Of a DNA stretch of 64,000 nt, positions 1-64,000 are shown one piece after another. Both the position numbers and the translations under genes were made by a program. The notes beneath the pieces were generated by a model. The model worked only from the letters and a program-made list of their open reading frames with translations. It was not told the DNA's origin and searched no databases. The number at the start of each line of letters is the position of its first letter. Positions within the stretch are counted from its first letter, which is position 1. The stretch is from an uncultured Bacilli bacterium (GTDB lineage: Bacteria; Bacillota_I; Bacilli_A; RF39; UBA660). The DNA is taken from contig CAKPBJ010000004.1 of NCBI GenBank assembly GCA_934140575.1, positions 33,274 through 97,273 of the forward strand, in the 5' to 3' direction.

Positions 1-247
1 GGATTGCTCCTGTTTGTCCTTGGAATCCACCACCAGATACTTTTGCATCTACATCAAACATTTCAACAGTATTAGTTAATACTAATGGTTGACTTAAATC
101 CATAACACAGATTTCTGAAGGGAAGTATTCTCTTACATCTCTACCATTAACTGTGATTTTTCCTTTTCCTGGTGTTAATGTAACTCTTGCTACACTTGAC
201 TTTCTATGTCCAGTACCAGTATAAACATTCTTCTTTTCTTTTGCCAT
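1..247 (-). CDS. rpsI: 30S ribosomal protein S9 (partial; runs off window edge)
   Basis: The reverse-strand translation from ATG at 247 reads [24 protein letters not shown], the typical uS9 N-terminus. It is truncated by the window start. Confidence 0.85.
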
Positions 248-259
248 TACTTAACCCTC

Positions 260-691
260 CTACTTAACTTCAAGTACTTCTGGCTTTTGAGCCTCGTGCT
301 TGTGTTCACTTTCTGCATAAACAAATAACTTCTTAGCCATTTGTCTACCTAATCTATTATGAGGTAACATTCCTGTTACTGCTCTTTCCATCATTTCAAC
401 TGGATAGCTTTCTCTCATAGTTTTTGCAGTTCTTTCTCTTAATCCACCTGTATACATTGAGTGATTATAGTACATTTTGTTTTCTAACTTGTTACCAGTT
501 AAATTTACTTTTTGAGCATTAACAATAATGATATAATCTCCACAATCAATATGTGGTGTATAAGTTGGTTTGTGTTTTCCACGTAAGTATGCTGCTGCTA
601 ATGAAGCAACTCTACCTAAAGATTTTCCTTCAGCGTCAATAACATACCATTTACGGTCTACAGTTTCTTTCTTTTGCATATAACTTGTCAT
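260..691 (-). CDS. rplM: 50S ribosomal protein L13
   Basis: The 143-aa ORF has uL13-family sequence ([17 protein letters not shown]...[10 protein letters not shown]) and sits directly upstream of rpsI in the conserved rplM-rpsI pair. Confidence 0.95.
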
Positions 692-1146
692 ATTTTTCTC
701 CTTTTACTTAAATCAGACTTTCCCACGGCCTAATTTATGTGGGGATTTAATGTACCGATTGTAATTATACTAAAAAAACTATTAAAAATCAATAGTTTTT
801 GATTTTTTTGTATAGTTTCATCGCTTTATTTTACAATCATTTTTGCTTTCTTCCATTTGTATATTGATATTCTGATTTAACTTTCTTTGTTTTCTAATTT
901 GTTCTTAATTCTCTTCGTATTGCTAACTTAGCAATTATCGCTTGTTCATAAATTGTCTGTTTTTCTTTTTTTGTTGATGCATGTTTTAATCTTTTCTTAC
1001 TTTTATAATCTACTAATTTTTCATATGTTGAAATAAAATTTGGTATTTTATTAACTACTTTAAATTTCACTTTTTCAACTAAGAATACAGCTTTTTGGAA
1101 TTTTTTTCCTCCTGGTTTTTTATTCTACTATTTTTTTGTATTTTTA

Positions 1147-1881
1147 TCAATTAAATTTCACATCTACTAAATATAATCCTTCGGCAGGAGCAGTTTTTCC
1201 TGCTTTTAACCTATCTTTTGATTCAATTATTTCTTTTATTTTATTCGGCTCTAGTTTATTTTCTCCAACTTTTATAAGTATACCAACCATATTTCTTACT
1301 TGATATCTCATAAAACCATTCCCTATAAAAGTTATAGTTAATTTATTATTATCTTCTTCTATATTTGTTTCTGTGATTGTTCTTATACAATTTTCTTTTT
1401 CTTTATTATCAGTTACAAAGGCTCTAAAATCATGTGTTCCTTTAAAATACTCTATGGCTTTTTTCATGGCATTGATATTTAATTTATAGTTATATTGGAA
1501 TACATAATTTCTTTCTATTGGATTATATTCACCTAGATTTATTATATATTTATATGTTTTTTCTGCTACATTATATCTTGCATGAAAATTATCATTTACA
1601 ATTTTTGTATCTATTACATGAATATCTTCTGGTAGGTTACTATTAAGTGCTCTTTTTAATTTATATTCTGTTATTGATACCTTAATATCTGCATGTCCAT
1701 ATTGTGATAATGCATGTACTTTTTTGTCTGTTCTACCAGTTGATGTTATAGTTGTCTTTACGCCGTTATTTATTTTTGTTAAAGCTTCTTCTAGTTTGCC
1801 TTCTATAGTATTTAGACCTGGTTGTTTTTGATATCCTGAGTAATTTGTACCATCATATGAAAATTTTATTAAAAAGCGCAT
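1147..1881 (-). CDS. truA: tRNA pseudouridine(38-40) synthase TruA
   Basis: The 244-aa ORF starts MRFLIKFSYDGTNYSGYQKQPG, the TruA family N-terminus. It lies in the conserved position between the ecfA genes and rplM. Confidence 0.9.
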   Translation of the reverse strand: MRFLIKFSYDGTNYSGYQKQPGLNTIEGKLEEALTKINNGVKTTITSTGRTDKKVHALSQYGHADIKVSITEYKLKRALNSNLPEDIHVIDTKIVNDNFHARYNVAEKTYKYIINLGEYNPIERNYVFQYNYKLNINAMKKAIEYFKGTHDFRAFVTDNKEKENCIRTITETNIEEDNNKLTITFIGNGFMRYQVRNMVGILIKVGENKLEPNKIKEIIESKDRLKAGKTAPAEGLYLVDVKFN

Positions 1882-1890
1882 ATAAACCTC

Positions 1891-2682
1891 CTATACGTGT
1901 TTGTAAATATCTTTTATTATATCTCTTATATCTTTATGATAATCAATATTTATATTTTTCTTTTTTTTAGCAATATATGTAAATTCAACTATTTCTGGAA
2001 TTGTTATTTTATTTCTTGTTAAAAAGTCTACTCTTTTATATAATTCCTCTGTTTCTCCTTCTGCAAGTATTTTATCATTTTTAAAGATAATTAAGTGAGT
2101 TGTATATTTATGTAGAATATTACTATTGTTTGAAACAAATATAATTGTTTTGTTATAGATATCTTTCATTTTATTTAGAAGCATAATTATTTTTTTCTCA
2201 TTTATTTTGTCTAAAAATTTGAAAGGCTCTATAATAATAATTAATGATGGATTTGATAAAAGGCCCATTGCTATTTGGATTAGCTTTTTTTCTGATGATG
2301 ATAATGTATAAATGTTTCTTTTTAGAATATCTTGATCTAATTCAACTATTTTTATTGAATCTTTTATTTTTTTATCTGGATTTTTTAGCTTTAATTTTCT
2401 TCTTATTATTTCATAATATAATAAATCATAAACTGTTTGTAGTTTTATATTTTCATCTATTTCTTCATTAATTATACTAATTTTATTTTTATATTTATTT
2501 ATATTATCTTTTGTTAATTCTTCTTGATCTATTATTATTTTGCCTCTATATGTATTTTTTAAATTTATAATTCTTACTAATTCTTCAGTATCCTTACCTG
2601 TTATTCCATTTATTTTTGCTTTTTCTATTGTAAAGTTTAGGAGATTGTCTTTATATTTGTAATTTTTAAATATCATTTCCAT
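1891..2682 (-). CDS. ABC-type ATPase-like protein with degenerate motifs (EcfA2 position)
   Basis: This is a 263-aa ABC-ATPase fold in the syntenic ecfA2 slot. Its Walker A is degenerate (GITGKD), its signature reads LSSSE, its Walker B reads IIIIEP rather than hhhhDE, and its H-loop His is replaced (SNNSN). Confidence 0.6.
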   Translation of the reverse strand: MEMIFKNYKYKDNLLNFTIEKAKINGITGKDTEELVRIINLKNTYRGKIIIDQEELTKDNINKYKNKISIINEEIDENIKLQTVYDLLYYEIIRRKLKLKNPDKKIKDSIKIVELDQDILKRNIYTLSSSEKKLIQIAMGLLSNPSLIIIIEPFKFLDKINEKKIIMLLNKMKDIYNKTIIFVSNNSNILHKYTTHLIIFKNDKILAEGETEELYKRVDFLTRNKITIPEIVEFTYIAKKKKNINIDYHKDIRDIIKDIYKHV

Positions 2683-3458
2683 AATTCTTCAACCATCCTA
2701 TTCATATCAAGTGTTAGTTTTGTTATTAATTCGTAATCTCTTAGTTTAACAGATAAGTCAACCATAAATGGTAAGTTAAGTCCTGCTTTATTTATTAAGT
2801 TGTCTCTTTGTAATATTGTAATTGGCTCTCCAGATAAAAGTGTTCTTCCCTCATCTATTATGTATAAATAGTCTGAGTAAAGGCTTTGGTTTAAATCTAT
2901 TGTTGTCATAATTACGGTTAAGCCAAATTTATCTCTATAATCTCTTAAAAAGTTATATACGTTTTCAAGTTCTTTTAAATCTAAGTAATTATCAATATTA
3001 TCCAATAGTAGAATGTCAGGATGATTTATTAGGGCAACTGCAATTTGAGCTAATACAATTTCACTTGTTGATAATGTATTTATCTCTTTGTTTAACATTC
3101 TTTTTATTTTTAGTCCTTTTACTATGTAATTCATAAATATTCTTTTATCTTTATCAAGTAATTCTGATTGGAATGATAATTCTTCTTCTAATGTATTTTC
3201 TATAAAAATTATTTCCTTTGGAATTACACTTCTTACTATCTTTAGATATTCATCAGGTTTATATTCGTTTATGTTTTTTCCATATAATATTATATTACTA
3301 TCTAATTTTATTTCTCTTCTTAAAATTCTTATAAGTGTAGTTTTGCCACAGTTATTTTTACCTGAGATAGTTGTAATTTTATTTTTTTCGATATAAATAC
3401 TTAAATTATTAAAAATATTTTTATATTTTAAGTCATTAATATTTAAAATAACATCCAT
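2673..3458 (-). CDS. ABC-type ATPase-like protein with degenerate catalytic motifs (EcfA1 position)
   Basis: The 261-aa ORF keeps a Walker A (GKNNCGKTT), but its signature reads LSTSE, its Walker B reads ILLLDN (the catalytic Glu is missing), and its H-loop His is replaced (TTIDL). It overlaps the next gene by 10 nt. Confidence 0.6.
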   Translation of the reverse strand: MDVILNINDLKYKNIFNNLSIYIEKNKITTISGKNNCGKTTLIRILRREIKLDSNIILYGKNINEYKPDEYLKIVRSVIPKEIIFIENTLEEELSFQSELLDKDKRIFMNYIVKGLKIKRMLNKEINTLSTSEIVLAQIAVALINHPDILLLDNIDNYLDLKELENVYNFLRDYRDKFGLTVIMTTIDLNQSLYSDYLYIIDEGRTLLSGEPITILQRDNLINKAGLNLPFMVDLSVKLRDYELITKLTLDMNRMVEELWK

Positions 3459-3490
3459 TTTACCACTCCCCTGAATTAATATTAAAAGCC
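3459..3490. terminator. hairpin with flanking T/A runs (possible intrinsic terminator)
   Basis: agccaactgttagctggct forms an imperfect 8-bp stem, followed by TTTTTTC on the plus strand and TTTTAAT on the minus strand. It sits between the SDR gene stop and the ecfA-like start. Confidence 0.4.
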
Positions 3491-3495
3491 AACTG

Positions 3496-4251
3496 TTAGC
3501 TGGCTTTTTTCTTTTGAATTCTATAAATTATTCTTAATAAGAATTTATCTGAAACAAATCTACTAAAGAATTTTGCACATTTCATTTTAAAGCCTGGAAT
3601 AATTAACATCTTGTTTTCTAGTGTTTTATCAATGGCGTAGCGTGCTACAAAAGCACTTTTTAATGGTTTAACTGAAAATTTCACCTTTGCTACATTATTA
3701 AAGTTAGTTTCTACTGGACCTGGGCATAGTACAGATACGTGTACTTTTGTTTTCTTTTTCTTTTCTTCATAGTATAATGCCTCTGTTAGTTGATATACAT
3801 ATGATTTTGTTGCATAATATGTACTCATTAATGGTCCAGGCTGGAAAGCTGCAGATGATGCGACATTTAATATATATGTATCTGAATCACGTTTTTCCAT
3901 ATCTTTTACAAATGATTTAGTTAATATATGAACTGCTTTGATATTTGTATTAATTAATTCTAAATCCTTGTTAAGGTCTGTTTCTGATAATGGTCCAAAG
4001 TCTCCTAATCCGGCATTATTTATTAACATATCAATATTTTCTTTTTTTGCTAATGCATACAATTCTTTTACTTTTTGTTCTTGAGAAAGGTCTGCAACTA
4101 TTATTGTTACTTTTGTAGGAAGTTTTTCTTGTATTTCTTCTAGCTTTTCTTTGTTTCTAGCTACTAATATTAACTCCCATTTTTTTGTTGCGAGATATCT
4201 AGCCATATCTAGTCCTATACCAGATGATGCGCCTGTTATTAATGCTTTCAT
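3496..4251 (-). CDS. short-chain dehydrogenase/reductase (SDR) family oxidoreductase
   Basis: MKALITGASSGIGLDMARYL carries the TGxxxGIG Rossmann motif, and YxxxK is present. The likely start is the internal ATG at 4251, preceded by GGGTGA. Confidence 0.8.
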   Translation of the reverse strand: MKALITGASSGIGLDMARYLATKKWELILVARNKEKLEEIQEKLPTKVTIIVADLSQEQKVKELYALAKKENIDMLINNAGLGDFGPLSETDLNKDLELINTNIKAVHILTKSFVKDMEKRDSDTYILNVASSAAFQPGPLMSTYYATKSYVYQLTEALYYEEKKKKTKVHVSVLCPGPVETNFNNVAKVKFSVKPLKSAFVARYAIDKTLENKMLIIPGFKMKCAKFFSRFVSDKFLLRIIYRIQKKKAS

Positions 4252-4314
4252 AAAATCACCCATTTCTCTTTTATTATAGCAAATTGTCAGCTGTTTTTCC
4301 ACTTAAATATTGCA

Positions 4315-4342
4315 TCAAAAAAGCAAGTAAAACTACTTGCTT
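4315..4342 (-). terminator. rho-independent terminator after rplQ
   Basis: The minus strand reads AAGCAAGTAgttttTACTTGCTT followed by TTTTTTGATG, directly downstream of the rplQ stop. Confidence 0.7.
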
Positions 4343-4347
4343 AAAAA

Positions 4348-4746
4348 TTATTTGTCTTCTTTTTTAGATTTTTTTGTTTCTTTTGTTTCTTCAGGTTTAG
4401 TTTCTTCAACTAATCTTAAAATTACCATTAAGGCATTGTCTCCACGTCTTTCATCTAATTTTAAGATTTGTGTATAACCACCATTACGATTTTCATAGCG
4501 TTTTGCTAAGTCATTAAATATTTTATCAACAACTTTTTTGTCATTATGTAAGAAAGCTAATGCTTTACGACGAGAAACTAAGTCACCTTTCTTTCCATAA
4601 GTAATCATCTTATCAACGAACTTACGTACTTCTTTGGCTCTAGTTTCAGTTGTTGTGATTGATTCATTTAAAACTACTTGCTTTGTTAATGTAGCTAATA
4701 AACTTCTTCTATGTTTATTATCTGAACCTAATTTTCTATATGCCAT
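4348..4746 (-). CDS. rplQ: 50S ribosomal protein L17
   Basis: [25 protein letters not shown] is the bL17 family N-terminus. The protein carries a K/E-rich C-terminal tail and follows rpoA. Confidence 0.95.
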
Positions 4747-4763
4747 AGTTACTCCTCCTTATT

Positions 4764-5714
4764 TTAGTCATCATCACGTAAGATTAAGCCCATATCTCTA
4801 ATTTTATCTAATACTTCTTTTAGAGATTTTTTACCTAAATTACGTATTTTCATCATATCAGATTCACTCTTATTTACAAGATCTTGTAATGTATGAATTC
4901 CTGCTCTCTTTAAGCAATTATATGCTCTTACTGAGAAGTCTAAATCTTCTATTGATGTTTCTAAAGCTTTAACTTTTGGATCTTCTGTTTTTTCAATCAT
5001 CATTCCACTTACATCAGCGATTGCTGATAAATCAGTTAAGATTTCTAAGTGTTCGATTAAAATTCTTGATGCTAATGCTATTGCTTCTTCAGGTTTAATT
5101 GAACCATTTGTCCAAACATCTAAAGTTAATTTATCATAACTTTCATCTTGTCCTACACGAGCATTTCCAACTTCATATGAAACTCTTTCAATAGGAGAAT
5201 AAATTGAGTCAATAGCAATTTCTCCAACACCTTTTATATCATGAATTCTCTTGTTATCTTCACTTCTAACATATCCACGACCATTTGTAACAGTCATTTC
5301 CATGCTGAAAGATGCACCTTTTGATAAAGTACAAATAACTTTATCTGGGTTAATTACTTCAATATCTGCATCATGTTCAATATCTGCTGCAGTTACTTCT
5401 CCTTCTTTTGTTGTGTTGATACGTACAACCTTTGCTTCATTTGAATGATTTTTAAATACTATTCCTTTTAAGTTTAAGATAATAGTAATTACATCTTCAT
5501 ATACTCCATCAATTGTTTGGAATTCATGAAGTACTCCATCAATTTTAATACTACTGATAGCGCTTCCTGGAAGAGATGATAGCATAACTCTTCTTAATGC
5601 ATTACCGATTGTAGTACCAAAACCTCTTTCTAATGGTTCTAGTTCGAATTTTCCATAAAAATTACTTTCTACAGAATCAGTTATTTTATAAATTGGTTTT
5701 TCAAATTGTAACAT
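4764..5714 (-). CDS. rpoA: DNA-directed RNA polymerase subunit alpha
   Basis: The 316-aa ORF has the RpoA N-terminal dimerisation domain and a C-terminal domain motif (VRAYNCLKRAGI). It follows rpsK. Confidence 0.95.
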   Translation of the reverse strand: MLQFEKPIYKITDSVESNFYGKFELEPLERGFGTTIGNALRRVMLSSLPGSAISSIKIDGVLHEFQTIDGVYEDVITIILNLKGIVFKNHSNEAKVVRINTTKEGEVTAADIEHDADIEVINPDKVICTLSKGASFSMEMTVTNGRGYVRSEDNKRIHDIKGVGEIAIDSIYSPIERVSYEVGNARVGQDESYDKLTLDVWTNGSIKPEEAIALASRILIEHLEILTDLSAIADVSGMMIEKTEDPKVKALETSIEDLDFSVRAYNCLKRAGIHTLQDLVNKSESDMMKIRNLGKKSLKEVLDKIRDMGLILRDDD

Positions 5715-5758
5715 GAAACTAACCTCCCTTTACTTTTTTTCACAAACTAATTTCTAAA

Positions 5759-6142
5759 TTATCCACGAGGACGTTTTGGTGGACGACATCCATTGTGTGG
5801 AATTGGTGTAACGTCAACGATTGATGTTACTTCTAGACCAGCTGTTTGTAATGAACGAATTGCAGTTTCACGACCTGGACCTAAACCTTTTACGCGAACT
5901 TCAACTTTACGCATACCCATATCGAATGCTGCTTTTCCTGCAGCTTCTGCAGCCATTCCTGCAGCGAATGGAGTTGATTTCTTACTTCCTTTGAAACCGA
6001 TTGCACCAGATGATGCCCAACTAATTACATTACCATCTTTATCTGTTAATGTTGTAATTGTATTATTAAATGTTGAATGAATATGAGCTATACCTTCTGG
6101 AACATTCTTTTTAACTTTTTTCTTTCTTGTTTTATAAGCCAT
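5759..6142 (-). CDS. rpsK: 30S ribosomal protein S11
   Basis: The 127-aa ORF has the uS11 sequence ([13 protein letters not shown]...[13 protein letters not shown]). Confidence 0.95.
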
Positions 6143-6175
6143 AAGTCTTACCTCCTTTTAAATTTTATCCTTTAA

Positions 6176-6544
6176 CTAAACTTTCTTCTTATTTGCTACA
6201 GTTTTACCTTTACCCTTACGAGTACGAGCATTACGATTAGTTCTTTGTCCTCTTACAGGTAATCCTTTTTTATGACGACTTCCTTCATATGAGTTAATTT
6301 CCATCTTTGTTTTAATGTTCATGTTAACTTCACGACGTAAGTCACCTTCAGTTAAATGTTTATTGATTTCATCACGAATTTTAATTAAATCATCTTGTGA
6401 TAAATCTTTAGTTTTTGTAGTTGGATCAATGTCAACTTCTTTTAAAATTTGTTTTGCAAGACTTCTTCCAATACCATAAATGTATGTTAATGAAATACAG
6501 ATATGTTTATCATTTGGAATGTCTACACCTTTAATACGTGCCAT
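6176..6544 (-). CDS. rpsM: 30S ribosomal protein S13
   Basis: The 122-aa ORF starts [15 protein letters not shown], the uS13 N-terminus, and has an R/K-rich C-terminus. Confidence 0.95.
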
Positions 6545-6564
6545 TTAATACACCTCCTATAAAT

Positions 6565-6678
6565 TATCCTTGAACTTGTTTGTGTTTTGGGTTTTCACAA
6601 ATAATTCTTACTTTTCCTTTACGCTTAATTACTTTACATTTTTCGCATATTGGTTTTACTGATGCTTTAACTTTCATA
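6565..6678 (-). CDS. rpmJ: 50S ribosomal protein L36
   Basis: This ORF is missing from the ORF track because it is under 60 aa. Reverse translation gives [37 protein letters not shown], a 37-aa zinc-ribbon bL36. Confidence 0.9.
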
Positions 6679-6691
6679 TTTTTCCCTCCTA

Positions 6692-6907
6692 TTATTTACG
6701 ATAGGTAATACGCCCACGTGTTAAATCATAAGGCGATAGTTCTATCATTACGGTATCTCCTGCTAAGATGCGAATATAATTCATTCGTATTTTACCAGAA
6801 ACGTGAGCTTCCACAATGTGTCCATTTTCCAATTGAACTTTGAATTTTCCTCCTGGAATAATTTCAAGAACTTTACCTTCAATTTCAATTGTATCTTCCT
6901 TAGCCAT
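6692..6907 (-). CDS. infA: translation initiation factor IF-1
   Basis: The 71-aa ORF has the S1-like OB fold of IF-1 ([32 protein letters not shown]). Confidence 0.95.
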
Positions 6908-7023
6908 CTTTTCACTCTCCTGTCAATATTTTATCCATCGGCAGTTATTAATAGAGCGATGGAATTGTATCTATCTAAGAAGGTAATAAATACCTTCTTA
7001 TTATCAGATACTGATTTGATACA

Positions 7024-7677
7024 TTAATCTCTTATAATTTTATCAATTTTTTTAAATATATTTTCAACAGTATCATTACCGTCTACTTCTATTAACACTT
7101 TCTTATCTCTATAATGTTCTATTATTGGTTCAGTTTTTTCTATATACATTTGATATCTTGTATCGAATGCCTCTAGGTTATCATCAGATCTTTGATATAA
7201 CTTACCACCACAACTATCACATATAGAGTCTACTTGTGGAGAACTACTTTCATAGTTAATGTTATAAATTGTTTTACAATCTTCACATATTCTTCTTCCA
7301 ACAATTCTTTTCTCAAGTGTTTCTTTGTCTACATTTATTAAAATTACATTACCTACTTCATATCCTAGTTTATCTAAGATTTTGTCATATTCATAAGCTT
7401 GGTCTAAATTTCTAGGAAAACCATCAATTATAAAACCATGCTTACAATCATCTTTTTTTAATCTGTCTTCGATTAATTGATATGTAATTTCATCTTTTAC
7501 TAGCTTCCCGCTCGCTAATGTTTCAGCAACATATTGACCAATTTCATTATCTTGCTTGGAAATTTCTCTTAGGATATCTCCTGTTGAGATATGAGGTATG
7601 CCATATTTTTCTACTACCAATTCGGCTTGTGTACCTTTTCCTGCGGCAGGTGGAGCTATAAACATAACATTTTTCAT
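7024..7677 (-). CDS. adk: adenylate kinase
   Basis: The ORF has a P-loop (PPAAGKGTQ) and a zinc-binding LID domain (CEDC...CDSC), between secY and infA. Confidence 0.9.
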   Translation of the reverse strand: MKNVMFIAPPAAGKGTQAELVVEKYGIPHISTGDILREISKQDNEIGQYVAETLASGKLVKDEITYQLIEDRLKKDDCKHGFIIDGFPRNLDQAYEYDKILDKLGYEVGNVILINVDKETLEKRIVGRRICEDCKTIYNINYESSSPQVDSICDSCGGKLYQRSDDNLEAFDTRYQMYIEKTEPIIEHYRDKKVLIEVDGNDTVENIFKKIDKIIRD

Positions 7678-8948
7678 TATCTTCTACTATATCCTCTCTT
7701 ATAACTTCTAGTTAAAATACTTCCTTCTAGTTGTTTATAAGTTTCAAGTGCAACACCAACTACAATTAACAATCCTGTTCCACCTATTGTTACAGATGTT
7801 GGCAGACTTGTAATTTTAGAAAATATAATTGGTAGCCCTGCGATTACAGTTAAGAATGTTGCTCCTAAAATTGTTAATCTTGATAAGATTCTATTTACAT
7901 AGTTCTTTGTTTCATCTCCTGGTCTAATACCTGGAATGTAACCACCATTATCTTGTAAGTTCTTTGCAAATTCATCTGGTTTTAATTGGATGAATGTATA
8001 AAAATATGCAAAGAAGAAGATAAATATTACATATAATATAAATCCTACTGGAGTTGTATATGTTAAGTATTTTTGAACAATTACTGTGAAATTATCATTT
8101 TTTATAACTGTTGCAATAATACTTGGTATTGACATCAAGCTTGATGCGAATATTACTGGAATAACTCCTGCTGAATTTAATTTTATAGGCATAAAACTTT
8201 GGGCATTGCCATAAGCACTTGTTGATTTATTGGCATATTGTATTGGTATTCTTCGTTCTGATTCTTGAACAAATATCATTCCAATTACTATTGCAAAATA
8301 TACAATAACGAATAATGCAAATTTAACAATTCCAAGTGTTATAATTTGTGCTGTTCCATCAAATGTTACAAGGTTTGAAAACGCAGTGATAAACATTTGT
8401 GGAAGTGATGCAATAATTCCTGCCATAATTATTAGACTCATTCCATTTCCAAGGCCTTTTTGAGTGATTTGATCACCCAACCACATAAGTAGTGAAGTTC
8501 CAGCAGTTAAAACTGTTGCAATATACATATATTGCATTGGACTTTCACCTTTTCCAAAGAATGCAAAGGCAAATGCATATCCTTCAATAAAAGCGAATGC
8601 TACTCCTAAGTATCTTGTTATTTGACTGATTTTTTGTCTACCAGTATGTCCTTGTTTTCTTAATTCTGTAAAATATGGAATAATGTCCATTTGTAATAAT
8701 TGCATTATGATTGATGCCGTTATATAAGGCATAACTCCTAATGCGAATATTGAGAAGTTTTTAAGAGCTCCTCCTCCAATAGTATTTAACAATTCTAGGA
8801 AACCTAGACTTTCCGTTAAATCTTTTGTGCCTGGTACTCTAATTGAACATCCTAATACGAATATTGTTAGAGCAGCTAAAGTATAGTATATTCTATGACG
8901 TAAATCTTTATTTTCTGAAGTAAATAATTCCTTCATAAATTTAAACAT
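7677..8948 (-). CDS. secY: preprotein translocase subunit SecY
   Basis: The 423-aa polytopic membrane protein lies between rplO and adk, the conserved spc-operon position. Confidence 0.95.
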   Translation of the reverse strand: MFKFMKELFTSENKDLRHRIYYTLAALTIFVLGCSIRVPGTKDLTESLGFLELLNTIGGGALKNFSIFALGVMPYITASIIMQLLQMDIIPYFTELRKQGHTGRQKISQITRYLGVAFAFIEGYAFAFAFFGKGESPMQYMYIATVLTAGTSLLMWLGDQITQKGLGNGMSLIIMAGIIASLPQMFITAFSNLVTFDGTAQIITLGIVKFALFVIVYFAIVIGMIFVQESERRIPIQYANKSTSAYGNAQSFMPIKLNSAGVIPVIFASSLMSIPSIIATVIKNDNFTVIVQKYLTYTTPVGFILYVIFIFFFAYFYTFIQLKPDEFAKNLQDNGGYIPGIRPGDETKNYVNRILSRLTILGATFLTVIAGLPIIFSKITSLPTSVTIGGTGLLIVVGVALETYKQLEGSILTRSYKRGYSRR

Positions 8949-8949
8949 C

Positions 8950-9393
8950 TTAGATCACCTCAGCTTTACTTCCTGCCTCTTTAATCTTTTCTAATGCACT
9001 AGTTGAAAATTTATTAGCTTGAATAGTAATTTTCTTTTCAAGTTTACCATTTCCTAGTACTTTAACTCCATCTAATTGTTTTTTTAATAAACCAGTATCT
9101 TTTAATAATGCTGGTGTAACTACTGTTCCATCTTCAAAAACGTTTAAGTCTTCTACATTGATTGTTGCATAAACAGTTTTGAACTTAGCGTTTTTAAATC
9201 CTCTTTTAGGGATTCTTCTATATAATGGTAATTGTCCACCTTCAAATACTGGGTTGATACTACCACCACTACGTGCTTTTTGTCCTTTTTGTCCGCGACC
9301 ACTTGTTTTACCAAGACCACTACCTGATCCACGTCCTACACGTTTCTTTGCATGAGTAGCACCGATATTTTTTTCTAATTCATGTAACTTCAT
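8950..9393 (-). CDS. rplO: 50S ribosomal protein L15
   Basis: The 147-aa ORF has a Gly-rich N-terminus ([19 protein letters not shown]), typical of uL15. Confidence 0.95.
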
Positions 9394-9899
9394 TATCCTA
9401 ATATCTCCTCTACTGTTTTTCCGCGAAGTGCAGCAACTTCTTCTACAGTCTTTATTGACTTTAATGCATTCATTGCAGCTCTTGCCATATTTAATTTTGT
9501 TCTTGCTCCTAGTGATTTAGATACAACATCACGAACTCCTGCTAAATCTAAGATAGCACGAACTGATCCACCAGCGATAACACCAGTACCTGCAGCAGCA
9601 GGCTTGATGATTACTCTAGCAGCTCCAGCTGTACCAATTGCTTCATGTGCAACTGTTCTTCCTTCGATTAGAGGGATTGTGATAATATTCTTGTTTGCAT
9701 CTTGTAATGCTTTTTTGATTGCATCAGGTACTTCGTTTGCTTTTCCAATACCTAATCCAACTTTACCTTTACGATCTCCGATAACAACTGTTGCAGAATA
9801 TCTTCTTTGACGTCCACCTTTGTTAACTTTAACAACGCTTTTAACATCAATTACTAATTCTTCGAATTGTTTTTCTTTAGAGTCATTTCTCTTTTGCAT
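9393..9899 (-). CDS. rpsE: 30S ribosomal protein S5
   Basis: The 168-aa ORF has the uS5 family sequence ([21 protein letters not shown]). Its stop abuts the rplO start, so no rpmD lies between them. Confidence 0.95.
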
Positions 9900-9911
9900 A
9901 TTACCCTCCTA

Positions 9912-10274
9912 TTAGAATTCTAATCCGTTTTCACGTGCAGCTTCAGCTAAAGCTTTAACACGTCCGTGATAAAGGTAACCACCTCTATCAAATACTACTT
10001 TTGTAATTTTAGCTTTTGTAGCTTTTTCAGCGATTGCTTTTCCAACAACCTTAGCTGCTTCTACATTACTTCCATTTTCAATTTTTAGATCTTTATCTAA
10101 TGAGGAAGCTGATACAAGAGTAGTTCTAGTTTCATCATCTATGATTTGTGCATAAATTCCATTATTAGAACGGAATACACATAATCTTGGTATAGCGCTT
10201 GTTCCCATTAATGTTTTACGAATTCTTTCGTGACGAGATTCACGCATTTTATTACGAGATTCTTTTTTAATCAT
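9912..10274 (-). CDS. rplR: 50S ribosomal protein L18
   Basis: The 120-aa ORF has uL18 family sequence ([18 protein letters not shown]). Confidence 0.95.
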
Positions 10275-10298
10275 ATAACTTTTCTCCCTTCCTACTTA

Positions 10299-10829
10299 TT
10301 AAGCAGCTTTCTTTCCTTCTTTACGACGAATATGTTCATCTTTATATCTGATACCTTTTCCTTTATATGGTTCAGGTTGTCTTACTTTTCTAATATTAGC
10401 TGCAAATTCTCCAACTAACATTTTATTAATACCTTTAACTTTGATTTCAGTATTACTTACTGATTCAACTGTAAGTCCTTCTGGTACTTCCATTTCAACT
10501 GGATGTGAATATCCAGCATTAATTACTAATTTCTTTCCTTGAACATTGAAACGATAACCAACACCAACTATTTCTAGTCCTTTTTCATAACCATTAGTTA
10601 CACCAATAATCATGTTTTCAACTAAAGCATTCATTGTTCCATGCATTGCTTTAGCATTCTCGTTTGCACGTGCAAATGTTAATTTGTTACCTTCAATATT
10701 CATTGTAATGTCTTTTAACATTGGTTGAGTTAATGTTCCTTTTGGTCCTTTAACTGTTACAACGTTATCAGCATTTTCAACTGTAACTCCTTCTGGAATT
10801 GTAATAATACGATTTCCAATACGGCTCAT
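10299..10829 (-). CDS. rplF: 50S ribosomal protein L6
   Basis: The 176-aa ORF starts MSRIGNRIITIPEGV, the uL6 N-terminus. Confidence 0.95.
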   Translation of the reverse strand: MSRIGNRIITIPEGVTVENADNVVTVKGPKGTLTQPMLKDITMNIEGNKLTFARANENAKAMHGTMNALVENMIIGVTNGYEKGLEIVGVGYRFNVQGKKLVINAGYSHPVEMEVPEGLTVESVSNTEIKVKGINKMLVGEFAANIRKVRQPEPYKGKGIRYKDEHIRRKEGKKAA

Positions 10830-10858
10830 AATGACACCTCCTTATATTTTTATATTTA

Positions 10859-11260
10859 TTACCAAATATAAGCTAGAACTTCTCCACCTATATTTTGTTT
10901 ACGAGCTTCTTTATCTGTCATAATTCCTTTAGATGTTGAAATGATTGCGATTCCTAATCCGTTTAAAACTTTTGGAATTTCATCATTTTTTGCATATACA
11001 CGAAGTCCTGGTTTGGAAATTCTCTTTAAACCAGTGATAACTCTTTCTTTTTTATCAGTATATTTTAAAGTTAAAACTATTGTTCCTTGAGCGTCATCAC
11101 TGTCAATCTTATAATCTTTTATAAATCCTTCTTCTTTTAAAATCTTAGCGATTTCTTTTTTTATGTTAGAAGCTGGAACTTTTACTTCTTCATAACGCAT
11201 TTGGTTAGCATTACGAATTCTTGTTAACATATCTGCAATTGTATCAGTTACTACTGCCAT
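10859..11260 (-). CDS. rpsH: 30S ribosomal protein S8
   Basis: The uS8 sequence is present ([15 protein letters not shown]). The likely start is the internal Met (MAVVTD) rather than the upstream in-frame ATG. Confidence 0.9.
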
Positions 11261-11281
11261 TATAATTTTCCTCCTTTCCAA

Positions 11282-11467
11282 TTACCAACTTGATTTTTTT
11301 ATTCCTGGTATTTGTCCTTTATAAGCTAATTCACGGAAGCAAATACGGCAGATTCCGAATTTACTCATAACTGCGTGTGGACGACCGCAACGAGAACATC
11401 TTGTATATTCACGTACTTTGTATTTTTGTGGTCTATTAGCCTTTACTATCATACTTTTCTTTGCCAT
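11282..11467 (-). CDS. rpsN: 30S ribosomal protein S14 type Z (zinc-binding)
   Basis: [48 protein letters not shown] is a 61-aa uS14 with four Cys. The start is taken at MAKKS. Confidence 0.9.
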
Positions 11468-11483
11468 AATATTCCTCCCATTT

Positions 11484-12023
11484 TTACTTTTTAAAAGGAA
11501 TTCCAAGTCCATTTAATAAGTCGAATGATTCTTCATTTGTTTTTGCTGTTGTAACAAATACGATATCCATACCGCGAACTTTTACAACATCATCGTAATT
11601 AATCTCTTGAAAGATTAATTGTTCTTTAATTCCCATTGTGTAGTTTCCTCTACCATCAAATGCTTTTGAACTAACTCCACGGAAATCTCTTACACCTGGA
11701 AGTGATATTGATACTAACTTGTCAATAAAGTTATACATATTATCTCCTCTTAGTGTTACTTTACAACCAATTGCTTGACCTTCTCTTACTTTAAATCCAG
11801 CGATTGATTTTTTTGCTTTTGTTATTACTGGCTTTTGTCCAGAAATTAATGTTAAATCATGAACTGCTGCTTCTAATAATTTAGAGTTTGTAGTTGCATC
11901 ACCAACACCCATATTAATAACAACTTTTTCAAGTCTTGGAACTTGCATTATTGACTTATAATTATATTTTTCTTGTAAACTTGGAACTACTTCATTTAAG
12001 TATTTCTCTTTTAGGCGGTTCAT
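11484..12023 (-). CDS. rplE: 50S ribosomal protein L5
   Basis: The 179-aa ORF starts [16 protein letters not shown], the uL5 N-terminus. Confidence 0.95.
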
Positions 12024-12040
12024 AATTACCCTCCTTCCAA

Positions 12041-12352
12041 TTAATCAATTTTTTCGTTTGATTTTTTTGCTATTCTTATTTTTTTACCTGTTTTTTCATC
12101 AGTTGTATGTCCTATTCTAGTTCTTTTTTTAGTTTTAGGATCAACAATCATAACATTTGATGCATTTATTGGTGCAGCTACATCAATTATTCCACCTGTT
12201 TCAGTGCTAGTTGGTTTTTGATGTTTCTTAACCATATGTACACCTTCAACGATAACTTTATTTTCGTTTCTTAATGTTTTAACGATTTTTCCTGTTTTAC
12301 CTTTATCAGAACCAGTGATAACTACAACTTCATCTCCTACTTTAAAGTTCAT
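12041..12352 (-). CDS. rplX: 50S ribosomal protein L24
   Basis: The 103-aa ORF has the KOW motif ([21 protein letters not shown]). Confidence 0.95.
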
Positions 12353-12365
12353 ATTTATCCTCCTC

Positions 12366-12734
12366 TTATAGTACTTCTTTTGCTAAAGAAACAATTTTCA
12401 TGTAATCTTTATCACGAAGTTCTCTTGCTACTGGTCCAAAGATACGAGTTCCTACTGGACTCTTGTCATCACGAATGATAACGCAAGCATTGTCATCGAA
12501 CTTAATGTAACTTCCATCTTCACGACGAACGCCTTGACGACTACGAACGATAACTGCTTTTACAACTTTTCCTTTTGGTACTGGTGAGTTAGGAATTGCG
12601 CTTTTAACTGTTCCAACTACTACATCACCAATGTTACCTGTTTTTACTTTACTTCCACCTAATACACGAATTACTAAAAGTTCACGTGCACCAGAGTTGT
12701 CAGCAACCTTCATACGGCTTTCTTGTTGTAACAT
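12366..12734 (-). CDS. rplN: 50S ribosomal protein L14
   Basis: The 122-aa ORF starts [24 protein letters not shown]. Confidence 0.95.
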
Positions 12735-12761
12735 AGATTATTCCTCCTTCTCATCTAAGCG

Positions 12762-13022
12762 TTAAATAATAACTGCTTCTTTTACTATTTCTTTTAAATA
12801 GAAATGTTTAGTTTTTGATAATGGTCTAGTTTCTACTATACGAACAGTATCTCCAACTTTTGCTATATTTTTTTCATCATGTACACAATATTTCTTTGAG
12901 CTTTTAACTCTTTTGTGATATAACGGATGGTTTTTATAAGTTTCAACTAAAACACTGATTGTTTTATCATTAGTTGCGCTTACTACTTTTCCAACTAATT
13001 CTTTTCTTACTTTCTTTTCCAC
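12762..13022 (-). CDS. rpsQ: 30S ribosomal protein S17
   Basis: The 86-aa ORF has uS17 family sequence. Confidence 0.9.
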
Positions 13023-13033
13023 TTTATATCCTC

Positions 13034-13228
13034 CTATTCGTTAATCTCACGTTCTTTTAGAACGGTTTTCATTCTTGCAACGGTGTGTCTTAAATCTCTA
13101 ATTCTAGAAGGTTTTTCTAAATTACCTGTTGCTTGTTGAAAACGTAAATTGAATAGTTCTTCTTTTGCTTCAACTAATTTTTTGTTGATTTCTTCAGTTG
13201 ATAATTCTCTAATCTCTTTAACCTTCAT
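13034..13228 (-). CDS. rpmC: 50S ribosomal protein L29
   Basis: [18 protein letters not shown] is the uL29 N-terminus. The start is taken at the internal Met. Confidence 0.9.
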
Positions 13229-13649
13229 TTGATTCACCACCATTTTCTTTTTTTACAAATTTTGTTGTTACTGGTAGTTTATGAGAAGCAAGTCTTAATG
13301 CTTCACGTGCAGTTGCTTCATCAACACCTGCTATTTCGAACATTATTTTTCCTTCTTTAACTACTGCAACCCATCCTTCAACATTACCTTTACCTTTACC
13401 TTGTCTTGTACCGATAGGCTTTTTAGTTAATGGCATATGTGGGAAGATGTTTATCCAAACTTTTCCACCACGTTTCATGTAACGAGTCATAGCTACACGA
13501 GCAGCTTCGATTTGGTTTGCTGTAATCCAAGCACCTTCTTTTGCTTGAAGTCCATATTCACCGAAATGTAATTCTCTGTTTCCACGTGATCTTCCTTCGT
13601 AAGGTAATCTATGAACACGACGATATTTAGTTCTTGACGGTATTAACAT
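13218..13649 (-). CDS. rplP: 50S ribosomal protein L16
   Basis: The 143-aa ORF starts [14 protein letters not shown], the uL16 N-terminus. Confidence 0.95.
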
Positions 13650-13650
13650 A

Positions 13651-14301
13651 TTAATTACCTCCTTTAGCCTTTTTGTTTAGGATTTCTCCCTTATAGATCC
13701 ATACCTTTACACCAATTTTTCCGAATGTTGTGTCAGCTTCACTTGTAGCATAATCAACATCTGCTCTTAATGTATGTAGAGGAATAGTTCCTTCTGTATA
13801 TCCTTCGCTACGAGCCATATCAGCTCCACCTAAACGTCCAGATACACTTGTTTTAATTCCTTTAGCTCCTGCTTTCATAGCATTTCTAATTGCTCTTTTT
13901 TGAGCCATACGGAATGATGCTCTATTAGTAATTTGGTTTGCAATATTGTCTGCAACTAATTGAGCGTTTAAGTCTACTTTTTTAATATCAGCGATTGAGA
14001 TTTGAACATTCTCGCCTGCAACCTTTGAAAGTTGTTTCTTTAATTTTTCAATTTCTTCTCCACCGTGTCCAATCATAACACCTGGTTTTGAAGTGTGGAT
14101 AACAACTTCTGTTTTCTTAGCATTTCTTTCAATTTCAACTTTAGCAATTCCAGCATTAGTTAAATTTTTCTCTAAATATTCACGAATTTTAATATCTTTG
14201 TCTAAGAATTTTGAGAAATCTTTGTTATTACTGTACCATTTTGCTTCCCAGTCTTTATTGATACCAAGTCTTAGTCCATTAGGATTTACCTTTTGTCCCA
14301 T
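13651..14301 (-). CDS. rpsC: 30S ribosomal protein S3
   Basis: The 216-aa ORF has a KH domain and uS3 sequence ([13 protein letters not shown]). Confidence 0.95.
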
Positions 14302-14316
14302 TCTGTTACCTCCTTA

Positions 14317-14652
14317 TTAGTTTTTTGTAGCCACTACTATATTAATGTGACTAGTTCTGTGATTTCTATGTCCTATGTGTGAACGTGAATCAAAAAAGTG
14401 ACGTTTCATAACAGGACCAGCATCTACTCTTGCTTCTTTAACATAAAGTGTTGTAGCATCTGCACCATTATTATTAACAGCGTTAGCAATAGCAGAATTT
14501 AAAACTTTTTTAGTTAATCTTGCTGATTTATTATTAACATTTGTTAAGATGTTTAATGCTTCTTGTACACTTTTACCACGAATCATATCTGCAACTAATC
14601 TTGCTCTGATAGGTGATACTCGAAGACCTTTAGCAATTGCTTTTGCTTCCAT
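14317..14652 (-). CDS. rplV: 50S ribosomal protein L22
   Basis: The 111-aa ORF has uL22 family sequence. Confidence 0.95.
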   Translation of the reverse strand: MEAKAIAKGLRVSPIRARLVADMIRGKSVQEALNILTNVNNKSARLTKKVLNSAIANAVNNNGADATTLYVKEARVDAGPVMKRHFFDSRSHIGHRNHRTSHINIVVATKN

Positions 14653-14677
14653 TTTTTTACCCTCCTAGTCATTTCTA

Positions 14678-14944
14678 TTATTTTTTGTCTGAACCATGTC
14701 CACCAAATTTACGTGTTAATGCAAATTCTCCTAATTTGTGTCCAACCATATCTTCAGTTACATAAACTGGAATAAATTCTTTTCCGTTATGTACTGCAAA
14801 TGTGTGTCCAATAAAATCAGGAAAAATAGTGGAACGGCGTGACCAAGTTTTAATGACTTCTTTTTTTCCAGACTTATTTAATTCTTGAACCTTTTTTAAT
14901 AATCTATCGAATACATAAGGTCCTTTTTTTAAACTTCTTGCCAT
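14678..14944 (-). CDS. rpsS: 30S ribosomal protein S19
   Basis: The 88-aa ORF starts [11 protein letters not shown]. Confidence 0.95.
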
Positions 14945-14961
14945 TTTTTAATCATCCTTTC

Positions 14962-15792
14962 CTATTTACTATTGCGACGACGTACTATGAACTTGTCAGA
15001 TTGTTTTTTCTTACGTGTCTTTAATCCAAGTGCTGGTTTACCCCAAGGTGTCATTGGTGCTTTACGTCCAATTGGTGCACGTCCTTCACCACCACCATGT
15101 GGATGGTCATTTGGATTCATAACTGAACCACGAACTGTTGGTCTAATACCCATGTGACGTTTACGTCCAGCTTTTCCAACTTTAACAAGTGATGAGTCTT
15201 CGTTTCCAACTACACCAATTGTTGCATAACATGTACCTAACACTTTTCTTTGTTCTCCACTTGATAAACGAATCATAACGTAATTTCCTTCACGACCTAG
15301 GATTTGTGCTGATGTACCAGCACTTCTTGCTAGTTCTCCACCTTTTCCAGGACGTAATTCGATGTTGTGAATCATTGTACCAACAGGAATACTCATAATT
15401 GGTAATGCGTTACCAACTTTGATATCTGCCTTTTCTCCAGATTCAACTGTTGCTCCTACTTCTAATCCTTTTGGAGCAATAATGTATCTCTTTTCTCCAT
15501 CTGCATAATTGATTAATGCAATATTTGCAGTTCTATTTGGATCATATTCAATACTTGCTACTTTTCCAGGTACGTTTAATTTATTTCTTTTAAAATCAAT
15601 AATACGATATTTTCTTTTTACTCCGCCACCTTGATGACGAACAGTTATCTTACCTTGATTGTTACGACCACTGTTTTTCTTTACAGTAACTAATAGTGAT
15701 TTTTCTGGAGTGCTAGTAGTTATTACTTCATTTACTAATGCACTCATCTTTCTACGTCCTGGTGTAGTAGGTTTATAATTTCTGATTGCCAT
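14962..15792 (-). CDS. rplB: 50S ribosomal protein L2
   Basis: The 276-aa ORF has uL2 sequence ([14 protein letters not shown] ... [11 protein letters not shown]). Confidence 0.95.
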
Positions 15793-15808
15793 AATTTATT
15801 TCCTCCTT

Positions 15809-16093
15809 CTAACCAAGATCAATTGTTTGTCCTTCTGCAAGTGTAACAATTGCTTTTTTTGAACGATTAGTTAATCCAGTATAACGACCAACTCTTCTTT
15901 TCTTTGGTTTAACATTCATTGTTCTAATTGATGTTACTTTAACATTGAATATTTTTTCAATTGCTTCTTTTATTTCAATTTTGTTTGCTTTTGGATCAAC
16001 TTTAAAAGTATATTTTCCTTCGCTTCTAGCTGCTTCTGATTTTTCAGTAATAACTGGTGCTTTGATTATTTCTAAATATTTAGTATCTTTCAT
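15809..16093 (-). CDS. rplW: 50S ribosomal protein L23
   Basis: The 94-aa ORF has uL23 family sequence. Confidence 0.9.
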
Positions 16094-16719
16094 TATTTAA
16101 GCACCTCCTCGATAAATTTTAAGGCATCTTCTGTAACTACCATTACATCAGTTCCTACAATATCTAACACATTAATTTCATCTGCTAAAATTAATACTAG
16201 ATTTTTTAAATTTCTTGATGCAAGAATTAAATTTTCATCAAATTCTTTAACAACAAGTAAGACTTTCTTATCAGCTACTTTTAAGCCTTCTAAAATAGCT
16301 TTCATATCTTTTGTCTTAGGAGTTTTTATTTCTAAGTTTTCTAATACTACTAACTCTTTATTAGCTGCTTTTTCAGATAATGCTGATTTGATTGCTAATT
16401 GTCTTTCTTTTCTATTTTGTTTTTTGCTATAGTCTCTTGGTACTGGAGTTCCATAATTTCCTCCACCTACCCATTGAACGGCTCTAATTGAACCTTGACG
16501 AGCATGCCCAGTTCCTTTTTGTCTCCATGGCTTTCTTCCTCCACCAGAAACCTCTGAACGATTTTTTGTTTTATGTGTACCTTGTCTTAATGATGCCATT
16601 GATAAAATGATTGCATCTGTTAAAACGTTTTTGTTTGGCGTAATTCCAAATATTTCTTCATTTAAATTAATGTCCTTTACTTTTTCACCTTTAAGATTTA
16701 AAAGTTCTACTTTTTTCAT
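16093..16719 (-). CDS. rplD: 50S ribosomal protein L4
   Basis: The 208-aa ORF has uL4 family sequence. Confidence 0.95.
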
Positions 16720-16786
16720 CTACGATTCCTCCTTTCATCACTTTATACAATTTTTATTCTTTCTTTATTTATATACTGTGATGATT

Positions 16787-17503
16787 TTATTCTTCTGTTG
16801 TTTCTTCTGTAACTTCAGCAACTTCTTCAACTGTTGGTTCAGCATAACTTACAAGATTAGCTGCTTCTTTCTTTACAGTAGGTTTTTTAACTGCAGTACG
16901 AATCATTACTAATGATTTCTTTGGACCAGGGACATTACCCTTAACTAAAATTACGCTGTTTTCTGTATCGATTGATACAACTTCAAGATTTTGAACAGTT
17001 CTTTGAACATTACCCATTTGACCTGGCATTTTCTTTCCTTTAAGTACGTGCATTGGTAACATTGTACCTAAAGAACCAACACCTCTATGATATTGAGAAC
17101 CGTGTCCCATAGGACCTCTTGATTGATTGTGACGTTTAATAACGCCTTGGAAACCTTTTCCTTTACTTGTTCCAGTAACATCAACAATTTCCCCTGCTTC
17201 GAAAATGTCCACACCAATAGTTTGACCTAAAGTGTAATCATTAACATTAACTCCTCTAATTTCTCTTAAGAAGCGCTTAGGTGTTGTGTTAGCTTTCTTT
17301 GTATGACCTAATTCTGGCTTGTTACTTAACTTTTCTCTAATAGTTTGAGTTCCAAGTTGAATTGCATCATATCCATCTTTTTCAACTGTTTTTATTTGAG
17401 TTACTACATTTGGCTCAACTTCAATTACAGTAACTGGAATTAATTTACCCTCTTGAGTAAATACTTGTGTCATTCCAATTTTCTTACCTAAGATTCCTTT
17501 CAT
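16787..17503 (-). CDS. rplC: 50S ribosomal protein L3
   Basis: [15 protein letters not shown] is the uL3 N-terminus, with a GGAGG 8 nt upstream. The upstream in-frame ATG lies inside that RBS. The protein has an acidic C-terminal extension. Confidence 0.95.
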
Positions 17504-17517
17504 TACTTTTTCCTCCA

Positions 17518-17829
17518 TTATTTAGTTTTGATTTCGATATCTACACCGCTTGGTAAATCTAAGTGTGCTAATGCATCAATAGTTTCCTTGCTTGGATTTT
17601 TGATATCAATAAGTCTTTTGTGTGTACGCATCTCGAATTGTTCACGAGAATCTTTGTATTTATGTACAGCTCTTAAAATTGTGAATTTTTCAACTTCTGT
17701 TGGAAGTGGTACTGGACCAGAGATTTGTCCACCAGATCTTCTTACAGTTTCAACAATTTTCTTTGCAGCATTATCAAGTATTCTGTGATCGTATGCTTTA
17801 ATTCTTATACGAATTTTTTCTGTTGACAT
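17518..17829 (-). CDS. rpsJ: 30S ribosomal protein S10
   Basis: The 103-aa ORF has uS10 sequence and is the first gene of the cluster. Confidence 0.95.
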
Positions 17830-17953
17830 TTGAAATCCTCCTCTCGCCTATATCTAGTATAGACTTGCTCCGTAGCGAATAACCCGATAACCAATTATCA
17901 ACTTAACCTGGTGTATCAGCAACCTCGCACATCTAAGCAGTCACACGTATTAA

Positions 17954-17982
17954 ATTATAACGGATAGTCCTTGATTTTTCAA
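17954..17982 (-). promoter_or_regulatory. sigma-A-type promoter for the S10 ribosomal operon
   Basis: The minus strand reads TTGAAA, then 17 nt, then TATAAT. It lies about 125 nt upstream of the rpsJ ATG, ahead of a GC-richer leader. Confidence 0.6.
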
Positions 17983-18057
17983 GCTTTTTTTTAATTTTTT
18001 TGATGTTTTTGCAAAGTTTTTCTTTTTTTGTCAGATTTTTTTGATTTTTTTTGAATA

Positions 18058-19266
18058 TTATTTTTGCAAACGCTTAAGTGACGCTGGTAATACAATGGTA
18101 CTCCCGAATTTTTTGTTTATTTCATCAATTGTTCCTTGAATATTGTCTACTTTATTATCTTGTTCTTCATTTTCATCAAATAATGATATTTGTGTTTGTT
18201 TAGTTGTTGTTAAGTTTGAAATTCTAACTCCAATCAATCTTATTTTTTCTTGACCATATGTCTTATCAAACAGTTTAACAATTGTTTTTAAAACTTTTTC
18301 TGTATTATTTGTTGGATTATTTAATGTTTCTTGATAGGAATAATTTTTAAATGTACTATCCTTATATATAATAGCAATCGTTGATGTATATAATTTTTTT
18401 TCTCTCAATTGTCTCATAACATCTTCTGTTTGACGTAGAATTATTCCTTTTAATTTTTCTGTATCAGTTTCATCATGTGGCAGTGTAGTTGTTGTGCTAA
18501 TACTTTGTCTTCTCCCTTTTTTTACTATTACCGGTGTATTATCTATTCCATATGAAGCTTCTTTTAAATATGTTCCTTGACTTTTAAATTTTTTATTTAA
18601 TATTTCTTGGTTTGTATTTGCTAAATCTTTTATTGTATAAATATGCATCTTATTTAATTCTTCAGTGGCCTTTTTTCCACACATAAATAAATCTTTTACT
18701 GGTAACGGCCAAAGTTTTGTTTCTATTTCATCTTTAAAAAGTGTATGAACCTTATCTGGCTTCTCAAAGTCGCTTGCCATTTTTGCACATAATTTGTTAT
18801 TTGCAATTCCGACATTTACGGTATAACCAAATTTGGTTTTTATATTATCCTTTATTTCATGCGCTAACTTTATATAATCTTTATACAAATAATTTGTTCC
18901 TGTCATATCCATAAAACATTCATCTACTGAAAACTGTTCTAGTGTTGGTGTAAAATTTCTTAGATAATTCATCAATTCTTTAGACTTTTGATAATAAAAT
19001 TCATGATTTGGTGGAAAAATTTGTAAGCTTGGACATTTTCTTTTTGCGGAATATATTGTTTCTGCGGTAACTATTCCATATTTTTTTGCTACAGGGCTTT
19101 TCGCCAGTACTATGCCATGTCTTTGTGATTCGTCTCCACCTATAATTGATGGTATTTTTCTTATGTCTTGTTTATATCCGTTTTTTAATAAAAGAACAGC
19201 ACTCCAAGAAAGAAATGCATTATTTACATCTACGTGAAATATGATTCTTTCTGACACTATTCTCAC
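18058..19266 (-). CDS. Y-family DNA polymerase (DinB/UmuC-like translesion polymerase)
   Basis: The 402-aa ORF starts HVDVNNAFLSWSAV, the Y-family N-terminal motif. Finger-domain acidic residues are present (DECFMDMTG). Confidence 0.8.
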   Translation of the reverse strand: MRIVSERIIFHVDVNNAFLSWSAVLLLKNGYKQDIRKIPSIIGGDESQRHGIVLAKSPVAKKYGIVTAETIYSAKRKCPSLQIFPPNHEFYYQKSKELMNYLRNFTPTLEQFSVDECFMDMTGTNYLYKDYIKLAHEIKDNIKTKFGYTVNVGIANNKLCAKMASDFEKPDKVHTLFKDEIETKLWPLPVKDLFMCGKKATEELNKMHIYTIKDLANTNQEILNKKFKSQGTYLKEASYGIDNTPVIVKKGRRQSISTTTTLPHDETDTEKLKGIILRQTEDVMRQLREKKLYTSTIAIIYKDSTFKNYSYQETLNNPTNNTEKVLKTIVKLFDKTYGQEKIRLIGVRISNLTTTKQTQISLFDENEEQDNKVDNIQGTIDEINKKFGSTIVLPASLKRLQK

Positions 19267-19330
19267 CTCAACTTCATTATACTATTTTTTATATTTTTTT
19301 TAAACAAAAAAAGTACTATAAAGTTAGTAC

Positions 19331-20608
19331 TTATATTGTTAAATTATCTAAGCAAAATGTTGCGTATATTGGAATGTATCGTATGTCCTTTTTAGTTTGA
19401 AAGTTATTTTCTGTTATCCTATATCCTTCTGGTACAGTATACTTTTTCATAAATACTGATAGTGATTTTGCTTTTGAATTAGTTTTAGTTGTTAGTTCGA
19501 TTGGAATAATTTGACCCATTCTATTTTGAACTACGAAGTTAACTTCTGCTTTTCCATCTGACTGATAATAATATAATGAAAAGCCATTTTCTGCTAGCGT
19601 TTTTGCAATGTGATTTTCATATAATGTTTCTTTTATGTCTTCATTAGTTATAAATTGTTTATAGTTTAAATGTAACATTGTATATAAAAGCCCATCATCT
19701 ACTGTATATAGTTTAAAACTATCATTATCTCTACAACTACTTAATGGCGACTTTATTTCTTTTGCTTTAAAACTTCTGTATACTATTTGATTATTTACTA
19801 AATAATTTATTGAGCTTTCATATTCTTTAGATCTTTTTCCTTGACCAATAACTCCATATTGGAATTTTTTATTTTCTTTTTGTAATTGATCTGGTAACGA
19901 ATCTAATACTTCTATTCCTCTTGGAATGTCGATTAAGTTTTTATTTAATGCTATTTCCTTTTTATATACGTCTATTAACTTTTGTTTTATTGCATCTAAC
20001 TCATATTGTGACTTACCATTTATTGATGCTGATACTACTTCTGGTAGTCCTCCAGATATAATGTATTCTTGGAATAATTCTAATGCAACTTTGTGGAATG
20101 GGCATGTTTTTCTCTTTGTAAATGATTCTTTAATTAGTTCTGCTAAACTTTTTTCATCATGTGCCCAAAGATATTCTTCAAAGTCCATTTCATTCATACT
20201 TTTAAATTGTAATTCTTCTCCTTTAAATTCTGATAATTTTTCTTTTCTGGAAGTAATAGCTATTAAATGATATTTACTGTGTTCGCTTCCAAATAGCTTT
20301 AAACCTTTTACTATTTCTTTATCTGTTAAGTTATCTAATATTATTAAGGTGTCATCTTTAAGTATTGTTTCTCCAGAAATAAGTGATAAGTTTAATATTA
20401 ATTTTTCTGTTGACTTTTCTTTAGTAAATAGTTCTATTATTGTTTTGTTGTTTTCTGTATTAAAGTAAATCATATTTTTATACTCTTTTTTGCCAAAATC
20501 AAGTACTGAGTATGTCTTTCCAACTTGCTTAGGTCCAAATAATATTAATGGCTTTCTAATTATATCTGCTTTCCATTTTTGTAGAAATTTTTCTATTTTA
20601 CGTTCCAT
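19331..20608 (-). CDS. AAA-family ATPase (AAA_14 plus DUF4143-type architecture)
   Basis: The 425-aa ORF has an N-terminal P-loop (LILFGPKQVGKTYSV). Its architecture is common among Firmicutes ATP-binding proteins. Confidence 0.65.
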   Translation of the reverse strand: MERKIEKFLQKWKADIIRKPLILFGPKQVGKTYSVLDFGKKEYKNMIYFNTENNKTIIELFTKEKSTEKLILNLSLISGETILKDDTLIILDNLTDKEIVKGLKLFGSEHSKYHLIAITSRKEKLSEFKGEELQFKSMNEMDFEEYLWAHDEKSLAELIKESFTKRKTCPFHKVALELFQEYIISGGLPEVVSASINGKSQYELDAIKQKLIDVYKKEIALNKNLIDIPRGIEVLDSLPDQLQKENKKFQYGVIGQGKRSKEYESSINYLVNNQIVYRSFKAKEIKSPLSSCRDNDSFKLYTVDDGLLYTMLHLNYKQFITNEDIKETLYENHIAKTLAENGFSLYYYQSDGKAEVNFVVQNRMGQIIPIELTTKTNSKAKSLSVFMKKYTVPEGYRITENNFQTKKDIRYIPIYATFCLDNLTI

Positions 20609-20733
20609 TTACTGTTTTCACCTCACATATTTTCTAGAATAAGTATACTTTTTTATCTATGGTTTGTCAAGAATAATAACAAATTAAATTTTGAACATTT
20701 TAAGTTAATTAAATATTTTTAAAAATTTCTTTA

Positions 20734-20760
20734 AAATAAAAAAAGACTATTTTTAGTCTT
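20734..20760 (-). terminator. rho-independent terminator downstream of spo0A
   Basis: AGACTATTTTTAGTCT is followed on the minus strand by a T-run, TTTTTTATTTT. Confidence 0.65.
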
Positions 20761-20761
20761 A

Positions 20762-21535
20762 TTAGTTTCTTACTGGTACGTTGTATTCTAGTCTAAGTTT
20801 ATCTGCTATTGTAACAATAAATTCTGAGTTTGTTGGCTTAGCTCCATCTATATCAACTGTATATCCGAATAAACTAACCATAAAATCCCAATTAGCTCTA
20901 TTCCAGCTAATATCAATTGCATGTCTTATAGCTCTTTCTACTCTAGAGGCTGTTGAATTATATGTTTTTGCGATAGTGGGATATAATTCTTTGGTAATTC
21001 CTCCAATATATTCTGGGTTTTTGAATACTAGTGTTATACCTTCTCGGATATATTGATATCCTTTAATATGAGATGGTACTCCAAGTTCATGAAGTGTGTT
21101 TGATATTGACACTTGTAAATTGTTTTGAAATATATCAACAGATTCTGACACTCTTTTATGATCTTTATAGATACTTTCTATTTTTTCTTGTAAATATGAT
21201 AATTCAAATGGTTTTAACATAAAATAGCATGCCCCTAACTCAGCTACTTTTCTAATCATATCTTGAGTATTATATGATGTTAATACTATTACTTTTTTAT
21301 TTATACTATTATCTCTAATATACTCAAGTACAGCTAATCCATCTTTTTTAGGCATTACTAAATCTAGTAATATTAAATCAAAATCATTCCTATGATTTTT
21401 GATTATTTCTAATCCTTCTTCTCCATCATACGCAATGAATGGAGCTTCTATTTCATCAGTCTTTTTGAAGAATTCTGTTACCATTCCTACTAAGCTTCTA
21501 TTGTCATCAATAATTAATAATTTTATTTTTTCCAT
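20762..21535 (-). CDS. spo0A: sporulation master regulator Spo0A (response regulator)
   Basis: The receiver domain has the acidic pocket (IIDDN) and the phospho-acceptor Asp (LLDLVMP). The C-terminal Spo0A-specific DNA-binding domain is present ([17 protein letters not shown]). Confidence 0.9.
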
Positions 21536-21595
21536 AATCTCTCCTCTTTATCTTTTTTATCACGTATTTTAATTATATAACATAGATAAAAAAAT

Positions 21596-21643
21596 AGAAA
21601 GAAAAAAATAGACAAGTTTTGTCGAAAATATAAACTTATCTAT
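21596..21643 (-). terminator. rho-independent terminator at the tpiA 3' end
   Basis: atagacaagttt / aaacttatctat forms an 11 of 12 bp stem around a 12-nt loop, followed by a T-run on the minus strand. The hairpin overlaps the tpiA stop codon. Confidence 0.6.
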
Positions 21644-22340
21644 TTTTTAATTTATTAAGAAATTCTTGAAGGTTCTCTGGCTTTAGACTTATTCCGCCTA
21701 AAAGATATCCATCTATGCCTTTACAATTATTTAGGATTTCAATATTTTTTTCATTTGCACTTCCGCCATAAAGAATTTTATTTTTTGGAAGTATTTCCTT
21801 TATTATCTTAAAAACTTCTTCTATTTGTTCATTGGTTGGGATTATTCCTGTTCCTATTGACCATATTGGTTCATAGGCAACAATTATTTTTTCTTGTTCT
21901 TCTTCTGTCAGATTGATAATTGCTGATGTTAGTTCTTTTTTTATTACCTCTTTAACTTTACCTTCTTCTCTTTGTGTTATTGTTTCTCCTATACATAATA
22001 TTGGAGTAATATTATTCTCAAAAAGCATTCTCATTTTCTGATTAATTTCTTCTAAAGATTCTTTTTGATATGCTCTTCTTTCACTATGACCTATTATTGA
22101 ATACTCTACATTAAATGTTTTTAATTGTTCAGCTGATATTTCTCCTGTATAAGCACCATTACTCGTTGCACTTACATTTTGAGAGCCAAGGTGAATATTA
22201 TCTAAATTAAAATTTGCTATGTTCAAAAAAGTGGGACATAATATCATTTTATTATCTGTTATTATTGTAGACAATTTACTCTGATACTCGATAAACTCAT
22301 TTTTATTTAAATTTGACTTATTATTTAGTGCAATAATCAT
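21636..22340 (-). CDS. tpiA: triose-phosphate isomerase
   Basis: The 234-aa ORF has the TIM catalytic motifs (AYEPIWSIGTG, GHSERR). Confidence 0.9.
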   Translation of the reverse strand: MIIALNNKSNLNKNEFIEYQSKLSTIITDNKMILCPTFLNIANFNLDNIHLGSQNVSATSNGAYTGEISAEQLKTFNVEYSIIGHSERRAYQKESLEEINQKMRMLFENNITPILCIGETITQREEGKVKEVIKKELTSAIINLTEEEQEKIIVAYEPIWSIGTGIIPTNEQIEEVFKIIKEILPKNKILYGGSANEKNIEILNNCKGIDGYLLGGISLKPENLQEFLNKLKNR

Positions 22341-23572
22341 TAGAACTTCTCCTTTATTACTTTTATTATTTTAGATATAAATCCAAATCTATTTTCTTCT
22401 TGTTTTTCTTTTATTGCTCTTTGATATACTTCTAAAACTCTATCGGCATAATTTTTTGAACTATAATGTTCAGCTTGAATTCTTGCTTGTTTGTCAAATC
22501 TTTTTAATTCTTTAGGGTTTTGATATAAACGCTTGATTTCTGTTTCATATTCTTCATTAGTTACAAAGAATAAACCATTTAGCTCTTCTGTAACCATACT
22601 TTGAAATGCTTCATCCCTCATACAAACCGGTACTACTTGTGAGGCCATTGCTTCTATTATAGTTAGACCTTGTGTTTCTGTTTTTGATGCAGTAGCAAAT
22701 ACATCTGAGACATGATAGTAATATGGCATGTCTCCCCAAGCTGCTTTTCCTGTAAATATAATATTATTGGAAAGGCCTAGACTATTACTTAATTTTTCAT
22801 ATTTTTCTTTATCTGGACCATCTCCAACAATAATTAGTTTTATATTATTATATTTTTTATTTAAATTTTTTTGTGAGTTTATTAAGAACTCAACATTTTT
22901 TTCTTCGGCAAGTCTTCCAACAAATAATATTACAAAGTCTTTTTTTGATAAATCTAATCTTTTGCGTAAATTTTGTACTTCTTCTTTGTTTATGTTTTCT
23001 TCAAAAAATCTATCAACTTCTATTCCTGTTGGAATTATGTGAATATTTTTTTCAAATTTATATTTTTCAGTGAACAGCTTATATGTCTTTGTTGTTGGGA
23101 CTATTAATTCAGTAGCAGTTGTATCACAATAAAATTTTGTAAAATATTCTAGTAGTTTTTTTGTTGATTTTTTAAAATATCCTTTTGTTACATAATGAAT
23201 ATAATCTTCATACATTGTATGATATGTGTGGACTAGTGGAATATTATATTGTTTGGCAATAATACGAGCAAATGTTCCTACGGCAAATTCTGTTTGTGAG
23301 TGGATTACATCAAGTTTCCAACTTTTTATTTTTTTTACAGCACGAACTGGATATATGCTTGTAAGTCTTGAATCATATATTCCTGTTGGTAAGCCAGGTA
23401 TCTTCAAAACTCTCTCTTTTTCATCATACTCATATTTAAAACTCTCGATATTTGCGGTTACAACATACACTTCATGTCCTTGTTTTTCTAGGGCATGTTT
23501 TAACATAACTTCACTAGTTACTAATCCACTTATATATGGCGTATATGTTTCTGTAAATATTCCTATTCTCAT
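22340..23572 (-). CDS. GT4-family glycosyltransferase (possible glycolipid synthase)
   Basis: The 410-aa ORF has the GT-B fold and a C-terminal Glycos_transf_1-type domain (VGRLAEEKN...EGLTIIEAMA). It overlaps the upstream membrane-protein gene by 4 nt. Confidence 0.75.
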   Translation of the reverse strand: MRIGIFTETYTPYISGLVTSEVMLKHALEKQGHEVYVVTANIESFKYEYDEKERVLKIPGLPTGIYDSRLTSIYPVRAVKKIKSWKLDVIHSQTEFAVGTFARIIAKQYNIPLVHTYHTMYEDYIHYVTKGYFKKSTKKLLEYFTKFYCDTTATELIVPTTKTYKLFTEKYKFEKNIHIIPTGIEVDRFFEENINKEEVQNLRKRLDLSKKDFVILFVGRLAEEKNVEFLINSQKNLNKKYNNIKLIIVGDGPDKEKYEKLSNSLGLSNNIIFTGKAAWGDMPYYYHVSDVFATASKTETQGLTIIEAMASQVVPVCMRDEAFQSMVTEELNGLFFVTNEEYETEIKRLYQNPKELKRFDKQARIQAEHYSSKNYADRVLEVYQRAIKEKQEENRFGFISKIIKVIKEKF

Positions 23573-24570
23573 TTATTCACCTTCTTTTCAAAAATAAATA
23601 TTAGTGCTCCTAAAATCACTCCAAAATAATATGTGATAAATCTCCATATTAACAATACGGCTGATACTGTTCCTGCACCTATAAAATTACCAAAAAATTG
23701 AGTAAATCCATATTCAATACCTCCACTTGCTCCTGGTATTGGGACAAATGCTCCTATTACGTATATGTATGCAGATGCTGTTAATGTATCGGCAACATTT
23801 AAACTATTATAGTCATGCATACTAAATAGAACAAATAATGGTATTATATATAAAAATATAAGGCTTAATATATTTAATCCAATTCCTACAAAAGTTAGTT
23901 TTTTTCTCTTTGATAGTTCTTTGAAACCTTCATATAAATCTTTAAACTTTTCTGTTATTTCTTCTTCTTTTATTTTTAATTTTAATTTTTTTGAAACTTT
24001 TATTGTGAAATTACACATTTTTTTTGTAGCTTTTTTTGAGTTTGCAACTAATAGTAAAACTATTACAACACCTATATTTATTAAAAAACCAAGTAAAACT
24101 AAATACTTTAAGAAGTTTACTTCTGGGAATATTTTAAAAATAAAGTTATATGTTACTGCGAAAATTCCACAGATTACTAGAGCAATTTGATAAAATATAA
24201 AACTTTGTACTGTGTAATTAGTTGCTTTTGAAAGAGAGATATTATGTTCTGTTAACATATATATTTCCATTGGCTGACCACCTGTTGAGAATGGTGTTAT
24301 TCCATTAAAAAATTGTGTTATTAAATTGTGTTTTATTGCTTCTTTTACGTTTATCTTTTTTTTATCGTTTACAATAAGATAATTCACAATTCCCTTTAAT
24401 GCTATGGATATAAATAAAGAGATTACTGCAAGAAGTACATATTTTATATCAATTGTACTCATAGCTTTAACTATCGATGACCAATCATCTTTTAAAACTA
24501 TATAAAGTACTATTGCCGTTATAAGGAATAAAATAATTGTATTTTTTTTAATTGTATTTATAAAATTCAT
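23569..24570 (-). CDS. UPF0104/flippase-like polytopic membrane protein (LPG-synthase TM-region family)
   Basis: The 333-aa ORF has about 8 TM segments, and its Gly/Pro-rich segments resemble the YbhN/UPF0104 family. It is coupled to the GT4 gene. Confidence 0.5.
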   Translation of the reverse strand: MNFINTIKKNTIILFLITAIVLYIVLKDDWSSIVKAMSTIDIKYVLLAVISLFISIALKGIVNYLIVNDKKKINVKEAIKHNLITQFFNGITPFSTGGQPMEIYMLTEHNISLSKATNYTVQSFIFYQIALVICGIFAVTYNFIFKIFPEVNFLKYLVLLGFLINIGVVIVLLLVANSKKATKKMCNFTIKVSKKLKLKIKEEEITEKFKDLYEGFKELSKRKKLTFVGIGLNILSLIFLYIIPLFVLFSMHDYNSLNVADTLTASAYIYVIGAFVPIPGASGGIEYGFTQFFGNFIGAGTVSAVLLIWRFITYYFGVILGALIFIFEKKVNK

Positions 24571-25073
24571 GATAATTTCCTTTGAGTTTCTAATTCTTCT
24601 TCTCTTTCTTTTAAAAAGACTATTTCCCCTTCATTTTCTCCTAAATTTTCAAAGCTATTTTGCTTTAGAATATCAATCATAGTTTTATCTTCTGGTGATA
24701 CTTTTACAAATATCTCTTCCATTTTTAAATGATTTATTGCATAGTCCGTGGCAATTCCTATTAAATTTCTTTTCTTTAATTTCTTTTTTAAAGGTGCAAA
24801 AGAGATAGTACAGGCTTTAATATCTTTTTCTCCCTCTATGTAACATAAGTCTATTACTTTTGAATTGAATTCTAGAAAAAGTGATTCTTTAATTTCGTTT
24901 GATAGTTTTTTGTTTTTTTCATATTCTGCTTTTTCAACATTTGATACATGAGAAATGTATGTTCCGGTTGATGTTACTATTCCATTTTCTTTTTCAAATT
25001 CTTCAATCATCTTTTTATAGTCTTCATCATAGGGATCAACCAATAATAGTTTTTCGTTATTCAATTTACTCAC
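24567..25073 (-). CDS. hypothetical protein
   Basis: The 168-aa ORF starts 1 nt after the pgk stop and overlaps the next gene, so it is co-operonic with pgk. Confidence 0.5.
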   Translation of the reverse strand: MSKLNNEKLLLVDPYDEDYKKMIEEFEKENGIVTSTGTYISHVSNVEKAEYEKNKKLSNEIKESLFLEFNSKVIDLCYIEGEKDIKACTISFAPLKKKLKKRNLIGIATDYAINHLKMEEIFVKVSPEDKTMIDILKQNSFENLGENEGEIVFLKEREEELETQRKLS

Positions 25074-26246
25074 CTACTTAATTGCTTCTAATCCTGGTAA
25101 CTTCTTTCCCTCCAAAAACTCAAGTGTTGCTCCGCCACCAGTTGATGCATGATAAACTTTTTCTTTATATCCTGAATTACTTGCGGCAGCTACTATATCT
25201 CCTCCACCTAGTATCATTTTAATATTATTTGATACAGCATATTCTAATAACTCATCGGTTCCTTTTTTATACTTATCAAATTCATATACTCCAAGAGGTC
25301 CATTCCATAATACTATTGATGCATTTTTTATGATATTTTGATATTTTTCAATTGATTGTGGTCCAATATCTAATCCCATTTCATCATTGGCTATGTTGGT
25401 TACTTCTTTTACTCTATATTCTTCATCATTTGTATATTCATTTGTTACTGCAAAATCTACTGGAAGTTCAATCTTATCTTTATAGTTTTCTAACATTTTT
25501 TTACAGAAGTCAATATTTTCTTTATCTAATAATGATTTTCCTATTTCATATCCTTGGGCTTTTAGGAATGTAAATGCCATTCCACCACCTATTAAAATCT
25601 TGTCAGCTTTTGTTACTAAGTTTTCTATTACGCCAATTTTATCAGCAACTTTTGCTCCACCTAAAATTACAATAAATGGATGTTCTGGATTTTCTAAAAC
25701 ATTTAATGCATTTAATTCTTTTTCAATTAAGAAACCAATACATGATTCTAAGTTACTTGCTATTCCAACGTTTGAAGCATGAGCTCTGTGGATAGTTCCA
25801 AATGCATCATTTACGAATATATCTCCTAATGATGCCCAATATCTTCCTAGTTCAGGATCATTTTTGCTTTCTTTTTTTCCATCTAAGTCTTCATATCTTG
25901 TGTTTTGAATTAATAAAACATCTCCTGGTTCCATACTATCTACAGTTGCTTCTAATTCACTACCTCTTGTTTTTTCACTAAAAAGTATGTCTTTTTCCAA
26001 AAGCTTTGATAATTCTTGTGCTACTGGTGCTAAATTATTCTTATCTAGGTCTGATTCTTCTTTTATTCTTCCTAAATGTGATAATAATATTACCTTTGCA
26101 TTATGTTCTATTGCATACTTTATTGTTGGAAGTGCTCCGACAATTCTTGTATTGTCTACTATTTTTCCTTCTTTTATTGGTACATTAAAATCACATCTTA
26201 TTAATACTTTTTTATTATTTATATCAATATCTTTTATTGTTTTCAT
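25074..26246 (-). CDS. pgk: phosphoglycerate kinase
   Basis: The 390-aa ORF has PGK family sequence (KVLIRCDFNVP; GGGASLEFLEGK-like C-terminus). Confidence 0.95.
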   Translation of the reverse strand: MKTIKDIDINNKKVLIRCDFNVPIKEGKIVDNTRIVGALPTIKYAIEHNAKVILLSHLGRIKEESDLDKNNLAPVAQELSKLLEKDILFSEKTRGSELEATVDSMEPGDVLLIQNTRYEDLDGKKESKNDPELGRYWASLGDIFVNDAFGTIHRAHASNVGIASNLESCIGFLIEKELNALNVLENPEHPFIVILGGAKVADKIGVIENLVTKADKILIGGGMAFTFLKAQGYEIGKSLLDKENIDFCKKMLENYKDKIELPVDFAVTNEYTNDEEYRVKEVTNIANDEMGLDIGPQSIEKYQNIIKNASIVLWNGPLGVYEFDKYKKGTDELLEYAVSNNIKMILGGGDIVAAASNSGYKEKVYHASTGGGATLEFLEGKKLPGLEAIK

Positions 26247-26310
26247 TAGCCAATTCTCCTATCTATTTCAGTATAACATTATTTTAAATCAAAAAAAAGG
26301 GAGTTTACCC

Positions 26311-27315
26311 CTATTTAGTCATTAAATACTTTGCAGTTCTTACCATTTGTGCTGTATAAGACATTTCATTATCATACCAAGATACAACTTTAACTAGTTG
26401 TTTTCCGTCTACTTCTACTATACTTGTTAATTGTCCATCTACTAATGAACCACAACGTCTTCCAATTACATCACTAGAAACAATTGGATCTTCTGTATAT
26501 TTTAACGTTTCATTTTGAGAATTTTTTAATGTATTATTAATTTCTTCTACTGTTGTATTTCTTCCAAGCTCTAATACTAAATCAACTACTGAACCTGTTG
26601 GCACTGGTACACGCATTGCAGTTCCTTCAAGTTTACCATCTAAGTTAGGGCATACTTTTCCAATTGCTGAAGCTGCTCCTGTAGATGTTGGAACGATATT
26701 TGCTGCGCACGCTCTTCCACGACGAGCATTTATTCCTTTTTTATGTGCAACATCTAAAGTAACTTGGTCATTAGTGTATGCATGAACTGTTGTCATATAT
26801 CCTTTATTTATTCCAAATTCTCTATCAAGTACATCTACTACTGGTGCTAAACAATTTGTTGTACAAGATGCTGCTGAGATTATCTTTTCATCTCCTGTTA
26901 AATTTTCGTGGTTTACGTTATAAACTATAGTTTTTACATCACCTTTAGCTGGTGCAGAAATTATTACATGTTTTGCTCCTGCATTAATATGAGCCATGGC
27001 CTTTTCTTCTGATGTAAATAGTCCAGTACATTCAAATACTACATCAATATCTAAATCTTTCCATGGTAACATAGCTGGATCCTTTTCTGAGTAAACTTTA
27101 ACTCTTCTATCTCCTATTACTATATATTCTCCATCGCTTGTAATTTCATCAATTCTATAGTTTCTGTGATTAGTATCATACTTTAATAAATATGCTAATT
27201 GTTCTGCATCAGTTAAATCATTAATTGCTACTACTTCAAACTCCTCATTTTCTTCCATTAAACGGAAACATAATCTTCCGATTCTTCCAAATCCGTTGAT
27301 TGCTACTTTTATCAT
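26311..27315 (-). CDS. gap: glyceraldehyde-3-phosphate dehydrogenase
   Basis: The 334-aa ORF has the NAD-binding motif (INGFGRIGR) and the catalytic Cys (SCTTNCLAP). Confidence 0.95.
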   Translation of the reverse strand: MIKVAINGFGRIGRLCFRLMEENEEFEVVAINDLTDAEQLAYLLKYDTNHRNYRIDEITSDGEYIVIGDRRVKVYSEKDPAMLPWKDLDIDVVFECTGLFTSEEKAMAHINAGAKHVIISAPAKGDVKTIVYNVNHENLTGDEKIISAASCTTNCLAPVVDVLDREFGINKGYMTTVHAYTNDQVTLDVAHKKGINARRGRACAANIVPTSTGAASAIGKVCPNLDGKLEGTAMRVPVPTGSVVDLVLELGRNTTVEEINNTLKNSQNETLKYTEDPIVSSDVIGRRCGSLVDGQLTSIVEVDGKQLVKVVSWYDNEMSYTAQMVRTAKYLMTK

Positions 27316-27337
27316 TTTTCAATCCTCCTATGCTTTC

Positions 27338-27366
27338 ATTATATATTTTTATCTTTTTTGTTTCAA
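27338..27366 (-). promoter_or_regulatory. sigma-A-type promoter upstream of gap
   Basis: The minus strand reads TTGAAA, then 17 nt, then TATAAT. It lies about 25 nt upstream of the AGGAGG RBS of gap. Confidence 0.55.
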
Positions 27367-27464
27367 TATATTCAACAAGTTTTAGTTGTAAAGATGTCAA
27401 ATAAAAATATCCACAGAAATTGTGAATACTTTATATTTTAGTTTTGTTTTTCCACAAAAAATGT

Positions 27465-29132
27465 TTATTCTGCATTGAAATAACTTCCACCAATAAATTC
27501 TCTTATAACAGCATCTTCGGGAATTGATTCAGATGGTATTGGTAAGAATGATCTTAAGAAGTTAATTAATCTTTTAGCTTCTTCATAGTATGGAGAATCA
27601 CTTTCTACAGAATATAATAATGGTTCAGCATATGTTTTAAGAACTCCAATTTCATAAATTGCTGCAGAATTTATGGTAACATCACTTTCATCTTGGAATG
27701 GGAAAATGTATTTTTCTTCTCCAATTCGAACGCTTGGCCATTGTGCTAATGTTTTTTCTACACTATAATTTCTTGTTCTGTTATCGCGAACTATTCTTCT
27801 TAGAAGTCTATTGTCTGTTGTTGGGATTCTATTATGATCATCTATACTTAATTCAGTTAATGGTGAAATATATATTTTAAATTTCTTTTCACGACTTATA
27901 TTTGATAATACTTTAGGATCAAGTGCGTGAATACCTTCAATTATTAAAATATCTTTTTCATCTAATTTCATTTCCGTATTATATTCTTTTTTTCCTAAAC
28001 TAAAATTATATTTTGGCATCTTTACAGTTTTGCCATCTAATAACTCTGAAATTTTTTTATCAAATAATTTTAAATCTACGGCTTCTAAACATTCGAAATC
28101 ATAACTACCATCTTCATTTTTTGGAGTTTCTTCTAATTCCATAAAAAAGTCGTCCATACCAACTGTTTTTGGCTCAAGTCCAAAGCTTTTTAGATACATA
28201 CATAATTTTCTTGATGTAGTCGTTTTTCCTGATGATGATGGTCCTGCCATTAAAACAATCTTAACCTTATTTTTTCTTGTATTTATTGATTTTGCGACAT
28301 TTAATAGACGATTGCTTTGAAGTGTTTCATCAATTTTTATTAATTCGCTTATTTTCCCTGTTGATACAACTTTATTTAAGTCTACTGAGTTCTTTACTCC
28401 TATTAATTTAGCCCATTCTTTATATTCAGCAAATATTTCAAACATATGTGGATGATGTTGATATTTTTTTATTTTGTCATTTATATAAATTGTTGGGAAT
28501 CTTAGAGTAAAGCCATTATCTTTAATATAAGTTAAATCAAATGCTTTTAGTTTAGCTGTTGATGGTGGCATTTGGTTGTAGAAATAATCATAGATATTAC
28601 CTAATCTATATAGTGTTACGTAACTATCAGTATTGTATCTTAGGGTATCAGCCTTTGTTTGGTTTCCGACTTCTTCAAAATATTTTTTTGCTTCTAGTCT
28701 ATCAATGGTTACTTTAGTAATTGGTAAGTCTTTTTTTACGATTTCTTTCATTAAGTTTTTTATCTTTTCTAACTTTTCTTCTGTTAGTTTAAAACTTGTT
28801 TTAATATATATTCCTTTATCTAATGAGTGTTCTACAGTTATGTTTGCAGATTTTCCATATAATTTTTTTACAGCATAAATAAGCATAAATACAAGTCCAT
28901 TTACATGAGCTCTATTTCCTGCTGGTGTTGTCAAATCAATAAACTCTACTACAGAATTTTCTTTTATTTTTGATGATAATTCTCTTAATACATTATTAAC
29001 TCTAGCTAGAATTATTGGATACTTAAATTCAGGTTGATGCTCTTTATAAATTTCTAATAAAGTTACATCTTTACTATAATTATACTTTTTTCCATTAATA
29101 GTTACTTCGACTGTCTCAATCACACTATTCAC
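27465..29132 (-). CDS. TGS-domain/uridine-kinase-family nucleoside kinase fusion protein
   Basis: The 555-aa ORF has an N-terminal ThrRS-like TGS domain and a central P-loop (VLMAGPSSSGKTTTSRKL) of the Udk/PRK-type kinase fold. Confidence 0.7.
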   Translation of the reverse strand: MNSVIETVEVTINGKKYNYSKDVTLLEIYKEHQPEFKYPIILARVNNVLRELSSKIKENSVVEFIDLTTPAGNRAHVNGLVFMLIYAVKKLYGKSANITVEHSLDKGIYIKTSFKLTEEKLEKIKNLMKEIVKKDLPITKVTIDRLEAKKYFEEVGNQTKADTLRYNTDSYVTLYRLGNIYDYFYNQMPPSTAKLKAFDLTYIKDNGFTLRFPTIYINDKIKKYQHHPHMFEIFAEYKEWAKLIGVKNSVDLNKVVSTGKISELIKIDETLQSNRLLNVAKSINTRKNKVKIVLMAGPSSSGKTTTSRKLCMYLKSFGLEPKTVGMDDFFMELEETPKNEDGSYDFECLEAVDLKLFDKKISELLDGKTVKMPKYNFSLGKKEYNTEMKLDEKDILIIEGIHALDPKVLSNISREKKFKIYISPLTELSIDDHNRIPTTDNRLLRRIVRDNRTRNYSVEKTLAQWPSVRIGEEKYIFPFQDESDVTINSAAIYEIGVLKTYAEPLLYSVESDSPYYEEAKRLINFLRSFLPIPSESIPEDAVIREFIGGSYFNAE

Positions 29133-29223
29133 TCCCTTATAATATTATGTTAAGTATAACATATTTTGTAATATTATTATATGCATATTTTTTTTAATTG
29201 ACACTATATTTATAATGGGTGAT

Positions 29224-29796
29224 ATGATGAATTTGATTCCTATGGTATTTGATAAGAGTAGTGATTTAATGGGATATGATATTTATTCTAAGTTACTAGA
29301 ACATAGAATTATATTTATTAGTGGCGAAATTGATGATAATTTGAGTAATACTGTTATTGCGGAATTACTTTATTTGGATTCTATTTCTAATGAGGACATT
29401 TATATTTATATTAATTCAATTGGTGGAAGTGTTAGTAGTGGATTGTCTATTTATGATACTATAAATATTATTAAAAGTGATGTTTGTACTGTTGGTATTG
29501 GTATTTGTGCTAGTATGGGAGCTTTTCTTTTGTCTAGTGGTTGTAAAGGTAAAAGGTTTATTCTTGAAAATACTGAGGTGATGATTCATCAAGTAAGCAG
29601 TGGTTTTGAGGGACAGACTGATAATATTAAACTGATGAGTGATAGAATATTTGTACTTCAAAAGAGGCTTAATAAAATTCTTTCTAAAAATACTCATAAA
29701 AGTTTAAAAAAAATAGAAACTGATATAAAGCATGATTATTATATGGATTCTATTCAAGCTATAGAATATGGGATTGTGGATAAAATATTAAAATAA
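29224..29796 (+). CDS. clpP: ATP-dependent Clp protease proteolytic subunit
   Basis: MMNLIPMV...YDIYSKLLEHRIIF matches ClpP. The catalytic Ser (ASMGAFLL) and His (MIHQ) are present. GGGTGA lies upstream of the ATG at 29224. Confidence 0.9.
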   Translation: MMNLIPMVFDKSSDLMGYDIYSKLLEHRIIFISGEIDDNLSNTVIAELLYLDSISNEDIYIYINSIGGSVSSGLSIYDTINIIKSDVCTVGIGICASMGAFLLSSGCKGKRFILENTEVMIHQVSSGFEGQTDNIKLMSDRIFVLQKRLNKILSKNTHKSLKKIETDIKHDYYMDSIQAIEYGIVDKILK

Positions 29797-29824
29797 AAAA
29801 TATCTACTAATTATAGATATTTTA
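29795..29824. terminator. bidirectional terminator between convergent clpP and whiA
   Basis: AAATATCTA ctaatta TAGATATTT is a perfect 9-bp inverted repeat with an A-run before it and a T-run after it. Confidence 0.6.
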
Positions 29825-30769
29825 ATTATTTTTATTACGATCAGCTTTTTCAAATGAATCGGCTAGATCTTTAATTTTTCTCATTCTATGATTCATACCT
29901 GATTTAGATATTGATTTTCCTGTTTCTAGAGTAATTATTTCTGCTAATTCTTTTAGTGATGACTCTTTATATGCTTTTCTATATTTTAAAGCGACTTTTG
30001 CTCGGTCATCTAATAGGTCTATTCCATCATGGTCTTCTATAATTTTAATTTGTCTTAGTTGTTCATTTGCTGTTTCAAAAACTCTATCAATATTTGCTTG
30101 TTCCATATTATTCAATCTGTTTGTTTTATTTTTTTGATCACGATATATCCTTACATTTTCATAGTATAATACTGCTTGATTAGCTCCTAATAGTTTTATA
30201 AAGTCACTTATTTTTTCAGCTTCTTTTATATATATCATATATCCTTTTTCTCTATTTAGAATTTTAGCATTTAAATCAAATAGATTTAATAATTTTTGAA
30301 CAAATACTGCTTCTTCAGGTTCTGTTACTAGTATTTCCATATGATATCTTGATATTTTTGGATCACTGATACTGCCTGATGCGAAGAATACTCCTCTTAA
30401 ATAAGCTCTTATTTCTTCGTTTGCTCCTACAATGTAAGTTGGAACTGTTGGTAAATAGTTATTTTCTTCATCAATTATTCCTAAGTCTTTAAGTAGTCCC
30501 TGAACGTTATTATCTATTATAACTTGATATAATTCTCTTTTACTAAAATTTAGGTTTTCTATAATTTCTATTTTTGGAATAATATCTGTTATTGATGTTA
30601 TAAAATAATTTACTCTTTCTACTAAGAATCTATTTTCTGTATTTAGAGTAATTTTATCATCATTTATTAAACCATTATTTCTGATGTATGCTGATAACTC
30701 AGCTATTATTTCTGATCTTGTACTTTTAATTTTAGATATTTCTTCTTTTATTTTTACAGTGAATGACAT
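29822..30769 (-). CDS. whiA: DNA-binding protein WhiA
   Basis: The 315-aa ORF has a LAGLIDADG-like core and a C-terminal HTH (LKELAEIITLETGKSISKSGMNHRMRKI). It lies downstream of yvcK. Confidence 0.85.
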   Translation of the reverse strand: MSFTVKIKEEISKIKSTRSEIIAELSAYIRNNGLINDDKITLNTENRFLVERVNYFITSITDIIPKIEIIENLNFSKRELYQVIIDNNVQGLLKDLGIIDEENNYLPTVPTYIVGANEEIRAYLRGVFFASGSISDPKISRYHMEILVTEPEEAVFVQKLLNLFDLNAKILNREKGYMIYIKEAEKISDFIKLLGANQAVLYYENVRIYRDQKNKTNRLNNMEQANIDRVFETANEQLRQIKIIEDHDGIDLLDDRAKVALKYRKAYKESSLKELAEIITLETGKSISKSGMNHRMRKIKDLADSFEKADRNKNN

Positions 30770-31722
30770 TATTTTCTCATTAGATATGAAAATATTAATG
30801 AACTTAGTTTTAAGCTATTATGTTTTAATGTATTATCATCAATTGTTATTAGGTCATCTTCTATTAGTTCTACGCCTATTTTTTTAATTTCATCATAGTC
30901 TATTAAAACTGGGTCTTTTTGTTCTTGGCTTTCATATCTTTTTGCCATTTCATCATCTATTTTTGTATTGCTGGCGATTACTACGTCAACTTTCTTTTTA
31001 TCTAAATATCTATTTAAAAGTTTTACATGATCACCTACCGTGAAATTATCAGTTTCTCCTGGTTGAGTTACTATATTACAAGTATACATAATTGGTGCTT
31101 TACTTTCATTAAGAACTTCTTCTACTTCTTTACAAATAATATTTGGAAGAACGCTTGTATATAAACTACCCATACTAATTATTATTAAGTCTGCATTTTT
31201 TATTGCTTCTAGAGCCTCATGTGATACCTTTGGTTCTTTTTTATAAAAGATTTTTTCAAATTGACGGTGTGATTCTGTAATTTGTTCTTCTCCTTCAATT
31301 ATATTTCCATCTTTATCTAAGCCCATTAGTGTTAAATCACAATCTTCTGATATAGGTAAGACTTTGTGTCTTACGTCTAATAATTTGCTTAATTGTTTTA
31401 TTGATTCTGTTAGTGATCCTGTTATATCTAACATTGCAGTTAAGATTAAATTTCCTACTGCGTGTCCATCTAGATCACTTGATGTTTTAAAGCGATATGA
31501 CATCATATCTTTGATTGGTTGGTCTATTTGTGAAAGATTTGTTATAACCTTTCTTATATCTCCAACTGCTGGTGTGTGGAATTCTTCTCTTAATTTTCCA
31601 GTTGATCTTCCATTATCTGAAACTGTTATTATGGCTGTAATATCTACTGGAAAGTCTTTTAGTCCTTTTAATAAATAAGACATTCCTGTTCCTCCACCTA
31701 AAACTACTACTTTTTTATACAT
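30769..31722 (-). CDS. yvcK: gluconeogenesis factor YvcK (UPF0052/CofD-like)
   Basis: MYKKVVVLGGGTGMSYLLKGLK is the YvcK N-terminus. The gene is paired with whiA. Confidence 0.85.
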   Translation of the reverse strand: MYKKVVVLGGGTGMSYLLKGLKDFPVDITAIITVSDNGRSTGKLREEFHTPAVGDIRKVITNLSQIDQPIKDMMSYRFKTSSDLDGHAVGNLILTAMLDITGSLTESIKQLSKLLDVRHKVLPISEDCDLTLMGLDKDGNIIEGEEQITESHRQFEKIFYKKEPKVSHEALEAIKNADLIIISMGSLYTSVLPNIICKEVEEVLNESKAPIMYTCNIVTQPGETDNFTVGDHVKLLNRYLDKKKVDVVIASNTKIDDEMAKRYESQEQKDPVLIDYDEIKKIGVELIEDDLITIDDNTLKHNSLKLSSLIFSYLMRK

Positions 31723-31733
31723 TTATGTCCTCC

Positions 31734-32531
31734 TTAATTTGTAACAATTTTATCTAAACAATACTTTTTCTTTTTTTTGTAACTGTATATAAACAAAGCA
31801 ATTCCTGATATAACAAATAATAATGATACTAGTTGAGCTACTTTTATTTGACCTAGCATTAGCGAATCACTTCTTAGTGTTTCAATTCCAAATCTTACTA
31901 TTCCATACCAGATAAGATATATTGCGGTTAATTGTCCAGTTTTTAATTTCTTTGTAGCTCTTAATATTAATAATAATATAAAACCTATTAATGAGCAAAT
32001 TGATTCATAAAGAAATGTTGGTTCTCTATAAAAACCACTTATATACATCCCATCTATAATGAACTTTGGTAAGTGCATATTTTTTAGTGCTTGTAGGGAA
32101 ATTATATTTCCATATGCTTCTTGATTGAAGAAATTTCCCCATCTTCCTATTGCTTGAGCTATAATTACGCCTACCACCATAATATCTAACATTTGTAGAA
32201 TATTTATTTTGTTTTTTCTTGAGTATATTATTAAAAATATTAGGGCTGATATTAAACCACCATGAATAGCTAATCCACCATTCCAAATAGCAAATATTTG
32301 GGATGGATTGTTTAGGTAGTAATCTAAGTTAAAAATTACATAATATAACCTTGCTCCTAGTATTCCAATTATTAATCCATAAAATATTAAGTTTGTTAAA
32401 TAATTATCTGGTACATTTTTCTTTTTAGATTCTTTAAAAATTATTAAGCATGCCGTTAACATCGCAAGAAATATAAAGAACGAGTACCATTTAATTTGAA
32501 ATATTCCTAAGTTAAGCATTACATCATTCAT
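31734..32531 (-). CDS. lgt: prolipoprotein diacylglyceryl transferase
   Basis: The 265-aa membrane protein carries the Lgt signature (GRWGNFFNQEAYG). Confidence 0.85.
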   Translation of the reverse strand: MNDVMLNLGIFQIKWYSFFIFLAMLTACLIIFKESKKKNVPDNYLTNLIFYGLIIGILGARLYYVIFNLDYYLNNPSQIFAIWNGGLAIHGGLISALIFLIIYSRKNKINILQMLDIMVVGVIIAQAIGRWGNFFNQEAYGNIISLQALKNMHLPKFIIDGMYISGFYREPTFLYESICSLIGFILLLILRATKKLKTGQLTAIYLIWYGIVRFGIETLRSDSLMLGQIKVAQLVSLLFVISGIALFIYSYKKKKKYCLDKIVTN

Positions 32532-32949
32532 GTTTTTTCACCTTACTTAGAATACTTTTTATAATTTCTTCCATTATAAAGTTTGTTACTGAAATAAGTA
32601 TTGCGGCAAAGAATGCTACTAATAAGTTATTTACTTGAAAGTGTGGTCCTAAAAGCCAATCAACTAATTTTAAAATAAAGACATTTATACATGGGTAAAA
32701 CAGTCCTAAAGTTATACCTGTTATTGGTATTGTTAGTGTTATTAATATTGGTTTTATAGTTTTATTTAATAAGTATGTTATAAAAACTATTACTATTGAC
32801 CATATGATTAAGTGATTATTATCTATTACTATACTATTAAATAATGATGTAGTAAGAATAAAGACTATCGTATATCCAATAAAATATAAAGTCCAATCTA
32901 TTAACTTATTTATTCTTACTTTATCTTGTTCTTTTATAATTATTTGCAA
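32524..32949 (-). CDS. YvlD/DUF360-like small membrane protein (phage holin family-4-like superfamily)
   Basis: The 141-aa ORF has 3-4 TM segments and overlaps the lgt start by 8 nt. Confidence 0.45.
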   Translation of the reverse strand: MQIIIKEQDKVRINKLIDWTLYFIGYTIVFILTTSLFNSIVIDNNHLIIWSIVIVFITYLLNKTIKPILITLTIPITGITLGLFYPCINVFILKLVDWLLGPHFQVNNLLVAFFAAILISVTNFIMEEIIKSILSKVKKHE

Positions 32950-32960
32950 TCATCTCACCT

Positions 32961-35774
32961 CTAGAGCATTTTATTTAAGAATTGTCCAGTATAAGATTCT
33001 TTTACTTTTGCTACTTCTTCTGGTGTTCCACAGGCAACTATTTGTCCACCTTCATCTCCACCTTCTGGACCTAAGTCGATAATATAGTCTGCTACTTTTA
33101 TTACATCTAAGTTATGTTCTATAACGACTACCGTATCTTTATTATCTACTATTTTTTGAAGAATTGCAAGAAGTCGTTTTATGTCATCTGTGTGTAATCC
33201 TGTTGTTGGTTCATCTAGGACAAATAGTGTTTTTCCGGTTGCTCTTTTCTGTAACTCTTTTGCTAATTTTACTCTTTCAGCTTCTCCTCCTGATAGTGTT
33301 GGTGCACTTTGGCCAAGCTTAATATATCCTAGTCCTACATCTTCTAATACTTGTAGTTTTTGTTTTATTTTTGGGACATTATCAAAAAATTCTAATGCTT
33401 CTTTGACCCTCATATCTAATACTTCTGCAATATTTCTTCCTTTATATTTTATGTTTAGAGTTTCTCTATTATAACGAGTTCCGTGACATACTTCACAAGG
33501 AACATAAACATCTGGTAGGAAATGCATCTCTATTTTCTTTACACCATCTCCTCTACAAGCTTCACAGCGACCACCTTTTACATTAAATGAAAATCTGTTT
33601 TTTTCGAATCCGTACATTTTAGCTTCTTTTGTTGTTGTGAATAGTGTTCTTATATCATCAAATACTCCTGTATAAGTTGCTGGATTTGACCTTGGTGTTC
33701 TTCCTATAGGATTTTGAGAAATTGCAACTATTTTATCAATATTATCTATTCCTAAAATTTTTTTATGTTTTCCTGGTTTTTCTTTACTATGGTATAATTC
33801 TTGAGATATTTTCTTTACTAGTATTTCATTTATTAATGAACTTTTTCCACTGCCTGATACTCCAGTTATACACGTAAAAGTTCCAAGAGGAATATCTACA
33901 TCAATATTTTTCAAGTTGTGTTCTTCTGCCCCTCTTATCTTCAAATACTTTTTATTACCTTTTCTTCTAGTTTTTGGAATTTCTATTCTTTTTTTGCCAC
34001 TTAAATATTGTCCAGTTATGCTTTTTTCATTTTTCATAACTTCTTCTGGAGTTCCACAGGCAACTATTTGTCCACCTTGATCTCCAGCTCCTGGTCCAAT
34101 ATCAACTAGATAATCACAAGCTCTCATTGTATCTTCATCATGTTCTACTACTATAAGAGTATTTCCTAAATCACGCATCTCAAGCATTGACTTTATTAAT
34201 TTTTCATTGTCTCTTTGATGAAGTCCAATACTAGGTTCATCTAAAACATATAAAACTCCCGTTAAATGAGAACCTATTTGAGTAGCAAGTCTAATTCTTT
34301 GAGCTTCTCCACCTGATAATGTACCTGCACTTCTACTTAATGTTAAATATTCTAATCCAACATTTTTTAAGAAGTTTAGTCTATCTTCTATTTCTTTTAA
34401 TATAAGTTTTGCAATTTCTTGTTTTTCTTTAGAAAGCTTTAATTTACTAAAGAAATTTACTAATTCTTTAATACTCATTTTTGTAACTTGATAAATATTT
34501 TTTCCTCCAACTTTTACTTGAAGTACATCATCATTTAATCTAGCGCCTTTACAAGTATCACATTCATATTCAATCATATAATTTTCTAGCCATTCTCTTA
34601 TCCATGTTGAACTAGTTTCCATATATCTTCTTTGAAGATTATTAATAATTCCTTCATAAAATGAATTTGAATTCATTATATTCCCGCTTTTTGTTGAATA
34701 ATTAAAATGAATTACTTCATCTGATCCATATAAAATCATATCTTTTTGTTTTTTAGTTAATTTAGAAAAAGGTTTATCCATATCAATTTTATAATGATTA
34801 CAAACACATTGTAATTTTTTGTAATCCATATTTTCTTGATCATCACTTAGTGTCTTTATTGCACCTTCATTAATTGATATATTTTTATCTGGAATTACTA
34901 AGTCTGGGTCAATTTGTAATTTTATTCCTAAACCTTTACATTCTGGACATGCTCCATATGGGGCATTGAAACTAAACAATCTTGGTTCAAGTTCTGGTAG
35001 ACTAAATTCACAATGAGGACATGCAAATTGTTCTGAAAAGACTATTTCTTTCTTGTCTTCTCCAAGAATTTGAATGACTACTTTGCCATTTGATAATTTT
35101 GTTGATTGTTCTATTGCTTCGAAAAGTCTACTTCTTGATTCTTCCTTTAAAACAATTCTATCTATTACTACATCAATTTTATCTTTTACATTTTTATCTA
35201 GAGTTATGTCTTCACTTAAATCATACATTTCGCCATTTACTCTGACTCTTATATATCCTTCTTTTCTCAACTTATCTAATAAATCTTTATGTGTTCCTTT
35301 TTCTCCATGAACTACAGGTGACAAAATAATCATTTTTGTTCCTATAGGATATTCCATGATCTTATTTGTCATTTCTTCTACACTTTGAGAAGATATTGGA
35401 ATATTATGATTTGGACAATATGGAGTCCCCACTCTTGCGAATAATAGTCTTAAGTAATCATATATTTCTGTCACTGTTCCCACTGTTGATCTTGGATTAT
35501 TAGAAGTTGTTTTTTGATCAATACTAATTGCTGGAGATAGACCTTCAATCGAATCAACATCTGGTTTTTCTGAGCCACCTAAAAATTGTCTAGCATATGC
35601 TGATAGGCTTTCTACATATCTTCTTTGTCCCTCAGCATAAATTGTATCAAAAGCTAATGAACTTTTTCCACTTCCAGATAATCCTGTCATAACAATCATT
35701 TTATTTTTTGGTAATTCAATACTTACATTTTTTAAATTATTTTCCCTTGCACCTTTTACTATAATTTTATCCAT
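32961..35774 (-). CDS. uvrA: excinuclease ABC subunit A
   Basis: Two ABC ATPase modules (GLSGSGKSS, GVSGSGKSS) and zinc-finger Cys clusters are present. The likely start is MDKIIVKGAREN at 35774, preceded by AGGTGA. Confidence 0.95.
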   Translation of the reverse strand: MDKIIVKGARENNLKNVSIELPKNKMIVMTGLSGSGKSSLAFDTIYAEGQRRYVESLSAYARQFLGGSEKPDVDSIEGLSPAISIDQKTTSNNPRSTVGTVTEIYDYLRLLFARVGTPYCPNHNIPISSQSVEEMTNKIMEYPIGTKMIILSPVVHGEKGTHKDLLDKLRKEGYIRVRVNGEMYDLSEDITLDKNVKDKIDVVIDRIVLKEESRSRLFEAIEQSTKLSNGKVVIQILGEDKKEIVFSEQFACPHCEFSLPELEPRLFSFNAPYGACPECKGLGIKLQIDPDLVIPDKNISINEGAIKTLSDDQENMDYKKLQCVCNHYKIDMDKPFSKLTKKQKDMILYGSDEVIHFNYSTKSGNIMNSNSFYEGIINNLQRRYMETSSTWIREWLENYMIEYECDTCKGARLNDDVLQVKVGGKNIYQVTKMSIKELVNFFSKLKLSKEKQEIAKLILKEIEDRLNFLKNVGLEYLTLSRSAGTLSGGEAQRIRLATQIGSHLTGVLYVLDEPSIGLHQRDNEKLIKSMLEMRDLGNTLIVVEHDEDTMRACDYLVDIGPGAGDQGGQIVACGTPEEVMKNEKSITGQYLSGKKRIEIPKTRRKGNKKYLKIRGAEEHNLKNIDVDIPLGTFTCITGVSGSGKSSLINEILVKKISQELYHSKEKPGKHKKILGIDNIDKIVAISQNPIGRTPRSNPATYTGVFDDIRTLFTTTKEAKMYGFEKNRFSFNVKGGRCEACRGDGVKKIEMHFLPDVYVPCEVCHGTRYNRETLNIKYKGRNIAEVLDMRVKEALEFFDNVPKIKQKLQVLEDVGLGYIKLGQSAPTLSGGEAERVKLAKELQKRATGKTLFVLDEPTTGLHTDDIKRLLAILQKIVDNKDTVVVIEHNLDVIKVADYIIDLGPEGGDEGGQIVACGTPEEVAKVKESYTGQFLNKML

Positions 35775-35875
35775 ACTCTTCACCTGTCGTATATTATACC
35801 ACAAATTATTTTATTTATACTCTTAAAGATTTTTTTTGTTGGGATGTTTATGATATATTATTATTAGGTGATATT

Positions 35876-37321
35876 ATGGAAGATACATTATTGACTACTT
35901 TTATTATAGGATATGAAGAGGTTAATTTATTTAATGTTCCAAGAAATGTTCAAATATTAAGATATAATGATTTAAATTCTATTAATGAAGCACTTGGTAA
36001 ATATATTTCTTTTATCGATTGTGAAGATAATATTAGTGACAATTATTTTGATATTATATTGAATAAGATAAAGTGCGAAGAGTTTGATTCATGTTTTATT
36101 AATTATAAAATTAATTATCCCTTTAAAAGAGAGTTAAAGCTTAGATTAGAAGAAAGTGAAATGAGTACTTATATTCCAAAAAATGGTGAATATATTTGGA
36201 ACTTTATTTTTAATAAGGAAAAGTTATTATGTTATTTTAAGGAGATTAATAAGAAATATTTAATTAGTGGTGAATGTATTGAGGATGAAGTTTTTAAGAA
36301 AAGAAGTGTTATTACTGATTTAATATACTTTCATAATAAAGATGGAGAGTTCATTAATATTTGTGGTCTTGTGAATAGAAAAGAAGCTAAGTACTTTAAA
36401 AATATTATTTATATGGGTAATTTTTGTAATGGACTATTTAATGGTTATATAACATGGTTAAGAGAGATTTATAATGCTTTTCCTTCTTTAGATATTTGTC
36501 TTATTTATACAGAGATTAATGATATTATTTTATGTGAGTTTAATAAGTATTTTAAGTGTGTTAAGTACGATTCTTGTGTTGATTATGTTTGCTGTAATTT
36601 AATTACTACCTATTCTACTTATTTTTATCCGATGAATATTTATAGTTTAAATGAATGTAGTTTGTTTATTCATGGTAACATGGCTGATTACGAGGCTTCT
36701 GCTAGGTTTTATAATGATATTTATGATAGATATATTGCAGTATCTCGTATTTCAAGAGATAGAGCTATTGGATATTTTCCTACTGATAATATTGAATATA
36801 TTTATAATCCATATACATATGATAAATCAAAGATTAAACCACATTTAAAACTAGTTTCTGCTTTAAGAAATGCTCCTGAGAAAGGAATTGATAGAATAAA
36901 GAAAATGGGTAGAATTCTTGATATTTTGAATATTCCATATACTTGGGAAGTGTTTACTGACATAGTTGAGGCTAATCAAGGTGGATTACTGTTTAGAAAT
37001 TGTGTTACTAATATAATTGATTATATACAGGATGCAGATTACTTAGTTCAATTTAGTAGGACTGAAGCATTATCTTATTCATTAACAGAAGCATTATCTT
37101 CTAATGTGAAAGTTATTGTATGTGATATTCCAGCAATAGTCGAGTTAGGGATTGTTGATGGTGTTAATGGTATTGTGATATCTTTAGATGATTTTAATGA
37201 TGGAAGAGAAGATATATTAAAAGAAAAAATCCTTGAAGCATATAGAATCAAGGATAAGAAAATAAATTATAAATATGATAGAAGTAGATTTGAAGCTTTA
37301 GAAGATGTATTTAGTAAATAG
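35876..37321 (+). CDS. Cys-rich glycosyltransferase-like protein (C-terminal GT1/GT4-type domain)
   Basis: The 481-aa ORF has a C-terminal Rossmann domain with EX7E-like motifs (SRTEALSYSLTEALSS) typical of GT4 enzymes. The N-terminal roughly 300 aa are divergent and contain about 20 Cys. Confidence 0.55.
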   Translation: MEDTLLTTFIIGYEEVNLFNVPRNVQILRYNDLNSINEALGKYISFIDCEDNISDNYFDIILNKIKCEEFDSCFINYKINYPFKRELKLRLEESEMSTYIPKNGEYIWNFIFNKEKLLCYFKEINKKYLISGECIEDEVFKKRSVITDLIYFHNKDGEFINICGLVNRKEAKYFKNIIYMGNFCNGLFNGYITWLREIYNAFPSLDICLIYTEINDIILCEFNKYFKCVKYDSCVDYVCCNLITTYSTYFYPMNIYSLNECSLFIHGNMADYEASARFYNDIYDRYIAVSRISRDRAIGYFPTDNIEYIYNPYTYDKSKIKPHLKLVSALRNAPEKGIDRIKKMGRILDILNIPYTWEVFTDIVEANQGGLLFRNCVTNIIDYIQDADYLVQFSRTEALSYSLTEALSSNVKVIVCDIPAIVELGIVDGVNGIVISLDDFNDGREDILKEKILEAYRIKDKKINYKYDRSRFEALEDVFSK

Positions 37322-37323
37322 AA

Positions 37324-38157
37324 TTAACTATTGAGTCTTTCTTTAAAAGTACATGATTGGCATAATTTTTCACAAGGTTTTCTATCTTGAAATGATTTTT
37401 TTAATGATATGTATTTTTCTGAATTAATTATTTCTTCTAGGCTTTCTTTGAATATATTACCAAGATTAACTACTCCATTTGAATCAAGACAACAAGGAAC
37501 TACTGTTCCATCTACTAATATACCTATTTGAGTTTTTAAGGCATAGCAATAACCATTACTTTTATGAGTTGTTACTTCTGGCCAAGAAAACTCATTATCT
37601 TTATCCACATATATTGTGGATTTTATTTTTATGTTATTAGATGTATAAATTTTATCAACAGTTTCTTGTGGTAAATTATAATATTTTTTTATTTTATTAA
37701 CAATTTCTTGTGACTTACTATCTAATTGATTATTTTTTAAAGTCCATAAACGATATATTATAATTTTATCTTTTAATAATTCCACTTTTTTAAATATTTC
37801 TTCACAGTAATTATCAAGACTATTTTCTGAATGAAGAGAGAAATTTATTTTGCGTAGTGAGTTACATTCACTTAACTCTTTTGCTACTTTACTAAATAAT
37901 GTACCATTTGTTGTAAGGTTTACTTTTAAATTATACTTATCTGCAAGGCGTAAGAACTCTATAATATTTGGATGAAGTAATGGTTCTCCTTTAATATGAA
38001 GATATATATAGTCGGTGTAGTCTTTTATTTTTATTAAAATATTTTCAAACTCTTCTGTTGTCATAAATCTTCTTTTTCTTTTTACTTCACTGCAAAAACT
38101 GCATTTTAGATTACAATTATTGGTAATTTCTATATAAATTTTTTTGTATTTTTTCAT
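37324..38157 (-). CDS. radical SAM/SPASM-domain protein
   Basis: The N-terminal CNLKCSFC motif is a CxxxCxxC cluster, and GEPLL is present. A C-terminal Cys cluster (CCLD...CEKLCQSC) is typical of SPASM/twitch domains. Its ATG overlaps the uvrB TGA as ATGA. Confidence 0.7.
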
Positions 38158-40106
38158 AGTGTTGTCTTCATTTCAAATAAGATATCACGTAATTCCATTG
38201 CTCTTTCAAAGTCAAGGTCTTTTGCAGCTTTTCTCATTTCTGCTTCGATACTATCTATTTCTTTCATTATTTCTTTCTTAGTTCTCTTCTTCTTTGTCTT
38301 TGTATCTGCATTAGCATTATTTGTGATAATGTCTCTTATATCCTTCTTTATTGTTTGTGGAACTATACCATGTTCTTCATTATATTTTTCCTGAATTTTT
38401 CTACGTCTTGCAGTTTCAGTAATTGCTTCATTCATAGAGTCTGTTATTTTATCACCATACATTATTACGTGACCATTTGCGTTTCTTGCACATCTTCCGA
38501 TAGTTTGAATAAGACTTCTTGTACTACGTAAGAATCCTTCTTTATCAGCATCAAGTATGGCAATTAATGATACTTCTGGAATGTCTAGACCTTCTCTTAA
38601 CAAGTTGATTCCTACAAGTACGTCGTATTTTTTGGCTCTTACATCATGAATTATTTGCATTCTCTCTAATGTTTTTACTTCACTATGAAGATAAGCAACT
38701 TTTATGTCTAACTCTTTTAGGTAATTTGTTAATTCCTCTGCCATTCTAATAGTTAAGGTTGTGATTAGTACTCTTTCATCTTTTTTGATTCTTTCATTTA
38801 TCTCACCAACAAGATCATCAATTTGACCTTCAGTTTTTCTTACTTCTATTGTTGGATCTAATAATCCTGTCGGTCTAATAATTTGTTCTACATATTGATT
38901 ATTTGTATGTTCTAATTCTAAATCACCTGGTGTTGCGGAAACATATATGGCTTGATTTATCTTTTTTTCAAATTCATCATACTTTAAAGGTCTATTATCT
39001 AGGGCACTTGGAAGTCTAAATCCATAATCAACTAAATTCATTTTTCTAGCTCTGTCACCATTATACATACCTCTAACTTGTGGTAATGTAACGTGAGATT
39101 CGTCTACTACTAATAAATAATCATCTGGGAAGAAGTCCATTAATGTCGTTGGTGTTTCTCCTGGCTTTCTTCCGGCCATTGGTGCAGAATAATTCTCTAT
39201 TCCTGAACAAAATCCTGTTTCTTCTAGCATCTCTAAATCATAATTTGTTCTTTGTTCTAGACGTTCTGCAGCAAGTAATTTATTTTCATTCTTTAACACT
39301 TCCAATCTGTCTTTTAATTCAAGTTTAATTCTTTCAATTGCTGATTTTAATTTTTCATCACTTACCACGAAGTGACTTGCGGGGAAGATGCTTACATTTT
39401 TCATATTTTTTAATATTGTACCAGTTAATGTGTCTATTTCACAAATTCTATCTATTTCCTCATCAAAAAATTCTATTCTATATCCTATTGTATTTTGATT
39501 TGCTGGAATAATTTCTAATGTATCTCCTCTTACTCTGAATGTACCACGCTTAAAGTCTAAATCATTTCTTTCATACAACATTTCAACTAACTTTGTTAGA
39601 ACTTGTTCTCTTGATGTGTTTTCTCCAACACTTAGAGTTAACATTTTGTTTTTATATTCTTCTACTTCACCAATACCATAAATACATGATACTGATGATA
39701 CTACTATTACATCTCTTCTACTAATAAGGGCAGAAGTTGCGGCATGACGTAATTCATCTATTTCATCATTAATTGATGAGTCTTTTTCTATGTAAGTATC
39801 AGTTGATGGAACATATGCTTCAGGTTGATAATAATCATAATAAGATACAAAATATTCTACTCTATTTTCAGGAAATAATTCTTTTAATTCACTGTATAAC
39901 TGACCAGCAAGAGTTTTATTATGAGCAAGAACTAGAGTTGGCTTATTTGTTCTTGCGATTACATTAGCTATAGTGAAAGTTTTTCCTGTTCCAGTAGCGC
40001 CTAGTAAAACTTGTTCTTTTTTTCCTTCTTCTAATCCTTTTACTAGTTTGTTAATTGCTTGTGGTTGGTCACCTGCTGGTTCATAATGTGCGTGTAATTT
40101 AAACAT
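38154..40106 (-). CDS. uvrB: excinuclease ABC subunit B
   Basis: The helicase motifs ([13 protein letters not shown]) are present, and the C-terminal UVR domain reads [15 protein letters not shown]. The likely start is [10 protein letters not shown] at 40106, preceded by GGAGGGAGG. Confidence 0.95.
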
Positions 40107-40242
40107 TTTTTTCCTCCCTCCTTTATAACTTTCTGTGACTTTTTTTGAACTTTTAAAAGTATAACTGTCAGCCAACTATTAGTCCCTAAATTTGTCCTCA
40201 TTGCTTATAATTTAATGGTTAAATTGATACTTTTTTCTTTGG

Positions 40243-40263
40243 GACGAATGAAAGTCACAAATT
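40243..40263 (+). repeat. 21-nt direct repeat, copy 1 (gggacgaatgaaagtcacaaa)
   Basis: An exact 21-mer recurs at 47537-47557 in the same orientation, with extended similarity of about 30 nt. The two copies bracket the accessory segment. Confidence 0.8.
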
Positions 40264-40433
40264 TTATTTTCTGGACTAAATAACATTAAACAACATTAGA
40301 TGGCGTTTTCGCTATATTATTTTATCATTTTTCCCTTGAAAAAACAAGGTAATCGCAAAAATACCCTATTCTTATTATCATCTATTTTTTAATTAAAATA
40401 CTGTTAATTCATTTAAAATATTTTCATCAATAG

Positions 40434-41135
40434 AAATATCAGATTCGTCCCCAATTTGTATTTCTAATTATTGGTACCGCAATTTATGCAGCAGCATATA
40501 ATTTATTTTTCTTTAAGAATAGCATAGTATTTGGTGGTGCAAGTGGTATATCAATAATTACCCAAAAGATAATAGATCCTTCTGTTATGATACTTATCTT
40601 AAACGTATTTTTCCTGATTTTAAGTTTGTTTTTATTAGGAAAAAGAAAAAACCTAGATTCGGTTGTAGGTTCTGTTTTATTTCCACTATTTGTTAAATTT
40701 ACGGCAAATATAGGAGATTATATTCATATTTCAAACGATAATTTACTTTTAATATCAATAGTAGGCGGTGTATGCGTAGGTACTGCATCTGATATTATAT
40801 TTAAAAGTTGATTTACAACTGGTGGAACTGATATATCAAACCAAGTAGTAGCAAGATATTTTAAAGTTTCAATCGGAACTTCTATGCTAATGACTGATGG
40901 ACTTTCAGCGTTTAATGTATCGGTTGGACAAATAGTTACTAAAGATACTGTAATAGGAAAATCAGGAAATACCGGTAATTCAACAGGACCACACTTACAT
41001 TTAGGATTAGCAAATGGTAGGTGATATGCTGACTATTATTCATATTATGGAAATAATTGTTTTATAGGACATTCATTTAACCCAAGAAATATAATAGGAT
41101 TTCCGGTAAAAGGACAGAACTATTATAACAGATAA
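40434..41135 (+). pseudogene. chimeric pseudogene: YitT-family N-terminal part joined to an M23-peptidase C-terminal fragment
   Basis: The translation QIRPQFVFLIIGTAIYAAAYNLF...FTTGGTDI matches residues about 20-175 of the YitT paralogue at 55275-56153. It then continues in frame into VGQIVTKDTVIGKSGNTGNSTGPHLHLGLANG, which is M23-like (compare GYMGNTGYSFGCHLHLE at 51576-52733). In-frame stops lie at 40809 and 41022, and no start codon is present. Confidence 0.7.
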
Positions 41136-41319
41136 AAAAATCTAAAAAAGTCAAGTTTTTAACTTTGATTTTTTTTAATTTACGTCAAGAAAAATATTGA
41201 TTTTTGTCGAATTTTGTGGTATTTTTTTATAGTAGGATAGCCGATTCTAAGTGGTTTAGTGGTTATCTAAAAGAAGCATTAAATGTCTTCAATATTTCAT
41301 ACAAAAGGAGGCGAATAAC

Positions 41320-41847
41320 GTGAATCAAAAGGAAAAGAAAGGGTTAATAGCTTTAGTAATACTACTTGTAGTAGCTATTGGTGTTGGTTTTGCAGCATCA
41401 CAAGACGCAGTAAATATTACTGGTACTGCAAGCGCTGTTGCAACGGATTTTGATATTCAGTTTAAAACTGATGCTGAAATAACAATACAAAAAAGTGCTG
41501 GTGCTGCAATAGCTGCTTCAGGTGCTTATGGTGCTAATGGAAATGCTGATGCTACAATGACTGTTTCTGGATTAAAGAACGCTGGTGATTATGCAGAAGC
41601 AACTTATACTATCATAAACAAAAGTACTGATGTAAACGCTGACATTACAGCAAAAGTATCATCTGCTATTGAAGATGCAGATCATTATAATGTTGAAGTA
41701 ACAGGTGGTGCAAATGGTGTTGCTCCAGATGCAACAACTACTGTAACAGTTAAAGTTACACTAATCAAAGCTTTTGCTGATGATACAGCTGCAAAGACAG
41801 CAAAATCATTCAAAATTACAGCAACTGGTGTAGCAGCTGAAAAATAA
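41320..41847 (+). CDS. small secreted protein with SipW-cognate-type signal peptide (TasA/BsaA-like matrix-fibre subunit candidate)
   Basis: The 175-aa ORF uses a GTG start after AAAGGAGG. It has a K-rich N-region, an h-region, then FAASQDAVNITGTASAV. The mature part is Ala/Thr/Gly/Val-rich and acidic. Confidence 0.55.
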   Translation: MNQKEKKGLIALVILLVVAIGVGFAASQDAVNITGTASAVATDFDIQFKTDAEITIQKSAGAAIAASGAYGANGNADATMTVSGLKNAGDYAEATYTIINKSTDVNADITAKVSSAIEDADHYNVEVTGGANGVAPDATTTVTVKVTLIKAFADDTAAKTAKSFKITATGVAAEK

Positions 41848-41882
41848 TATTTGAAAGAAATTAATTAAGGAGGAGGTATATC

Positions 41883-43007
41883 GTGGCTAAAAGAAGAGAT
41901 TCGGCTTATATATACTTTGCATTTGTAATAGTATTTCTTCTCCTTAATCTTCTTGTGCTAAATATTAGTGCAAAATTACAATTGTTACCCATATTTATAA
42001 TTATATTTTTGTTAAGTTTTATCTTCTTCAAATTTAGAAAAGACAAAACTTATGCAAGAATTCGGGTAACTATTACAATGTTACTTATAGGAATTGTACA
42101 AATAGTTTTATATCTTTTAACCGGCTTTTTAGAGGGTTTTTCTAAGAATGCTATTAGTATGAGTTTTAACCGTTTTTTAACCGTTATTTTACCTATTATA
42201 TTAATATTAGTAGTTATTGAATTATTAAGATATATGATATCAGTAAAATTCGAAAAAAACAATTTAATAAGAATACTTAGTATTACTATGTTTGTACTAT
42301 TTGATGTGACTTTATTTGGCTCAAATGTGATTTTTAATAGTTTGGATTCTGTATTAGAATTTTTAGGAATAACGTTTTTTCCTAGTCTGGTAAGTAATAT
42401 TGTGTTTGATGATATGGTAGTTAAATATGGATATAAACCAATACTTGTTTATAGATTATTAACAACGTTATGTTATTACATGTTGCCTATCGTTCCTAAT
42501 ATGTATATTTTATTTAGGGCAATTGCAAGAATAGTTATTCCTCTTATTTTTTACTTCATATTATCTTATATGTATGATAGGGTAACGTTTCAAGAAGCAT
42601 TAAAGGTAAAGCCTAATATAAGTATTTCATCAATAATTATACTTATATTAGTAATTATTATGGCAGGTTTAATATCTTGCGAATTTAGATATGGTATTTT
42701 AACAATTGGAAGTGGTTCTATGACTGGAACTTTAAACAAAGGAGATATTGCTTTTGTCGAAAAATTTAATGGTCAGGAGTTAGAAATAGGTGACATTATT
42801 ATATTTAAACGAGGCAAAAGAAATATAGTCCATAGAATCACACAAGTTGGCATATTCAATGATGAATACGTTTATATAACAAAAGGAGATAAAAATAAAG
42901 TAGAAGATAATGGGTATGTTTATCAAAAGGATATTCAAGGTATAGTTCACTATAGGATAAAATATATTGGATACCCATCTATTTGGATAAGAAATTTATT
43001 TAATTAA
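41883..43007 (+). CDS. SipW-type (archaeal/ER-type) signal peptidase I fused to an N-terminal 8-TM domain
   Basis: The C-terminal roughly 110 aa read GSGSMTGTLNKGDIAFV...IVHRITQV...ITKGDKN, with the Ser and His of the SipW/Sec11-type catalytic dyad. The N-terminal roughly 250 aa contain 8 predicted TM helices and no His. The start is GTG after GGAGGAGG. Confidence 0.6.
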   Translation: MAKRRDSAYIYFAFVIVFLLLNLLVLNISAKLQLLPIFIIIFLLSFIFFKFRKDKTYARIRVTITMLLIGIVQIVLYLLTGFLEGFSKNAISMSFNRFLTVILPIILILVVIELLRYMISVKFEKNNLIRILSITMFVLFDVTLFGSNVIFNSLDSVLEFLGITFFPSLVSNIVFDDMVVKYGYKPILVYRLLTTLCYYMLPIVPNMYILFRAIARIVIPLIFYFILSYMYDRVTFQEALKVKPNISISSIIILILVIIMAGLISCEFRYGILTIGSGSMTGTLNKGDIAFVEKFNGQELEIGDIIIFKRGKRNIVHRITQVGIFNDEYVYITKGDKNKVEDNGYVYQKDIQGIVHYRIKYIGYPSIWIRNLFN

Positions 43008-43038
43008 TGTAATTAAAATTTAAAAAGGAGGTAAAGTT

Positions 43039-44133
43039 ATGGACAGAAAACAAATAAACAAAGTTATGCAAGCAACAAAAAAAAGAACTAGAACTATTGC
43101 TATTTTGATATTTGTTGTAATAGCTGTTTTACTTGCAGCTATAAGCATAATTTTTATCTCTATAAATAGTGAGAAGAATTACTACATTCATTATGATGAA
43201 AAAAGTGATTTAGATTATAAGGTATATTTAAAAGAAAATGATTATTTTGGAAGATACCTAGGTAAAAACAATCAATATATTGCAAGCCTAATTGATTATG
43301 TGGAGGCAGATTTTAATTATAAATTATCAATCGATGAGAAAATTGATTATTCATATTATTATTACGTAGAAGCAACTGTTCAGGTTTTAGATACTAATGA
43401 TAAACCATTATATAAAAAGGTTGATAAAGTAGTTGAAAAACAATATTTCAAGGATCCTATTAATCATGCTTTTGAAATAGATCAAACTGTTAATTTGGAT
43501 TATAATTACTATAATAATATAGTAAATACGTTTATTAAGAGATATAACTTATCAAATGTTAAAAGTAATGTCACTTTAAGTATGTATGTTGGAATTGAAG
43601 GGGAATGTAAAAAATTTGATTCTTCTTTAGCAGACAACGCAGTTATTAGTATGAACGTCCCATTAACAACAAACACTGTTAATATTGACATGAATTATAA
43701 ATTAAATAATTCTACAAACAAGTTATTAAAATGTAGAGAAGAATCAGTATTAAATAATAAATTACTTATTTTAGGCATAGTTTTATTATTCATTGATTTA
43801 GGTGTTTTCGTAGGAACTATTAGATATTCAAAAAGAACTAGAAGCACTTTAACTATATATAATAAAAAACTAAAAAGTATTTTTAATAATTATGGTCAAT
43901 ATATATCTAAGATTAAAACGGAGTTTAAATATGAAAAATTTCAAATTGTATTAGTTGAAGAGTTTGAGGATTTATTTGAGGTAAGAAATTCAAGTAATTC
44001 ACCTATATTATTTTGTCAGGATGAAACAAAAACAAGAAGTGCCTTTGTTGTTCCAACAAATTCTGGACTAGTGTACATCTATTATTATTCAATTAGTAAT
44101 GTGATTGAGCAAGGATGCAAACATGAAAGTTAA
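43039..44133 (+). CDS. bitopic (2-TM) membrane protein of unknown function
   Basis: The 364-aa ORF has a TM helix near residues 20-42 and a second near 243-262, with a Tyr/Asp-rich extracytoplasmic domain between them. It overlaps the next gene. Confidence 0.5.
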   Translation: MDRKQINKVMQATKKRTRTIAILIFVVIAVLLAAISIIFISINSEKNYYIHYDEKSDLDYKVYLKENDYFGRYLGKNNQYIASLIDYVEADFNYKLSIDEKIDYSYYYYVEATVQVLDTNDKPLYKKVDKVVEKQYFKDPINHAFEIDQTVNLDYNYYNNIVNTFIKRYNLSNVKSNVTLSMYVGIEGECKKFDSSLADNAVISMNVPLTTNTVNIDMNYKLNNSTNKLLKCREESVLNNKLLILGIVLLFIDLGVFVGTIRYSKRTRSTLTIYNKKLKSIFNNYGQYISKIKTEFKYEKFQIVLVEEFEDLFEVRNSSNSPILFCQDETKTRSAFVVPTNSGLVYIYYYSISNVIEQGCKHES

Positions 44134-46492
44134 AGATAAATTTTTAAAGGCACGAAAAAAATATAGTGATAGTAAGAAGTGGGCAATTTTTCTTATATTA
44201 ACTATATTTTTATTGAATATAGGTTACGCAGCTTCAAAGGCCTCGCTTGAAATAAATGGTAGTGCGAGTGCTGTAAAAGTACCAGAATTATTTATCGAAG
44301 AAGTAAAAATAATTGACATAAACGGATGTTCACAAAATGAACTTCCCATAACAAATGGAACTACTTTGGATACTAATATAAATTTTCCTTCTAATGAATA
44401 TTCATATATAACATATCAGGTAACTATTGCAAATGGTACGGATTCTATTCAAAAGTATACAGGAGAAACTTATAATAGCGTTACATCAACTAAAAATGTT
44501 ATTAATTATGAACTTACGGATGGTCTTTCTTCCGGTGAGTATTTGTTTCCTGGGAATAGTGCAACATATACGTTAACTTATAAGTATAGAAACGGTGCAA
44601 GTACAGGTAATTATGATTTGAAAATGAACTTTAATTTTGAAGATTCCGGTAAGTTTTCTGCACTTTCATATACAAATAGTGTTGATTTAACTAATAAAAC
44701 TAAGGAAGCCGTAAAAATTAAGGTAATGAATAATGGAGATTCTGCAATCAATTATAATCTCAACATAGATAATACTAAATTTGAACTAACTGATATTAAT
44801 GGAAATTTTTTAAGTTCTCTTTCTATAAAAGCTCATACTGAAGAAGAAATAACTGTTTATATATCCAAAAAGCCAGATGTTACATATTACAAAACAGAAT
44901 ATGAAACAAACTTTAGTTTAAGTTATAATGATATTACACTAGATTTTGGAAAAATAAAAATAAAAACAAATACAACAAGTGGCTATGTTGATACAACACC
45001 TCCTCAAATAGGGGCAGTATCAGTTGATATCGTATATGAAGTCGGATCAATTGATGTTACTTGGTCTAATTTAGATAATAAAAATGAGGCTCCAGTAACT
45101 AATTATGTTGTTTTACTTTATAATGATTCGGGAACTCTTGTTACAACCGGAAACACTGGTAATTCAGATACCACCTATAGATTTAAAAATCAAGCACAAG
45201 GAAATTATTATGCTGTAGTTTATGGTATAGACGAAGCTGAAAATTCAGGAGAAACTTATGTTTCAGTTTCTTCAACATCAACAACCAATGCAAGAAAATC
45301 TGTTACAAAAGAAATGAGATGGAAAAGAACAATAACATATAATGTTACAAATATTAATGTTACAGGACCTAATGAGGCTAATTTAGGTGAGTCATTTACA
45401 GCTACATTAAAACCGAATAATAACTATAAATATAATTCTGTTCCTTCAGTTACGTCAGACGGTAAAACTTTTAAAGATTATTCAACGGATGCTAATAAAT
45501 ATACTATAACAATAAATCAGGTGACAGGTGATTTAGTTATTAATGCAACAGCAGCAAGAAATGCTTGCCTTGCTAAAGGAACAAAAATATTACTTGCAAA
45601 TGGCAAATATAAGAACATAGAAAATATTAGATATGATGATTTACTAATGGTATATAATCATGAAAATGGTACATTTACTCCTGAATATCCTATTTGGATT
45701 GAAAAAGGTAATTTGTCTAGTAATTATCAAGTAATAACATTTAGTGATGGTACTTCTTTAACAACGATTGATAAACATTCTTTATTTAGTGTTGATGATA
45801 ATAGATATGTTGATGTAACAGATGAAAATACATTTCACGTTGGAACTAACATATTAAAAACAGTAAAATCTAAGAGAGGTTACAAGCTCAAAAGTGTTTC
45901 TGTAACTAATATAGAAAAGGTAAATAAATCGATTGATTATTATGACGTTGTATCAACAAGATACTATGATATAATTGCAAACGATGTATTAACATCAGAT
46001 GGAAGAACAGGACTAGTTAATTTTTATGAATTTAAGGAAAATGCTGTTTGGTCTTCAAGAAGACAAGAAGTTATAAAGAATAATACATTCTTAAACTATG
46101 AAGATTATAAATTTATTCCGTATTACTTGTTCCATGGCTTAAGAGCACAAGATGGAGCGGTTATAATTAAGTATAATTATATGACTAAAGAAGAATTTGA
46201 ATCTGTGTTTACCGATTTATTATTAAATAAAGAAATGGTATTAGATCCAATAACTAAAAACAAAAAAAGATATTGGATGGTAACAACATCAGATGATAAA
46301 GTAACAAGTAAAAATAAAGGAAAATATTTACTGAAAGAAAATAGTTATTATACGTTAGAAAAACCTAAGAAAACGAAAGATTTCAAAGGTTGGTATAATA
46401 CTGGCGATGGGAAAATTTATAAACCTGGTAGTAAGGTAAAGATATATCATGGTACACATTTTGTTGCATCATATAAAAAAATTAGCTCATAA
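44123..46492 (+). CDS. large secreted multidomain protein (SipW-cognate-type signal, FN3-like, Hint/intein-like domain, C-terminal Flg_new-like repeat)
   Basis: The start is taken at ATG 44123, with AAGGA 6 nt upstream. The signal ends NIGYAASKASLEINGSASAV, which parallels gene 41320. An FN3-like segment is present (DVTWSNL...YRFKNQAQGNYYAVVYGIDEAENSG). The Hint N-terminus reads CLAKGTKILLANGKYKNIENIRYDDLL and the Hint C-terminal block reads YYDIIANDVLTSDG. The C-terminus, FKGWYNTGDGKIYKPGSKVKIYHGTHFVASYK, resembles a Listeria-Bacteroides repeat. Confidence 0.6.
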   Translation: MKVKDKFLKARKKYSDSKKWAIFLILTIFLLNIGYAASKASLEINGSASAVKVPELFIEEVKIIDINGCSQNELPITNGTTLDTNINFPSNEYSYITYQVTIANGTDSIQKYTGETYNSVTSTKNVINYELTDGLSSGEYLFPGNSATYTLTYKYRNGASTGNYDLKMNFNFEDSGKFSALSYTNSVDLTNKTKEAVKIKVMNNGDSAINYNLNIDNTKFELTDINGNFLSSLSIKAHTEEEITVYISKKPDVTYYKTEYETNFSLSYNDITLDFGKIKIKTNTTSGYVDTTPPQIGAVSVDIVYEVGSIDVTWSNLDNKNEAPVTNYVVLLYNDSGTLVTTGNTGNSDTTYRFKNQAQGNYYAVVYGIDEAENSGETYVSVSSTSTTNARKSVTKEMRWKRTITYNVTNINVTGPNEANLGESFTATLKPNNNYKYNSVPSVTSDGKTFKDYSTDANKYTITINQVTGDLVINATAARNACLAKGTKILLANGKYKNIENIRYDDLLMVYNHENGTFTPEYPIWIEKGNLSSNYQVITFSDGTSLTTIDKHSLFSVDDNRYVDVTDENTFHVGTNILKTVKSKRGYKLKSVSVTNIEKVNKSIDYYDVVSTRYYDIIANDVLTSDGRTGLVNFYEFKENAVWSSRRQEVIKNNTFLNYEDYKFIPYYLFHGLRAQDGAVIIKYNYMTKEEFESVFTDLLLNKEMVLDPITKNKKRYWMVTTSDDKVTSKNKGKYLLKENSYYTLEKPKKTKDFKGWYNTGDGKIYKPGSKVKIYHGTHFVASYKKISS

Positions 46493-46513
46493 CTACATGA
46501 GCTAATTTTTTTT
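46481..46513. terminator. bidirectional rho-independent terminator
   Basis: ATTAGCTCAT aacta CATGAGCTAAT forms a 10-bp stem followed by TTTTTTTT on the plus strand and an A-run before it. It overlaps the stop of gene 44123-46492. Confidence 0.75.
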
Positions 46514-46531
46514 ATAGATCAAATAGAAAAA

Positions 46532-46885
46532 TTATTCTTTAATTATATATTTTATTACTTCTTCTATGCTTTTCTTTGTTCCATTAGTATTGTAATATAT
46601 TAAAACAGTATCAATAGCAAGTTGTAGCATATTAAAATATATTGTAATCTCACGCTCTTTAGCAGTGTCTTTATATTCATTAATATATTTTTCAAATATC
46701 TTTTTATCTTCATTTGAAAGTGGTTTTATTTCAAAATTATATTTCTTTTCTTTTTTTGCAAATTCAGGAATTATTATTTCTTCTTTTGTATCTTCTATTA
46801 CATTTTTTTGTTCTTCTTTTTGTTTTTTAATATCACTTATTTTGACTTTAAGGTGGTCATTTGCAGAATTCTCTTTTACTTTCAT
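46532..46885 (-). CDS. hypothetical K/E-rich protein with predicted C-terminal ribbon-helix-helix-like segment (ParG/omega-like?)
   Basis: The 117-aa ORF has a C-terminus (REITIYFNMLQLAIDTVLIYYNTNGTKKSIEEVIKYIIKE) with a beta-alpha-alpha pattern. It lies immediately downstream of the ParA fragment, in the same frame, separated by one stop codon. Confidence 0.35.
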   Translation of the reverse strand: MKVKENSANDHLKVKISDIKKQKEEQKNVIEDTKEEIIIPEFAKKEKKYNFEIKPLSNEDKKIFEKYINEYKDTAKEREITIYFNMLQLAIDTVLIYYNTNGTKKSIEEVIKYIIKE

Positions 46886-46900
46886 TTCTGATACTATCTG

Positions 46901-47206
46901 TTATACTCTCTCCATTGCTATCTCTTGAATATTCATTAAGTGCTCATTAGTAGTGTTGTGTATAGAGATTTCTTTCTCTCTTTCAAATACTTTAACCTCA
47001 TCATTGCGTGTTTGTCCTCTACTTAAATCTTCTTCATTATACCAACCTGCATAAGTTGTTAGGTTACTTTGTGGATCAACATCTACAATTAAAACTTTTT
47101 TACATTGCTTTGCTAATGCTACTCCAAGATTAAAAGTTGTTGTTGTTTTACCAACTCCCTCTTTTTGGTTTGTAATAGCAATTACCTTACACCTACTTTC
47201 TTGCAT
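46901..47206 (-). pseudogene. ParA/Soj-family partition ATPase, N-terminal fragment (truncated)
   Basis: The 101-aa ORF has the deviant Walker A ([23 protein letters not shown]...[10 protein letters not shown]) but ends after about 100 aa, whereas full ParA proteins are about 200-260 aa. Confidence 0.6.
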
Positions 47207-47300
47207 ATATTCTCCTCCTTTCTTTTTAATTTAGCCACCATACAATTAAATAGAGTGGCTATGTATGGGTACAAAAAAAAACTGACTATTTCTAATCAGT

Positions 47301-47453
47301 TCAAATATATTTATTTAATTTTAATATAAGTTCATCAACAGGTTCTGTGTATCTGCCATGTTCTAATATTTTATTTCTAAATTCATTTAAAGCATTTAAT
47401 ACTATTTTTATTTCATTATTATAAGTCGGTAGTTTAATTTTTTTCTTTATCAT
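47301..47453 (-). CDS. small hypothetical protein (50 aa)
   Basis: This ORF is not in the ORF track. GGGAG lies 10 nt upstream of the ATG at 47453. The translation is MIKKKIKLPTYNNEIKIVLNALNEFRNKILEHGRYTEPVDELILKLNKYI, ending at TGA. Confidence 0.3.
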   Translation of the reverse strand: MIKKKIKLPTYNNEIKIVLNALNEFRNKILEHGRYTEPVDELILKLNKYI

Positions 47454-47536
47454 AATAATCAAACTCCCATTTGTTATTTATATTATATCAATATAATAAT
47501 ATTAAGTTAATTGTGCAATTATTATTGGGGACGAAT

Positions 47537-47557
47537 TGGGACGAATGAAAGTCACAA
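47537..47557 (+). repeat. 21-nt direct repeat, copy 2 (gggacgaatgaaagtcacaaa)
   Basis: This is identical to 40243-40263. It is preceded by a partial tandem copy (gggacgaatt). Confidence 0.8.
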
Positions 47558-47644
47558 AATCTATTTTAACATTCAGTATTATCTAGTCCATTTCGTTTTA
47601 TTTAGTCCTATTTTTGTGGATTTATCAACACTAGATAACATAGG

Positions 47645-47928
47645 AAAAGTGCTAACATCATAATAAGATACAAAATATTCTACTCTATTTTCAGGAAATA
47701 ATTCTTTTAATTCACTGTATAACTGGCCAGCAAGAGTCTTATTATGAGCAAGAACTAGAGTTGGCTTATTTGTTCTTGCAATTACATTAGCTATAGTGAA
47801 AGTTTTTCCTGTTCCAGTAGTGCCTAGTAAAACTTGTTTTTTCCTTCTTCTAATCCCTTTACTAGTTCGTTAATTGCCTGTGGTTAATCTCCATTTGGTT
47901 TATATTTTGAAACAAGTTTAAACATAAA
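47645..47928 (-). pseudogene. duplicated, decayed copy of the uvrB 5' end (codons 1 to about 93)
   Basis: The segment aligns to 39832-40106 (the real uvrB 5' end) and covers the start codon. Identity is about 96-97 percent over the first roughly 190 nt, then a 5-nt deletion, and the last roughly 40 nt are heavily diverged. The deletion breaks the frame. Confidence 0.8.
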
Positions 47929-48014
47929 TTACTTCTTTTTTTATTTATTTGTATTTTATCATTTTATATACATCAAAACAAGGAAACTATTTTTAGTTTC
48001 CTATATATTTTTTA

Positions 48015-49160
48015 TTAATAATTTTTATTTTCCTTTACCATTTTTTTGGGTTTTTCTTCATTTTCATCTTGCAAATTCTTTGGTTCAAAAGGTTTTAATT
48101 TACTAAAAAAATCATCTTCTATCAAAAAGGAATTTTTAGGATTAAATATTGGTTCATGGCTTGCGAAATCTTTACTTGATAAATGTAATCCTTGAACAAA
48201 AGAAGTTCCTATATCTCCATTAAAACAAATACTTCTTAAATGATTAGAAAAACCATTTGGATAATCATAGTGATTTGATGGTTCACTAGATATTACTCCA
48301 TTAGTTGTACATTTATCTATCTTATCAATAAACTCATAGGATACGTTATTTGTTTTCTCATGCAAAAGATCATTACTTTTTTTCATGCAAGAACTATAAA
48401 GATAAAGTCCAGCGGCTTGAATAGGGTTAAATTCTAATACATCAATATAACTTTGATTTTCAATTTGATATTCAAATAAATCTAAAACATAATAATCAGG
48501 AAATACTCCTTTAAGTTTTTCAACAATACTTTCTGCAAATTCTAATACTTCTGGCTCTATACTATGTAAAATAGTAGTTGTATTTCTAGAAATATTATAG
48601 ATTTCATTGTTAACTACAAAACATCGATATTCTTTTACACCATAATTATCCTCTTCAATATTAACTTTTTTACTAATAATAAAGTCATCTTCTAAATGAT
48701 GCATTAAAGTTTTGTGTAATGCGCATTCTTTATCTAAAAGTAACTTTACTGGAATAATAGCACTAAAGTTTTTAGTTTTAGTTTTAAAGAATATTTCTTT
48801 TCCATATACTTCTTCTATTTCTTTTACTATATCAGAGTTAATCAAATCTTTTCCTTTAAATATTTTACATTTTCTTTCTGTAGAGTAATAATTTGGCCAA
48901 CTTTTTACTATCTCAACATCATTATTTGACATGATAGGAATACCACCTTGTTTAATAATTTCATCATTCATATCATGTATTTGAGTTTCACCAGTTCTTG
49001 GAAATATTAGTTTAGACTTAATATCTATTATATTACCATCAAAATCAGTAAAAATTTTTAATTTATTATCATAAAGTATTCCATTTTGATTCATCTTAGA
49101 AATTGCCATTTCCCTTTTAGAATAATCCCATGGTAAAAGTTTATCAAAACAATATAACAT
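48015..49160 (-). CDS. ATP-grasp-fold domain protein (putative ligase)
   Basis: The 381-aa ORF has a central region (YRCFVVNNEIY ... YVLDLFEYQIENQSYIDVLEFNP) that resembles ATP-grasp nucleotide-binding motifs. Confidence 0.45.
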   Translation of the reverse strand: MLYCFDKLLPWDYSKREMAISKMNQNGILYDNKLKIFTDFDGNIIDIKSKLIFPRTGETQIHDMNDEIIKQGGIPIMSNNDVEIVKSWPNYYSTERKCKIFKGKDLINSDIVKEIEEVYGKEIFFKTKTKNFSAIIPVKLLLDKECALHKTLMHHLEDDFIISKKVNIEEDNYGVKEYRCFVVNNEIYNISRNTTTILHSIEPEVLEFAESIVEKLKGVFPDYYVLDLFEYQIENQSYIDVLEFNPIQAAGLYLYSSCMKKSNDLLHEKTNNVSYEFIDKIDKCTTNGVISSEPSNHYDYPNGFSNHLRSICFNGDIGTSFVQGLHLSSKDFASHEPIFNPKNSFLIEDDFFSKLKPFEPKNLQDENEEKPKKMVKENKNY

Positions 49161-49445
49161 AATGTCACCTCAAAATCATACTTATTATAAATCATTTTCA
49201 AAAAAATACAAAGAACTATTTTATTATTTTATAAGCTAATACGAGATTTTCATGATATTCTGAATTTTTTCTATGTCATTTGCTTTCTACTTCTTTTATA
49301 ATTTAATAACTTTACTTGTTGCGTGATTTAAATAAAAGTATGTTTACAGTTTTTTCTATTAGTAAATCACTTAAAGTACTAATAAAATTTTCTGCTAATT
49401 AAACTATATTTAGATTTTTTATTTTGCTTATAAACTTGTAATACA

Positions 49446-50087
49446 TTAATTGTTATCTTCAATTATAGTTCCACAATACTCACATTTTACTTTACTAAAT
49501 TTATTAAGTTCATTAATTGCACCACAATTTGGACAATTTATAGTCTTTTTTTCCAAACTAACTTTTCTTTTATCAATAGTATAATATGATATCGACTTAT
49601 CAACGTTATTTAATTTTATTCCATTTAATAAACCTTTTGAATAAAGATATGATATGTCATTATATATTTTATTTTTTGTCTCTTCAAGGTTATTAAATGT
49701 AGTTTTTGGGTATCTTACTGCTATTTCATCTATTTGTAAGTGTTGATAATAGATAAATTTTGAATATTCATTTAATAGTTTCTCATCACTTTCAGAACAA
49801 GGCCTTATTTTTTTAGTATTTACATCTATATAATAATCTCCAATTAATCTTTTGTTCTTTAGATAGCGAATTTTCATGACACATTCTTCTAATGTACAAT
49901 TACTCTCTTTAGCAATAATTTCTATATCATCATATTTTTTATTTATAATTAAATCATAAATTATTTCTAATTTCCTATTAAATTCATTATCCGTTGGCTC
50001 AGTTAAATTATAGTATTTAGCGTATTTTTTATATGATTCATCTGATATTTTTGCTTTTGTCTTTTTTATTAATTCTAGTAAGTTCAT
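49446..50087 (-). CDS. hypothetical protein with C-terminal zinc ribbon
   Basis: The 213-aa ORF has a C-terminal CPNCG...CEYCG zinc ribbon. Confidence 0.5.
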   Translation of the reverse strand: MNLLELIKKTKAKISDESYKKYAKYYNLTEPTDNEFNRKLEIIYDLIINKKYDDIEIIAKESNCTLEECVMKIRYLKNKRLIGDYYIDVNTKKIRPCSESDEKLLNEYSKFIYYQHLQIDEIAVRYPKTTFNNLEETKNKIYNDISYLYSKGLLNGIKLNNVDKSISYYTIDKRKVSLEKKTINCPNCGAINELNKFSKVKCEYCGTIIEDNN

Positions 50088-50153
50088 TTTCTTCTCCTTT
50101 TTTATTATAAATTTTTTGTATAAAACTTTCTGATTTATAATTTATCTTATTTT

Positions 50154-51047
50154 TTAGTTTTTATATAGTGCGTTTTCTTTTTCTATTTTTGGATACCAGT
50201 TTTCATAATCAACAGTATAAAAATTCATCTTTTCTTGTTTTAGTCCATCATAATAATTTTTATGTTTTTTATCTCTTATACTTGCGGCATATGTTGAATC
50301 ATAATAATAGAATTTTCCATTATATTTGACTATATTCCACATGTGTGAACCTGTTGAGTAGCCTGTTATAATCATAGAATCTATACCTATATTTTGAAAA
50401 ATCACTTGACTTGTTTTAGCAAATCCTGCACATACTGCATTACCTTTTATAAAGACATTATATATAGATTGATTTTTAGAACTTCCTGTAAGCAATTGAT
50501 CATAATAAGCATTATCTCCAATCCATTCATAAACATATTTTATTTTTTCTAAATCAGACATATTTTTTGTAGCTTTTTTTATTTTATCAATTTTACGTTC
50601 TATTAACAATGTATTTATTTCTTCTTCTAATTGGTTATTAATTGCATATATTGGAAATATTTCTATATAATCTGAATTTTCTTTATAGCGATAAGAATAG
50701 TATGCATAACTTATTAATTCTGGATGTTCTACCCATATAGCTTGATTGGCTACCCTATAATCACTAATTATACTTTCAATTGTTTCATTATCTTGCTTTT
50801 TTATTTTTTTAGAAGTCTTTCTTTGTTTTATTGTTTCTAATAAAGTTTTATATGCTTTTTTCTCATTTTTACTTAAATAATTATTATAAATTTTTCCATC
50901 TGACATATATATATCATTTATGTATAATTCGCTTTTTTTATTTATATTTGGATTTGGTTCTATTATTCTTGTATAATTTATATAAATGAACACTGAAGCA
51001 ATAATTAATATTACAGTAAAAATTTTATTTCTTTTATAATATCTCAT
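50154..51047 (-). CDS. membrane-anchored transglutaminase-like (papain-fold) domain protein
   Basis: The 297-aa ORF has an N-terminal TM helix. GNAVCAGFAKTSQVIF...GYSTGSHMWNIVKYNGKFYYYDST matches the Cys-His-Asp arrangement of the transglutaminase-like core. Confidence 0.6.
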   Translation of the reverse strand: MRYYKRNKIFTVILIIASVFIYINYTRIIEPNPNINKKSELYINDIYMSDGKIYNNYLSKNEKKAYKTLLETIKQRKTSKKIKKQDNETIESIISDYRVANQAIWVEHPELISYAYYSYRYKENSDYIEIFPIYAINNQLEEEINTLLIERKIDKIKKATKNMSDLEKIKYVYEWIGDNAYYDQLLTGSSKNQSIYNVFIKGNAVCAGFAKTSQVIFQNIGIDSMIITGYSTGSHMWNIVKYNGKFYYYDSTYAASIRDKKHKNYYDGLKQEKMNFYTVDYENWYPKIEKENALYKN

Positions 51048-51404
51048 TTAGTCCTCCATATCATATCTATATGCCCCTGTAAAATAAGCAAGTATTGGAT
51101 AAAATACAAATGGAAATATAAAGCAAAGTAAACCTGTAATTTTTCCTTTTTCATAGGCATCTGCTAGTATAAATGGCATAAATACAAAAATAAGTGTTCC
51201 AAAAAACGATCTGTCTGGCGAGAAAATTAATCCTAAGCTAATGATTATTAATAAAATTGGACTTATTTCTAATATTTGAAATAAAATGTATAAGTTATAT
51301 ATGGGGATTAAGCCAGATAGAGCATTATATCCTGCTTTACTAAAAAAGCCTGGTAATGATAGATAAAATGATAATATATAAATAATTATTAAAACTTTAA
51401 TCAT
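51048..51404 (-). CDS. small membrane protein
   Basis: The 118-aa ORF has 3-4 TM helices, and its start abuts the stop of the transglutaminase-like gene. Confidence 0.5.
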   Translation of the reverse strand: MIKVLIIIYILSFYLSLPGFFSKAGYNALSGLIPIYNLYILFQILEISPILLIIISLGLIFSPDRSFFGTLIFVFMPFILADAYEKGKITGLLCFIFPFVFYPILAYFTGAYRYDMED

Positions 51405-51575
51405 ACTACACCTCTATTTTTATTATAGCTTATTTTTATACAAATAAAAAATAATATTTTTAATTAAAAGCATTATAAAAGAGTGATTAAAAATCACTCT
51501 CTCTAAACAAGTCATTTATCAAATTTATTGTTCACCAACACTTTTTGACAAAGAACCAATACTTTTTTTTATATT

Positions 51576-52733
51576 TTAACGTGGAACATACTTAAATGGA
51601 TTAATTATATGTCTTATATATGTATAATATGATGAATTATAGTTCCATCCATAATCTTCTGACATTTCTAGATGTAGGTGGCAACCAAATGAATATCCTG
51701 TATTTCCCATGTATCCTATTACTTGTCCTACGCTTACATCTTGGCCTGAACTTACTGCATAACCATTCAAATGAGCATATTGTGAGAATACTAATCTACC
51801 ATTTACATTATGGACTATTATAATCATCTTTGCTCCATAATTGTCTAATGTGTTTCCTACATAATAAACTCTACCTGATGCTACGGCTTTGATTGGTGCA
51901 TTGCATGCTTTTCCAATATCTACACCTTTGTGTCCTCTATTTCCATAACTTTGTGAAATATGACCTCCACTTACTGGGAAAGTAAATCCATTTGCAGCAA
52001 TTACATCTCCAGCACTTGTACTTCCACCAGGTTTAACTGCTGGCTTTGGTTTATCACAATCAATACCAATTCTATCGCTTGATTTACATCCTTTATTCTT
52101 ATAATATGTAACTCTTGCTTGAGCAGTCTTTAAGTCATTTTCAATATTTGGTATTGTTCCTTCTATACTTTTATTATCAGCTTCTATTTTTTTCTGTTCA
52201 GCTTCTTGTTCTGATTGAAGTTTTTTTAATTCTTCTTTCTTAGCTTTTAATTCTATTTGACTTTTCTTATTTTTCTCAACTAAAGCATTTAATTCCTTCA
52301 TGATTTTATCATTGTAATCTGTTAGTTGTTCTACAACAGACATACGATAAATCATATCTGTTATTGAACTTGCTCCAAAGATATATTCTAAATAAGAATT
52401 ATTTCCATTTGATATTTGATAATACTCAACTAATTTCTTTGATTCTGCAGTTTTCTTTTTTATCTTTGCATTAGAGTCATCAATTTCTTTTTGTAGTCTT
52501 TCTTGTTCTTCTTGATTTTTTTGTATTTGACTTTGATAACTTTTTATCTTTGCTTGAACACTGGCTATTGTTTCATTATTTTTTGCAAGTTGAGCTTTTT
52601 TATCATTTATTTGTGATTGATATTTAGCAACTTCATTTTCATATTCTTGTAATGTTACAGCTTTTGTATTTATTGGTAGTGCTGCAATAGATACTATAAT
52701 TATAGCTGTTAGTAATACTTCTTTTATTTTCAT
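51576..52733 (-). CDS. M23-family peptidoglycan endopeptidase with N-terminal coiled coil (PcsB/EnvC-like FtsEX partner)
   Basis: The 385-aa ORF has a signal peptide, a long coiled-coil region, and a C-terminal M23 motif (GNTGYSFGCHLHLE). It is directly downstream of ftsX. Confidence 0.8.
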   Translation of the reverse strand: MKIKEVLLTAIIIVSIAALPINTKAVTLQEYENEVAKYQSQINDKKAQLAKNNETIASVQAKIKSYQSQIQKNQEEQERLQKEIDDSNAKIKKKTAESKKLVEYYQISNGNNSYLEYIFGASSITDMIYRMSVVEQLTDYNDKIMKELNALVEKNKKSQIELKAKKEELKKLQSEQEAEQKKIEADNKSIEGTIPNIENDLKTAQARVTYYKNKGCKSSDRIGIDCDKPKPAVKPGGSTSAGDVIAANGFTFPVSGGHISQSYGNRGHKGVDIGKACNAPIKAVASGRVYYVGNTLDNYGAKMIIIVHNVNGRLVFSQYAHLNGYAVSSGQDVSVGQVIGYMGNTGYSFGCHLHLEMSEDYGWNYNSSYYTYIRHIINPFKYVPR

Positions 52734-53632
52734 TATATCTTTAAGTATTTCCTTACAGCACTTGCACTACCTATCATACCTACTATTACTCCAATTACTA
52801 TTACAATTAGTGATGTAGAATAAATAAATGGTTCAGGTTTAATTAATTTAATTAACTCTGAGAATAAGTATCCATTAAAATGTTCATAGAATGCTAAATA
52901 GCCATATGTTGTTATTAATACTGGTACAATAGAACCAAATAGTCCTAAAATCATACCTTCTATGATAAATGGAATCTTTATTGATAAGTTACTAGCTCCT
53001 ACAACACGCATTATTTCTATTTCTCTATGTCTTGCTGAAATAGTTAACTTAATTGTATTAATAATTAAGAATATAGTTACTAAAATTAGAGCAATCACTA
53101 TTCCATAAGTTACTTTTTGTATTGATGAGAATGCTGTTATCATTTTATCAACATATCCTTCACCATATCTTACAACTGAAACATTATCCATATTTTTTAT
53201 TGTATTTGCTGTTTTTTTAATTTTAGTGATGTCTTTTACTTTAACTTGGAATGTATCTTTTAGTGGGGATTCATTTTCGTCCCATCCATCTAATACTGTT
53301 TTAAAGACATCTGATTCTTTTTGCATTTGTTCTTTTACTTCAACCTTAGATTGATATGTATATTTTTCAACATTTGATAATTTTTTTATTTCTTTTTCTG
53401 TAGTTTTTACATCTTCTTCATCTGCATTATTATTTAAAAATACTACTATTGTCATGTCTCGCTCTATTTCTTTTGTAAAGTTTTCTACATTGAACGATGC
53501 AATAATGGCAATGGCAACTATTATTAGTGTGATTGTAATACAGGAAATTGATGCTAGGGATAAACTAAAGTTTCTTATTACACTTTTGAAAGCATCCCTT
53601 ATGCTTCTTCCTAACATTCTAAACAACTTCAT
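52733..53632 (-). CDS. ftsX: cell-division ABC transporter permease FtsX
   Basis: The 299-aa ORF has 4 TM helices and a large extracytoplasmic loop. It overlaps ftsE. Confidence 0.8.
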   Translation of the reverse strand: MKLFRMLGRSIRDAFKSVIRNFSLSLASISCITITLIIVAIAIIASFNVENFTKEIERDMTIVVFLNNNADEEDVKTTEKEIKKLSNVEKYTYQSKVEVKEQMQKESDVFKTVLDGWDENESPLKDTFQVKVKDITKIKKTANTIKNMDNVSVVRYGEGYVDKMITAFSSIQKVTYGIVIALILVTIFLIINTIKLTISARHREIEIMRVVGASNLSIKIPFIIEGMILGLFGSIVPVLITTYGYLAFYEHFNGYLFSELIKLIKPEPFIYSTSLIVIVIGVIVGMIGSASAVRKYLKI

Positions 53633-54317
53633 CGCTATAAGTTCCTTTCTGTTTATAATGTACTAAATGACCATCTTTTAAAGTGATAACTTGTTTTTTC
53701 ATCTTGTTTACTATGTCTTTATCATGAGTTGCCATTATAATTGTTGTCCCTCTATTTTTATTGATGTCATCTAATACTTTCATTATTTCCATACTTTTTT
53801 CTGGATCTAGGTTTCCTGTAGGTTCATCACATAATAATAATTTAGGATTATTTACTATTGCTCTTGCGATTGCGACACGTTGTTGTTCTCCTCCTGATAA
53901 TTGGTCAGGGTAATTATGAACTTTATTTTTTAATCCAACATCTTCTAATGCTTTTAGAACTTTTTTTCTAATTATTTCTTTTTTCTCACCAATGCATTCT
54001 AATGCAAACGCTACATTTTCATAGACTGTTAGTTTTGGTAGTAGTCTATAATCTTGAAAAACTATTCCTAGTTTTCTTCTAAGTTTATAGACTTTTTTAT
54101 TTCTTAGTTTTGCAACATCAAGACCACCTACTACTACTTGACCTTTTGTCGGTCTTTCCTCTCTATATAACATTTTTATCAATGTTGACTTTCCACTTCC
54201 TGAGCCTCCAATTATGAAGACAAAAGAACCTTTTTCTATTGCTAAGTTTAAATCGTAGATGGCTGTTACTCCGTTTTTATATTTTTTTTCTACATTTTTA
54301 ATTCGAATTAAATCCAT
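53619..54317 (-). CDS. ftsE: cell-division ABC transporter ATP-binding protein FtsE
   Basis: The Walker A (GGSGSGKST), the LSGGEQQRVAIARA signature and the Walker B (LLCDEPTGNLD) are all present. Confidence 0.9.
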   Translation of the reverse strand: MDLIRIKNVEKKYKNGVTAIYDLNLAIEKGSFVFIIGGSGSGKSTLIKMLYREERPTKGQVVVGGLDVAKLRNKKVYKLRRKLGIVFQDYRLLPKLTVYENVAFALECIGEKKEIIRKKVLKALEDVGLKNKVHNYPDQLSGGEQQRVAIARAIVNNPKLLLCDEPTGNLDPEKSMEIMKVLDDINKNRGTTIIMATHDKDIVNKMKKQVITLKDGHLVHYKQKGTYSDEVV

Positions 54318-54415
54318 CTATATTATCACCACCTTAGTTATTTCATTATATCATAATTTTTTGTATAAAAAAAGAAAGGCTCTCTTTAGCCTTTAGCTTT
54401 TAATTTTACTTTACG

Positions 54416-55297
54416 TTATTTTGCACCTTCTACTGTATAAGAATCTGTTACTACAAAGAATGCATCTTTATCAATTTCTTTTATTCCTTCTGTTACTCTA
54501 TAATACTCTCTTGATGGAATAACTGTTAATATTACTTTTCTGTTTTTATCTAAAAAGCCACCTTTTACTTCAAATGTTGTTACATTGTGATTTAGTGTTT
54601 TTATGATATATTCTTTTACTTTTTTTTCTTCTTCTGTAATGATATAGAATGCTTTATTATTAGATATTCCTAGTAGGACTTTATCTAATACTATACTATT
54701 TATATATAAAAATATAATTGCATATAAGGCATTAGTTATTCCAAAGAAATATGCTCCTACTATAACTATTGCAATGTTAATTGCAAGTGATGATTTACCA
54801 ACTGGTATTTGTTTTTCTTCAAAAAGAATTTGACTTATTACTGGAAATCCTCCATTGCTATAACCTGTTTTATACATTAATCCATTTGCAATTCCACTTA
54901 ATACTCCCGCAAATAATACCATTAATAACATATCAGTATTTGATTGTGATATTAATGCTGTTAAGGGTGACGTTAATTGTACTAATAATGGATATACTAC
55001 ACTTGCAACAAGTGTTCCTGCTGTTCTTTTAGGTCCTAAGTACATAAAACTTAATATTGCACAAGCTATGGATAATAATAAAAGCATTATTGCCGGATTA
55101 ATTCCGTATAAATAATGGGTAATTGTTGCGACACCATTTGTTCCACCTGTTACTAGACTTAAAGGTAAAAGAAATACATTATAAAGAATTGCAGTTACTA
55201 GTAGTGATGCTCCCATTAATAAAATTCTATATAACTTTTTCTTTTTTCTAATTACTTCTAATATATTTTCCATACTACTCTCCTCCAAATACTTCAT
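54416..55297 (-). CDS. YitT-family membrane protein (DUF161 plus DUF2179)
   Basis: The 293-aa polytopic membrane protein is a paralogue of the upstream gene. Confidence 0.7.
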   Translation of the reverse strand: MKYLEESSMENILEVIRKKKKLYRILLMGASLLVTAILYNVFLLPLSLVTGGTNGVATITHYLYGINPAIMLLLLSIACAILSFMYLGPKRTAGTLVASVVYPLLVQLTSPLTALISQSNTDMLLMVLFAGVLSGIANGLMYKTGYSNGGFPVISQILFEEKQIPVGKSSLAINIAIVIVGAYFFGITNALYAIIFLYINSIVLDKVLLGISNNKAFYIITEEEKKVKEYIIKTLNHNVTTFEVKGGFLDKNRKVILTVIPSREYYRVTEGIKEIDKDAFFVVTDSYTVEGAK

Positions 55298-56153
55298 AGG
55301 AGTCTGTTACAATAAAGAATGCATCTTTATCGATTTCATTAATTCCTTCTTTTAATCTATAATAGTCTTTTGTTGGTAATACTGCCATTAGTACATTTTC
55401 TTCTTTTCTGTCATATCCACCTTTTCCTTTAAAGATAGTTACTCCATGATGAAGATATTTCAAAATATATTCTCTTACTTCCTCATCTTTTTTAGTTACT
55501 ATATAAAACATTTTATTACCTGATATTCCTAGTACTACTCTATCTGACATTAAACTTATTATATATAAAATAATTATTGAATATAGCATACTGTTTATTC
55601 CAAAAAATAATCCTGAGCATAAAACAATTAGTCCATCACTAAATAACATGCTTTTTCCCATACTCATTTTAAAATATTTTGAAAATATTTGATTTATTAT
55701 GTCTGTTCCACCTGTTGTGAATCCTGCTTTAAAAACAAGTCCTGCACCAAAACCATATAGCATTCCTCCAAATATTGCATTTAATAGTAATTTTGATGTA
55801 TCTATTTGAAGATAAACATGTAGATATTGAGTTAGACTAATAAATAATGGAAATAGAATTGAGCCTAAAAGTGAAGCTTTTGTCTTTTCTTTATCAAGTA
55901 AAAAGTAACTGGCGATTAATAAAAATATATTTAGTATGAAAACTGATAAAGCATTGTTAAAGCCGAATAAGTTATCTAATATAATTGCAATTCCTCCTAC
56001 GCCACCTGGCACTAAGTCATTTGGGGCTATAAAAAGGTTATACGCAAGGGCTATTATTAAGCAACCTATAATAAATTGAATTAATCTTTTTTTATATGAT
56101 TTTTTATTAATATATTCAACAAAATTTGTTTTATTTTTAGAAAATAGATTCAT
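55275..56153 (-). CDS. YitT-family membrane protein (DUF161 plus DUF2179)
   Basis: The 292-aa ORF carries the GFTTGGTDI motif. It is the closest relative of the pseudogene fragment at 40434. Confidence 0.7.
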   Translation of the reverse strand: MNLFSKNKTNFVEYINKKSYKKRLIQFIIGCLIIALAYNLFIAPNDLVPGGVGGIAIILDNLFGFNNALSVFILNIFLLIASYFLLDKEKTKASLLGSILFPLFISLTQYLHVYLQIDTSKLLLNAIFGGMLYGFGAGLVFKAGFTTGGTDIINQIFSKYFKMSMGKSMLFSDGLIVLCSGLFFGINSMLYSIIILYIISLMSDRVVLGISGNKMFYIVTKKDEEVREYILKYLHHGVTIFKGKGGYDRKEENVLMAVLPTKDYYRLKEGINEIDKDAFFIVTDSYEVFGGE

Positions 56154-56154
56154 A

Positions 56155-57253
56155 CTATAAACCCCTTTTTAAATTATCTTCTATAAATTCATCTATATCT
56201 CCATCTAGCACTTTTGTTACATTACTTGTTTCTGTGTTTGTTCTGTGATCTTTTACCATGGAATATGGATGCATTACATAACTTCTAATTTGAGATCCAA
56301 AATTAATATTCATTTGGTCTCCTTTTATTTTATTAAGCTCTTGTTCTTGACGCTCAATTTCCATTAGTAATAATTTATTTTTTAAAACACGCAGTGCTTG
56401 TTCTTTATTTTGAATTTGACTTCTTTCATTTTGACATGTAACTACTGTCTTTGTTGGTAAATGAGTAATTCTTACTGCTGAATCTGTTGTATTTACTCCT
56501 TGACCTCCTGCACCACTTGAACGATAAACATCTATTTTTAAGTCTTTTTCATCTATTTGTATATCTACATCTTTGTCAATATCTGGTGTTACTTCTACTG
56601 ATGCGAATGATGTATGACGTCTATTGTTTGAGTCAAAAGGAGATAATCTAACTAATCTATGAATTCCTTTCTCATTTTTTAAATAACCATAAGCATTAGT
56701 ACCTTTTATTAAGATAGATACACTCTTTAGTCCAGCTTCATCTCCATCTTGATAATCTAATATTGTTACTTTAAAAGATTTTTTTTCACAATATCTTAAA
56801 TACATTCTATATAACATACTTGCCCAGTCACAGGACTCTGTTCCTCCCGCACCAGGATGAATTTCAAGAATACAATCGTATTTATCATATGGTCCATTTA
56901 ATAGTAATAATTTATTTAAGTTTTCTGTTTCTAAGTGTAATTTTTTTGTTGAAATTTCTAAATCTTTTAATAAGTCATCATCAAATTCAACTTCTAAAAG
57001 GTTAATCATTTCTAAATTAGTATCAATATTGTTTTTTAAACTAACTATTTGATTAACGGTTTCTTTTAATTCATTTAATTCTTTTAATGTTTTTTCTGCA
57101 GTTTCTCTGTCATTCCAGAAATTTTCTTTTTCTTTTTTTTGTTGGAGTTCTTTTATTTTAGACTGTTTATTTTCAATGTCAAAGTGACCTCCATAGATTA
57201 TTTATTGTATTTAAATTTGATTCTAATGAATTTTTTATTTCTCTTAGTTCCAT
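56155..57253 (-). CDS. prfB: peptide chain release factor 2 (programmed +1 frameshift)
   Basis: The 0 frame from ATG 57253 (after AGGAGA) reads MELREIKNSLESNLNTINNLWRSL, then TGA within GGAGGTCACTTTGAC around 57179-57193. The +1 frame continues into the 284-aa ORF, which carries GGQ (SGAGGQGVN). Confidence 0.9.
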
Positions 57254-57431
57254 AAGATATCTCCTTCTACTTTGTTACTTATAGTGTAGCATATTTTATT
57301 ATTTTTATTCAACTTAAGAATTTATTGGTATTATTTTTTTAATTTATCATATATTATTATTGAGGAAGGTTCACTATGTAGTGTGAAGATCCTCTGTACA
57401 TAGATTAAGGAGCTTAAGTTTTAGCTCCTTT

Positions 57432-58259
57432 TTATTTGTCATATTTTTCTAAGAATGAATGGTATTCTTTATTTTCTTTATATCCTAAAATACAGTCCAT
57501 ATTAACATTATCAAGTGATTTAAAAATATGTTCATCTATATTTGGATTAGTTTTCTTTAATTTCTTTATTAAATCTTTTACAACTTTTCTTTTACTTGAA
57601 GCGTCATTTATTAATGAACAACCTTCGGTAAAGCGACATGCACAATTTATAAATGTTAAGTCATGGTGGTCTCTCCAAGTAATTATTGATTGTTCTTTTA
57701 CTAGATATAGTGGTCTAATTAGTTCAATCCCTTCAAAATTATCAGAATGAAGTTTAGGAAGCATAGTTTTTATTTCTGATGAATAAAACATTGATAGAAG
57801 TGTTGTTTCTATTACGTCATCAAAGTGGTGTCCTAGGGCTATTTTATTACAACCTAAATCTTTTGCTTTTTTATATAAAAATCCTCTACGCATTCTAGCA
57901 CACATATAGCAAGCACTTTTTGAATCTATTTTTTCTACCACATCAAAAATATCACTATTAAAGAATTCAACTGGTATATTTAAAATCTTAGCATTATCTT
58001 CGATAAAAGATCTATTATATTCATTATATCCTGGGTCCATTACTATATAGTGAGCATTAAATTTGTATTTACCATGTCGTTGTAGTTCTTGAATACATTT
58101 TGCTAGTAGGAAGGAGTCTTTTCCACCACTAATACAAACCATGATATTATCTCCTTCTTTGATTAATTCATAATCAATTACTGCTTTTATAAATCTAGAC
58201 CATATATCTTTTCGATAAGTTTTTATTATACTTCTTTCAATTTCTTTATATTTTTCCAT
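57432..58259 (-). CDS. ttcA: tRNA 2-thiocytidine biosynthesis protein TtcA-like PP-loop ATPase
   Basis: The PP-loop SGGKDS and Cys motifs (CYMC, CACRF) are present. The ORF is 275 aa. Confidence 0.75.
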   Translation of the reverse strand: MEKYKEIERSIIKTYRKDIWSRFIKAVIDYELIKEGDNIMVCISGGKDSFLLAKCIQELQRHGKYKFNAHYIVMDPGYNEYNRSFIEDNAKILNIPVEFFNSDIFDVVEKIDSKSACYMCARMRRGFLYKKAKDLGCNKIALGHHFDDVIETTLLSMFYSSEIKTMLPKLHSDNFEGIELIRPLYLVKEQSIITWRDHHDLTFINCACRFTEGCSLINDASSKRKVVKDLIKKLKKTNPNIDEHIFKSLDNVNMDCILGYKENKEYHSFLEKYDK

Positions 58260-59385
58260 TGACTAACTCCTTTTGAACTTTTTCTAATACTTTTAAGAAT
58301 TCCTCTATTTCTTCTTGTTTTGTTAAATGAGAAAGTGAAATTCTAACAGATGTGGATGATAAATTTTTATCTTTTGTTTTAGCATAAACTAATTTGGATG
58401 GGGCGTCTATTGGACAACAAGATGTTTTTCCAGAGATGCAAATATTATTTTTACCCATGTAATCCACAAATTCTGTGGATTTAATTCCTTTGATACTGAG
58501 ATTGATAATATTTTTAACAGAATTTTCATTTGAATTGATATAAATATTATTATATTGTTTTAAATTTTCCATGATTTGTTTATTTGATTTTTCCACAGAT
58601 TTTGTTCGTAAGTCTATATTTTCAAGTGCTAGTTCTAAAGCTTTATCAAGGGCTGCAGCTTCCGCAATTACTGGTGTTCCACTTCTATAAGGGGTAGTTG
58701 ATCTGCCACCTTCAATTATGGGTGACAATTCAACTCCTTTTTTCTTAATTAATATTCCGGTTCCATTTAAACCATAAAATTTATGTGGGGCTATAGTTAC
58801 TAAATCTATTCCTGTAAAATCTATATTTATTTTTCCAATAGCTTGAGAAGCATCTGTATGGAATTTACAGTTTTTATATTCTTTTAATAGTTCTTTAATA
58901 TCATTTATTGGTTGTATAATTCCCAACTCTGAATCCACTGAAGTTACGCTAACTAATATTGTATCCTCTCTTATCATATCTTTTAATTCATCTAAATCTA
59001 CAATACCATTTTTATCTACTGGAATTAGTTCAACTTCAAATCCTTCTTTTTCTAGAGATGTTGCAGGGGCTATTAATGATTGATGTTCTAATGAACTTAA
59101 TAAAATATGTTTTCCATAATTCTTATATCTTTTTGCAATTCCCTTTATAACTAAGTTATTTGACTCAGTTGCTCCACTTGTATATATTATCTCATCTTTA
59201 TCGATACCTAATCTGTTTGCGATACTATTTGTATAATAATCCAACTTTTCTTTTGCCTCTAATCCTAGAGGATGTATTGAGTTTGGATTAGCGAAATATA
59301 AGTTATTTGTTTCATTGTATATTTTTAATACTTCTTTATCAGCAGGTGTTGCGGATGCGTAATCTAAATATATCATTTCTGCCAC
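58246..59385 (-). CDS. cysteine desulfurase (class V aminotransferase, NifS/IscS-like)
   Basis: The 379-aa ORF overlaps the ttcA-like gene by 14 nt. The PLP-lysine region (HKFYGLNGTG) is present. Confidence 0.8.
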   Translation of the reverse strand: MAEMIYLDYASATPADKEVLKIYNETNNLYFANPNSIHPLGLEAKEKLDYYTNSIANRLGIDKDEIIYTSGATESNNLVIKGIAKRYKNYGKHILLSSLEHQSLIAPATSLEKEGFEVELIPVDKNGIVDLDELKDMIREDTILVSVTSVDSELGIIQPINDIKELLKEYKNCKFHTDASQAIGKINIDFTGIDLVTIAPHKFYGLNGTGILIKKKGVELSPIIEGGRSTTPYRSGTPVIAEAAALDKALELALENIDLRTKSVEKSNKQIMENLKQYNNIYINSNENSVKNIINLSIKGIKSTEFVDYMGKNNICISGKTSCCPIDAPSKLVYAKTKDKNLSSTSVRISLSHLTKQEEIEEFLKVLEKVQKELVNGKI

Positions 59386-59402
59386 TCCTTTTTTCTTTGT
59401 AT

Positions 59403-59431
59403 ATTATAGTACTTTTTTTGCTTAACCGCAA
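59403..59431 (-). promoter_or_regulatory. sigma-A-type promoter upstream of the cysteine desulfurase gene
   Basis: The minus strand reads TTGCGG, then 17 nt, then TATAAT, about 18 nt before the AAGGAG RBS. Confidence 0.5.
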
Positions 59432-59491
59432 ATATGTTTTTTCCACAAAAAATGTGGATTATTGTTGCTTATCTTTTTCCACAACTTTTGT

Positions 59492-59522
59492 GAAAAAAAG
59501 AAATACTTTGCTTGTATTTCTT
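59492..59522 (-). terminator. rho-independent terminator downstream of nfnB
   Basis: The minus strand reads GAAATACaagcaaaGTATTTC followed by TTTTTTT. Confidence 0.6.
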
Positions 59523-59556
59523 TCATCTAAATAATATTTTGAGTCATAATTAATTT

Positions 59557-60918
59557 TTATTCATATCTTCTTATAATATTTTCTGCTGCTTTTTTCCCTG
59601 CTTCCATAGCAAGTATTACTGTAGCTGCTCCTGTTACAGCATCTCCTCCAGCATATATATTACTTTCTGTTGTCTCATAATTATTAACTATAATTAATCC
59701 CTTTTCATTTAATTTGATATTAGATTCTTTTAATGATTCATGATTTTGTAATGTACCTAGAGCCATTATTACCATGTCACATTTTACTCTTTTATTAGAA
59801 CCTTCTATTCCTTTTACTTTTCTTCTTCCATCTTCTCCTGGTTCTCCTAATTCCATATCAACATATTCAATTCCTGTTACATTATTATTTTCATCTTTAA
59901 TAATTCTTTTAGGATTTTTTAATATATCAAAAATAATACCTTCTTCTTTAGCATGACGGACTTCAGTTTTTCTAGCAGGCAACTCTTCCTCACTTCTTCT
60001 ATACATTAAGTGAGTTTCAATTCCAAGTCTTTTTAGAGATCTTGCGGCATCCATTGCGACATTACCTCCACCTATTACATAAGCGATACCTGACTTTTTA
60101 ATTGGAGTTTTTGAATTATCTTTATAACTTTTCATAAGATTTATTCTAGTTAATATTTCGTTTGCAGAAAAAACTTCATTTGCATCTTCTCCATCTATTC
60201 CCATAAATTTAGGTATTCCGGCACCAGTTCCAATAAATATTGCATCATATTCTTCTTTTAATTCATTTATAGTAATTGCATTTCCAACTGGTATATTTAA
60301 TTTTATTTTTACACCTTGTTTTTTTAAGTTATCAATTTGTTTGTTTACTATTTCTTTTGGTAATCTAAATTCTGGTATACCATAAGTTAATACTCCTCCA
60401 GCTTTATGAAGAGATTCATATATAACAACGCTAAACCCATGTTTTATTAATTCTGATGCACATGCTAAACCTGCTGGTCCACTTCCTATGATTGCGACTT
60501 TCTTATTATTCTTTTCTTTTATAAATTTGCTTTGCATATTATCAAGTAGTGCTTTATCAGATACATATCGTTCTAATGCTCCTATTGCAATTGAATCTCC
60601 TTTTATTCCTCTAACACATTTTCCTTCACATTGTTTTTCTTGAGGACATACTCTTCCACAGATTGCTGATAATGAAGATGATTCACTTATAATTATATAG
60701 GCTTTTTCTATATCTTGTTCTTTTATTGCACTTATAAATTCTGGTATTTTAATGTTTATTGGACATCCTTCTACGCACCTTGGAATCTTACAATTTAGAC
60801 ATCTGCTTGCTTCTTTTACTGCTTCTTCATCATTATAGCCAAGCTCTACTTCTTCAAAGTTTTTATTTCTTACATCAGGTCTTTGTGTTCTCATTGGTAT
60901 TTTTTCTAAATTAATCAC
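59557..60918 (-). CDS. nfnB: NADPH-dependent glutamate-synthase-beta-like oxidoreductase (NfnB/SudA-type)
   Basis: The 453-aa ORF has N-terminal Fe-S Cys clusters (CLNCKIPRCVEGCP; CGRVCPQEKQCEGKC) and two FAD/NAD(P) Rossmann folds (IIGSGPAGLA, VIGGGNVAMD). Confidence 0.75.
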   Translation of the reverse strand: MINLEKIPMRTQRPDVRNKNFEEVELGYNDEEAVKEASRCLNCKIPRCVEGCPINIKIPEFISAIKEQDIEKAYIIISESSSLSAICGRVCPQEKQCEGKCVRGIKGDSIAIGALERYVSDKALLDNMQSKFIKEKNNKKVAIIGSGPAGLACASELIKHGFSVVIYESLHKAGGVLTYGIPEFRLPKEIVNKQIDNLKKQGVKIKLNIPVGNAITINELKEEYDAIFIGTGAGIPKFMGIDGEDANEVFSANEILTRINLMKSYKDNSKTPIKKSGIAYVIGGGNVAMDAARSLKRLGIETHLMYRRSEEELPARKTEVRHAKEEGIIFDILKNPKRIIKDENNNVTGIEYVDMELGEPGEDGRRKVKGIEGSNKRVKCDMVIMALGTLQNHESLKESNIKLNEKGLIIVNNYETTESNIYAGGDAVTGAATVILAMEAGKKAAENIIRRYE

Positions 60919-61744
60919 TTTTCTTTTCCCCTCTATTTTTCAATTTTTTCTCTTCTTCTTTATAAATATTCAATCTCTTAAGTGCAATATCAAAATCTAT
61001 TTTATGTCCATCAAATTCTGGCCCATCAATACAAGCAAATTTCGGTTTTCCTTCCACTTCACAGCGACAAGCTCCACACATTCCTGTTCCATCTACCATT
61101 ATTGGATTCATACTAACAATCGTCTTTAAATTATATTTTTTGGTTAGTTCTGACACATTTTTCATCATTATAACTGGGCCTATGGCAACACATATATCAT
61201 ATTCATTAATATGTTTTTTTAAAACATCTGTAACAAATCCCTTCTCTCCATATGTTCCATCATCTGTTGTATAATAAACTTTATCTGCGACTTTTTCAAT
61301 TTTTTCTTTTATAATTAATAAATCTTTATTTCTTGCTCCATATATAACATCTATATTAAAACCCTTTTCTTTCAAATATTTTACTTGTGGGTATACTGGA
61401 GCAATTCCTACTCCACCTGCTACATAAACTATTCTTTTATTTTGATAGTTATCTGGATTTTTACATATTTCATTTGGATTACCTAATGGTCCAGTTAGTG
61501 CAAATATTTCTTCTTTGTTTTCTGATAATTCTTTTGTTGATGCTCCTACTACTTGATATATTAAATTTAGAATGCCATCATCTAGATTATAATCATATAT
61601 TGTTAGTGGTATTCTTTCGCTATCTTCTTGTGACATTATAATTACAAATTGTCCAGGCAGAGCTTTTTTTATAACTATTGGACATTTTATACTTAATAAA
61701 TAACTATTTTTATTTATCTTCTCGTTTTTTAATATCTTATACAT
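60911..61744 (-). CDS. nfnA: ferredoxin-NADP reductase-like subunit (NfnA/SudB/PyrK-type)
   Basis: The 277-aa ORF has the PyrK-like FAD-binding fold and a C-terminal 2Fe-2S Cys cluster (CGACRCEV...C). It overlaps nfnB by 8 nt. Confidence 0.7.
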   Translation of the reverse strand: MYKILKNEKINKNSYLLSIKCPIVIKKALPGQFVIIMSQEDSERIPLTIYDYNLDDGILNLIYQVVGASTKELSENKEEIFALTGPLGNPNEICKNPDNYQNKRIVYVAGGVGIAPVYPQVKYLKEKGFNIDVIYGARNKDLLIIKEKIEKVADKVYYTTDDGTYGEKGFVTDVLKKHINEYDICVAIGPVIMMKNVSELTKKYNLKTIVSMNPIMVDGTGMCGACRCEVEGKPKFACIDGPEFDGHKIDFDIALKRLNIYKEEEKKLKNRGEKKSD

Positions 61745-61812
61745 ATGTACCTCCTATAATTTTAGTATACCATGTTACTAATTCTACTATATAAATTTAA
61801 TTAAATAAATAC

Positions 61813-61849
61813 AATAAAAAAACTAGTAGTATTTTATATGATTACTAGT
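61813..61849 (-). terminator. rho-independent terminator downstream of the LD-carboxypeptidase gene
   Basis: ACTAGTA ... TACTAGT forms a 7-bp stem around a 14-nt loop, flanked by an A-run and a T-run. It is potentially bidirectional. Confidence 0.5.
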
Positions 61850-61853
61850 ATTT

Positions 61854-62867
61854 TTATTTTAGTTCGAATTTAATTTTTCCTTTATTATTTTTTACTGAAA
61901 TAGTTGCAATGCTACCATTAATGATTGTTAAGCATGGAGATTTATGCGTAATATCAGCATCATATATTATTGGTATGTTTAATTCACTTAGTACACTATC
62001 TTCTAGACAAGTTTTCGTGGTATAACCATAAACACTTTCTTCCCTACCAAATCTTCCAAATATGATAGCTTTTGTATATTTAAAATAACCTAGTTCATTT
62101 AATTTCCATAGAACTCTTATTGTTGCATCACAACTTAGTTCACAATTATCAAAGTACCAAATAATTCCATCATCTTTGTATTTTTCTATAAAAGTTTTTG
62201 TACCATCATATTTGGTACCAGATAATTCACTTATTATATCTAGGCAACCTCCTATAATTCTTCCTGTTACCAATACATCTTTATTATCAAGTGTTTTCCA
62301 AAGTACTTTTTTATCTAAATTATAATACTCTAATCCAGTTACTGATTCTTGATAGCCATCTTCATATGATTCATAACTTTCTTCTTCTAAGTTTTCTCCT
62401 GTAATAATATTTAAAAAATCTTCTTGTGACTTATGTAATTTTTCCATTCCAAAAGGACTGAAGTTTTGTCCATAGATTGTTGCAACATCATATTTGGTAG
62501 TTAATGGAAATAAAATACATGTGGGATCTGAAAATCCTGCGACAAATTTATTGCAATTACTTAAGTCTTCAAAGTTTATATATGGTAGAGTTTCTATACA
62601 AAAATCTCCCCCTGTTGCGGATAAAATAAAATCTATATTATTATTTTTCGAAATATCATTTATCTCTTTTGCTCTATTAAATTTAGTTGTACTTCTTCCT
62701 TTTTCGTCATTATATAAATAAGCAGATTCTTTTACTTTAAAACCTTTTTCTTCTAAATTTTTCTTGGCATTTTTAAATTTATTTTTCTTTTGTTCTGAGT
62801 ATGCTCCAGCAGATGGGGCAATAATTCCTATTACATCTCCTTTATTTATAAATTTTGGGTATTTCAT
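61854..62867 (-). CDS. LD-carboxypeptidase (peptidase S66, LdcA-like)
   Basis: The 337-aa ORF has the N-terminal KGDVIGIIAPSAG motif and the S66 fold. Confidence 0.7.
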   Translation of the reverse strand: MKYPKFINKGDVIGIIAPSAGAYSEQKKNKFKNAKKNLEEKGFKVKESAYLYNDEKGRSTTKFNRAKEINDISKNNNIDFILSATGGDFCIETLPYINFEDLSNCNKFVAGFSDPTCILFPLTTKYDVATIYGQNFSPFGMEKLHKSQEDFLNIITGENLEEESYESYEDGYQESVTGLEYYNLDKKVLWKTLDNKDVLVTGRIIGGCLDIISELSGTKYDGTKTFIEKYKDDGIIWYFDNCELSCDATIRVLWKLNELGYFKYTKAIIFGRFGREESVYGYTTKTCLEDSVLSELNIPIIYDADITHKSPCLTIINGSIATISVKNNKGKIKFELK

Positions 62868-62876
62868 GTTACCTCC

Positions 62877-63851
62877 TTATAATTTATTATGTAATTTTAA
62901 TATTTCAATCAACATCTTATCTCTATATTCAGCAAGTGACTCATCTGTATTTCCAATTTCTGGATTTCTATTTTTTAATGCTTCTTCTACTCCTTTACGT
63001 GCAACTTCTGGAAATTTTTCTGGGAATTCTTTCCAATCTGCCATATCATTTAACCATAGATTTATAGATTCATTTAAATGTTTCATTAAACCATCAATGT
63101 GTACTTTTCCTCCACCTAATTCAAATACTAAACTAGGTCCCATAATTGCCCATCTAATTCCTGGTCCGTATGTTACAGCTTTATCAGCATCTTCAATTGT
63201 ACATACTCCTCTCATAACAAGGTCACATACTTCTCTATAAACTGCCATTTGAATTCTATTACAAATAAATCCAAGAGCTTCTTTTTGTAATATTACTGGT
63301 TCTTTCTTTATAGATTTATATAAATCATAAGCTAATTTTACATTTTCTTCTTTAGTCTTTTCTCCTTTAGTTATTTCTACAAGAGGTATTAAATGTGGTG
63401 GATTATATGGATGAGCTCCAATGAATCTTTCTGGATGTTGTGCATTTTTAGCAATTTCTGTTATTAAAAGACCTGAAGTAGATGAGGCAACAATAGCATC
63501 TTCTGGTGCAAATTTTTCTATTTCTTCAACAATTGACCATTTAATTTCATATTTTTCTGGTCCTGATTCAACAATAAATTTAGAATTTTTAACTGTCTTT
63601 TCAATTGATGTTGAGTAATCAATTCTCTTTTCTATTTTTTCTATTTTATTTGGATTTATAACTTTATTTTGAGCAAGATTTTCTAGTGATTCATGAATTC
63701 TTTCTTTAGCAAGTTTAAGGGATTCATCATTTATATCATAAACATGTACTGGATGTCCATTCATAGCAAATGAAAGTGCCCATGAATATCCTATTACACC
63801 AGAACCTACTATAGCTATATCCTTTATATCGTTTAATTTCAAATTTACCAT
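62877..63851 (-). CDS. 3-hydroxyacyl-CoA dehydrogenase family protein (NAD-binding)
   Basis: IAIVGSGVIGYSWALSFAMNGHPVHVYD is the Rossmann motif, and the 3HCDH C-terminal domain is present (AHPYNPPHLIPLVEI). Confidence 0.7.
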   Translation of the reverse strand: MVNLKLNDIKDIAIVGSGVIGYSWALSFAMNGHPVHVYDINDESLKLAKERIHESLENLAQNKVINPNKIEKIEKRIDYSTSIEKTVKNSKFIVESGPEKYEIKWSIVEEIEKFAPEDAIVASSTSGLLITEIAKNAQHPERFIGAHPYNPPHLIPLVEITKGEKTKEENVKLAYDLYKSIKKEPVILQKEALGFICNRIQMAVYREVCDLVMRGVCTIEDADKAVTYGPGIRWAIMGPSLVFELGGGKVHIDGLMKHLNESINLWLNDMADWKEFPEKFPEVARKGVEEALKNRNPEIGNTDESLAEYRDKMLIEILKLHNKL

Positions 63852-63978
63852 CTCCTATTTTTATATTATCACTTTATTAGATTATTTGGTGAATTAAATT
63901 TAGTTGATTTACAATTATATTACATTTAACTTTAAGGTGTGCTATTATATAGTAAATGAGTTCTAAGGAGGATCTATA

Positions 63979-64000
63979 TGGATGATAATACTTTTATAAT
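63979..64000 (+). CDS. start of an unidentified gene (partial)
   Basis: AGGAGG lies 6 nt upstream of ATG 63979 (MDDNTFI...). The ORF runs off the window. Confidence 0.3.

Follow-up and report, generated by a model that had tools for sequence, protein, structure and literature searches.

ECF transporters are the main route of B-vitamin and micronutrient uptake in Firmicutes, and their ATPases are usually regarded as obligate motors. A locus from an uncultured member of the RF39-type Bacilli raises the question of what remains for two such ATPases to do when their genes are intact, the adjacent ecfT gene is missing, and most catalytic motifs of both proteins are gone. The two proteins, referred to here as A1' and A2', are encoded in a 64-kb stretch of genomic DNA ("the window"). 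A literature search turned up no account of EcfA pairs that lack T or are catalytically dead, and none of the ECF status of RF39.

Gene order and orthology of the ATPase pair

On the minus strand of the window, the genes follow each other in the order rplQ, SDR, A1', A2', truA, and rplM (Table 1). The canonical order rplQ-ecfA-ecfA'-ecfT-truA-rplM-rpsI, against which an initial sequence-only reading had set this locus, matches the annotated records of Bacillus subtilis and Clostridioides difficile. The coordinates given in that reading for the ATPase genes, their product lengths of 261 and 263 aa, and their 10-nt overlap (positions 2673 to 2682) are all exact, and an SDR gene is indeed inserted between rplQ and A1'. 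The A2' stop codon and the truA start are separated by 9 nt, so there is no room for ecfT at the locus.

Both ATPases are full-length orthologues in the ecfA1/ecfA2 slot. A1' scores 96 bits with ECF_ATPase_1 (TIGR04520; curated equivalog cutoff, 315) and A2' scores 99.6 bits with ECF_ATPase_2 (TIGR04521; cutoff, 330), so that neither reaches the cutoff of the model that is nevertheless its top match. The A1' family profile is collinear from end to end with EcfA1 of Lactobacillus delbrueckii (5jsz_A; E = 1.7e-22), profile residues 16 to 261 aligning with residues 41 to 295 up to the C-terminal LW(K/Q). The AF2 model of A1' (pLDDT, 91.5) finds its best Foldseek matches in the CbiO/EcfA chains 5x3x, 5x40, 6zg3, and 8bms (TM, 0.84 to 0.88). 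A1' thus combines an ABC nucleotide-binding domain with an ECF-type C-terminal domain, and it is encoded downstream of rplQ, with the SDR gene intercalated, by the first of two overlapping ATPase genes. A2' aligns to CbiO (3gfo) and EcfA2 (4mki_B), and a search among representatives yields a continuum of sequences in the same slot that leads up to canonical EcfA2, which establishes its orthology by descent.

The pair therefore shares with canonical group II EcfA1/EcfA2 (YbxA/YbaE of B. subtilis and the proteins in the structures 5JSZ/5D3M from L. delbrueckii, 4HUQ from L. brevis, and 4MKI from C. subterraneus) the slot downstream of rplQ and directly upstream of truA-rplM, the order of the paralogues, the overlap of their genes, the fold, the extra C-terminal domain, and collinearity over the full length. 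It differs from them in having no adjacent ecfT, in scoring far below the family cutoffs, and in the motif losses described in the next section.

The SDR protein has intact TGxxxGIG, NNAG, and YxxxK motifs. Its gene lies upstream of A1' in all 80 loci examined (71 to 91% identity) and is also found in relatives that have retained ecfT. Terminator-like hairpins flank it in the window (positions 4321 to 4342 and 3484 to 3508), and in some species insertions of about 1 kb separate it from A1'. We considered the SDR as a functional partner of the pair and do not claim such a link: their adjacency is conserved, but the SDR is older than the loss of T, and the insertions and the hairpin after the SDR gene weaken the case further.

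Table 1. Genes and motifs of the rplQ-rplM locus (positions in the window)
Feature	Positions	Strand	Remarks
rplQ	4348..4746	-	Ribosomal_L17; anchor of the conserved slot on the upstream side
SDR oxidoreductase, 251 aa	3496..4251	-	Pfam adh_short, E = 5.5e-42
A1', 261 aa, EcfA1 orthologue	2673..3458	-	Best NCBIfam model, ECF_ATPase_1
A1' Walker A, GKNNCGKTT	3336..3362	-	Intact
A1' Q-loop/Q-helix region, VIPKEIIF	3204..3227	-	Aligns to canonical VFQNPDNQF
A1' degenerate signature, LSTSE for LSGGQ	3060..3074	-	Expected to lie opposite the dead site of A2'
A1' Walker B and D-loop, ILLLDNIDNYLD	2979..3014	-	LLLDN: Asp kept, catalytic Glu replaced by Asn
A1' H-loop region, MTTIDL	2892..2909	-	Aligns to canonical SITHDL; His replaced by Ile
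A1' C-terminal domain, DNLINKAGLNLPFMVDLSVKLRDY...LWK	2676..2804	-	Counterpart of the canonical GLDLPF...LW tail
A2', 263 aa, EcfA2 orthologue	1891..2682	-	Best NCBIfam model, ECF_ATPase_2
A2' former Walker A, GITGKDTE	2584..2607	-	GxxGxGK[ST] in relatives; Gly-Lys-Ser/Thr lost
A2' signature variant, LSSSE for LSGGQ	2290..2304	-	Lies opposite the P-loop site of A1'
A2' Walker B and D-loop, LIIIIEPFKFLD	2209..2244	-	Aligns to VLILDEPTAGLD; Walker B is IIIIEP
A2' C-terminal domain, ending IPEIVEFTY...DYHKDIRDIIKDIYKHV	1894..2031	-	Mean column identity, 0.77
truA	1147..1881	-	TIGR00071, 214 bits; occupies the usual place of ecfT
rplM	260..691	-	Ribosomal_L13; anchor of the conserved slot on the downstream side

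Catalytic motifs

Motif states were read by aligning A1' and A2' with EcfA proteins of known structure and with annotated ones. Residue counts refer to 81 family members, and some calls of invariance come from a 22-sequence alignment.

The Walker A motif of A1', together with its helix, is the most conserved segment of the protein (mean column identity, 0.85): G33, G38, and K39 are each found in 80 of the 81 members and T40 in 79. The Walker B Asp (D153) is present in 80, and the A-loop residue Y12 is aromatic in 66. Nothing else of the catalytic set of EcfA1 remains. The Q-loop Gln has given way to Pro80, with Pro in 77 members. The catalytic-base position after D153 holds Asp in 46 members, Asn in 21, Ser in 6, and Glu in only 4; His is found at the H-loop position in none of the 81 (Ser, Ile, Leu, or Thr takes its place) and one residue further on in 5. 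The signature segment varies within the family (L-S/T/P-x-K/F-E/I). At the other end of the protein, the C-terminal domain has a mean column identity of 0.76, and the 22-sequence alignment shows no variation in DLSVKL, D241, or Y242.

Of the catalytic set of EcfA2, A2' retains only the Glu at the catalytic-base position and the D-loop Asp. Its GITGKDTE segment aligns to GIFGRGKT and GITGSGKT in two relatives (loci L052 and L060, described below) and to GHTGSGKS in B. subtilis. The Q-loop Gln is replaced by Glu and the H-loop His by Asn, and in the Walker B the Mg-binding Asp has become Ile; across the family, this position (151) holds Asp in 30 members, Glu in 28, and Ile in 9. The D-loop Asp (D158) is present in all 81 members, as are S128 and E131 of the signature variant, with S130 in 74. 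The C-terminal domain is the most conserved region of A2', and its tail motif is common to relatives that have EcfT (...DINDLIKDIYRxV).

Compared with canonical EcfA1/EcfA2, the window pair has thus lost the Q-loop Gln, the H-loop His, and LSGGQ in both proteins, the catalytic Glu in A1', and the Walker A Lys and Walker B Asp in A2'. The sequence-only reading had reported the losses of LSGGQ and of the H-loop His and one degenerate Walker A, all of which the alignments bear out, the canonical catalytic set staying missing in both proteins; it had not listed the Q-loop Gln. Its claim that both proteins lack the Walker B Glu holds for A1' and fails for A2', where the Asp is the residue lost.

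The A1' site, where Walker A is intact, Asp or Asn replaces the catalytic Glu, the H-loop His is missing, and the partner supplies a deviant signature, resembles the degenerate, nonhydrolytic site of heterodimeric ABC transporters, such as TM287/288, TAP1/2, LmrCD, and CFTR NBD1. In those systems, a transmembrane domain is present and the second, consensus site hydrolyses ATP. Here, in contrast, the consensus site is destroyed as well by the loss of the Walker A Lys and Walker B Asp of A2', and the locus encodes no membrane partner. Exactly one degenerate and one consensus site are found in four relatives (L095, L092, L052, and L060).

Distribution, conservation, and selection

The pair is present in at least 171 species-level genomes of gut and rumen Bacilli of the RF39 type. 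In all 80 loci examined of the 171 detected, the gene order is SDR-A1'-A2'-truA without ecfT; the 10-nt overlap is seen in 77 of 78 loci, and the gap between A2' and truA is 44 nt or less in 74 of the 78 in which it was measurable. Both frames are intact in 80 of 80 species, the few shorter copies being truncated by the ends of contigs. Members of the clade are uncultured and have small genomes.

A1' proteins of the clade share 38 to 77% identity, compared with about 90% for rpoA and about 80% for the SDR. The dN/dS ratio is 0.03 to 0.30 for the pair, close to that of the adjacent truA, with A2' spanning this range and A1' at 0.06 to 0.17 in most pairwise comparisons, which shows that the pair is under purifying selection. 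Conservation is concentrated in the C-terminal, dimerisation domains of both proteins (mean column identity, about 0.77) and in the elements of one nucleotide site, namely the P-loop, A-loop aromatic residue, and Walker B Asp of A1' and the LSxSE and D-loop Asp of A2' that face them. The signature of A1' and the P-loop region of A2' vary across the family. Nucleotide-site conservation is asymmetric, and the second ATP site, composed of the A2' P-loop and the A1' signature, is gone.

Two interpretations had been put forward in the sequence-only reading. Retention for a noncatalytic role is supported by the intact frames, the low dN/dS, and the invariant residues. The other reading, that ECF transporter function was lost very recently, is refuted: the state is common to an order-level clade in which A1' has diverged to the extent given above, and it is the end point of a multistep series seen in relatives.

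Relatives with EcfT and the decay series

Loci L098 ("Mycoplasmatota bacterium" GCA_044432805.1), L097, and L096 share with the window pair the rplQ-SDR-ecfA1-ecfA2 arrangement, the 10-nt overlap, signatures ending in Glu (LSxGE or LSxSE), the A2 tail ...D(I/L)(I/M)KD(I/V)Y(K/R)xV, and the A1 end ...LWK. Unlike the window, they encode a CbiQ-family EcfT between ecfA2 and truA, and Walker A and the Asp-Glu of Walker B are retained in both of their ATPases. L098 has the H-loop His in both ATPases, and L097 and L096 have it in A1 only. In L095, a 228-aa T is recognisable at its N terminus only, and A1 already has Asp-Asp and no His. In L092, L052, and L060, a membrane ORF of 203 to 207 aa fills the T slot, and A2 has Walker A, Asp-Glu, and His. 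T is missing from L066, L046, and L091, whose A2 retains Walker A and Asp-Glu but not the His; the A2 Walker A is lost in the window and most other loci. The order of decay is thus degeneration of one site, shrinkage and disappearance of the membrane subunit, loss of the H-loop, and loss of the Walker A, which, as a rough NJ tree suggests, took place in A2 several times independently. The series provides a natural and finely graded record of the order in which an ABC module decays.

All five T homologues with readable context are found in the ancestral slot and none has been relocated. The T family of this clade comprises 44 proteins, compared with at least 621 matches to A1'.

The small, conserved 4-TM ORF (203 to 207 aa) resembles EcfT in position, topology, and an N-terminal xNPxx(K/E) motif reminiscent of the beginning of EcfT. 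The L052/L060 version has no Pfam match even at an E value of 10, no significant BLAST similarity to B. subtilis EcfT (hhalign probability, 0.3%), and an AF2 model (pLDDT, 61) for which Foldseek found nothing. Its link to the L092 ORF is weak, with an E value of 4e-6 without composition correction and 0.15 with it. That this 204- to 207-aa protein is a relic EcfT is plausible but unproven.

Searches for other ECF components

Searches with tblastn and HMMs for EcfT, the scaffold of the CbiQ family (PF02361) with Arg-containing coupling helices, found none at the locus, none elsewhere in the 64 kb of the window, and none in the 10 kb that flank the pair on each side in 80 related genomes, in agreement with the absence of ecfT first noticed from the gene order. 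Homologues of canonical T, of the L096-type T, and of the 4-TM ORF are missing from the window and from the other 78 related loci. Pfam scans of the multi-TM ORFs of the window revealed neither CbiQ nor any S-component family, and those of selected ORFs revealed no second ecfA pair. Exact-protein look-ups covering some 10 kb past the right end of the window identified an integrase, a Fic protein, and an ABC exporter and no ECF genes. The other ABC ATPases, FtsE in the window and the exporter just outside it, are not of the ECF type. In all, the sequence read for this species amounts to the window plus about 18 kb (about 82 kb).

The variable cassette between truA and rplM, considered as a possible location of ecfT, encodes a 2-TM protein and small Ser/Thr-rich proteins, not EcfT. 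The 235-aa protein encoded after rpsI, which has no Pfam match, was also considered; it contains no TM segments.

Possible functions of the pair

The intact genes and the single conserved ATP pocket suggest a job other than powering transport. We infer from the sequences that A1' and A2' dimerise with each other, that they bind ATP without turning it over, and that ECF transport has been lost; we consider it probable that A1'/A2' is a post-transporter heterodimer in which ATP is bound and not hydrolysed. The two genes descend vertically from ecfA1 and ecfA2 within a lineage of gut Bacilli of the RF39 type. According to the model, ecfT would have decayed in place in this lineage and disappeared, with the loss of ATP hydrolysis coming after. 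Both proteins would still be produced and form a constitutive EcfA-EcfA' heterodimer, most likely held together by the conserved C-terminal domains. The composite site made by the P-loop side of A2' and the signature side of A1' would be the destroyed one; the constrained site would consist of the A-loop Tyr, P-loop, and Walker B Asp of A1' and be closed by the LSxSE and D-loop Asp of A2'. As the surviving site has no catalytic Glu, H-loop His, or Q-loop Gln, it should bind ATP-Mg, with hydrolysis at most very slow. Some residual activity is conceivable, given the Asp at the catalytic-base position of A1' in most relatives and the Glu kept by A2'; still, the sequences argue against ATP hydrolysis coupled to substrate uptake by this pair, whose role would be that of an ATP-dependent clamp or sensor rather than a motor for transport.

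A more specific version, which we put forward only tentatively, is that the pair is a soluble ATP-sensing pseudo-ABC heterodimer recruited to a nontransport function throughout an order of gut bacteria that are abundant and uncultured. In that case, the degenerate site that survives would be the sensor, and the ultraconserved, highly charged C-terminal tails (DLSVKLRDY and DYHKDIRDIIKDIYKHV) may form the interface to a new partner.

The pair might instead still serve a membrane transporter, with A1'/A2' docking on an EcfT-like scaffold that has diverged beyond recognition or is encoded elsewhere, and with ATP binding, or very slow hydrolysis at a single site, powering transport or gating of S-components. 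The 4-TM protein in the T slot of some relatives, undetectable with Pfam, indicates that T-like partners can become unrecognisable, and our search covered only about 82 kb of this genome. In canonical complexes, an acidic residue at the position of A1' E82 touches an arginine of EcfT (PMC4820897); Glu occupies this position in 55 of 81 members, so a groove-binding partner of A1' could persist. We nevertheless regard a surviving transporter as unlikely: no T-like protein of the three kinds sought was matched in the window or the related loci, T is rare in comparison with A1' and lies in its ancestral slot in all five cases checked, and the corresponding acidic groove position of A2' is not conserved (Glu in 17 members, Lys in 15, Asp in 9, Thr in 7, and others). 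Moreover, as T disappears across the series, A2 loses first its His and later its Walker A, as would be expected had hydrolysis become useless. It had been proposed at the outset that an ecfT found elsewhere would make the pair an ordinary remote module; this is too generous, because with the A2' Walker A destroyed and A1' devoid of the catalytic Glu, His, and Gln, the pair could not work as an ordinary motor even if T were encoded elsewhere.

A second, canonical ECF module elsewhere in the genome, which would make the pair a redundant copy in the ancestral slot, free to take on a new function, appears improbable, as the slot is orthologous, the closest less degenerate relatives carry the only T seen in that same slot, and the window contains no second ecfA pair, the other ABC ATPases identified by Pfam scans of selected ORFs not being of the ECF type. 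Least credible of all is that the pair is functionless, either as recent pseudogenes or as frames whose translation is needed only for truA expression. The pair does evolve faster than its neighbours, and the tight packing of the genes would permit translational coupling. However, this explanation is already contradicted by the selection analysis: every frame is intact, dN/dS is far from the value of about 1, and the P-loop, LSxSE, and C-terminal tails are invariant, whereas coupling alone would not conserve amino acid identities.

Implications

Annotators will name these genes "ABC transporter ATP-binding protein" or "ECF transporter ATPase." In the RF39-type clade, the motor and scaffold appear to have been dismantled while both ATPase proteins stay under selection, which makes the post-transporter heterodimer a candidate for a nontransport role of an ABC nucleotide-binding domain pair, one that would need nucleotide binding and not hydrolysis. 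To our knowledge, the general ECF machinery for vitamin uptake is otherwise nearly universal in Firmicutes. If no other module exists, these bacteria would have given it up; the resulting prediction for vitamin acquisition in RF39, that it involves no ECF-type uptake, would bear on attempts to culture these organisms and on models of their metabolism.

Gene order and identity of the EcfA pair

On the minus strand of the window, the genes run in the order secY, adk, infA, rpmJ, rpsM, rpsK, rpoA, rplQ, SDR (an oxidoreductase gene), A1', A2', truA, a short remnant ORF, and rplM, where A1' and A2' denote the window's versions of EcfA1 and EcfA2. The canonical order rplQ-ecfA-ecfA'-ecfT-truA-rplM-rpsI, with which a sequence-only reading had compared this locus, matches the annotated records of B. 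subtilis and C. difficile. The coordinates, lengths, and 10-nt overlap given there for the two ATPase genes all proved exact. Only 9 nt separate the end of A2' from the start of truA, which leaves no space for ecfT, so that its reported absence from the locus stands.

Features of the ecfA locus, of the remainder of the window, and of related loci
Feature	Coordinates	Strand	Remarks
rplM	260-691	-	
Fragments of a decayed protein	818-1100	-	includes a 58-aa ORF at 894-1070
Short remnant ORF		-	between truA and rplM
truA	1147-1881	-	
A2'	1891-2682	-	263 aa
A1'	2673-3458	-	261 aa
SDR gene	3496-4251	-	
Terminator-like hairpins	4321-4342 and 3484-3508	-	flank SDR
rplQ	4348-4746	-	
Plus-strand island	41320-46492	+	
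ORF in ecfT slot	L052:11576-12199		203-207-aa family
ORF in ecfT slot	L060:11576-12190		203-207-aa family
ORF in ecfT slot	L092:2797-3408		203-207-aa family
Putative mosaic or chimeric contig	L005:3100-5788		ERZ27287024 k141_2011712
Probable integrated element	L089:1-5011		directly past the window's right end

Both proteins contain the ABC_tran domain, and their top NCBIfam models are ECF_ATPase_1 for A1' (96 bits versus a curated cutoff of 315) and ECF_ATPase_2 for A2' (99.6 bits versus 330). L. delbrueckii EcfA1 (5jsz_A residues 41-295) is collinear end to end with the A1' family profile, including the terminal LW(K/Q). The closest structures to the confident AlphaFold model of A1' (pLDDT 91.5, pTM 0.87) are ECF-type ATPases, with TM scores of 0.84 to 0.88 across the full length (CbiO in 5x3x and 5x40; EcfA in 6zg3, 8bms, and 7nnt). 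Given these best models, the profile alignment, and the structural matches, A1' and A2' are genuine orthologues of EcfA1 and EcfA2 that have diverged strongly.

Motif loss and asymmetric conservation

Motif states were read from an alignment to solved and annotated EcfA proteins. Walker A is intact in A1' (GKNNCGKTT) and degenerate in A2' (GITGKDTE versus GxxGxGK[ST] in relatives), in line with the sequence-only reading, which was likewise right about the loss from both ATPases of the LSGGQ signature (LSTSE in A1', LSSSE in A2') and of the H-loop His (ITHD to TTID in A1', His to Asn in A2'). Its claim that both had lost the Walker B Glu holds for A1' (LLLDN, Asp kept and Glu changed to Asn) and not for A2', where IIIIEP has Ile in place of Asp and retains the Glu. 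It had passed over the Q-loop, whose Gln is missing from A1' (VFQNPDNQF to VIPK-EIIF, Gln to Pro) and A2' (Gln to Glu) alike.

Across 81 family members, conservation of A1' peaks at Walker A and its helix (mean column identity, 0.85), with G33, G38, and K39 each found in 80/81 and T40 in 79/81; the A-loop aromatic residue (Tyr or Phe) is present in 66/81 and the Walker B Asp in 80/81. The position following this Asp is occupied by Asp in 46 members, Asn in 21, Ser in 6, and Glu in just 4; the Q-loop Gln is replaced by Pro in 77/81, and the H-loop position is His in none of the 81. A2' varies in its P-loop region, and S128 and E131 of the signature and D158 of the D-loop are found in 81/81; these elements would cover the nucleotide site of A1'. 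The signature and D-loop of A1', which would oppose the A2' site, vary across the family. Such asymmetry would be expected of a constitutive heterodimer that keeps one nucleotide-binding site, with the second site dead. Degenerate nucleotide-binding domain sites are well known, a non-hydrolytic “degenerate site” being a feature of heterodimeric ABC exporters, and the surviving A1' site resembles it. The best-conserved long stretches are the C-terminal domains (mean column identity, 0.76 in A1' and 0.77 in A2'), as in DLSVKLRDY of A1' and DYHKDIRDIIKDIYKHV of A2'.

Age, spread, and selection

The order rplQ-(variable)-SDR-A1'-A2'-truA-(variable)-rplM is seen in all 80 related species-level loci kept for comparison and the 10-nt A1'-A2' overlap in 77 of 78. 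Identity to the window ranges from 38 to 95% for A1', 40 to 96% for A2', 65 to 95% for truA, and 88 to 99% for rpoA; SDR, at 71 to 98%, varies far less than the ATPases. Searching proteins with A1' gave at least 621 matches, the best 120 of them at ≥48% identity, and when one genome per GTDB species was scanned, at least 171, from human, rumen, rabbit, and mouse gut, encoded an A1' relative. These genomes appear to belong to RF39, a placement taken from record names such as these (“uncultured Mollicutes/Tenericutes/Bacilli,” “Mycoplasma sp. CAG:877,” “Candidatus Faecimonas intestinavium”). Contigs from human gut as long as 387 kb, e.g., from Hadza samples, encode an identical A2' protein. Pairwise dN/dS values among orthologues (Nei-Gojobori), a comparison proposed along with the original observation, are mostly 0.06 to 0.17 for A1', 0.03 to 0.30 for A2', and 0.05 to 0.13 for truA. 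Since these ratios are low and the pair is widespread, both genes are under purifying selection; the earlier suggestion of a very recent loss of ECF function is ruled out by a state this old and widespread.

The SDR gene does follow rplQ in the window, as had been noted, and is already located 5' of ecfA1 in relatives that keep ecfT. Its motifs (TGxxxGIG, NNAG, YxxxK) are intact, and the hairpins on either side suggest that it could form its own transcription unit. Insertions of ~1 kb separate SDR from A1' in several species, and these observations give no evidence of its working with A1'/A2'.

A graded series in relatives

In a full HMMER search of 1.84 billion representatives, A2' retrieved 71 at E ≤ 1e-30, grading continuously into canonical-looking EcfA2. 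This wider clade shares a Glu-ending signature (LSxGE or LSxSE) and a C-terminal ...DLIKDIYRxV tail, and its distant members retain GxxGxGK[ST], the Q-loop, Asp-Glu, and in some cases His. The genomic contexts and motif alignments of the relatives form a series of five steps. At step 1 (L098, from a “Mycoplasmatota bacterium” MAG, as well as loci L097 and L096 and the P0220 contig), the order is rplQ-SDR-ecfA1-ecfA2-CbiQ-truA, with a CbiQ (EcfT) protein of 245 to 251 aa that in L096 matches B. subtilis/C. difficile EcfT at E ~1e-29; Walker A and Asp-Glu are present in both ATPases, and the H-loop His in both in L098 and only in A1 in L097 and L096. At step 2 (L095), the EcfT slot holds a 228-aa protein with no Pfam match whose N-terminus matches EcfT (E 7e-6); A1 has Asp-Asp and has already lost its His, and A2 is fully canonical. 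At step 3 (L092, L052, L060), the slot is filled by an ORF of 203 to 207 aa with 3 to 4 TM segments, found only in lineages whose EcfA2 retains Walker A, Asp-Glu, and the H-loop His. EcfT is absent from step 4 (L066, L046, L091), where A2 has Walker A and Asp-Glu and lacks the His, and from step 5, the window and the majority, where Walker A of A2 is lost. In a rough NJ tree of rpoA, rplQ, truA, and rplM, lineages with Walker A sit near the base; the tree suggests several independent losses of A2 Walker A.

The A1 proteins of L096 to L098 have a non-canonical Q-loop, VF[ENT]NPD, despite a bona fide EcfT, and their signatures end in Glu (LSGGE, LSSGE) or read LNTNQ; the wider clade therefore began with an unusual ECF ATPase pair.

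The step 3 ORFs may be miniaturized or relic EcfT proteins, to judge from position, topology, and weak collinear similarity; no statistical test applied to them (204 to 207 aa) supported this. The L052-type family has 7 members among 5.8 billion proteins.

Other features of the region

The fragments between truA and rplM correspond to residues 26-92 and 236-264 of a protein of 263 aa that has two TM segments, the conserved motifs KLGAxKFQ, NRNYH, and NFECINIQNYN, and no Pfam match. An intact copy of its gene lies between truA and rplM in the closest relatives L006 and L007 and in over half of the 80 related genomes, adjoined there by genes for small Ser/Thr-rich proteins (one or two) with “SLSDEEL.” This is a variable cassette that has decayed in the window genome. 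In contig L005, A1', A2', SDR, and rpoA are identical to those of the window, secY and adk are 65% and 57% identical, and there is an extra map gene, a pattern indicative of either a recombination mosaic or a chimeric assembly, with the join just upstream of infA. Contig L089 encodes a phage-type integrase, an Arm-DNA-binding protein, a Fic protein, and a fused ABC exporter. The plus-strand island, with reversed GC skew in an otherwise minus-strand window, encodes a protein of 374 aa, which has 8 TM segments and carries a signal-peptidase S26 domain, alongside a DUF5305 protein and a protein of 795 aa that weakly matches a Hint domain.

Interpretation

An ecfT gene, genes for S-components, or another, canonical module may lie elsewhere in the genome. 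Neither tblastn nor HMM searches based on EcfT of B. subtilis and C. difficile detected an EcfT in the window or the 80 loci, and no further ECF genes occur in the 64-kb window, ~8 kb past rpsI, or ~10 kb past the opposite end. All five EcfT homologues of the clade with a readable context lie in the ancestral slot, none being relocated; their family is small (44 proteins, few contigs each), and that of A1' is abundant.

The evidence is most economically read as in-place reductive evolution, in which ecfT would have shrunk and then disappeared. Hydrolysis, lacking a scaffold to drive, would have become dispensable and the catalytic residues of A2 would have eroded, the heterodimer and its single ATP-binding site staying useful for another role. 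In canonical complexes, Asp residues of EcfA and EcfA' are contacted by conserved Arg residues located where the coupling helices of EcfT end (PMC4820897). At the equivalent acidic position, A2' shows no conservation (Glu in 17, Lys in 15, Asp in 9, Thr in 7, and others) and A1' only partial conservation (Glu in 55/81), a pattern consistent with, if short of proof of, loss of the EcfT interface.

Our full-text literature search found no description of an EcfT-less or catalytically dead EcfA pair or of the ECF status of RF39. An EcfA1/EcfA2 pair that is kept under selection across a clade, although it has no EcfT and both of its catalytic sites are disabled, appears to be a new variant. The pair is moderately likely to be an ATP-binding, non-hydrolyzing clamp or sensor heterodimer whose role as a transport motor has ended.

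Follow-up and report, generated by a model that had tools for sequence, protein, structure and literature searches.

A probable remnant of a site-specific integrative element at the 5′ end of uvrB in an uncultured gut bacterium

The uvrB locus and its island

The 64-kb window (the whole stretch of DNA that was analysed) carries on its minus strand an intact uvrB gene encoding 650 aa (38154..40106), the first 273 nt of which are present twice in direct orientation, once as the 5′ end of the intact gene (39834-40106) and once as a dead fragment (47657-47925). The fragment has the same minus-strand orientation as the gene, and each copy has kept its ATG (at 40106 and 47925, respectively). The duplication is real, the direct repeat being found where the first-pass annotation had placed it, and it aligns in two parts: 39834-40024 with 47657-47847 (191 nt, 96%) and 40018-40106 with 47837-47925 (89 nt, 80%). 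An exact count over nt 1-273 gave 247 matches, 22 mismatches and 4 gap positions, with 64% identity between the copies across nt 1-39 and 94.9% across nt 40-273. The same arrangement was present in independent assemblies (L001-L005 and L105, 98.5-100% identical), which excludes an assembly artefact. A second direct repeat of 32 nt (94%) has one copy at each end of the island, at 40239-40270 and 47536-47567; it was considered as part of an RNA gene, an idea dropped after searches gave no Rfam match and no tRNA.

The dead fragment is a minus-strand pseudogene of codons 1-91. Its N-terminus (MFKLVSKYKPNGD*) differs from that of the working gene and runs into a TAA stop at codon 14, which arose by a CAA>TAA change in the window strain; in L002 the ORF of the fragment is still open. 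Past codon 91 the uvrB sequence ends abruptly (..TATTATGAT|GTTAGC). What had been described as a scrambled distal end proved to be a different, intact-looking uvrB N-terminal allele with this stop, and the deletion first given as 5 nt measures 4 nt. A 21-bp core common to both copies (TATTTTGTATCTTATTATGAT, codons 85-91) occupies 39834..39854 on the minus strand in the working gene and 47657-47677 in the fragment.

Between the copies, four plus-strand genes form an intact, cargo-like operon (41320..46492). The first product, 175 aa long, has a hydrophobic N-terminal stretch and matches no family; the SipW label of the locus suggests it as a candidate TasA-like substrate. The second is an S26 signal peptidase of the SipW type that carries a fused multi-pass membrane domain (41883-43007), and it is followed by a DUF5305 protein (43039-44133) and by one of 789/795 aa that matches Hint weakly (44105-46492). 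Towards the working uvrB lies a chimeric pseudogene on the plus strand (40473..41132), in which a YitT-family fragment (40473-40883) is fused to the C-terminal portion of an M23 peptidase (40884-41132). Towards the dead fragment, a 101-aa ORF on the minus strand (ParA′, 46901..47206) consists of the N-terminal ~60-70 residues of a ParA, deletion-fused to unrelated sequence. The pseudogene, SipW locus and ParA remnant reported previously are thus all present; the RHH partition protein reported with them had no family match.

Empty sites, intact relatives and the wider family

Using a reconstructed native UvrB protein, we located the site without the island in two conspecific contigs, L103 (221 kb) and L104 (170 kb), where an ATP-grasp gene leads directly to uvrB. 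Positions 1-10273 of L103 correspond to window 57924→47657 and 9990-21953 to window 40117→28154, and both contigs equal the window minus 39834-47656. The synteny check proposed in the first-pass annotation thereby came out as anticipated, with upstream synteny running straight from the ATP-grasp gene into uvrB. Besides L103 and L104, 21 similar places had this empty-site arrangement with the native UvrB N-terminus. A metagenome pattern scan for the empty site returned a different species alone (L086, 72% identity). The best matches in a Genome_contigs scan with UvrB were Erysipelotrichaceae MAGs (82% and 79%), in which the ancestral order is YitT-ftsE-ftsX-PcsB-uvrB, and the window's species was not among the matches. 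The UvrB N-terminus in relatives, MF[NEK]L[VIT]S.., resembles that of the fragment and is unlike that of the working gene. Since the UvrB N-terminus of the empty-site strains is that of the fragment, the fragment is the displaced native 5′ end of the chromosomal gene, and not a copy brought in by the element. It differs from the empty-site allele by the codon 14 stop, the 4-nt deletion and 8 substitutions, and the region upstream of it (47926..48014, minus strand, with a hairpin at 47981-48002) is the native uvrB upstream region, joined to uvrB in the empty-site strains. From nt 59 onward the working gene is 100% identical to the empty-site allele.

Intact relatives of the island were found in three samples (L092, L093 and L094), with genes, in this order, for an HTH_17 protein, two integrases (398 and 433 aa), a uvrB′ ORF (102 aa), a 50-aa ORF, ParA (full length, 276 aa) and ParB. 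The attP of L092 comprises a 363-nt P arm, a promoter-proximal region belonging to the element, 273 nt of uvrB′ (codons 1-91) and a P′ arm, matching the earlier prediction of a circular element that carries a uvrB 5′ fragment and its upstream region. L092 9639-10273 corresponds to window 40469→39834 and L092 10022-10919 to window 47904→47022, the arms being 96-97% identical to the window junctions and the uvrB block 72%. In the window the P arm lies upstream of the working uvrB (40107..40469, minus strand; 96.7% identical to the L092 attP and 98.3% to L105), and the P′ arm lies next to the dead fragment (47022..47656, minus strand; 95.8% to the L092 attP). The P arm contains copies of GGGACGAAT at 40241-40249 and 40443-40451, together with one copy of the 32-nt repeat (D9A, 40239-40270). 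The P′ arm contains tandem GGGACGAAT motifs (47528-47546), the other repeat copy (D9B, 47536-47567), a conserved 53-aa ORF (47301-47462) and a promoter-like site (47482-47510). All four copies of the motif in the 64-kb window are at the island ends (0.05 expected), and all five copies of GGACGAAT in 20 kb of L092 are inside attP; the island in the window keeps both arms and four of the five motif copies. These repeated motifs are putative arm-type binding sites of the recombinases.

The P arm also retains the last 23 codons (EIQIGDESDISIDENILNELTVF*, 40396..40464, minus strand) of a second tyrosine recombinase gene, 95.7% identical to residues 411-433 of L092 IntB. The view that no integrase survives therefore holds for whole genes, there being no recombinase gene in the window, but overlooked this vestige of intB; in L092-L094 recombinase genes are present beside the att site. 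Given this lack of a recombinase in the window, we make no claim that the island is active. Deletion joints were mapped against L092, and remnants of an 1185-aa gene of the element (46775..47035, minus strand) correspond to two parts of that relative (46868-47035 to L092 18521-18704, and 46775-46882 to L092 19805-19912). They supply the 3′ part of the ParA′ ORF and the start of a 117-aa ORF (46532-46885), the former RHH candidate. The YitT′-M23′ pseudogene begins precisely where homology to the intact element stops. It was considered as a captured, inverted upstream neighbourhood of a foreign uvrB, which was rejected on its 43-47% identity to the genes of the host and relatives, its wrong orientation and its start exactly at a deletion joint; the resemblance may be a coincidence. 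The SipW-type operon was not seen in the sampled parts of the intact relatives.

In L102, which carries a 75%-identical relative of the 1185-aa gene, this gene is followed by DUF3991-Toprim, NikA-like, relaxase (PF03432) and DUF3801 genes, and a conjugative parent may be suggested from such gene content. The relaxase, DUF3801 and DUF3991-Toprim genes were seen in this relative alone; no relaxase, coupling protein or type IV secretion genes were found in the window island, and the ~30 kb sampled from the intact relatives showed none of the type IV secretion genes. Integrated copies, intact or decayed, occur in other species (L088-L091 and L095-L099), including one with IntA/IntB pseudogenes (L089). 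Among related gut Erysipelotrichaceae-like bacteria, UvrB′ proteins of 100-118 aa fall into more than 100 clusters (90% identity) that share one junction, ..YFVSYYD followed by a conserved tail. Literature searches for uvrB as an integration site gave nothing relevant, and the family was not described in the literature, plasmid or viral collections searched. Four IMG/VR scans, for the empty-site and attP patterns, a degenerate junction and the 23-nt arm repeat, gave 0 matches each, and PLSDB queries with the island and the L092 int-attP-parA segment gave generic ParA or uvrB similarity alone.

We also noted a 7336-nt contig (L087) that is a circular permutation of the island, and attP-type ORFs (P0001, P0123, P0127, P0128, P0130, P0134), found on ~10 short contigs, in which a host-like block follows the N-terminus of the element. 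A circle, a tandem copy or an assembler path through the 215-234-nt repeat could each yield such contigs.

Position of the crossover and competing explanations

The copy of the uvrB′ block in the working gene (CDS nt 1-273, 39834..40106, minus strand) is a mosaic. Of the 14 diagnostic sites in nt 10-39, 13 are in the element state, as is nt 58, whereas nt 54, 55 and 57 and every one of the 58 sites in nt 63-264 are native; this leaves codons 1-13 and K20 as element allele. The working uvrB owes its promoter region and first ~13 codons to the element, with a putative promoter in the P arm, where a simple promoter scan found no consensus site. This mosaic had suggested a crossover near nt 40-57, which was ruled out by L105 and by alleles of the P0276 type. 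L105, a sister strain, has the same island, deletions and cargo as the window (98.5% identity), yet in its attR 75 of the 76 diagnostic sites (nt 10-252 of uvrB) carry the element allele, and in its attL 75 of 76 carry the native one. UvrB variants from the same species (P0276-P0278 and P0282) likewise show the element allele at all diagnostic residues to residue 84, and the host allele thereafter. As the switch in L105 falls past nt 252, strand exchange is placed in the 21-bp core (nt 253-273), the sole stretch of the block free of diagnostic differences between L092 and the native allele, nt 264 excepted, and one shorter than assembly k-mers. Nt 264, the only diagnostic site within the core, has the native base in the attR of L105 as well as in its attL, and the exchange is therefore assigned to the core as a whole and not to cut positions.

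We conclude that 39834-47925, with attL and attR as its ends, is very probably the CIME-like remnant that decay has left of a site-specific integrative and probably conjugative element. The remnant measures 7.8 kb, and the element inserts at uvrB codons 85-91 and supplies a replacement gene start. Recombination of attP with chromosomal uvrB falls inside the core (codons 85-91, TATTTTGTATCWTATTATGAT). On integration, codons 1-91 of the chromosomal gene and their native promoter end up at the far side of the element (attL, 47657-47925), and the remainder of uvrB receives codons 1-~84 and a promoter region from the element (attR), which keeps the repair gene intact. Catalysis would be by two tandem tyrosine recombinases (IntA/IntB) with an Xis-like HTH protein. 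Deletions in the window lineage removed recombinase, partition and transfer genes, leaving 23 intB codons, a ParA stub, fragments of the 1185-aa gene and both arms, with the SipW-type operon mid-island. Later, nt ~52-252 of attR, the greater part of its element-derived block, would have been replaced by the native allele, most simply through gene conversion from the displaced fragment, which would have created the 215-234-nt near-perfect repeat before the fragment itself decayed in the window strain. The single reciprocal crossover of a circular element into uvrB, followed by decay, that had been envisaged for this locus is borne out by the empty site and attP; the supposed decayed plasmid or island is indeed decayed, but its parent looks integrative and probably conjugative, with ParAB, and not a simple plasmid.

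A Campbell-type, RecA-dependent single crossover of a plasmid with a captured uvrB 5′ fragment, requiring no dedicated recombinase, would give identical geometry, and both the 215-234 nt of near-perfect identity in the window and the plasmid-like ParA remnants would suit it. It is nevertheless very unlikely: in L105, P0276-P0278 and P0282 the switch falls within the last 21 nt although the other 250 nt are only 72% identical, and in intact relatives attP contains repeated arm motifs and has an Xis-like gene and a pair of tyrosine recombinase genes as direct neighbours. Exchange inside the core despite ~250 nt of such homology favours site-specific over RecA-type recombination, so that of the two mechanisms offered in the first-pass annotation the site-specific one stands and the homologous one is disfavoured. 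Its long overlap is not the recombination site; L105 lacks the long identity in the same island, and the near-perfect repeat of the window is secondary, most simply reflecting gene conversion back to the native allele. The repeat might instead have arrived with an incoming element variant that already had a host-like uvrB′ block from an earlier residence, or the L105 attR might be a later replacement. The ~10 short contigs described above and graded attR mosaics (P0266, P0275, P0280, P0281) point that way, but we regard it as unlikely, since the window and L105 share deletions, cargo and 98.5% identity, making a single integration followed by divergence simpler, and an assembler passing through the 215-nt repeat may have produced the short contigs. 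This alternative alters only the history of the repeat and not the identity of the feature. L105 could also have been converted back to the element type by a later integration and deletion, reversing the L105-to-window direction. Among other alleles, P0265 represents strains whose attR has G58.

It is extremely improbable that 47657-47925 is a conserved paralogous mini-gene whose product is a functional UvrB N-terminal protein of ~100 aa, or a tandem duplication that arose locally, with no link to a mobile element in either case. Open ORFs of 102-116 aa with ResIII/DEAD Pfam matches are widespread, and that of L002 is open, but they always stop at codon 91 and continue into an element-derived tail, adjoin element arms in every locus examined, are missing from the empty-site conspecifics, and carry a stop codon and frameshift in the window.

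Relation to known elements and significance

Phage 21 and e14 in E. coli icd carry a long substitute copy of the gene end and so form a chimeric functional gene, the displaced native icd end staying behind as a pseudogene fragment. Those are prophages with a single integrase each that replace a 3′ end, whereas the uvrB element replaces a 5′ end and promoter. Hochhut and Waldor are said to have found in 1999 that SXT gives prfC a new promoter and 5′ coding sequence with function kept. SXT/R391 ICEs are tyrosine-recombinase elements that integrate site-specifically in the 5′ extremity of prfC, where tandem arrays and RecA-mediated hybrids form (PMC5812530). The element described here, in contrast, targets uvrB in another host phylum (uncultured gut Erysipelotrichaceae-like Bacillota), belongs to a family with two tandem recombinases where SXT has one Int, replaces a far longer coding segment (91 codons, 273 nt) and has a ParAB module beside attP; there is no sequence relationship between the two.

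CIMEs retain attL and attR but lack integration and transfer genes, and derive from an ICE or IME by deletion (PMC5704250). At the uvrB locus, target repeats at the ends, a precise empty site, a matching attP and exchange at a short core identify attL and attR, both of which are kept while integration and transfer genes are gone. As in the CIMEs of ICESt1/ICESt3-type ICEs, arms and core persist and int, par and transfer genes are deleted; those CIMEs, in contrast, are mobilised by accretion with an incoming ICE, for which the only hints here are circularly permuted or attP-type contigs (L087 and others) that assembly ambiguity could also yield. The locus reveals no new mechanism; it follows the logic of SXT in prfC and of CIMEs derived from streptococcal ICEs.

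We put forward, as a doubtful joint reading, that the remnant is a mobilisable hitch-hiker, that uvrB is under element control and that there is selection against chimeric UvrB. If so, IntA/IntB of a co-resident full-length element would act on the intact arms and core, excise the remnant as a circle and move the SipW-type operon between strains, the element promoter and N-terminus would control the nucleotide-excision-repair gene uvrB, and selection against the chimeric protein would account for repeated conversion to the native allele. Junction contigs of the L087 type would, under that reading, suggest an excised circle.

In carrier strains, a core DNA-repair gene would be transcribed from mobile-element DNA, through a putative promoter in the P arm. 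The empty site, fresh integrant, decayed remnant and gene-converted remnant form a natural series for the repair of a chimeric target gene. More than 100 clusters of orphan 'ResIII/DEAD' proteins of ~102-116 aa in public databases are explained as integration scars and not genes, and an element family widespread in uncultured human-gut Erysipelotrichaceae-like bacteria uses uvrB codons 85-91 as its attachment site.

Duplicated uvrB start and the empty site

The first 273 nt of uvrB (38154-40106, minus strand, ATG at 40106) recur in direct orientation, the segment at 39834-40106 being present again at 47657-47925, in agreement with the duplication of the uvrB 5′ end claimed by the first-pass annotation. 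The two copies, which bracket the 7.8-kb island, are 94.9% identical over nt 40-273, differing by eight substitutions and a 4-nt deletion (rather than the 5 nt read earlier), and just 64% identical over nt 1-39. These distal 39 nt of the fragment, previously described as scrambled, encode a normal, different UvrB N-terminus (MFKLVSKYKPNGD.., as against that of the working gene), and the fragment stops abruptly past codon 91 (..TATTATGAT followed directly by GTTAGC..). A 32-nt repeat (40239-40270 and 47536-47567) marks both island ends, and all four copies of the 9-mer GGGACGAAT in the 64 kb lie at these ends (0.05 expected). We found the same arrangement in the independent metagenome assemblies L001-L005 and L105, which are 98.5-100% identical across 22 kb. 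The fragment is an open 116-aa ORF in L002, is interrupted by the TAA stop in L003 and L105, and in the window strain combines this stop (codon 14, CAA>TAA) with the 4-nt deletion and further substitutions, which shows progressive decay of the displaced copy among strains. A separate internal repeat of ~97 nt in uvrA (32975-33071 and 34001-34097, 84% identical) is consistent with the two UvrA ABC modules.

Uncultured Erysipelotrichaceae MAGs are the nearest genomes, their UvrB proteins being 82% and 79% identical to that of the window. In these and other relatives the gene order is YitT, ftsE, ftsX, PcsB-like M23 peptidase, uvrB and uvrA, and the UvrB N-termini (MFNLVSKFKPSGDQ, MFKLTSKYKPSGDQ and similar) resemble the window fragment, not the working gene. 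The empty site was sought with a reconstructed UvrB, consisting of the fragment N-terminus and the remainder of the window protein. The best match, protein cluster P0256, was 100% identical over the full length (first 40 residues checked directly) and occurs on about 100 contigs; the window's own UvrB (P0121) occurs on 25. The context of P0256 on contigs L103 (221 kb) and L104 (170 kb) and in 21 similar places is prfB, YitT, YitT, ftsE, ftsX, PcsB, DUF5684, transglutaminase-like, 213-aa gene, ATP-grasp, uvrB, radical-SAM, GT and uvrA, with the island absent. The uvrB upstream synteny that the first-pass annotation had proposed to check thus runs from ATP-grasp straight into uvrB. Alignment of L103 to the window extends from 57924 to 47657 and from 40117 to 28154, with overlap confined to the 273-nt block; together with the island-free context, this identifies the island as a discrete insertion, present in some strains of the species and absent from others. 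Samples ERZ28635036 and ERZ27287000 are among those that contain the species. In the window, 47657-47925 and the 90 nt upstream represent the original 5′ end of uvrB and its promoter region. The stretch that separates uvrB from the PcsB-like peptidase differs from one relative to the next, with DUF5684, transglutaminase-like, zinc-ribbon and R2K ATP-grasp genes at 47926-51575 of the window and sortase, SDR and Sir2 genes at 5600-10000 of locus L006; it could be a hotspot, or hold older cargo accreted from the same att site.

The parent element and its attachment site

A hypothetical ORF composed of the element N-terminus, the uvrB block and the read-through tail was used as a junction query and matched more than 100 clusters of 100-118-aa proteins (P0001-P0120 and P0122-P0135; public protein collection, 90% identity), all with ..YFVSYYD followed by either of two tails. 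The uniform ends indicate that the codon-91 junction and the element end are common to many related species, and these 'ResIII/DEAD' clusters are truncated UvrB N-termini with an element-encoded tail, that is, integration scars called as proteins. Whether the 102-aa or the 116-aa form is encoded is set by an 11-nt indel in the P′ arm (one or two copies of TAGTGTT..).

Contigs from three samples (L092-L094; L092 31 kb, L093 50 kb, the longest) carry the intact element in the attP configuration. Restriction-modification genes, a SWIM-domain gene, a sigma factor, a PemK toxin and a 70-aa Xis-like HTH_17 protein are followed by tyrosine recombinases of 398 aa (IntA) and 433 aa (IntB), the 102-aa uvrB′ ORF (MFKLHAPYEPAGDQ..), a 50-aa ORF, ParA (276 aa), ParB, a SpaA-type adhesin, a sortase and a 1185-aa protein. 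IntA and IntB, with the Xis-like protein, would catalyse recombination. L092 9639-10273 matches window 40469 to 39834, and L092 10022-10919 matches window 47904 to 47022; outside the uvrB block the two arms show 96.7% and 95.8% identity, and the block itself is 72% identical to the species' native allele. In 20 kb of L092, GGACGAAT is confined to attP: of its five copies, three are in the P arm and the other two stand in tandem in the P′ arm. Arm-type recombinase binding sites would be expected to show such a pattern, and we regard the GGGACGAAT/GGACGAAT motifs as putative sites of this type. Within 47482-47546, two tandem GGGACGAAT copies lie directly upstream of a good promoter-like site (TTAACT-17-TGnTATAAT) that precedes a conserved 53-aa ORF and the parA operon, and could be an operator or centromere, instead of or besides arm sites. 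The P arm probably contains a promoter; no site in it passed a simple consensus scan.

Other loci retain less of the element: L098 and L099, from another species, have attL followed by the intact ParAB-adhesin-sortase part, L088-L091 a 3-4-kb remnant (in L089 with IntA/IntB pseudogenes 91-97% identical to those of L092) and L095-L097 a scar of ~0.8 kb. In locus L102, a gene related to that for the 1185-aa protein, with 75% identity, is followed by SNF2-type helicase, DUF3991-Toprim, NikA-like, relaxase (PF03432) and DUF3801 genes, which suggests a conjugative or mobilizable backbone. The element may be transferred by conjugation; the sampled sequence of its relatives contained no T4SS genes. 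The ~1150-1320-aa protein family (L092 17621-20309; L102 1091-5053) has 1445 matches at E<=1e-10 and no Pfam match, and a 117-aa ORF of the window begins in a remnant of such a gene. In L100, from another species, the displaced fragment (10001-10309) adjoining chromosomal ftsE-ftsX-PcsB has an element-type N-terminus, with about 7 kb of extra genes between PcsB and the fragment, an arrangement that suggests accretion by successive integrations at one site.

Crossover position and origin of the long repeat

Within nt 1-273, 76 positions distinguish the element allele (L092) from the native allele (L103). Sister strain L105, which has the same decayed island (98.5% identical to the window across 22 kb), shows the element state at 75 of 75 diagnostic sites over nt 10-252 of attR, where nt 264 is native; in its attL, 75 of the 76 sites are native. 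In the same species, UvrB clusters P0276-P0278 and P0282 also have the element allele at each diagnostic residue through 84 (..ENLVCYFVSYYD), beyond which P0276-P0278 differ from the native protein at 0-2 residues and P0282 at nine. These switch points place strand exchange inside a 21-bp core shared by attP and attB, TATTTTGTATC(A/T)TATTATGAT (codons 85-91; window 39834-39854 and 47657-47677), and the cut sites would fall within TATTTTGTATCWTATTATGAT. Homologous recombination between the element block and uvrB had 250 nt of 72% homology on offer and is disfavoured because the switch is confined to 21 nt, which points on sequence grounds to site-specific integration. Of the two routes put forward by the first-pass annotation, site-specific integration at the uvrB 5′ end is favoured over a Campbell-type single crossover, and the long overlap is not where exchange took place.

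The attR copy of the window is a mosaic. Over nt 10-39, 13 of the 14 diagnostic sites are of element type, as is nt 58; nt 54, 55 and 57 are native, as are 58 of 58 sites over nt 63-264, and nt 59-273 are 100% identical to the empty-site allele. Intermediate mosaics occur in other strains, the element state reaching residue 20 in P0266 and residue 77 in P0275, P0280 and P0281. The simplest reading is that the long repeat arose by gene conversion, in which the displaced native copy 7.8 kb away would convert the element-supplied block; the patchiness at nt 52-58 fits heteroduplex repair, of which it is typical. The polarity could also be the reverse, with attR of L105 renewed through a later integration and arm-to-arm deletion.

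Island content, a possible excised form and known systems

The pseudogene, SipW locus and ParA remnants listed by the first-pass annotation were all found; its statement that no integrase survives has to be amended, since the second recombinase gene survives as its final 23 codons at 40464 to 40396 (95.7%). A chimeric pseudogene at 40473-41132, in which a YitT fragment is fused to an M23-peptidase C-terminal fragment, starts exactly at the deletion joint with this intB vestige, and its parts share only 43-47% identity with the YitT and PcsB-like genes of the host and of relatives. Intact genes of both types stand upstream of uvrB in the lineage (YitT-ftsEX-PcsB-uvrB). The operon at 41320-46492 is intact and kept in every island-bearing strain; it encodes a 175-aa protein that is hydrophobic near its N-terminus and matches no family, an S26 signal peptidase of the SipW type whose N-terminus bears an unusual multi-pass membrane extension of ~240 aa, a DUF5305 protein and a protein of ~790 aa whose Hint/intein-like match is weak. 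None of these genes turned up in the portions of intact relatives that were sampled, and the operon may be cargo or a later insertion. On the opposite strand are the 117-aa ORF, a 101-aa ParA N-terminal stub and a 53-aa ORF; two short matches (L092 18521-18704 to window 47035-46868 and L092 19805-19912 to window 46882-46775) identify the stub and the 117-aa ORF as deletion products. Neither tRNA genes nor Rfam families were found between the uvrB copies.

The island is circularly permuted in the 7336-nt scaffold L087, where an attP-like junction links its ends: L087 1-2960 matches window 42784 to 39834 and L087 2688-7336 matches window 47925 to 43280, without ~495 nt (window 42785-43279). About ten further short contigs encode attP-type ORFs of the window island. 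These contigs fit a circle or tandem copy, and the remnant may be mobile at present; they could also be assembler paths through the 215-234-nt repeat, a reading made possible by the existence of strains with attR G58 (P0265). If their host is this species, the L092-type attP contigs cannot be such artefacts, as the L092 allele and the native allele of this species share within the block only the 21-nt core as a stretch free of diagnostic differences, save nt 264.

Phage 21 and e14 integrate in icd. SXT reportedly supplies a new promoter and 5′ coding sequence to prfC (Hochhut and Waldor 1999). The logic of the uvrB element is that of SXT/R391 in the 5′ end of prfC, and is also like that of phage 21 and e14 in icd. 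Integration of SXT/R391 in the 5′ end of prfC is documented (PMC5812530). In full-text literature searches, uvrB was not described as a target of integration, and the element arms were absent from PLSDB and IMG/VR. What is new is the target gene and the element family; the pairing of recombinases and the replacement of 91 codons are unusual, and the class of mechanism is familiar.

What the first reader, a model, noticed from the sequence alone, without database searches (positions are those of the whole stretch)
40238..40272. Exact 21-nt direct repeat (gggacgaatgaaagtcacaaa) just inside both ends of the accessory segment
The 21-mer at 40243-40263 recurs exactly at 47537-47557 in the same orientation, with similar flanks (tttgggacg...t.tatttt). 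The second copy is preceded by a partial tandem copy (gggacgaat tgggacgaat).

The two copies lie 137 nt and about 90 nt inside the uvrB-fragment repeats. They could be att-core remnants, iteron-like replication or partition sites, or a binding site for an element-encoded protein.

The inverse 9-mer tgtgacttt also occurs at 40131-40139, in the uvrB promoter and RBS region.
Basis: seen in the sequence. Interest (0 to 1): 0.5.

Follow-up and report, generated by a model that had tools for sequence, protein, structure and literature searches.

The report
Arm repeats of decayed uvrB-integrating element
The repeated 21-base sequence is the best-conserved part of the two end regions of a mobile DNA element that inserts into the DNA-repair gene uvrB in many gut bacteria; this copy has lost its integrase genes, so the repeats are probably leftover docking sites for the proteins that once cut the element in and out.

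Summary
The repeat is real. An exact 23-mer, TTGGGACGAATGAAAGTCACAAA, lies at 40239-40261 and 47536-47558, and nothing like it is expected by chance. It is not an att core, an iteron or a partition site.

The 7.6-kb segment is an integrase-less remnant of a widespread family of integrative elements. In intact relatives two tandem tyrosine integrases (Int2-Int1) sit next to this sequence. These elements insert at uvrB codon 88-91 and bring a replacement promoter region and 5' end for uvrB. Only the last 23 codons of Int1 survive here (40396-40464).

The 21-mer joins two motifs: a K box (TTTGTGAC on the uvrB strand) and a G box (ATTCGTCCC). Both occur in both att arms of relatives.
- In 13 of 13 independent junctions, the K box lies 102-136 nt (mostly 108 or 117-118) from the crossover, whatever gene follows.
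- The variable part of the G box changes in step in every copy within an element.

The best reading is accessory (arm-type) sites for the recombination proteins, now relics in this genome (about 0.55). The main rival is a structured RNA or single-stranded DNA element formed by the nested inverted copies (about 0.25). No binding was tested.

This is an ordinary kind of feature in an apparently undescribed element family.

The parts
38154..40106 (-). Restored, intact uvrB (650 aa). Its 5' 273 nt (39834-40106) is the att-side repeat. Nt 1-~53 are of element type and nt ~54-273 match the displaced native fragment.
39834..39842 (-). Inferred crossover (core) region on the uvrB side: TATTATGAT, codons YYD 89-91. 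Element-borne and host uvrB sequences part here in relatives.
   Evidence: L020, L024 and L027 are identical up to TATTATGA, then diverge
40133..40144 (-). K' box: AAAAAGTCACAG on the uvrB strand. This is the inverted partner of the K box, upstream of the uvrB ribosome-binding site.
40178..40198 (-). Two degenerate G boxes in the opposite orientation to the 21-mer's G box. They read AGGACAAAT and GGGACTAAT on the uvrB strand. The equivalents are intact (GGGGACGAAT twice) in L018, L021 and L028.
40239..40261 (+). Copy A of the repeat (23 nt exact). G box 40241-40249, K box 40250-40261. It reads TTTGTGACTTTC-ATTCGTCCC on the uvrB strand.
40273..40301 (-). T boxes: about 10-nt periodic repeats, TAATGTTGTT TAATGTTATT TAGTCC on the uvrB strand. 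They are conserved in both arms of relatives.
40333..40349 (.). Hairpin CCCTTG-AAAAA-CAAGG just after the integrase stop codon. It is conserved in relatives.
40393..40464 (-). Remnant of the Int1 integrase gene: its last 23 codons plus the stop, 100% identical to residues 411-433 of the 433-aa integrase of L020. It contains the inverted GGGACGAAT (40443-40451, within codons I-G-D-E-S).
40465..41024 (+). Foreign pseudogene fragments fused to the integrase stump: YitT' (to 40811; 40% identical to the native YitT) and a peptidase M23' fragment (40884-41024; 51%).
41320..46492 (+). Cargo operon: a 175-aa secreted protein, a SipW-like signal peptidase, a DUF5305 protein, and a 795-aa protein with a weak Hint-domain match.
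46532..47462 (-). First operon at the B end: a 53-aa gene, a truncated ParA (101 aa) and a 117-aa gene. Relatives L013 and L016 have full ParA and ParB here.
47482..47510 (-). Sigma-70-like promoter (TTAACT-17-TATAAT, 10 of 12 matches) for that operon, just downstream of copy B.
47526..47558 (+). Copy B of the repeat plus the extra G box. G boxes 47528-47536 and 47538-47546, K box 47547-47558.
47559..47656 (-). The rest of the B arm, between copy B and the crossover. It holds inverted T-like boxes (47570-47608), a K'-like TCCACAAAAA (47611-47620) and T boxes (47625-47644). It is one 10-nt unit shorter than in L013 and L016.
47657..47925 (-). Displaced native uvrB 5' fragment (codons 1-91). It is now a pseudogene, with a stop at codon 14 and a 4-nt deletion.
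47926..48014 (-). Native uvrB leader and promoter region. It has no K or G box.

Best explanation
The 21-mer is the conserved K-box plus G-box module of the two att arms (attL and attR) of a site-specific integrative element that targets uvrB.

How the family works. Intact members encode two tandem tyrosine integrases; Int1 carries an N-terminal arm-binding domain. They also encode a small HTH_17 excisionase-like protein, a sigma-70-region-4-like protein and an HTH_3 regulator. They recombine at uvrB codon 88-91. They carry their own uvrB promoter region plus codons 1-91, so the gene stays intact after insertion while the native 5' end is left behind as a fragment.

Proposed mechanism (inferred, not shown). 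The K/G boxes, and the neighbouring 10-nt-periodic T boxes, are accessory arm-type sites. The arm-binding domain of Int1, perhaps with Int2 or the excisionase, binds them and bridges each arm to the core. This assembles the integration and excision complexes and marks the element's ends.

State in this window. The element has lost both integrases; only 23 codons of Int1 remain, fused to foreign pseudogene fragments. The two copies are therefore relic sites. At most they could still be used in trans by a related element.
For: Context
- Next to the same 21-mer in L020 and L024 lie two tyrosine integrases (433 and 398 aa). The first has Phage_integrase, SAM_3 and a borderline Arm-DNA-bind_4 match (22.1 bits against a 22.3 cut-off). 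PF14657 is recorded for many of its homologues.
- The window keeps Int1 residues 411-433 at 100% identity.
- In 68 of 84 loci fetched by integrase homology, Int2-Int1 sits about 300-800 nt (mostly 300-450) upstream of uvrB on the same strand. This holds down to 54% Int1 identity.

Crossover
- The element-borne uvrB sequence is identical in three different hosts up to nt 273 and diverges after it.
- Displaced fragments end at codon 88 or 91 in many species.

Position
- In 13 of 13 independent fragment/element junctions, the K box lies 102-136 nt past the junction: 108 five times, 117-118 five times, then 102, 107 and 136. It is 98 nt in the window, whose B arm is about one 10-nt unit shorter than in L013 and L016. 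The downstream gene does not matter.
- The motifs sit in both arms and essentially nowhere else. In L027, 5 of 6 near-matches in 20 kb are in the arm. In the window, 4 of 4 are.

Co-evolution
- The variable part of the G box changes in step in all copies of an element, including copies in the same orientation and, in close relatives, the copy inside the int coding region. The variants seen are CCC/GGG, ATTGTCCC/GGGGACAAT, AAC/GTT, GTAA/TTAC and GTCG/CGAC.

Established knowledge
- Arm-binding domains of mobile-element tyrosine recombinases recognise accessory arm sites near the recombination site (PMC8138268).
Against: - No binding or recombination was tested.
- It is unknown which protein binds which box. 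The T boxes, not the K/G boxes, could be the true Int arm sites.
- On the integrase side the boxes are about 300-430 nt from the inferred crossover, because 273 nt of uvrB coding sequence lies in between. That is far for arm-type sites.
- The nested order K, G(inverted), G, G, K' and the strong predicted folding in most relatives fit a single-stranded structure equally well.
- In this species the boxes are polymorphic. One G box is missing in L009 and L010, and there are point changes in L003 and L010. This fits relics, not working sites.
- The Arm-DNA-bind_4 hit of the L020 integrase falls just below Pfam's cut-off.
Confidence: 0.55

Rival explanations
1. The boxes are halves of helices in a structured single strand. 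This could be an RNA leader of the element-borne uvrB, or a transcript that crosses the att joint. It could also be folded single-stranded DNA made during transfer. K pairs with K' next to the ribosome-binding site, and the inverted G box pairs with one of two G boxes. The structure would control expression of uvrB or of the element's genes, or priming or processing of the transferred strand.
For: - The order K, G(inverted), G, G, K' is properly nested.
- K/K' and the G pairs carry compensating changes between element classes: GACTTT/AAAGTC, GACCT/AGGTC, GACCTAA/TTAGGTC, plus the G-box variants.
- The K-to-K' segments fold with z-scores of -3.9 to -5.3 in 9 of 11 classes.
- In L019 and L022, K' overlaps GGAGG and the pairs there are G-U wobbles.
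- Several classes have a class-specific inner hairpin in the spacer.
- No sigma-70 promoter was found in the window's A arm.
Against: - Copy B has no downstream partner, and the box order in that arm is not nested.
- Copies in the same orientation, which cannot pair with each other, also change in step.
- The fixed distance of the K box from the crossover in the B arm, regardless of the downstream gene, points to recombination geometry.
- Non-Watson-Crick pairs show no consistent strand bias: mostly G-U in K:K', but A-C and other types in the G pairs.
- RNAalifold recovers only the invariant K:K' stem.
- The window's own arm folds no better than shuffles (z = -1.55).
- No Rfam family matches.
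- Inverted protein sites give the same covariation.
Confidence: 0.25
2. The boxes are operators for an element-encoded transcription regulator, such as the HTH_3 repressor or the sigma-70-region-4-like protein. It would control the outward-facing promoter of the restored uvrB at one end and the promoter of the first operon at the other end.
For: - Copy B lies about 30 nt upstream of a good sigma-70-like promoter.
- The G boxes of the A arm sit where a -35 element would be, ahead of the conserved block TGGCTGATAGTAATCAT.
- An HTH_3 gene and a sigma-like gene are conserved in intact elements.
Against: - The boxes are absent from the promoter regions of the regulatory and integrase genes in the 8-10 kb of element interior examined.
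- The spacing is fixed to the crossover, not to the downstream gene start, and those genes differ between elements.
- No canonical promoter was detected in the A arm.
Confidence: 0.1
3. The repeats are centromere-like partition sites or replication iterons, serving the 53-aa / ParA / 117-aa operon of a former plasmid.
For: - Copy B has two G boxes spaced 10 nt apart, immediately upstream of a ParA-type operon.
- Relatives L013 and L016 have full ParA and ParB there.
Against: - The same arm precedes a YhcG nuclease, AbiEi/AbiEii or small unrelated ORFs in other elements.
- Copy A lies next to the integrase and uvrB, not next to par genes.
- There are only one or two units per site.
- No similar DNA or 117-aa protein was found in 72,556 plasmid records.
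Confidence: 0.03
4. The repeats are att-core remnants or a target-site duplication of a smaller element nested inside the uvrB repeats.
For: They are direct repeats in the same orientation near both ends, 7297 nt apart.
Against: - The host/element boundary maps to uvrB codon 88-91 in every relative, not to the 21-mer.
- The native leader has no copy that could have been a target.
- An inverted K' and further G boxes exist, which a duplication would not create.
Confidence: 0.02

Closest known systems
Arm-type sites of phage lambda and Tn916-type tyrosine integrases (P/P' arm sites; the subterminal direct repeats of Tn916)
   Same: - Short repeated sequences lie in both arms of the attachment site, at set distances from the core, in direct and inverted orientation.
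- They accompany an integrase with an N-terminal arm-binding domain and a small excisionase-like protein.
- They are specific to each element lineage.
- From memory, the lambda arm consensus (C/A)AGTCACTAT even resembles the K box AAGTCACAAA. I treat this as coincidence.
   Different: - No binding has been shown here.
- There are two integrases instead of one.
- On one side, 273 nt of uvrB coding sequence separates the boxes from the core.
- The site is composite (K plus G box), with T boxes alongside.
- The window's copy lacks the integrases.
Cis-mobilisable elements and tandem accretion of integrative elements (the ICESt1/ICESt3-type model in streptococci; from memory)
   Same: - A segment is flanked by att sites but lacks its own recombinase.
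- Relatives show tandem arrays of such segments, separated by repeated target-gene fragments (L019, L021, L083, L110).
   Different: - The target is the 5' part of uvrB, not the 3' end of a gene or tRNA.
- Mobilisation in trans was not tested.
- No element-free or excised form was seen for this species.
Tn916-family regulation and recombination module
   Same: Intact relatives carry, in the same order, an HTH_3 gene on the opposite strand, a sigma-70-region-4-like gene, a small ORF, an HTH_17 (Xis-like) gene and an integrase with an arm-binding domain.
   Different: - Insertion is site-specific into uvrB, not into AT-rich targets.
- A second tyrosine recombinase is always present.
- No conjugation genes were seen in the stretches examined.
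- The nearest solved structures are only generic integrase domains.
Integron attC sites (folded single-stranded recombination sites)
   Same: Nested inverted boxes whose sequence varies but whose complementarity is kept; there are arrays of cassettes without a recombinase next to one that has it.
   Different: - The crossover here lies in uvrB coding sequence, 100-400 nt from the boxes.
- The integrases are of the arm-binding type, not IntI (far below the cut-offs).
- This is a resemblance only.
Repeat-type centromeres bound by small ribbon-helix-helix proteins (omega of pSM19035; ParG/parH)
   Same: Short tandem repeats lie upstream of a ParA operon that begins with a very small gene.
   Different: The association with par genes does not hold across relatives. 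There are only 1-2 units.

Membership tests
Att arms of a tyrosine-integrase integrative element (arm-type or accessory sites) | The segment is bounded by direct repeats of the target sequence (attL/attR), with the target gene restored. | tested here: met
   The uvrB 5' 273 nt is repeated at 39834-40106 and 47657-47925. uvrB is intact. The same junction is found in many species.
Att arms of a tyrosine-integrase integrative element (arm-type or accessory sites) | A tyrosine integrase with an arm-binding domain is encoded next to one arm. | tested here: inconclusive
   Met in relatives: L020, L024, L027-L110. In the window only codons 411-433 of Int1 remain. The arm-binding Pfam hit of the L020 protein is 22.1 bits against a 22.3 cut-off, but PF14657 is on record for many homologues.
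Att arms of a tyrosine-integrase integrative element (arm-type or accessory sites) | The repeated motif is present in both arms, at a conserved distance from the crossover, across the family. | tested here: met
   The K box lies 102-136 nt from the junction in 13 of 13 B arms. K, K' and G boxes are present in all 13 A-arm classes.
Att arms of a tyrosine-integrase integrative element (arm-type or accessory sites) | The motif is bound by the integrase N-terminal domain or the excisionase, and is needed for recombination. | not testable with these tools
   This needs gel-shift or footprinting assays and recombination assays.
Cis-mobilisable (recombinase-less) element | Both att sites are kept and no recombinase gene lies inside. 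| tested here: met
   Both arms and both uvrB repeats are present. There is no integrase ORF between them, only a 23-codon stump.
Cis-mobilisable (recombinase-less) element | The element is excised or moved in trans by a related element's integrase. | not tested
   No empty site or alternative junction was found among 23 contigs. The rest of the genome was not available.
Partition site or iteron array | The repeats are consistently linked to par or rep genes across related elements. | tested here: not met
   The same arm precedes a YhcG nuclease, AbiEi/AbiEii and small unrelated ORFs.
Partition site or iteron array | Several (typically three or more) regularly spaced units. | tested here: not met
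   There are one or two G boxes per site.
Att core or target-site duplication | The repeat abuts the host/element boundary and occurs once in the empty target. | tested here: not met
   The boundary is at uvrB codon 88-91. The native leader has no copy.
Described RNA families (Rfam 15) | A match at or near a family's gathering score. | tested here: not met
   The only hit was a spurious mir-753 match, 27.6 bits against a gathering score of 62, at 46472-46516.
Dispersed genomic repeat | Many copies in unrelated contexts. | tested here: not met
   There are 2 copies in the window. There are 14 stretches in 185,579 species genomes, one copy each, and uvrB or a uvrB fragment was detected in every one of these loci. 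There are none in the viral contigs.

The most novel reading that the evidence does not exclude
uvrB may act as an integron-like platform in gut Firmicutes. One double-integrase element would recruit and shuffle arrays of integrase-less cassettes, many carrying defence genes. Each cassette is bounded by a uvrB 5' fragment plus the K/G/T-box arms.

The boxes could also be more than passive protein sites. The B-arm module (K, G, G) is complementary, in the right order, to the A-arm module (G, G, K'). The two arms are therefore joined only in the excised circle or in a tandem array. A strand spanning the joint could then switch pairing partners and report excision or accretion to gene expression.
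Probability: 0.12. Interest if true: 0.7.

Novelty: new member of a known kind. Interest (0 to 1): 0.4.

Why it matters
It turns an unexplained repeat into a delimited, decayed mobile element. It also exposes a large and, as far as I could find, undescribed family of integrative elements in human-gut Firmicutes.

These elements always insert into the 5' part of uvrB and replace its promoter and first 88-91 codons. They encode a conserved pair of tyrosine recombinases. They carry variable cargo: BREX, AbiE, toxin-antitoxin genes and secreted-protein operons. They also pile up in tandem.

Knowing the conserved arm boxes and the crossover point gives a practical signature. It can be used to delimit such islands in metagenome-assembled genomes and to explain assembly breaks at uvrB. 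Because the elements supply the promoter of a core DNA-repair gene, they may also change how the host regulates nucleotide excision repair.

Tried and rejected
- **Plasmid or phage origin.** The whole segment against PLSDB gave no match. The 117-aa protein against plasmids gave no match. The 21-mer against IMG/VR gave no match. The integrase against IMG/VR gave one distant hit.
- **Remnant of a native YitT gene.** I considered that the inverted GGGACGAAT at 40443 belonged to the YitT pseudogene (codons IRP). I rejected this once the opposite strand proved to be the 3' end of the integrase gene at 100% identity.
- **LexA, CtsR or CIRCE operators upstream of uvrB.** By eye, none of these consensus sequences fits.
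- **Invertible promoter** flanked by the copies at 40241 and 40443. No alternative orientation appears in any contig, and the right arm is coding sequence of int.
- **Crossover at about nt 85 of uvrB.** The 80% / 96% identity step and one search suggested this. I rejected it because relatives share element-borne sequence up to nt 273. The step in the window is best explained by later gene conversion with the displaced fragment.
- **A third helix** (CTATTAACCA / TGGTTGATAG) is supported only in the L018/L019/L022 subgroup.
- **RNAalifold** on a MAFFT alignment recovered only the K:K' stem.
- **Wobble-pair strand bias** was inconsistent between helices.
- **Literature.** Searches for any uvrB-targeting integrative element found nothing relevant.
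- **Named families.** NCBIfam gave only generic Xer or integron-integrase similarity, far below the cut-offs.

Full report
**Observation.** The 21-mer GGGACGAATGAAAGTCACAAA occurs exactly twice in the 64-kb window, both on the + strand, at 40241-40261 and 47538-47558. None is expected in shuffled sequence. The exact match is 23 nt (40239-40261 / 47536-47558) and runs on to 32 nt at 94%. Its first half, GGGACGAAT, occurs four times, all here: 40241 (+), 40443 (-), 47528 (+) and 47538 (+), against 0.05 expected. Its second half, AAAGTCACAAA, occurs only in the two copies. An inverted core, TGTGACTTT, lies at 40134-40142.

**Surroundings.** uvrB runs on the minus strand (38154-40106) and is intact. 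A second copy of its first 273 nt lies at 47657-47925. That copy has a 191-nt stretch at 96% and an 89-nt stretch at 80%, with a 4-nt indel, and it carries a stop at codon 14. Between the two uvrB copies lie:
- two foreign pseudogene fragments (YitT', M23');
- a SipW-type secreted-protein operon;
- on the minus strand, a 53-aa gene, a truncated ParA and a 117-aa gene.

No integrase ORF is present. The same arrangement is found in all human-gut metagenome contigs that carry identical UvrB, 117-aa or R2K proteins. No element-free allele was seen among 23 contigs.

**The 21-mer elsewhere.** A scan of one genome per species (185,579 species) found the exact 21-mer in 14 stretches from different uncultured gut 'Bacilli', 'Tenericutes' and Clostridia-labelled genomes, one copy each. 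uvrB, or a uvrB fragment, was detected in every one of these loci. The stretches fall into two contexts:
- **A type**, about 130 nt upstream of a uvrB start;
- **B type**, about 100 nt beyond a displaced uvrB fragment that ends at codon ~91.

The cargo next to the B type differs between genomes: ParA/ParB with the 53-aa gene, a YhcG nuclease, AbiEi/AbiEii, or small ORFs. The motif is therefore neither dispersed nor tied to the par genes.

**What the segment is.** In L020 and L024, two tandem tyrosine integrases lie immediately beside the A-type 21-mer, on the uvrB strand. The first (433 aa) has catalytic, SAM-like and borderline arm-binding-domain matches. The second has 398 aa. The minus strand of window 40396-40464 encodes the last 23 residues of that first integrase at 100% identity. 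The window's segment is therefore an integrase-less remnant. The inverted GGGACGAAT at 40443 lies in int codons I-G-D-E-S.

The integrase has 960 homologues at E < 1e-20. In 68 of 84 loci fetched through it, the pair Int2-Int1 lies about 300-800 nt (mostly 300-450) upstream of uvrB. This holds down to 54% integrase identity and in hosts whose UvrB is only ~60% identical to the window's. Upstream of the integrases lie an HTH_3 gene on the other strand, a sigma-70-region-4-like gene, a small ORF and an HTH_17 (excisionase-like) or PemK gene. This layout recalls the Tn916 regulation and recombination module (from memory). Tandem arrays of such elements, most of them without integrases, occur in L019, L021, L083 and L110.

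**Crossover point.** L020, L024, L027 and L014 come from different hosts. They share identical sequence from the arm through uvrB nt 273 (…TATTATGA) and diverge directly after it. The element therefore carries the uvrB leader plus codons 1-91, and recombines at about codon 91. In the Lachnospiraceae-type subfamily the point is codon 88.

In the window, only nt 1-~53 of the restored gene are of element type. Nt ~54-273 match the displaced native fragment at 96%. I attribute this to later gene conversion between the two repeats. The native leader upstream of the displaced fragment (47926-48014) has none of the boxes, so the boxes belong to the element.

**Anatomy of the arms (uvrB strand).**
- **A arm:** int stop, a hairpin, 10-nt-periodic T boxes (TAGTGTTATT-like), the K box (TTTGTGAC…) joined to an inverted G box (ATTCGTnnn), about 45 nt, one or two G boxes (nnnACGAAT), a conserved block TGGCTGATAGTAATCAT, K' (AAAGTCACAAA), the ribosome-binding site, then ATG.
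- **B arm:** crossover, T boxes, inverted T-like boxes, then the K box; in the window's subfamily two inverted G boxes follow.

**Two regularities.**
1. The K core is kept throughout the family. In 13 of 13 independent B junctions it starts 102-136 nt after the junction: 108 five times, 117-118 five times, then 102, 107 and 136. This holds whatever gene follows. In the window the distance is 98 nt, and the window's B arm is about one 10-nt unit shorter than in L013 and L016. The main values differ by about one helical turn.
2. The variable part of the G box differs between element classes but is the same in every copy within an element. The variants are CCC/GGG, ATTGTCCC/GGGGACAAT, AAC/GTT, GTAA/TTAC and GTCG/CGAC. 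Copies in the same orientation follow the rule too, and so does the copy inside the int coding region in close relatives. K and K' co-vary as well.

Outside the arms the motifs are essentially absent.

**Interpretation.** It is well supported that the 21-mer is the conserved module of both att arms of a uvrB-specific integrative element family, and that the copy in this window is a remnant. I put this at about 0.9.

What the module does is inferred. I favour accessory arm-type sites for the recombination proteins (0.55), for four reasons:
- the distance to the crossover is fixed and phased;
- the module is present in both arms, independent of cargo;
- it is confined to the arms;
- all copies change in step, beside an integrase with an arm-binding domain, whose known role is to bind such sites (PMC8138268).

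Several points weigh against this reading:
- nothing was bound or mutated;
- the A-arm boxes are 300-430 nt from the crossover;
- the T boxes could be the real Int sites;
- the boxes are polymorphic in this species, which fits relics.

**Main rival (0.25): a structured RNA or single-stranded DNA.** The A-arm boxes are nested. They co-vary. They fold well in 9 of 11 classes (z = -3.9 to -5.3). In two relatives they pair with the ribosome-binding site through G-U wobbles.

Against this rival:
- copy B has no nested partner;
- same-orientation copies also co-vary;
- mismatch types show no consistent strand bias;
- RNAalifold recovers only the invariant stem;
- the window's own arm folds no better than shuffles;
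- Rfam has no match.

**Minor rivals.** An operator for an element-encoded regulator (0.1), a partition site or iteron (0.03) and an att core or target duplication (0.02) are set out with their evidence in the rivals section.

**Novelty.** Arm repeats of an integrative element are a known kind of feature, and the window's copy is a decayed example. In the held literature I found no description of elements that target uvrB or of this double-integrase family. Curated protein libraries give the integrases only generic names. The family is interesting in its own right: it inserts in the 5' part of a core repair gene and replaces the promoter, it forms tandem cassette arrays, and it carries defence cargo. 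The finding itself is explained and moderately ordinary.

Noticed in passing
window 39834-40106 compared with 47657-47925 and with L020/L024/L027: The restored uvrB is a mosaic. Nt 1-~53 are of element type (identical to L027) and nt ~54-273 are 96% identical to the displaced native fragment. This suggests gene conversion between the two 273-nt repeats after insertion.
   Followed up: partly
window 40465-41024: Fragments of a YitT-family gene and an M23 peptidase gene are fused to the integrase stump. They are only 40% and 51% identical to the host's own YitT and PcsB-like genes (51576-56153) and lie in the opposite orientation, so they come from another genome. Those same gene types flank uvrB natively, which hints at an earlier imprecise excision or rearrangement in a previous host.
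   Followed up: partly
window 41320-46492: The cargo operon encodes a 175-aa secreted protein, a 374-aa membrane protein with a C-terminal SipW-type signal peptidase domain, a DUF5305 protein, and a 795-aa protein with a weak Hint (intein-like) match at residues 488-515. It looks like a SipW-dependent fibre or matrix locus.
   Followed up: no
window 46472-46516: A 38-nt palindrome (84%) lies between the convergent 795-aa and 117-aa genes. It is probably a bidirectional terminator, and it produced a spurious Rfam mir-753 hit well below threshold.
   Followed up: no
window 47528-47546; L003, L009, L010, L011: The arm boxes vary between strains. One 10-nt G-box unit is missing in L009 and L010. 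The upstream B-arm G box reads GGAGACGAAT in L003. Copy A reads GGGACAAAT in L010. L010 and L011 have a 9-nt duplication, TAATGGTTA, in the A arm.
   Followed up: yes
L002 2178-2528 and L008 8957-9307: In some strains the displaced uvrB fragment is called as an intact 116-aa ORF with ResIII/DEAD matches. In the window it carries a stop and a frameshift, so the fragment is decaying at different rates in the population.
   Followed up: no
L083 (9728-14400), L110 (5548-11150), L019, L021: These loci hold tandem arrays: an integrase-bearing element, then a uvrB fragment, then one or more integrase-less cassettes. Each cassette has its own arms and uvrB fragment before the intact uvrB.
   Followed up: partly
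L027 1-4812; L025 219-2655; L020 6244-6666; L036 7813-8394: The cargo of related elements is rich in defence and addiction genes: BrxL (BREX), AbiEi/AbiEii, PemK/MazF toxins, RhuM and BRO-N.
   Followed up: no
window 40300-40315 and relatives (ATAGCGAAAACGCCAT on the uvrB strand): A small conserved hairpin containing TAGCG lies between the integrase terminator hairpin and the T boxes. From memory, it resembles the CS-6 motif of plasmid single-strand origins. This was not tested.
   Followed up: no
window 47981-48002: A strong bidirectional terminator-like hairpin (9 pairs) follows the R2K ATP-grasp gene. It leaves only about 55 nt for the native uvrB promoter and leader.
   Followed up: no
L029 11591-13689: In this intact-element locus, uvrB itself appears split or frameshifted (residues 1-169 and 152-648 in separate pieces). 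This is either an assembly error or an inactivated uvrB downstream of the element.
   Followed up: no

Follow-up and report, generated by a model that had tools for sequence, protein, structure and literature searches.

The plus strand of the window, the 64,000-nt stretch of DNA from an uncultured Bacilli bacterium that was analysed here, is read at 40434-41135 in frame 1 through 233 codons, followed by TAA. From 40457 to 41135 this frame consists of a YitT fragment without a start, followed in the same frame by the final 76 codons of a gene for an M23/PcsB peptidase. The preceding eight codons (40434-40456, 'KYQIRPQF') are the antisense of the 3' codons of a tyrosine-integrase gene, and the YitT DNA begins at 40457. 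The first-pass annotation of this DNA had read YitT residues about 20-175 running directly into the C-terminal block of an M23 peptidase. Both domains were recovered by Pfam and BLASTP, but the beginning of the frame belongs to the integrase rather than to YitT.

Domain calls on the two halves were judged against the Pfam gathering scores, and both halves lie above the cut-off: YitT_membrane with 109.6 bits over profile positions 2-149 of 205, and Peptidase_M23 with 38.6 bits over positions 51-90 of 96. In BLASTP the remnant matches the resident YitT1 (55275-56153) at 45% over 159 aa (E 6e-41) and the C-terminus of the resident M23 protein (51576-52733) at 43% over 61 aa (E 5e-08). With these scores the similarity to the YitT and M23 families is no artefact of low complexity, and the two halves are related to the families to which they had been assigned.

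The frame is interrupted by two TGA codons (Table 1), the first of which falls inside the conserved YitT motif GFTTGGTD. The earliest in-frame ATG, GTG or TTG is internal (ATG at 40587) and has no visible Shine-Dalgarno sequence 5' of it. The earlier description of a frame with two stops and no start is thus accurate. A scan for promoters and terminators around the remnant gave a match count not above that of shuffled sequence. According to Pfam, the YitT_membrane domain of the fragment is cut short at its end and DUF2179 is missing altogether; at the point where the domain is cut, intact YitT relatives go on with ..IVLAGGFFFGW.. DUF2179 is found in the resident YitT1 and YitT2, and precomputed Pfam assignments list it for full-length relatives, for instance P0003 and P0005. 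In the PcsB of a related locus, L012, the zinc ligands lie in HAAID (278-282) and HLH (361-363); the remnant begins at codon 332. The M23 fragment retains HLH and has lost HxxxD, since HAAID lies within the deleted part; the M23 zinc site therefore cannot form. Both genes are truncated, the start and the Shine-Dalgarno sequence are lost and two nonsense codons are present. The chimeric YitT-M23 pseudogene is confirmed as real, and the remnant is non-functional, a pseudogene of the ordinary kind whose junctions can nevertheless be read with uncommon ease.

Table 1. Features of the remnant and its surroundings (coordinates are those of the window)
Feature	Position	Strand	Description
Functional uvrB	38154..40106	-	650 aa, ATG at 40106
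Element arm, uvrB start to integrase tail	40107..40392		carries repeat TTGGGACGAATGAAAGTCACAAA at 40239-40270; 93-96% nt to L035, L036, L038
Tyrosine-integrase tail	about 40393..40469	-	last 24 codons and stop (40393-40467), ..LEIQIGDESDISIDENILNELTVF before the stop; matches C-terminus of the L035 433-aa integrase
yitT' fragment	40457..40904	+	donor YitT codons ~29-177, TM region only; 95-96% nt, ungapped, to yitT of L009-L012; 94% to L007
In-frame TGA no. 1, codon 126	40809-40811	+	Gly (GGA) in donors and most sister strains; Trp in P0006, P0072
Deletion junction GGACTT/TCAGC	40899..40909	+	in frame; also in L031-L033
Fusion peptide			..LMTDGLSAFNVSVGQ..
'pcsB (M23 peptidase) 3' fragment	40905..41135	+	donor PcsB codons 332-407 and natural TAA; inside the 5,871-bp 97.4% match to L012
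In-frame TGA no. 2, codon 197	41022-41024	+	Trp in donors and sister strains
Co-imported block	41136..46763	+	175-aa secreted protein, SipW-type signal peptidase, DUF5305, 795-aa protein, 3' part of small convergent gene
Small convergent gene, 3' part	46532-46763	-	within the co-imported block
258-nt filler	46764..47021		between imported block and truncated parA
Other element arm	47022..47656	-	95% nt to L048, 92.5% to L038
parA 5' part	47022-47206	-	truncated at about codon 62; Pfam match
50-aa ORF of far arm	47301-47453	-
GGGACGAAT motif repeats	47524-47567		far arm
uvrB' stub	47657..47925	-	269 nt; direct duplicate of the first ~270 nt of uvrB, 90% to window 39834-40106
Native-type upstream region of uvrB' stub	47926-48010		aligns to uvrB upstream regions of L010, L011
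Resident locus prfB-yitT1-yitT2-ftsE-ftsX-pcsB (M23)	51576..57009	-	intact; native counterpart of the remnant's source, by ORFs and domains

Source of the two halves

A nucleotide alignment of the remnant with the resident locus returned only 94 nt at 71%. Protein searches with the YitT half, by comparison, returned YitT proteins that are intact and 91-93% identical (P0001, P0009), and also YitT-M23 fusion ORFs with an uninterrupted frame (P0007, P0008). The contigs encoding the intact YitT relatives, together with a scan of GTDB species representatives, provided 25 donor-clade loci. Their hosts are uncultured Bacilli of the RF39 type, among them Clostridium sp. CAG:594 and 'Tenericutes' UMGS957. 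The GTDB genus CAG-594 corresponds to Ca. Aphodocola of the order RF39 (PMC8035907). The gene order prfB-yitT-ftsE-ftsX-M23, the last gene encoding a coiled-coil hydrolase, is found on one strand in 24 of the 25 loci, the remaining one (L008) being too short, and uvrB and uvrA lie downstream of M23 wherever the fetched sequence extends there. The donor-clade source locus contains one yitT, compared with two in the resident locus.

The YitT half of the remnant is 90-91% identical in amino acid sequence to L007-L012 and 94-96% identical in nucleotide sequence to L007 and L009-L012; the gap-free match to the yitT genes of L009-L012 spans window positions 40454-40904. The M23 half is 84-92% identical in amino acid sequence to L007 and L009-L012, with a best nucleotide identity of about 97%. 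The rest of the genome is far more distant from this clade. Amino acid identity between window and clade is about 70% for UvrB and UvrA, 69% for FtsE, 60-67% for PrfB, 53% for FtsX, 45-52% for YitT1 and 29-36% for the resident M23 protein. The resident prfB-...-pcsB locus, with a reported range of 46-69% aa, is approximately in line with UvrB and UvrA. The UvrB of the window is 69-72% identical to that of every donor-clade member, whereas clade members are 86-100% identical to each other; at the nucleotide level uvrB reaches about 71%, as against 94-97% for the remnant. Neighbour-joining (NJ) trees nest both halves in {L007-L012}, with the M23 half sister to L009+L012, and place the resident YitT1, YitT2 and M23 proteins outside the donor clade. 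An identity to a foreign clade that is far above the genome background, together with this nesting, indicates that the remnant is foreign DNA, with the properties expected of a horizontally transferred segment, and not a diverged in-genome paralogue. The comparisons point to the CAG:594 (Ca. Aphodocola)/UMGS957 group of RF39 bacteria as the donor, a genus-level lineage other than that of the host. The best fetched donor is only 97.4% identical and none is identical, so the true donor is unsampled.

The foreign DNA extends well beyond the remnant. Window 40901-46763 is 97.4% identical to L012 13450-19320 over 5,871 bp, and the L012 counterpart of the block sits between pcsB and uvrB. This L012 stretch holds the 3' end of pcsB, a 179-aa ORF similar to the 175-aa protein of the window, a SipW-type peptidase, a DUF5305 protein, a protein of about 790 aa and a partial convergent gene. 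The signal peptidase of the window block matches TIGR02228 with 77 bits. The M23 piece passes unbroken into 5.6 kb of tasA/sipW-like genes, the ones located behind pcsB in UMGS957, as it does in L012 and L009; the start of the island after pcsB is also present in L009, and CAG:594 is without the island. The M23 tail is thus the DNA that flanks the tasA/sipW-like island in the donor and was imported along with it. At the right end, donor homology ends at 46763, inside the small convergent gene. The 258 nt that follow (46764-47021) have no match among any of the fetched loci, and no homologous anchor was found at this end of the insert, where 46763/46764 abuts the filler without relatives.

Several earlier statements about the origin of the remnant can be revised on this basis. 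The view of the remnant as a copied homologous locus whose middle was lost in one deletion is borne out, as both halves match one contiguous locus (L007, L009-L012). The remark that an intact locus carries the same two families at its ends, with YitT2, ftsE and ftsX between them, describes the resident locus correctly but not the source, which has a single yitT. The copy is indeed diverged from the resident genes rather than near-identical to them, but it is no copy of the resident locus itself, being 95-97% identical in nucleotide sequence to another lineage. Joint import with the accessory segment, finally, agrees with the continuation of the M23 half into the tasA/sipW-like genes; another replicon or strain as the source does not, and is replaced by another genus-level lineage, as the UvrB identity indicates.

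Junctions and the element at the 5' end of uvrB

The YitT and M23 parts are fused between 40904 and 40905, where codon 177 of yitT is joined in frame to codon 332 of pcsB. The donor sequences at this point read ..GGACTTATTG.. in yitT and ..CACTTATCAGCG.. in pcsB, with ACTTAT common to both. The window reads GGACTT-TCAGCG, which is one A fewer than in the donors and keeps the frame. Compared with L012, the interval 10472-13454 is missing, comprising the 3' end of yitT, ftsE, ftsX and codons 1-331 of pcsB. The mapped deletion is therefore about 2.98 kb and not the 4.5 kb estimated earlier. The alignments support one single internal deletion as the origin of the YitT-M23 fusion.

The left junction is of a different kind. 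In a three-way alignment, the 13 nt at 40457-40469 (TGTATTTCTAATT) are common to the integrase gene and to the donor yitT, and the join of the 3' end of the integrase gene to codon 29 of yitT is illegitimate. Just the last 24 codons of the integrase are left in the window. At the same site L035, a related metagenome contig, has an intact 433-aa integrase beside uvrB, with Phage_integrase, SAM_3 and Arm-DNA-bind_4 domains, followed by a second, also intact, integrase of 398 aa, an HTH_17 protein and a PemK/MazF toxin.

The imported DNA is bordered on both sides by sequences with relatives in other hosts. At 40107-40469 the window matches L035, L036 and L038 with 93-96% identity, and at 47022-47600 it matches L038 and L048 with 92-100%, whereas the adjoining uvrB of these hosts reaches only 60-88% nucleotide identity per 50-nt bin. 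Since these stretches are conserved across hosts while uvrB is at host-level divergence, they are the arms of a mobile element. The motif GGGACGAAT(GAAAGTCAC) occurs in four copies in the window versus 0.05 expected, all four within the element arms. It is absent from all 25 fetched donor-clade loci, and a search in viral contigs found nothing. In L048 parA is complete, encoding 276 aa, and the 312-aa ORF behind it, as read from its sequence, is putatively ParB-like. Beyond the far arm lies the uvrB' stub with its native-type upstream region, and equivalent stubs are present in L038 and L048. The 5' end of uvrB and the stub form direct repeats of 90% identity, and the arms between them are kept across hosts. 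Taken together, these features show a plasmid-like, tyrosine-recombinase-bearing element located at the 5' end of uvrB. In the window this element is decayed and dead, reduced to 24 codons of integrase and a parA cut short. In L038 the element, with integrase fragments, parA and stub, occurs without the yitT/M23/tasA block, which indicates that it is older than the import.

Three further ideas about the element were considered and abandoned. The element as a supplier of a replacement uvrB 5' end found no support, because both 5' copies of uvrB are at host-level divergence between hosts. An inversion at a 13-nt inverted repeat (ATTCGTCCCCAAT at 40443-40455, its complement at 47524-47536) had been considered for the 'mirror' orientation of the remnant relative to the resident locus. 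Its left copy encodes part of the integrase tail ('IGDES'), its right copy belongs to the arm repeats, and the inversion is not needed. Capture through an aberrant excision event in the donor chromosome was discarded, since a 128-aa gene has an unsuitable orientation relative to the stub and the arm motif is missing in the 25 donor-clade loci; capture by the element inside the donor is unsupported.

Variation among strains and competing explanations

The same left and deletion junctions are found in independent assemblies of the same species that are 99.5-100% (L001-L005) and 97.4-98.5% (L031-L033, L046) identical to the window; the L004 contig breaks within the remnant. The lesions differ from strain to strain. 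In L031 (P0008) the frame of the remnant is open to its natural stop. L032 and L033 have neither of the two TGA codons of the window and carry instead a Tyr-to-stop change (..YADYYS, then stop). P0075 has a frameshifted remnant tail, and in other variants conserved glycines are replaced by Trp or Val. In the window strain the first TGA arose from GGA or TGG and the second from TGG, and both nonsense changes are strain-specific and late. An open 182-aa frame is kept in most sampled strains: the cluster of 182-aa fusion ORFs contains 110 distinct sequences, compared with 27 in the cluster of the resident YitT1 (292 aa), which is present on many more contigs. The ratio dN/dS is 0.4-1.5 for copies of the remnant and 0.00-0.28 for intact donor yitT genes, at 6-18 substitutions per pair. 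In matched strain pairs dN is 0.02-0.027 for the remnant, about 0.004 for the sipW-like gene and about 0.002 for the DUF5305 gene, a difference of about 3- to 10-fold based on small counts. These values, though the counts are small, suggest that the remnant is under relaxed constraint and decays neutrally.

The number of open copies is also what might be expected if the fusion were an expressed protein of 182 aa, consisting of YitT transmembrane segments and an M23 tail, which was lost in the window strain. It could serve, for example, as a membrane-anchored, non-catalytic modulator of FtsEX-PcsB or of the secreted-protein cluster. The fusion is in frame although the shared ACTTAT patch predicts a frameshift, its ORF is intact in many strains, and it lies directly upstream of the tasA/sipW-like genes in the same direction. 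Such a function is nevertheless very unlikely. Translation would have to begin at the internal Met codon without a Shine-Dalgarno sequence, about 105 N-terminal YitT residues and the whole of DUF2179 are missing, as are the HxxxD zinc ligands, and the promoter scan is no richer than shuffled sequence. At least three independent disruptions have occurred (the two TGA codons here, the Tyr-to-stop change of L032/L033 and the P0075 frameshift), substitutions at conserved glycines are radical, and dN is several-fold higher than in the neighbouring genes. The frame would be uninterrupted even in the window if both TGA codons were read as sense, as Trp in code 4 or as Gly in code 25. Both stops are TGA, and the host, with 28% GC, is rich in AT and has Mollicutes-like lineages among its relatives. 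The probability of such recoding is practically negligible, as the resident prfB (RF2) has the canonical autoregulatory frameshift site GGAGG..CTT TGA C, 5 of 54 long ORFs end in TGA, and table 11 yields a densely coding window. The two codons, moreover, stand for different residues (Gly and Trp) in relatives, so that no single reassignment fits. TGA is thus a genuine stop in this host.

Two other explanations concern the origin of the sequence rather than its reading. The two gene families are also found at either end of the resident locus, 10 kb from the remnant, which invites the idea that the remnant descends from an early duplication of the yitT1-yitT2-ftsE-ftsX-M23 locus, having diverged where it stands and shed about 4.5 kb. 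Such a paralogue is extremely improbable in view of how little the remnant resembles the resident genes (45% and 43% aa, and a single 94-nt match at 71%), the 94-97% nucleotide identity to the single-yitT locus of a foreign clade and the deleted source interval of 2.98 kb in a locus with one yitT; the trees likewise put both halves in the foreign clade and the resident YitT1 and M23 outside it. The description of the remnant as a 'mirror' of the resident locus likewise has no mechanistic meaning. The nucleotide identity between the two is too low for recombination, which makes the opposite-strand arrangement incidental, and the orientation reflects joining into the decayed element beside uvrB. 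A chimera produced by co-assembly of two gut species that share an island of 97% identity would explain why L004 breaks in the remnant, as is expected for sequence common to two species. It is hardly credible, however, given that both junctions and their flanks recur across studies and naming conventions (L001-L003, L005, L031-L033, L046) on contigs that each have their own point differences, that the chimeric ORF occurs on contigs of up to 263 kb, and that the remnant has private substitutions found in no donor.

Proposed history and known counterparts

It is very probable that the locus hitch-hiked on DNA acquired horizontally and survives as a non-functional remnant, and that its history involved joining to the element and deletion. 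This explanation builds on features that the sequences show directly: the identity of the two halves, the donor lineage, the contiguity of the island, the junctions and their sharing between strains, the independent lesions and the context of the element. A chromosomal block that extended from yitT through the island upstream of uvrB would have arrived from an RF39 bacterium of the CAG:594/UMGS957 group, whose conserved arrangement is prfB-yitT-ftsE-ftsX-pcsB-(tasA/sipW-like island)-uvrB. An integrative element that was resident at the 5' end of uvrB, and decaying by then, would have received the block, the left join being made by illegitimate recombination at the 13-nt microhomology between the 3' end of the integrase gene and codon 29 of yitT. 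The deletion of about 2.98 kb within the shared ACTTAT patch would then have taken out the redundant 3' end of yitT, ftsE, ftsX and the 5' end of pcsB. The resulting fusion, without a start, RBS or HxxxD, would have decayed neutrally, with two nonsense mutations here and other lesions elsewhere. The order of import and deletion is inferred. The donor clade keeps the locus intact in every genome examined, and the deletion is therefore placed in the redundant copy, during or after import. Entry may have occurred by transformation-like illegitimate recombination or by capture by the element. The right-hand end, with 258 nt of no known source, is not clean, and the import may have taken more than one step.

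A broader reading, in which a family of plasmid-like elements targeting the 5' end of uvrB acts as a landing pad or vehicle that shuttles chromosomal segments between RF39 genera, in this case the yitT...pcsB flank together with the tasA/sipW-like secreted-protein island, is considered unlikely; its weaker variant would be an expressed 182-aa fusion with an acquired role.

With the hitch-hiking remnant as the preferred explanation, the locus can be compared with several known systems. The source of its M23 half is the terminal gene of an FtsEX-PcsB locus (PF24568, CC_PcsB): the proteins of L007 and of the resident locus have CC_PcsB and Peptidase_M23 domains and are encoded right after ftsE-ftsX. 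The remnant itself, in contrast, is limited to the last 76 codons, without coiled coil, signal peptide or HxxxD, and its ftsE and ftsX are deleted. The PcsB of S. pneumoniae has a CHAP domain and not an M23 domain as is the case here. The N-terminal half is similarly a recognizable member of the YitT family (PF02588 and PF10035 DUF2179, COG1284), covering profile positions 2-149 of 205 with the motif GFTTGGTD, but it is cut at both ends, lacks DUF2179 and a start, and has a nonsense codon in the conserved motif.

The junctions resemble those of homology-facilitated illegitimate recombination (HFIR), a known process of joining foreign DNA, which requires 3-10 bp at the illegitimate end together with homologous sequence anchoring the opposite one (de Vries & Wackernagel 2002, Prudhomme et al. 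2002, summarised in PMC6382021), and those of remnants at island edges. Short microhomologies are present (13 nt at the left join and a 6-nt patch at the deletion), and truncated flanks were carried with a selectable or neutral cargo. The right end differs from HFIR in that it abuts 258 nt of no known relative, and no homologous anchor was found there. Tyrosine-recombinase elements at the ends of housekeeping genes are matched by the direct repeats of the full uvrB and the uvrB' stub, the arm motifs, the L035 integrases and the ParA and putative ParB of L048. Unlike such elements, the one in the window is dead, and both uvrB copies are at host-level, not element-level, divergence.

The base-by-base match to the donor allows the remnant to date and orient what would be a recent inter-genus transfer of a SipW/TasA-like island among uncultured RF39 gut bacteria. 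The remnant also displays the chemistry of the junctions in its 13-nt and 6-nt microhomologies. The pcsB-uvrB interval and the uvrB-associated element emerge as sites of gene flux in the RF39 group, and the remnant explains why metagenome assemblies of these species break at this point. The site is best annotated as a remnant and not as two small ORFs. Gene callers report 'proteins' of 46, 74 or 182 aa at this position.

The integrative element at uvrB

At the uvrB 5' end the window contains what is left of a plasmid-like integrative element, parts of which are also found in five related contigs (Table). In other hosts the element carries genes for two tyrosine integrases, an HTH_17 protein, a PemK/MazF toxin, ParA and a putative ParB. 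The element arms are 92-100% conserved between hosts, while the uvrB genes of the same hosts are only 60-88% identical per 50-nt bin; host-level divergence is seen in both uvrB copies when hosts are compared. The second copy, the uvrB' stub, retains a native-type upstream region, and it is 96% identical to uvrB across 191 nt and 80% identical across the first 89 nt. Counterpart stubs are present in the related contigs L038 and L048. Just past the stub of L048 (5168-6339, minus strand), a 273-aa ORF and a neighbouring 93-aa ORF look, by their sequences, like an IS3-type transposase pair.

The motif GGGACGAAT occurs four times in the window against an expected 0.05. Its 18-nt version, GGGACGAATGAAAGTCAC, is present in one copy per element arm, in direct orientation, and one motif copy is contained in the coding sequence of the integrase tail. 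These copies may be arm-type recombinase binding sites. In the truncated ParA-like ATPase, homology to the element stops at about codon 62; the full-length form in L048 has 276 aa.

Features of the element, the imported block and the resident locus (window coordinates)
Feature	Position	Strand	Remarks
Element remains	40107-40469 and 47022-47656		uvrB 5' end; also L035, L036, L038, L044, L048
GGGACGAAT copies	40241, 40443(-), 47528, 47538		
Four-gene cluster	41320-46492	+	
175-aa secreted protein	within 41320-46492	+	
374-aa protein	within 41320-46492	+	SipW/archaeal-type signal peptidase domain at C-terminus
DUF5305 protein	within 41320-46492	+	
795-aa protein	within 41320-46492	+	Hint and Ig-like matches, weak
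117-aa ORF	46532-46885	-	chimeric
258-nt stretch	46764-47021		
ParA-like ATPase	46901-47206	-	truncated, 101 aa
uvrB' stub	47657-47925, plus 47926-48010 (upstream region)	-	direct duplicate of first ~270 nt of uvrB
pcsB-uvrB interval	48015-51404	-	
Tandem yitT pair	54416-56153	-	
prfB (RF2)	56155-57240	-	canonical programmed +1 frameshift site GGAGG..CTT TGA C

The imported cluster and its right end

The four-gene cluster of the imported block is 97.4% identical to its UMGS957 counterpart and was therefore transferred recently between genera. The dN/dS of the 175-aa gene, compared with the best-matching donor-clade locus (L012), is about 0.8-0.9. No confident family match was obtained for the 175-aa and 795-aa proteins of the cluster. 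L004, a metagenome contig of the window's species, ends inside the yitT-M23 remnant at window position ~40993, probably because assembly fails where the sequence is shared at 97% identity with a co-resident species.

At the right end of the block, the C-terminal ~77 aa of the 117-aa ORF match a 128-aa gene that adjoins uvrB in donor-clade loci L012, L015 and L018, and the N-terminal ~40 aa are encoded by the 258-nt stretch, a relative of which was not found in any fetched locus.

The resident locus and the pcsB-uvrB interval

The resident locus contains a tandem yitT pair, compared with one yitT in the 25 donor-clade loci. In the tree, YitT1 clusters with the donor-clade yitT, with YitT2 placed as a deep outgroup. 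The 284-aa ORF listed for prfB represents the downstream frame only. The pcsB-uvrB interval varies in length from 0.1 to ~5 kb among the window and the donor-clade loci (L006-L030), and in the window it also encodes R2K ATP-grasp, zinc-ribbon, transglutaminase-like and DUF5684 proteins.
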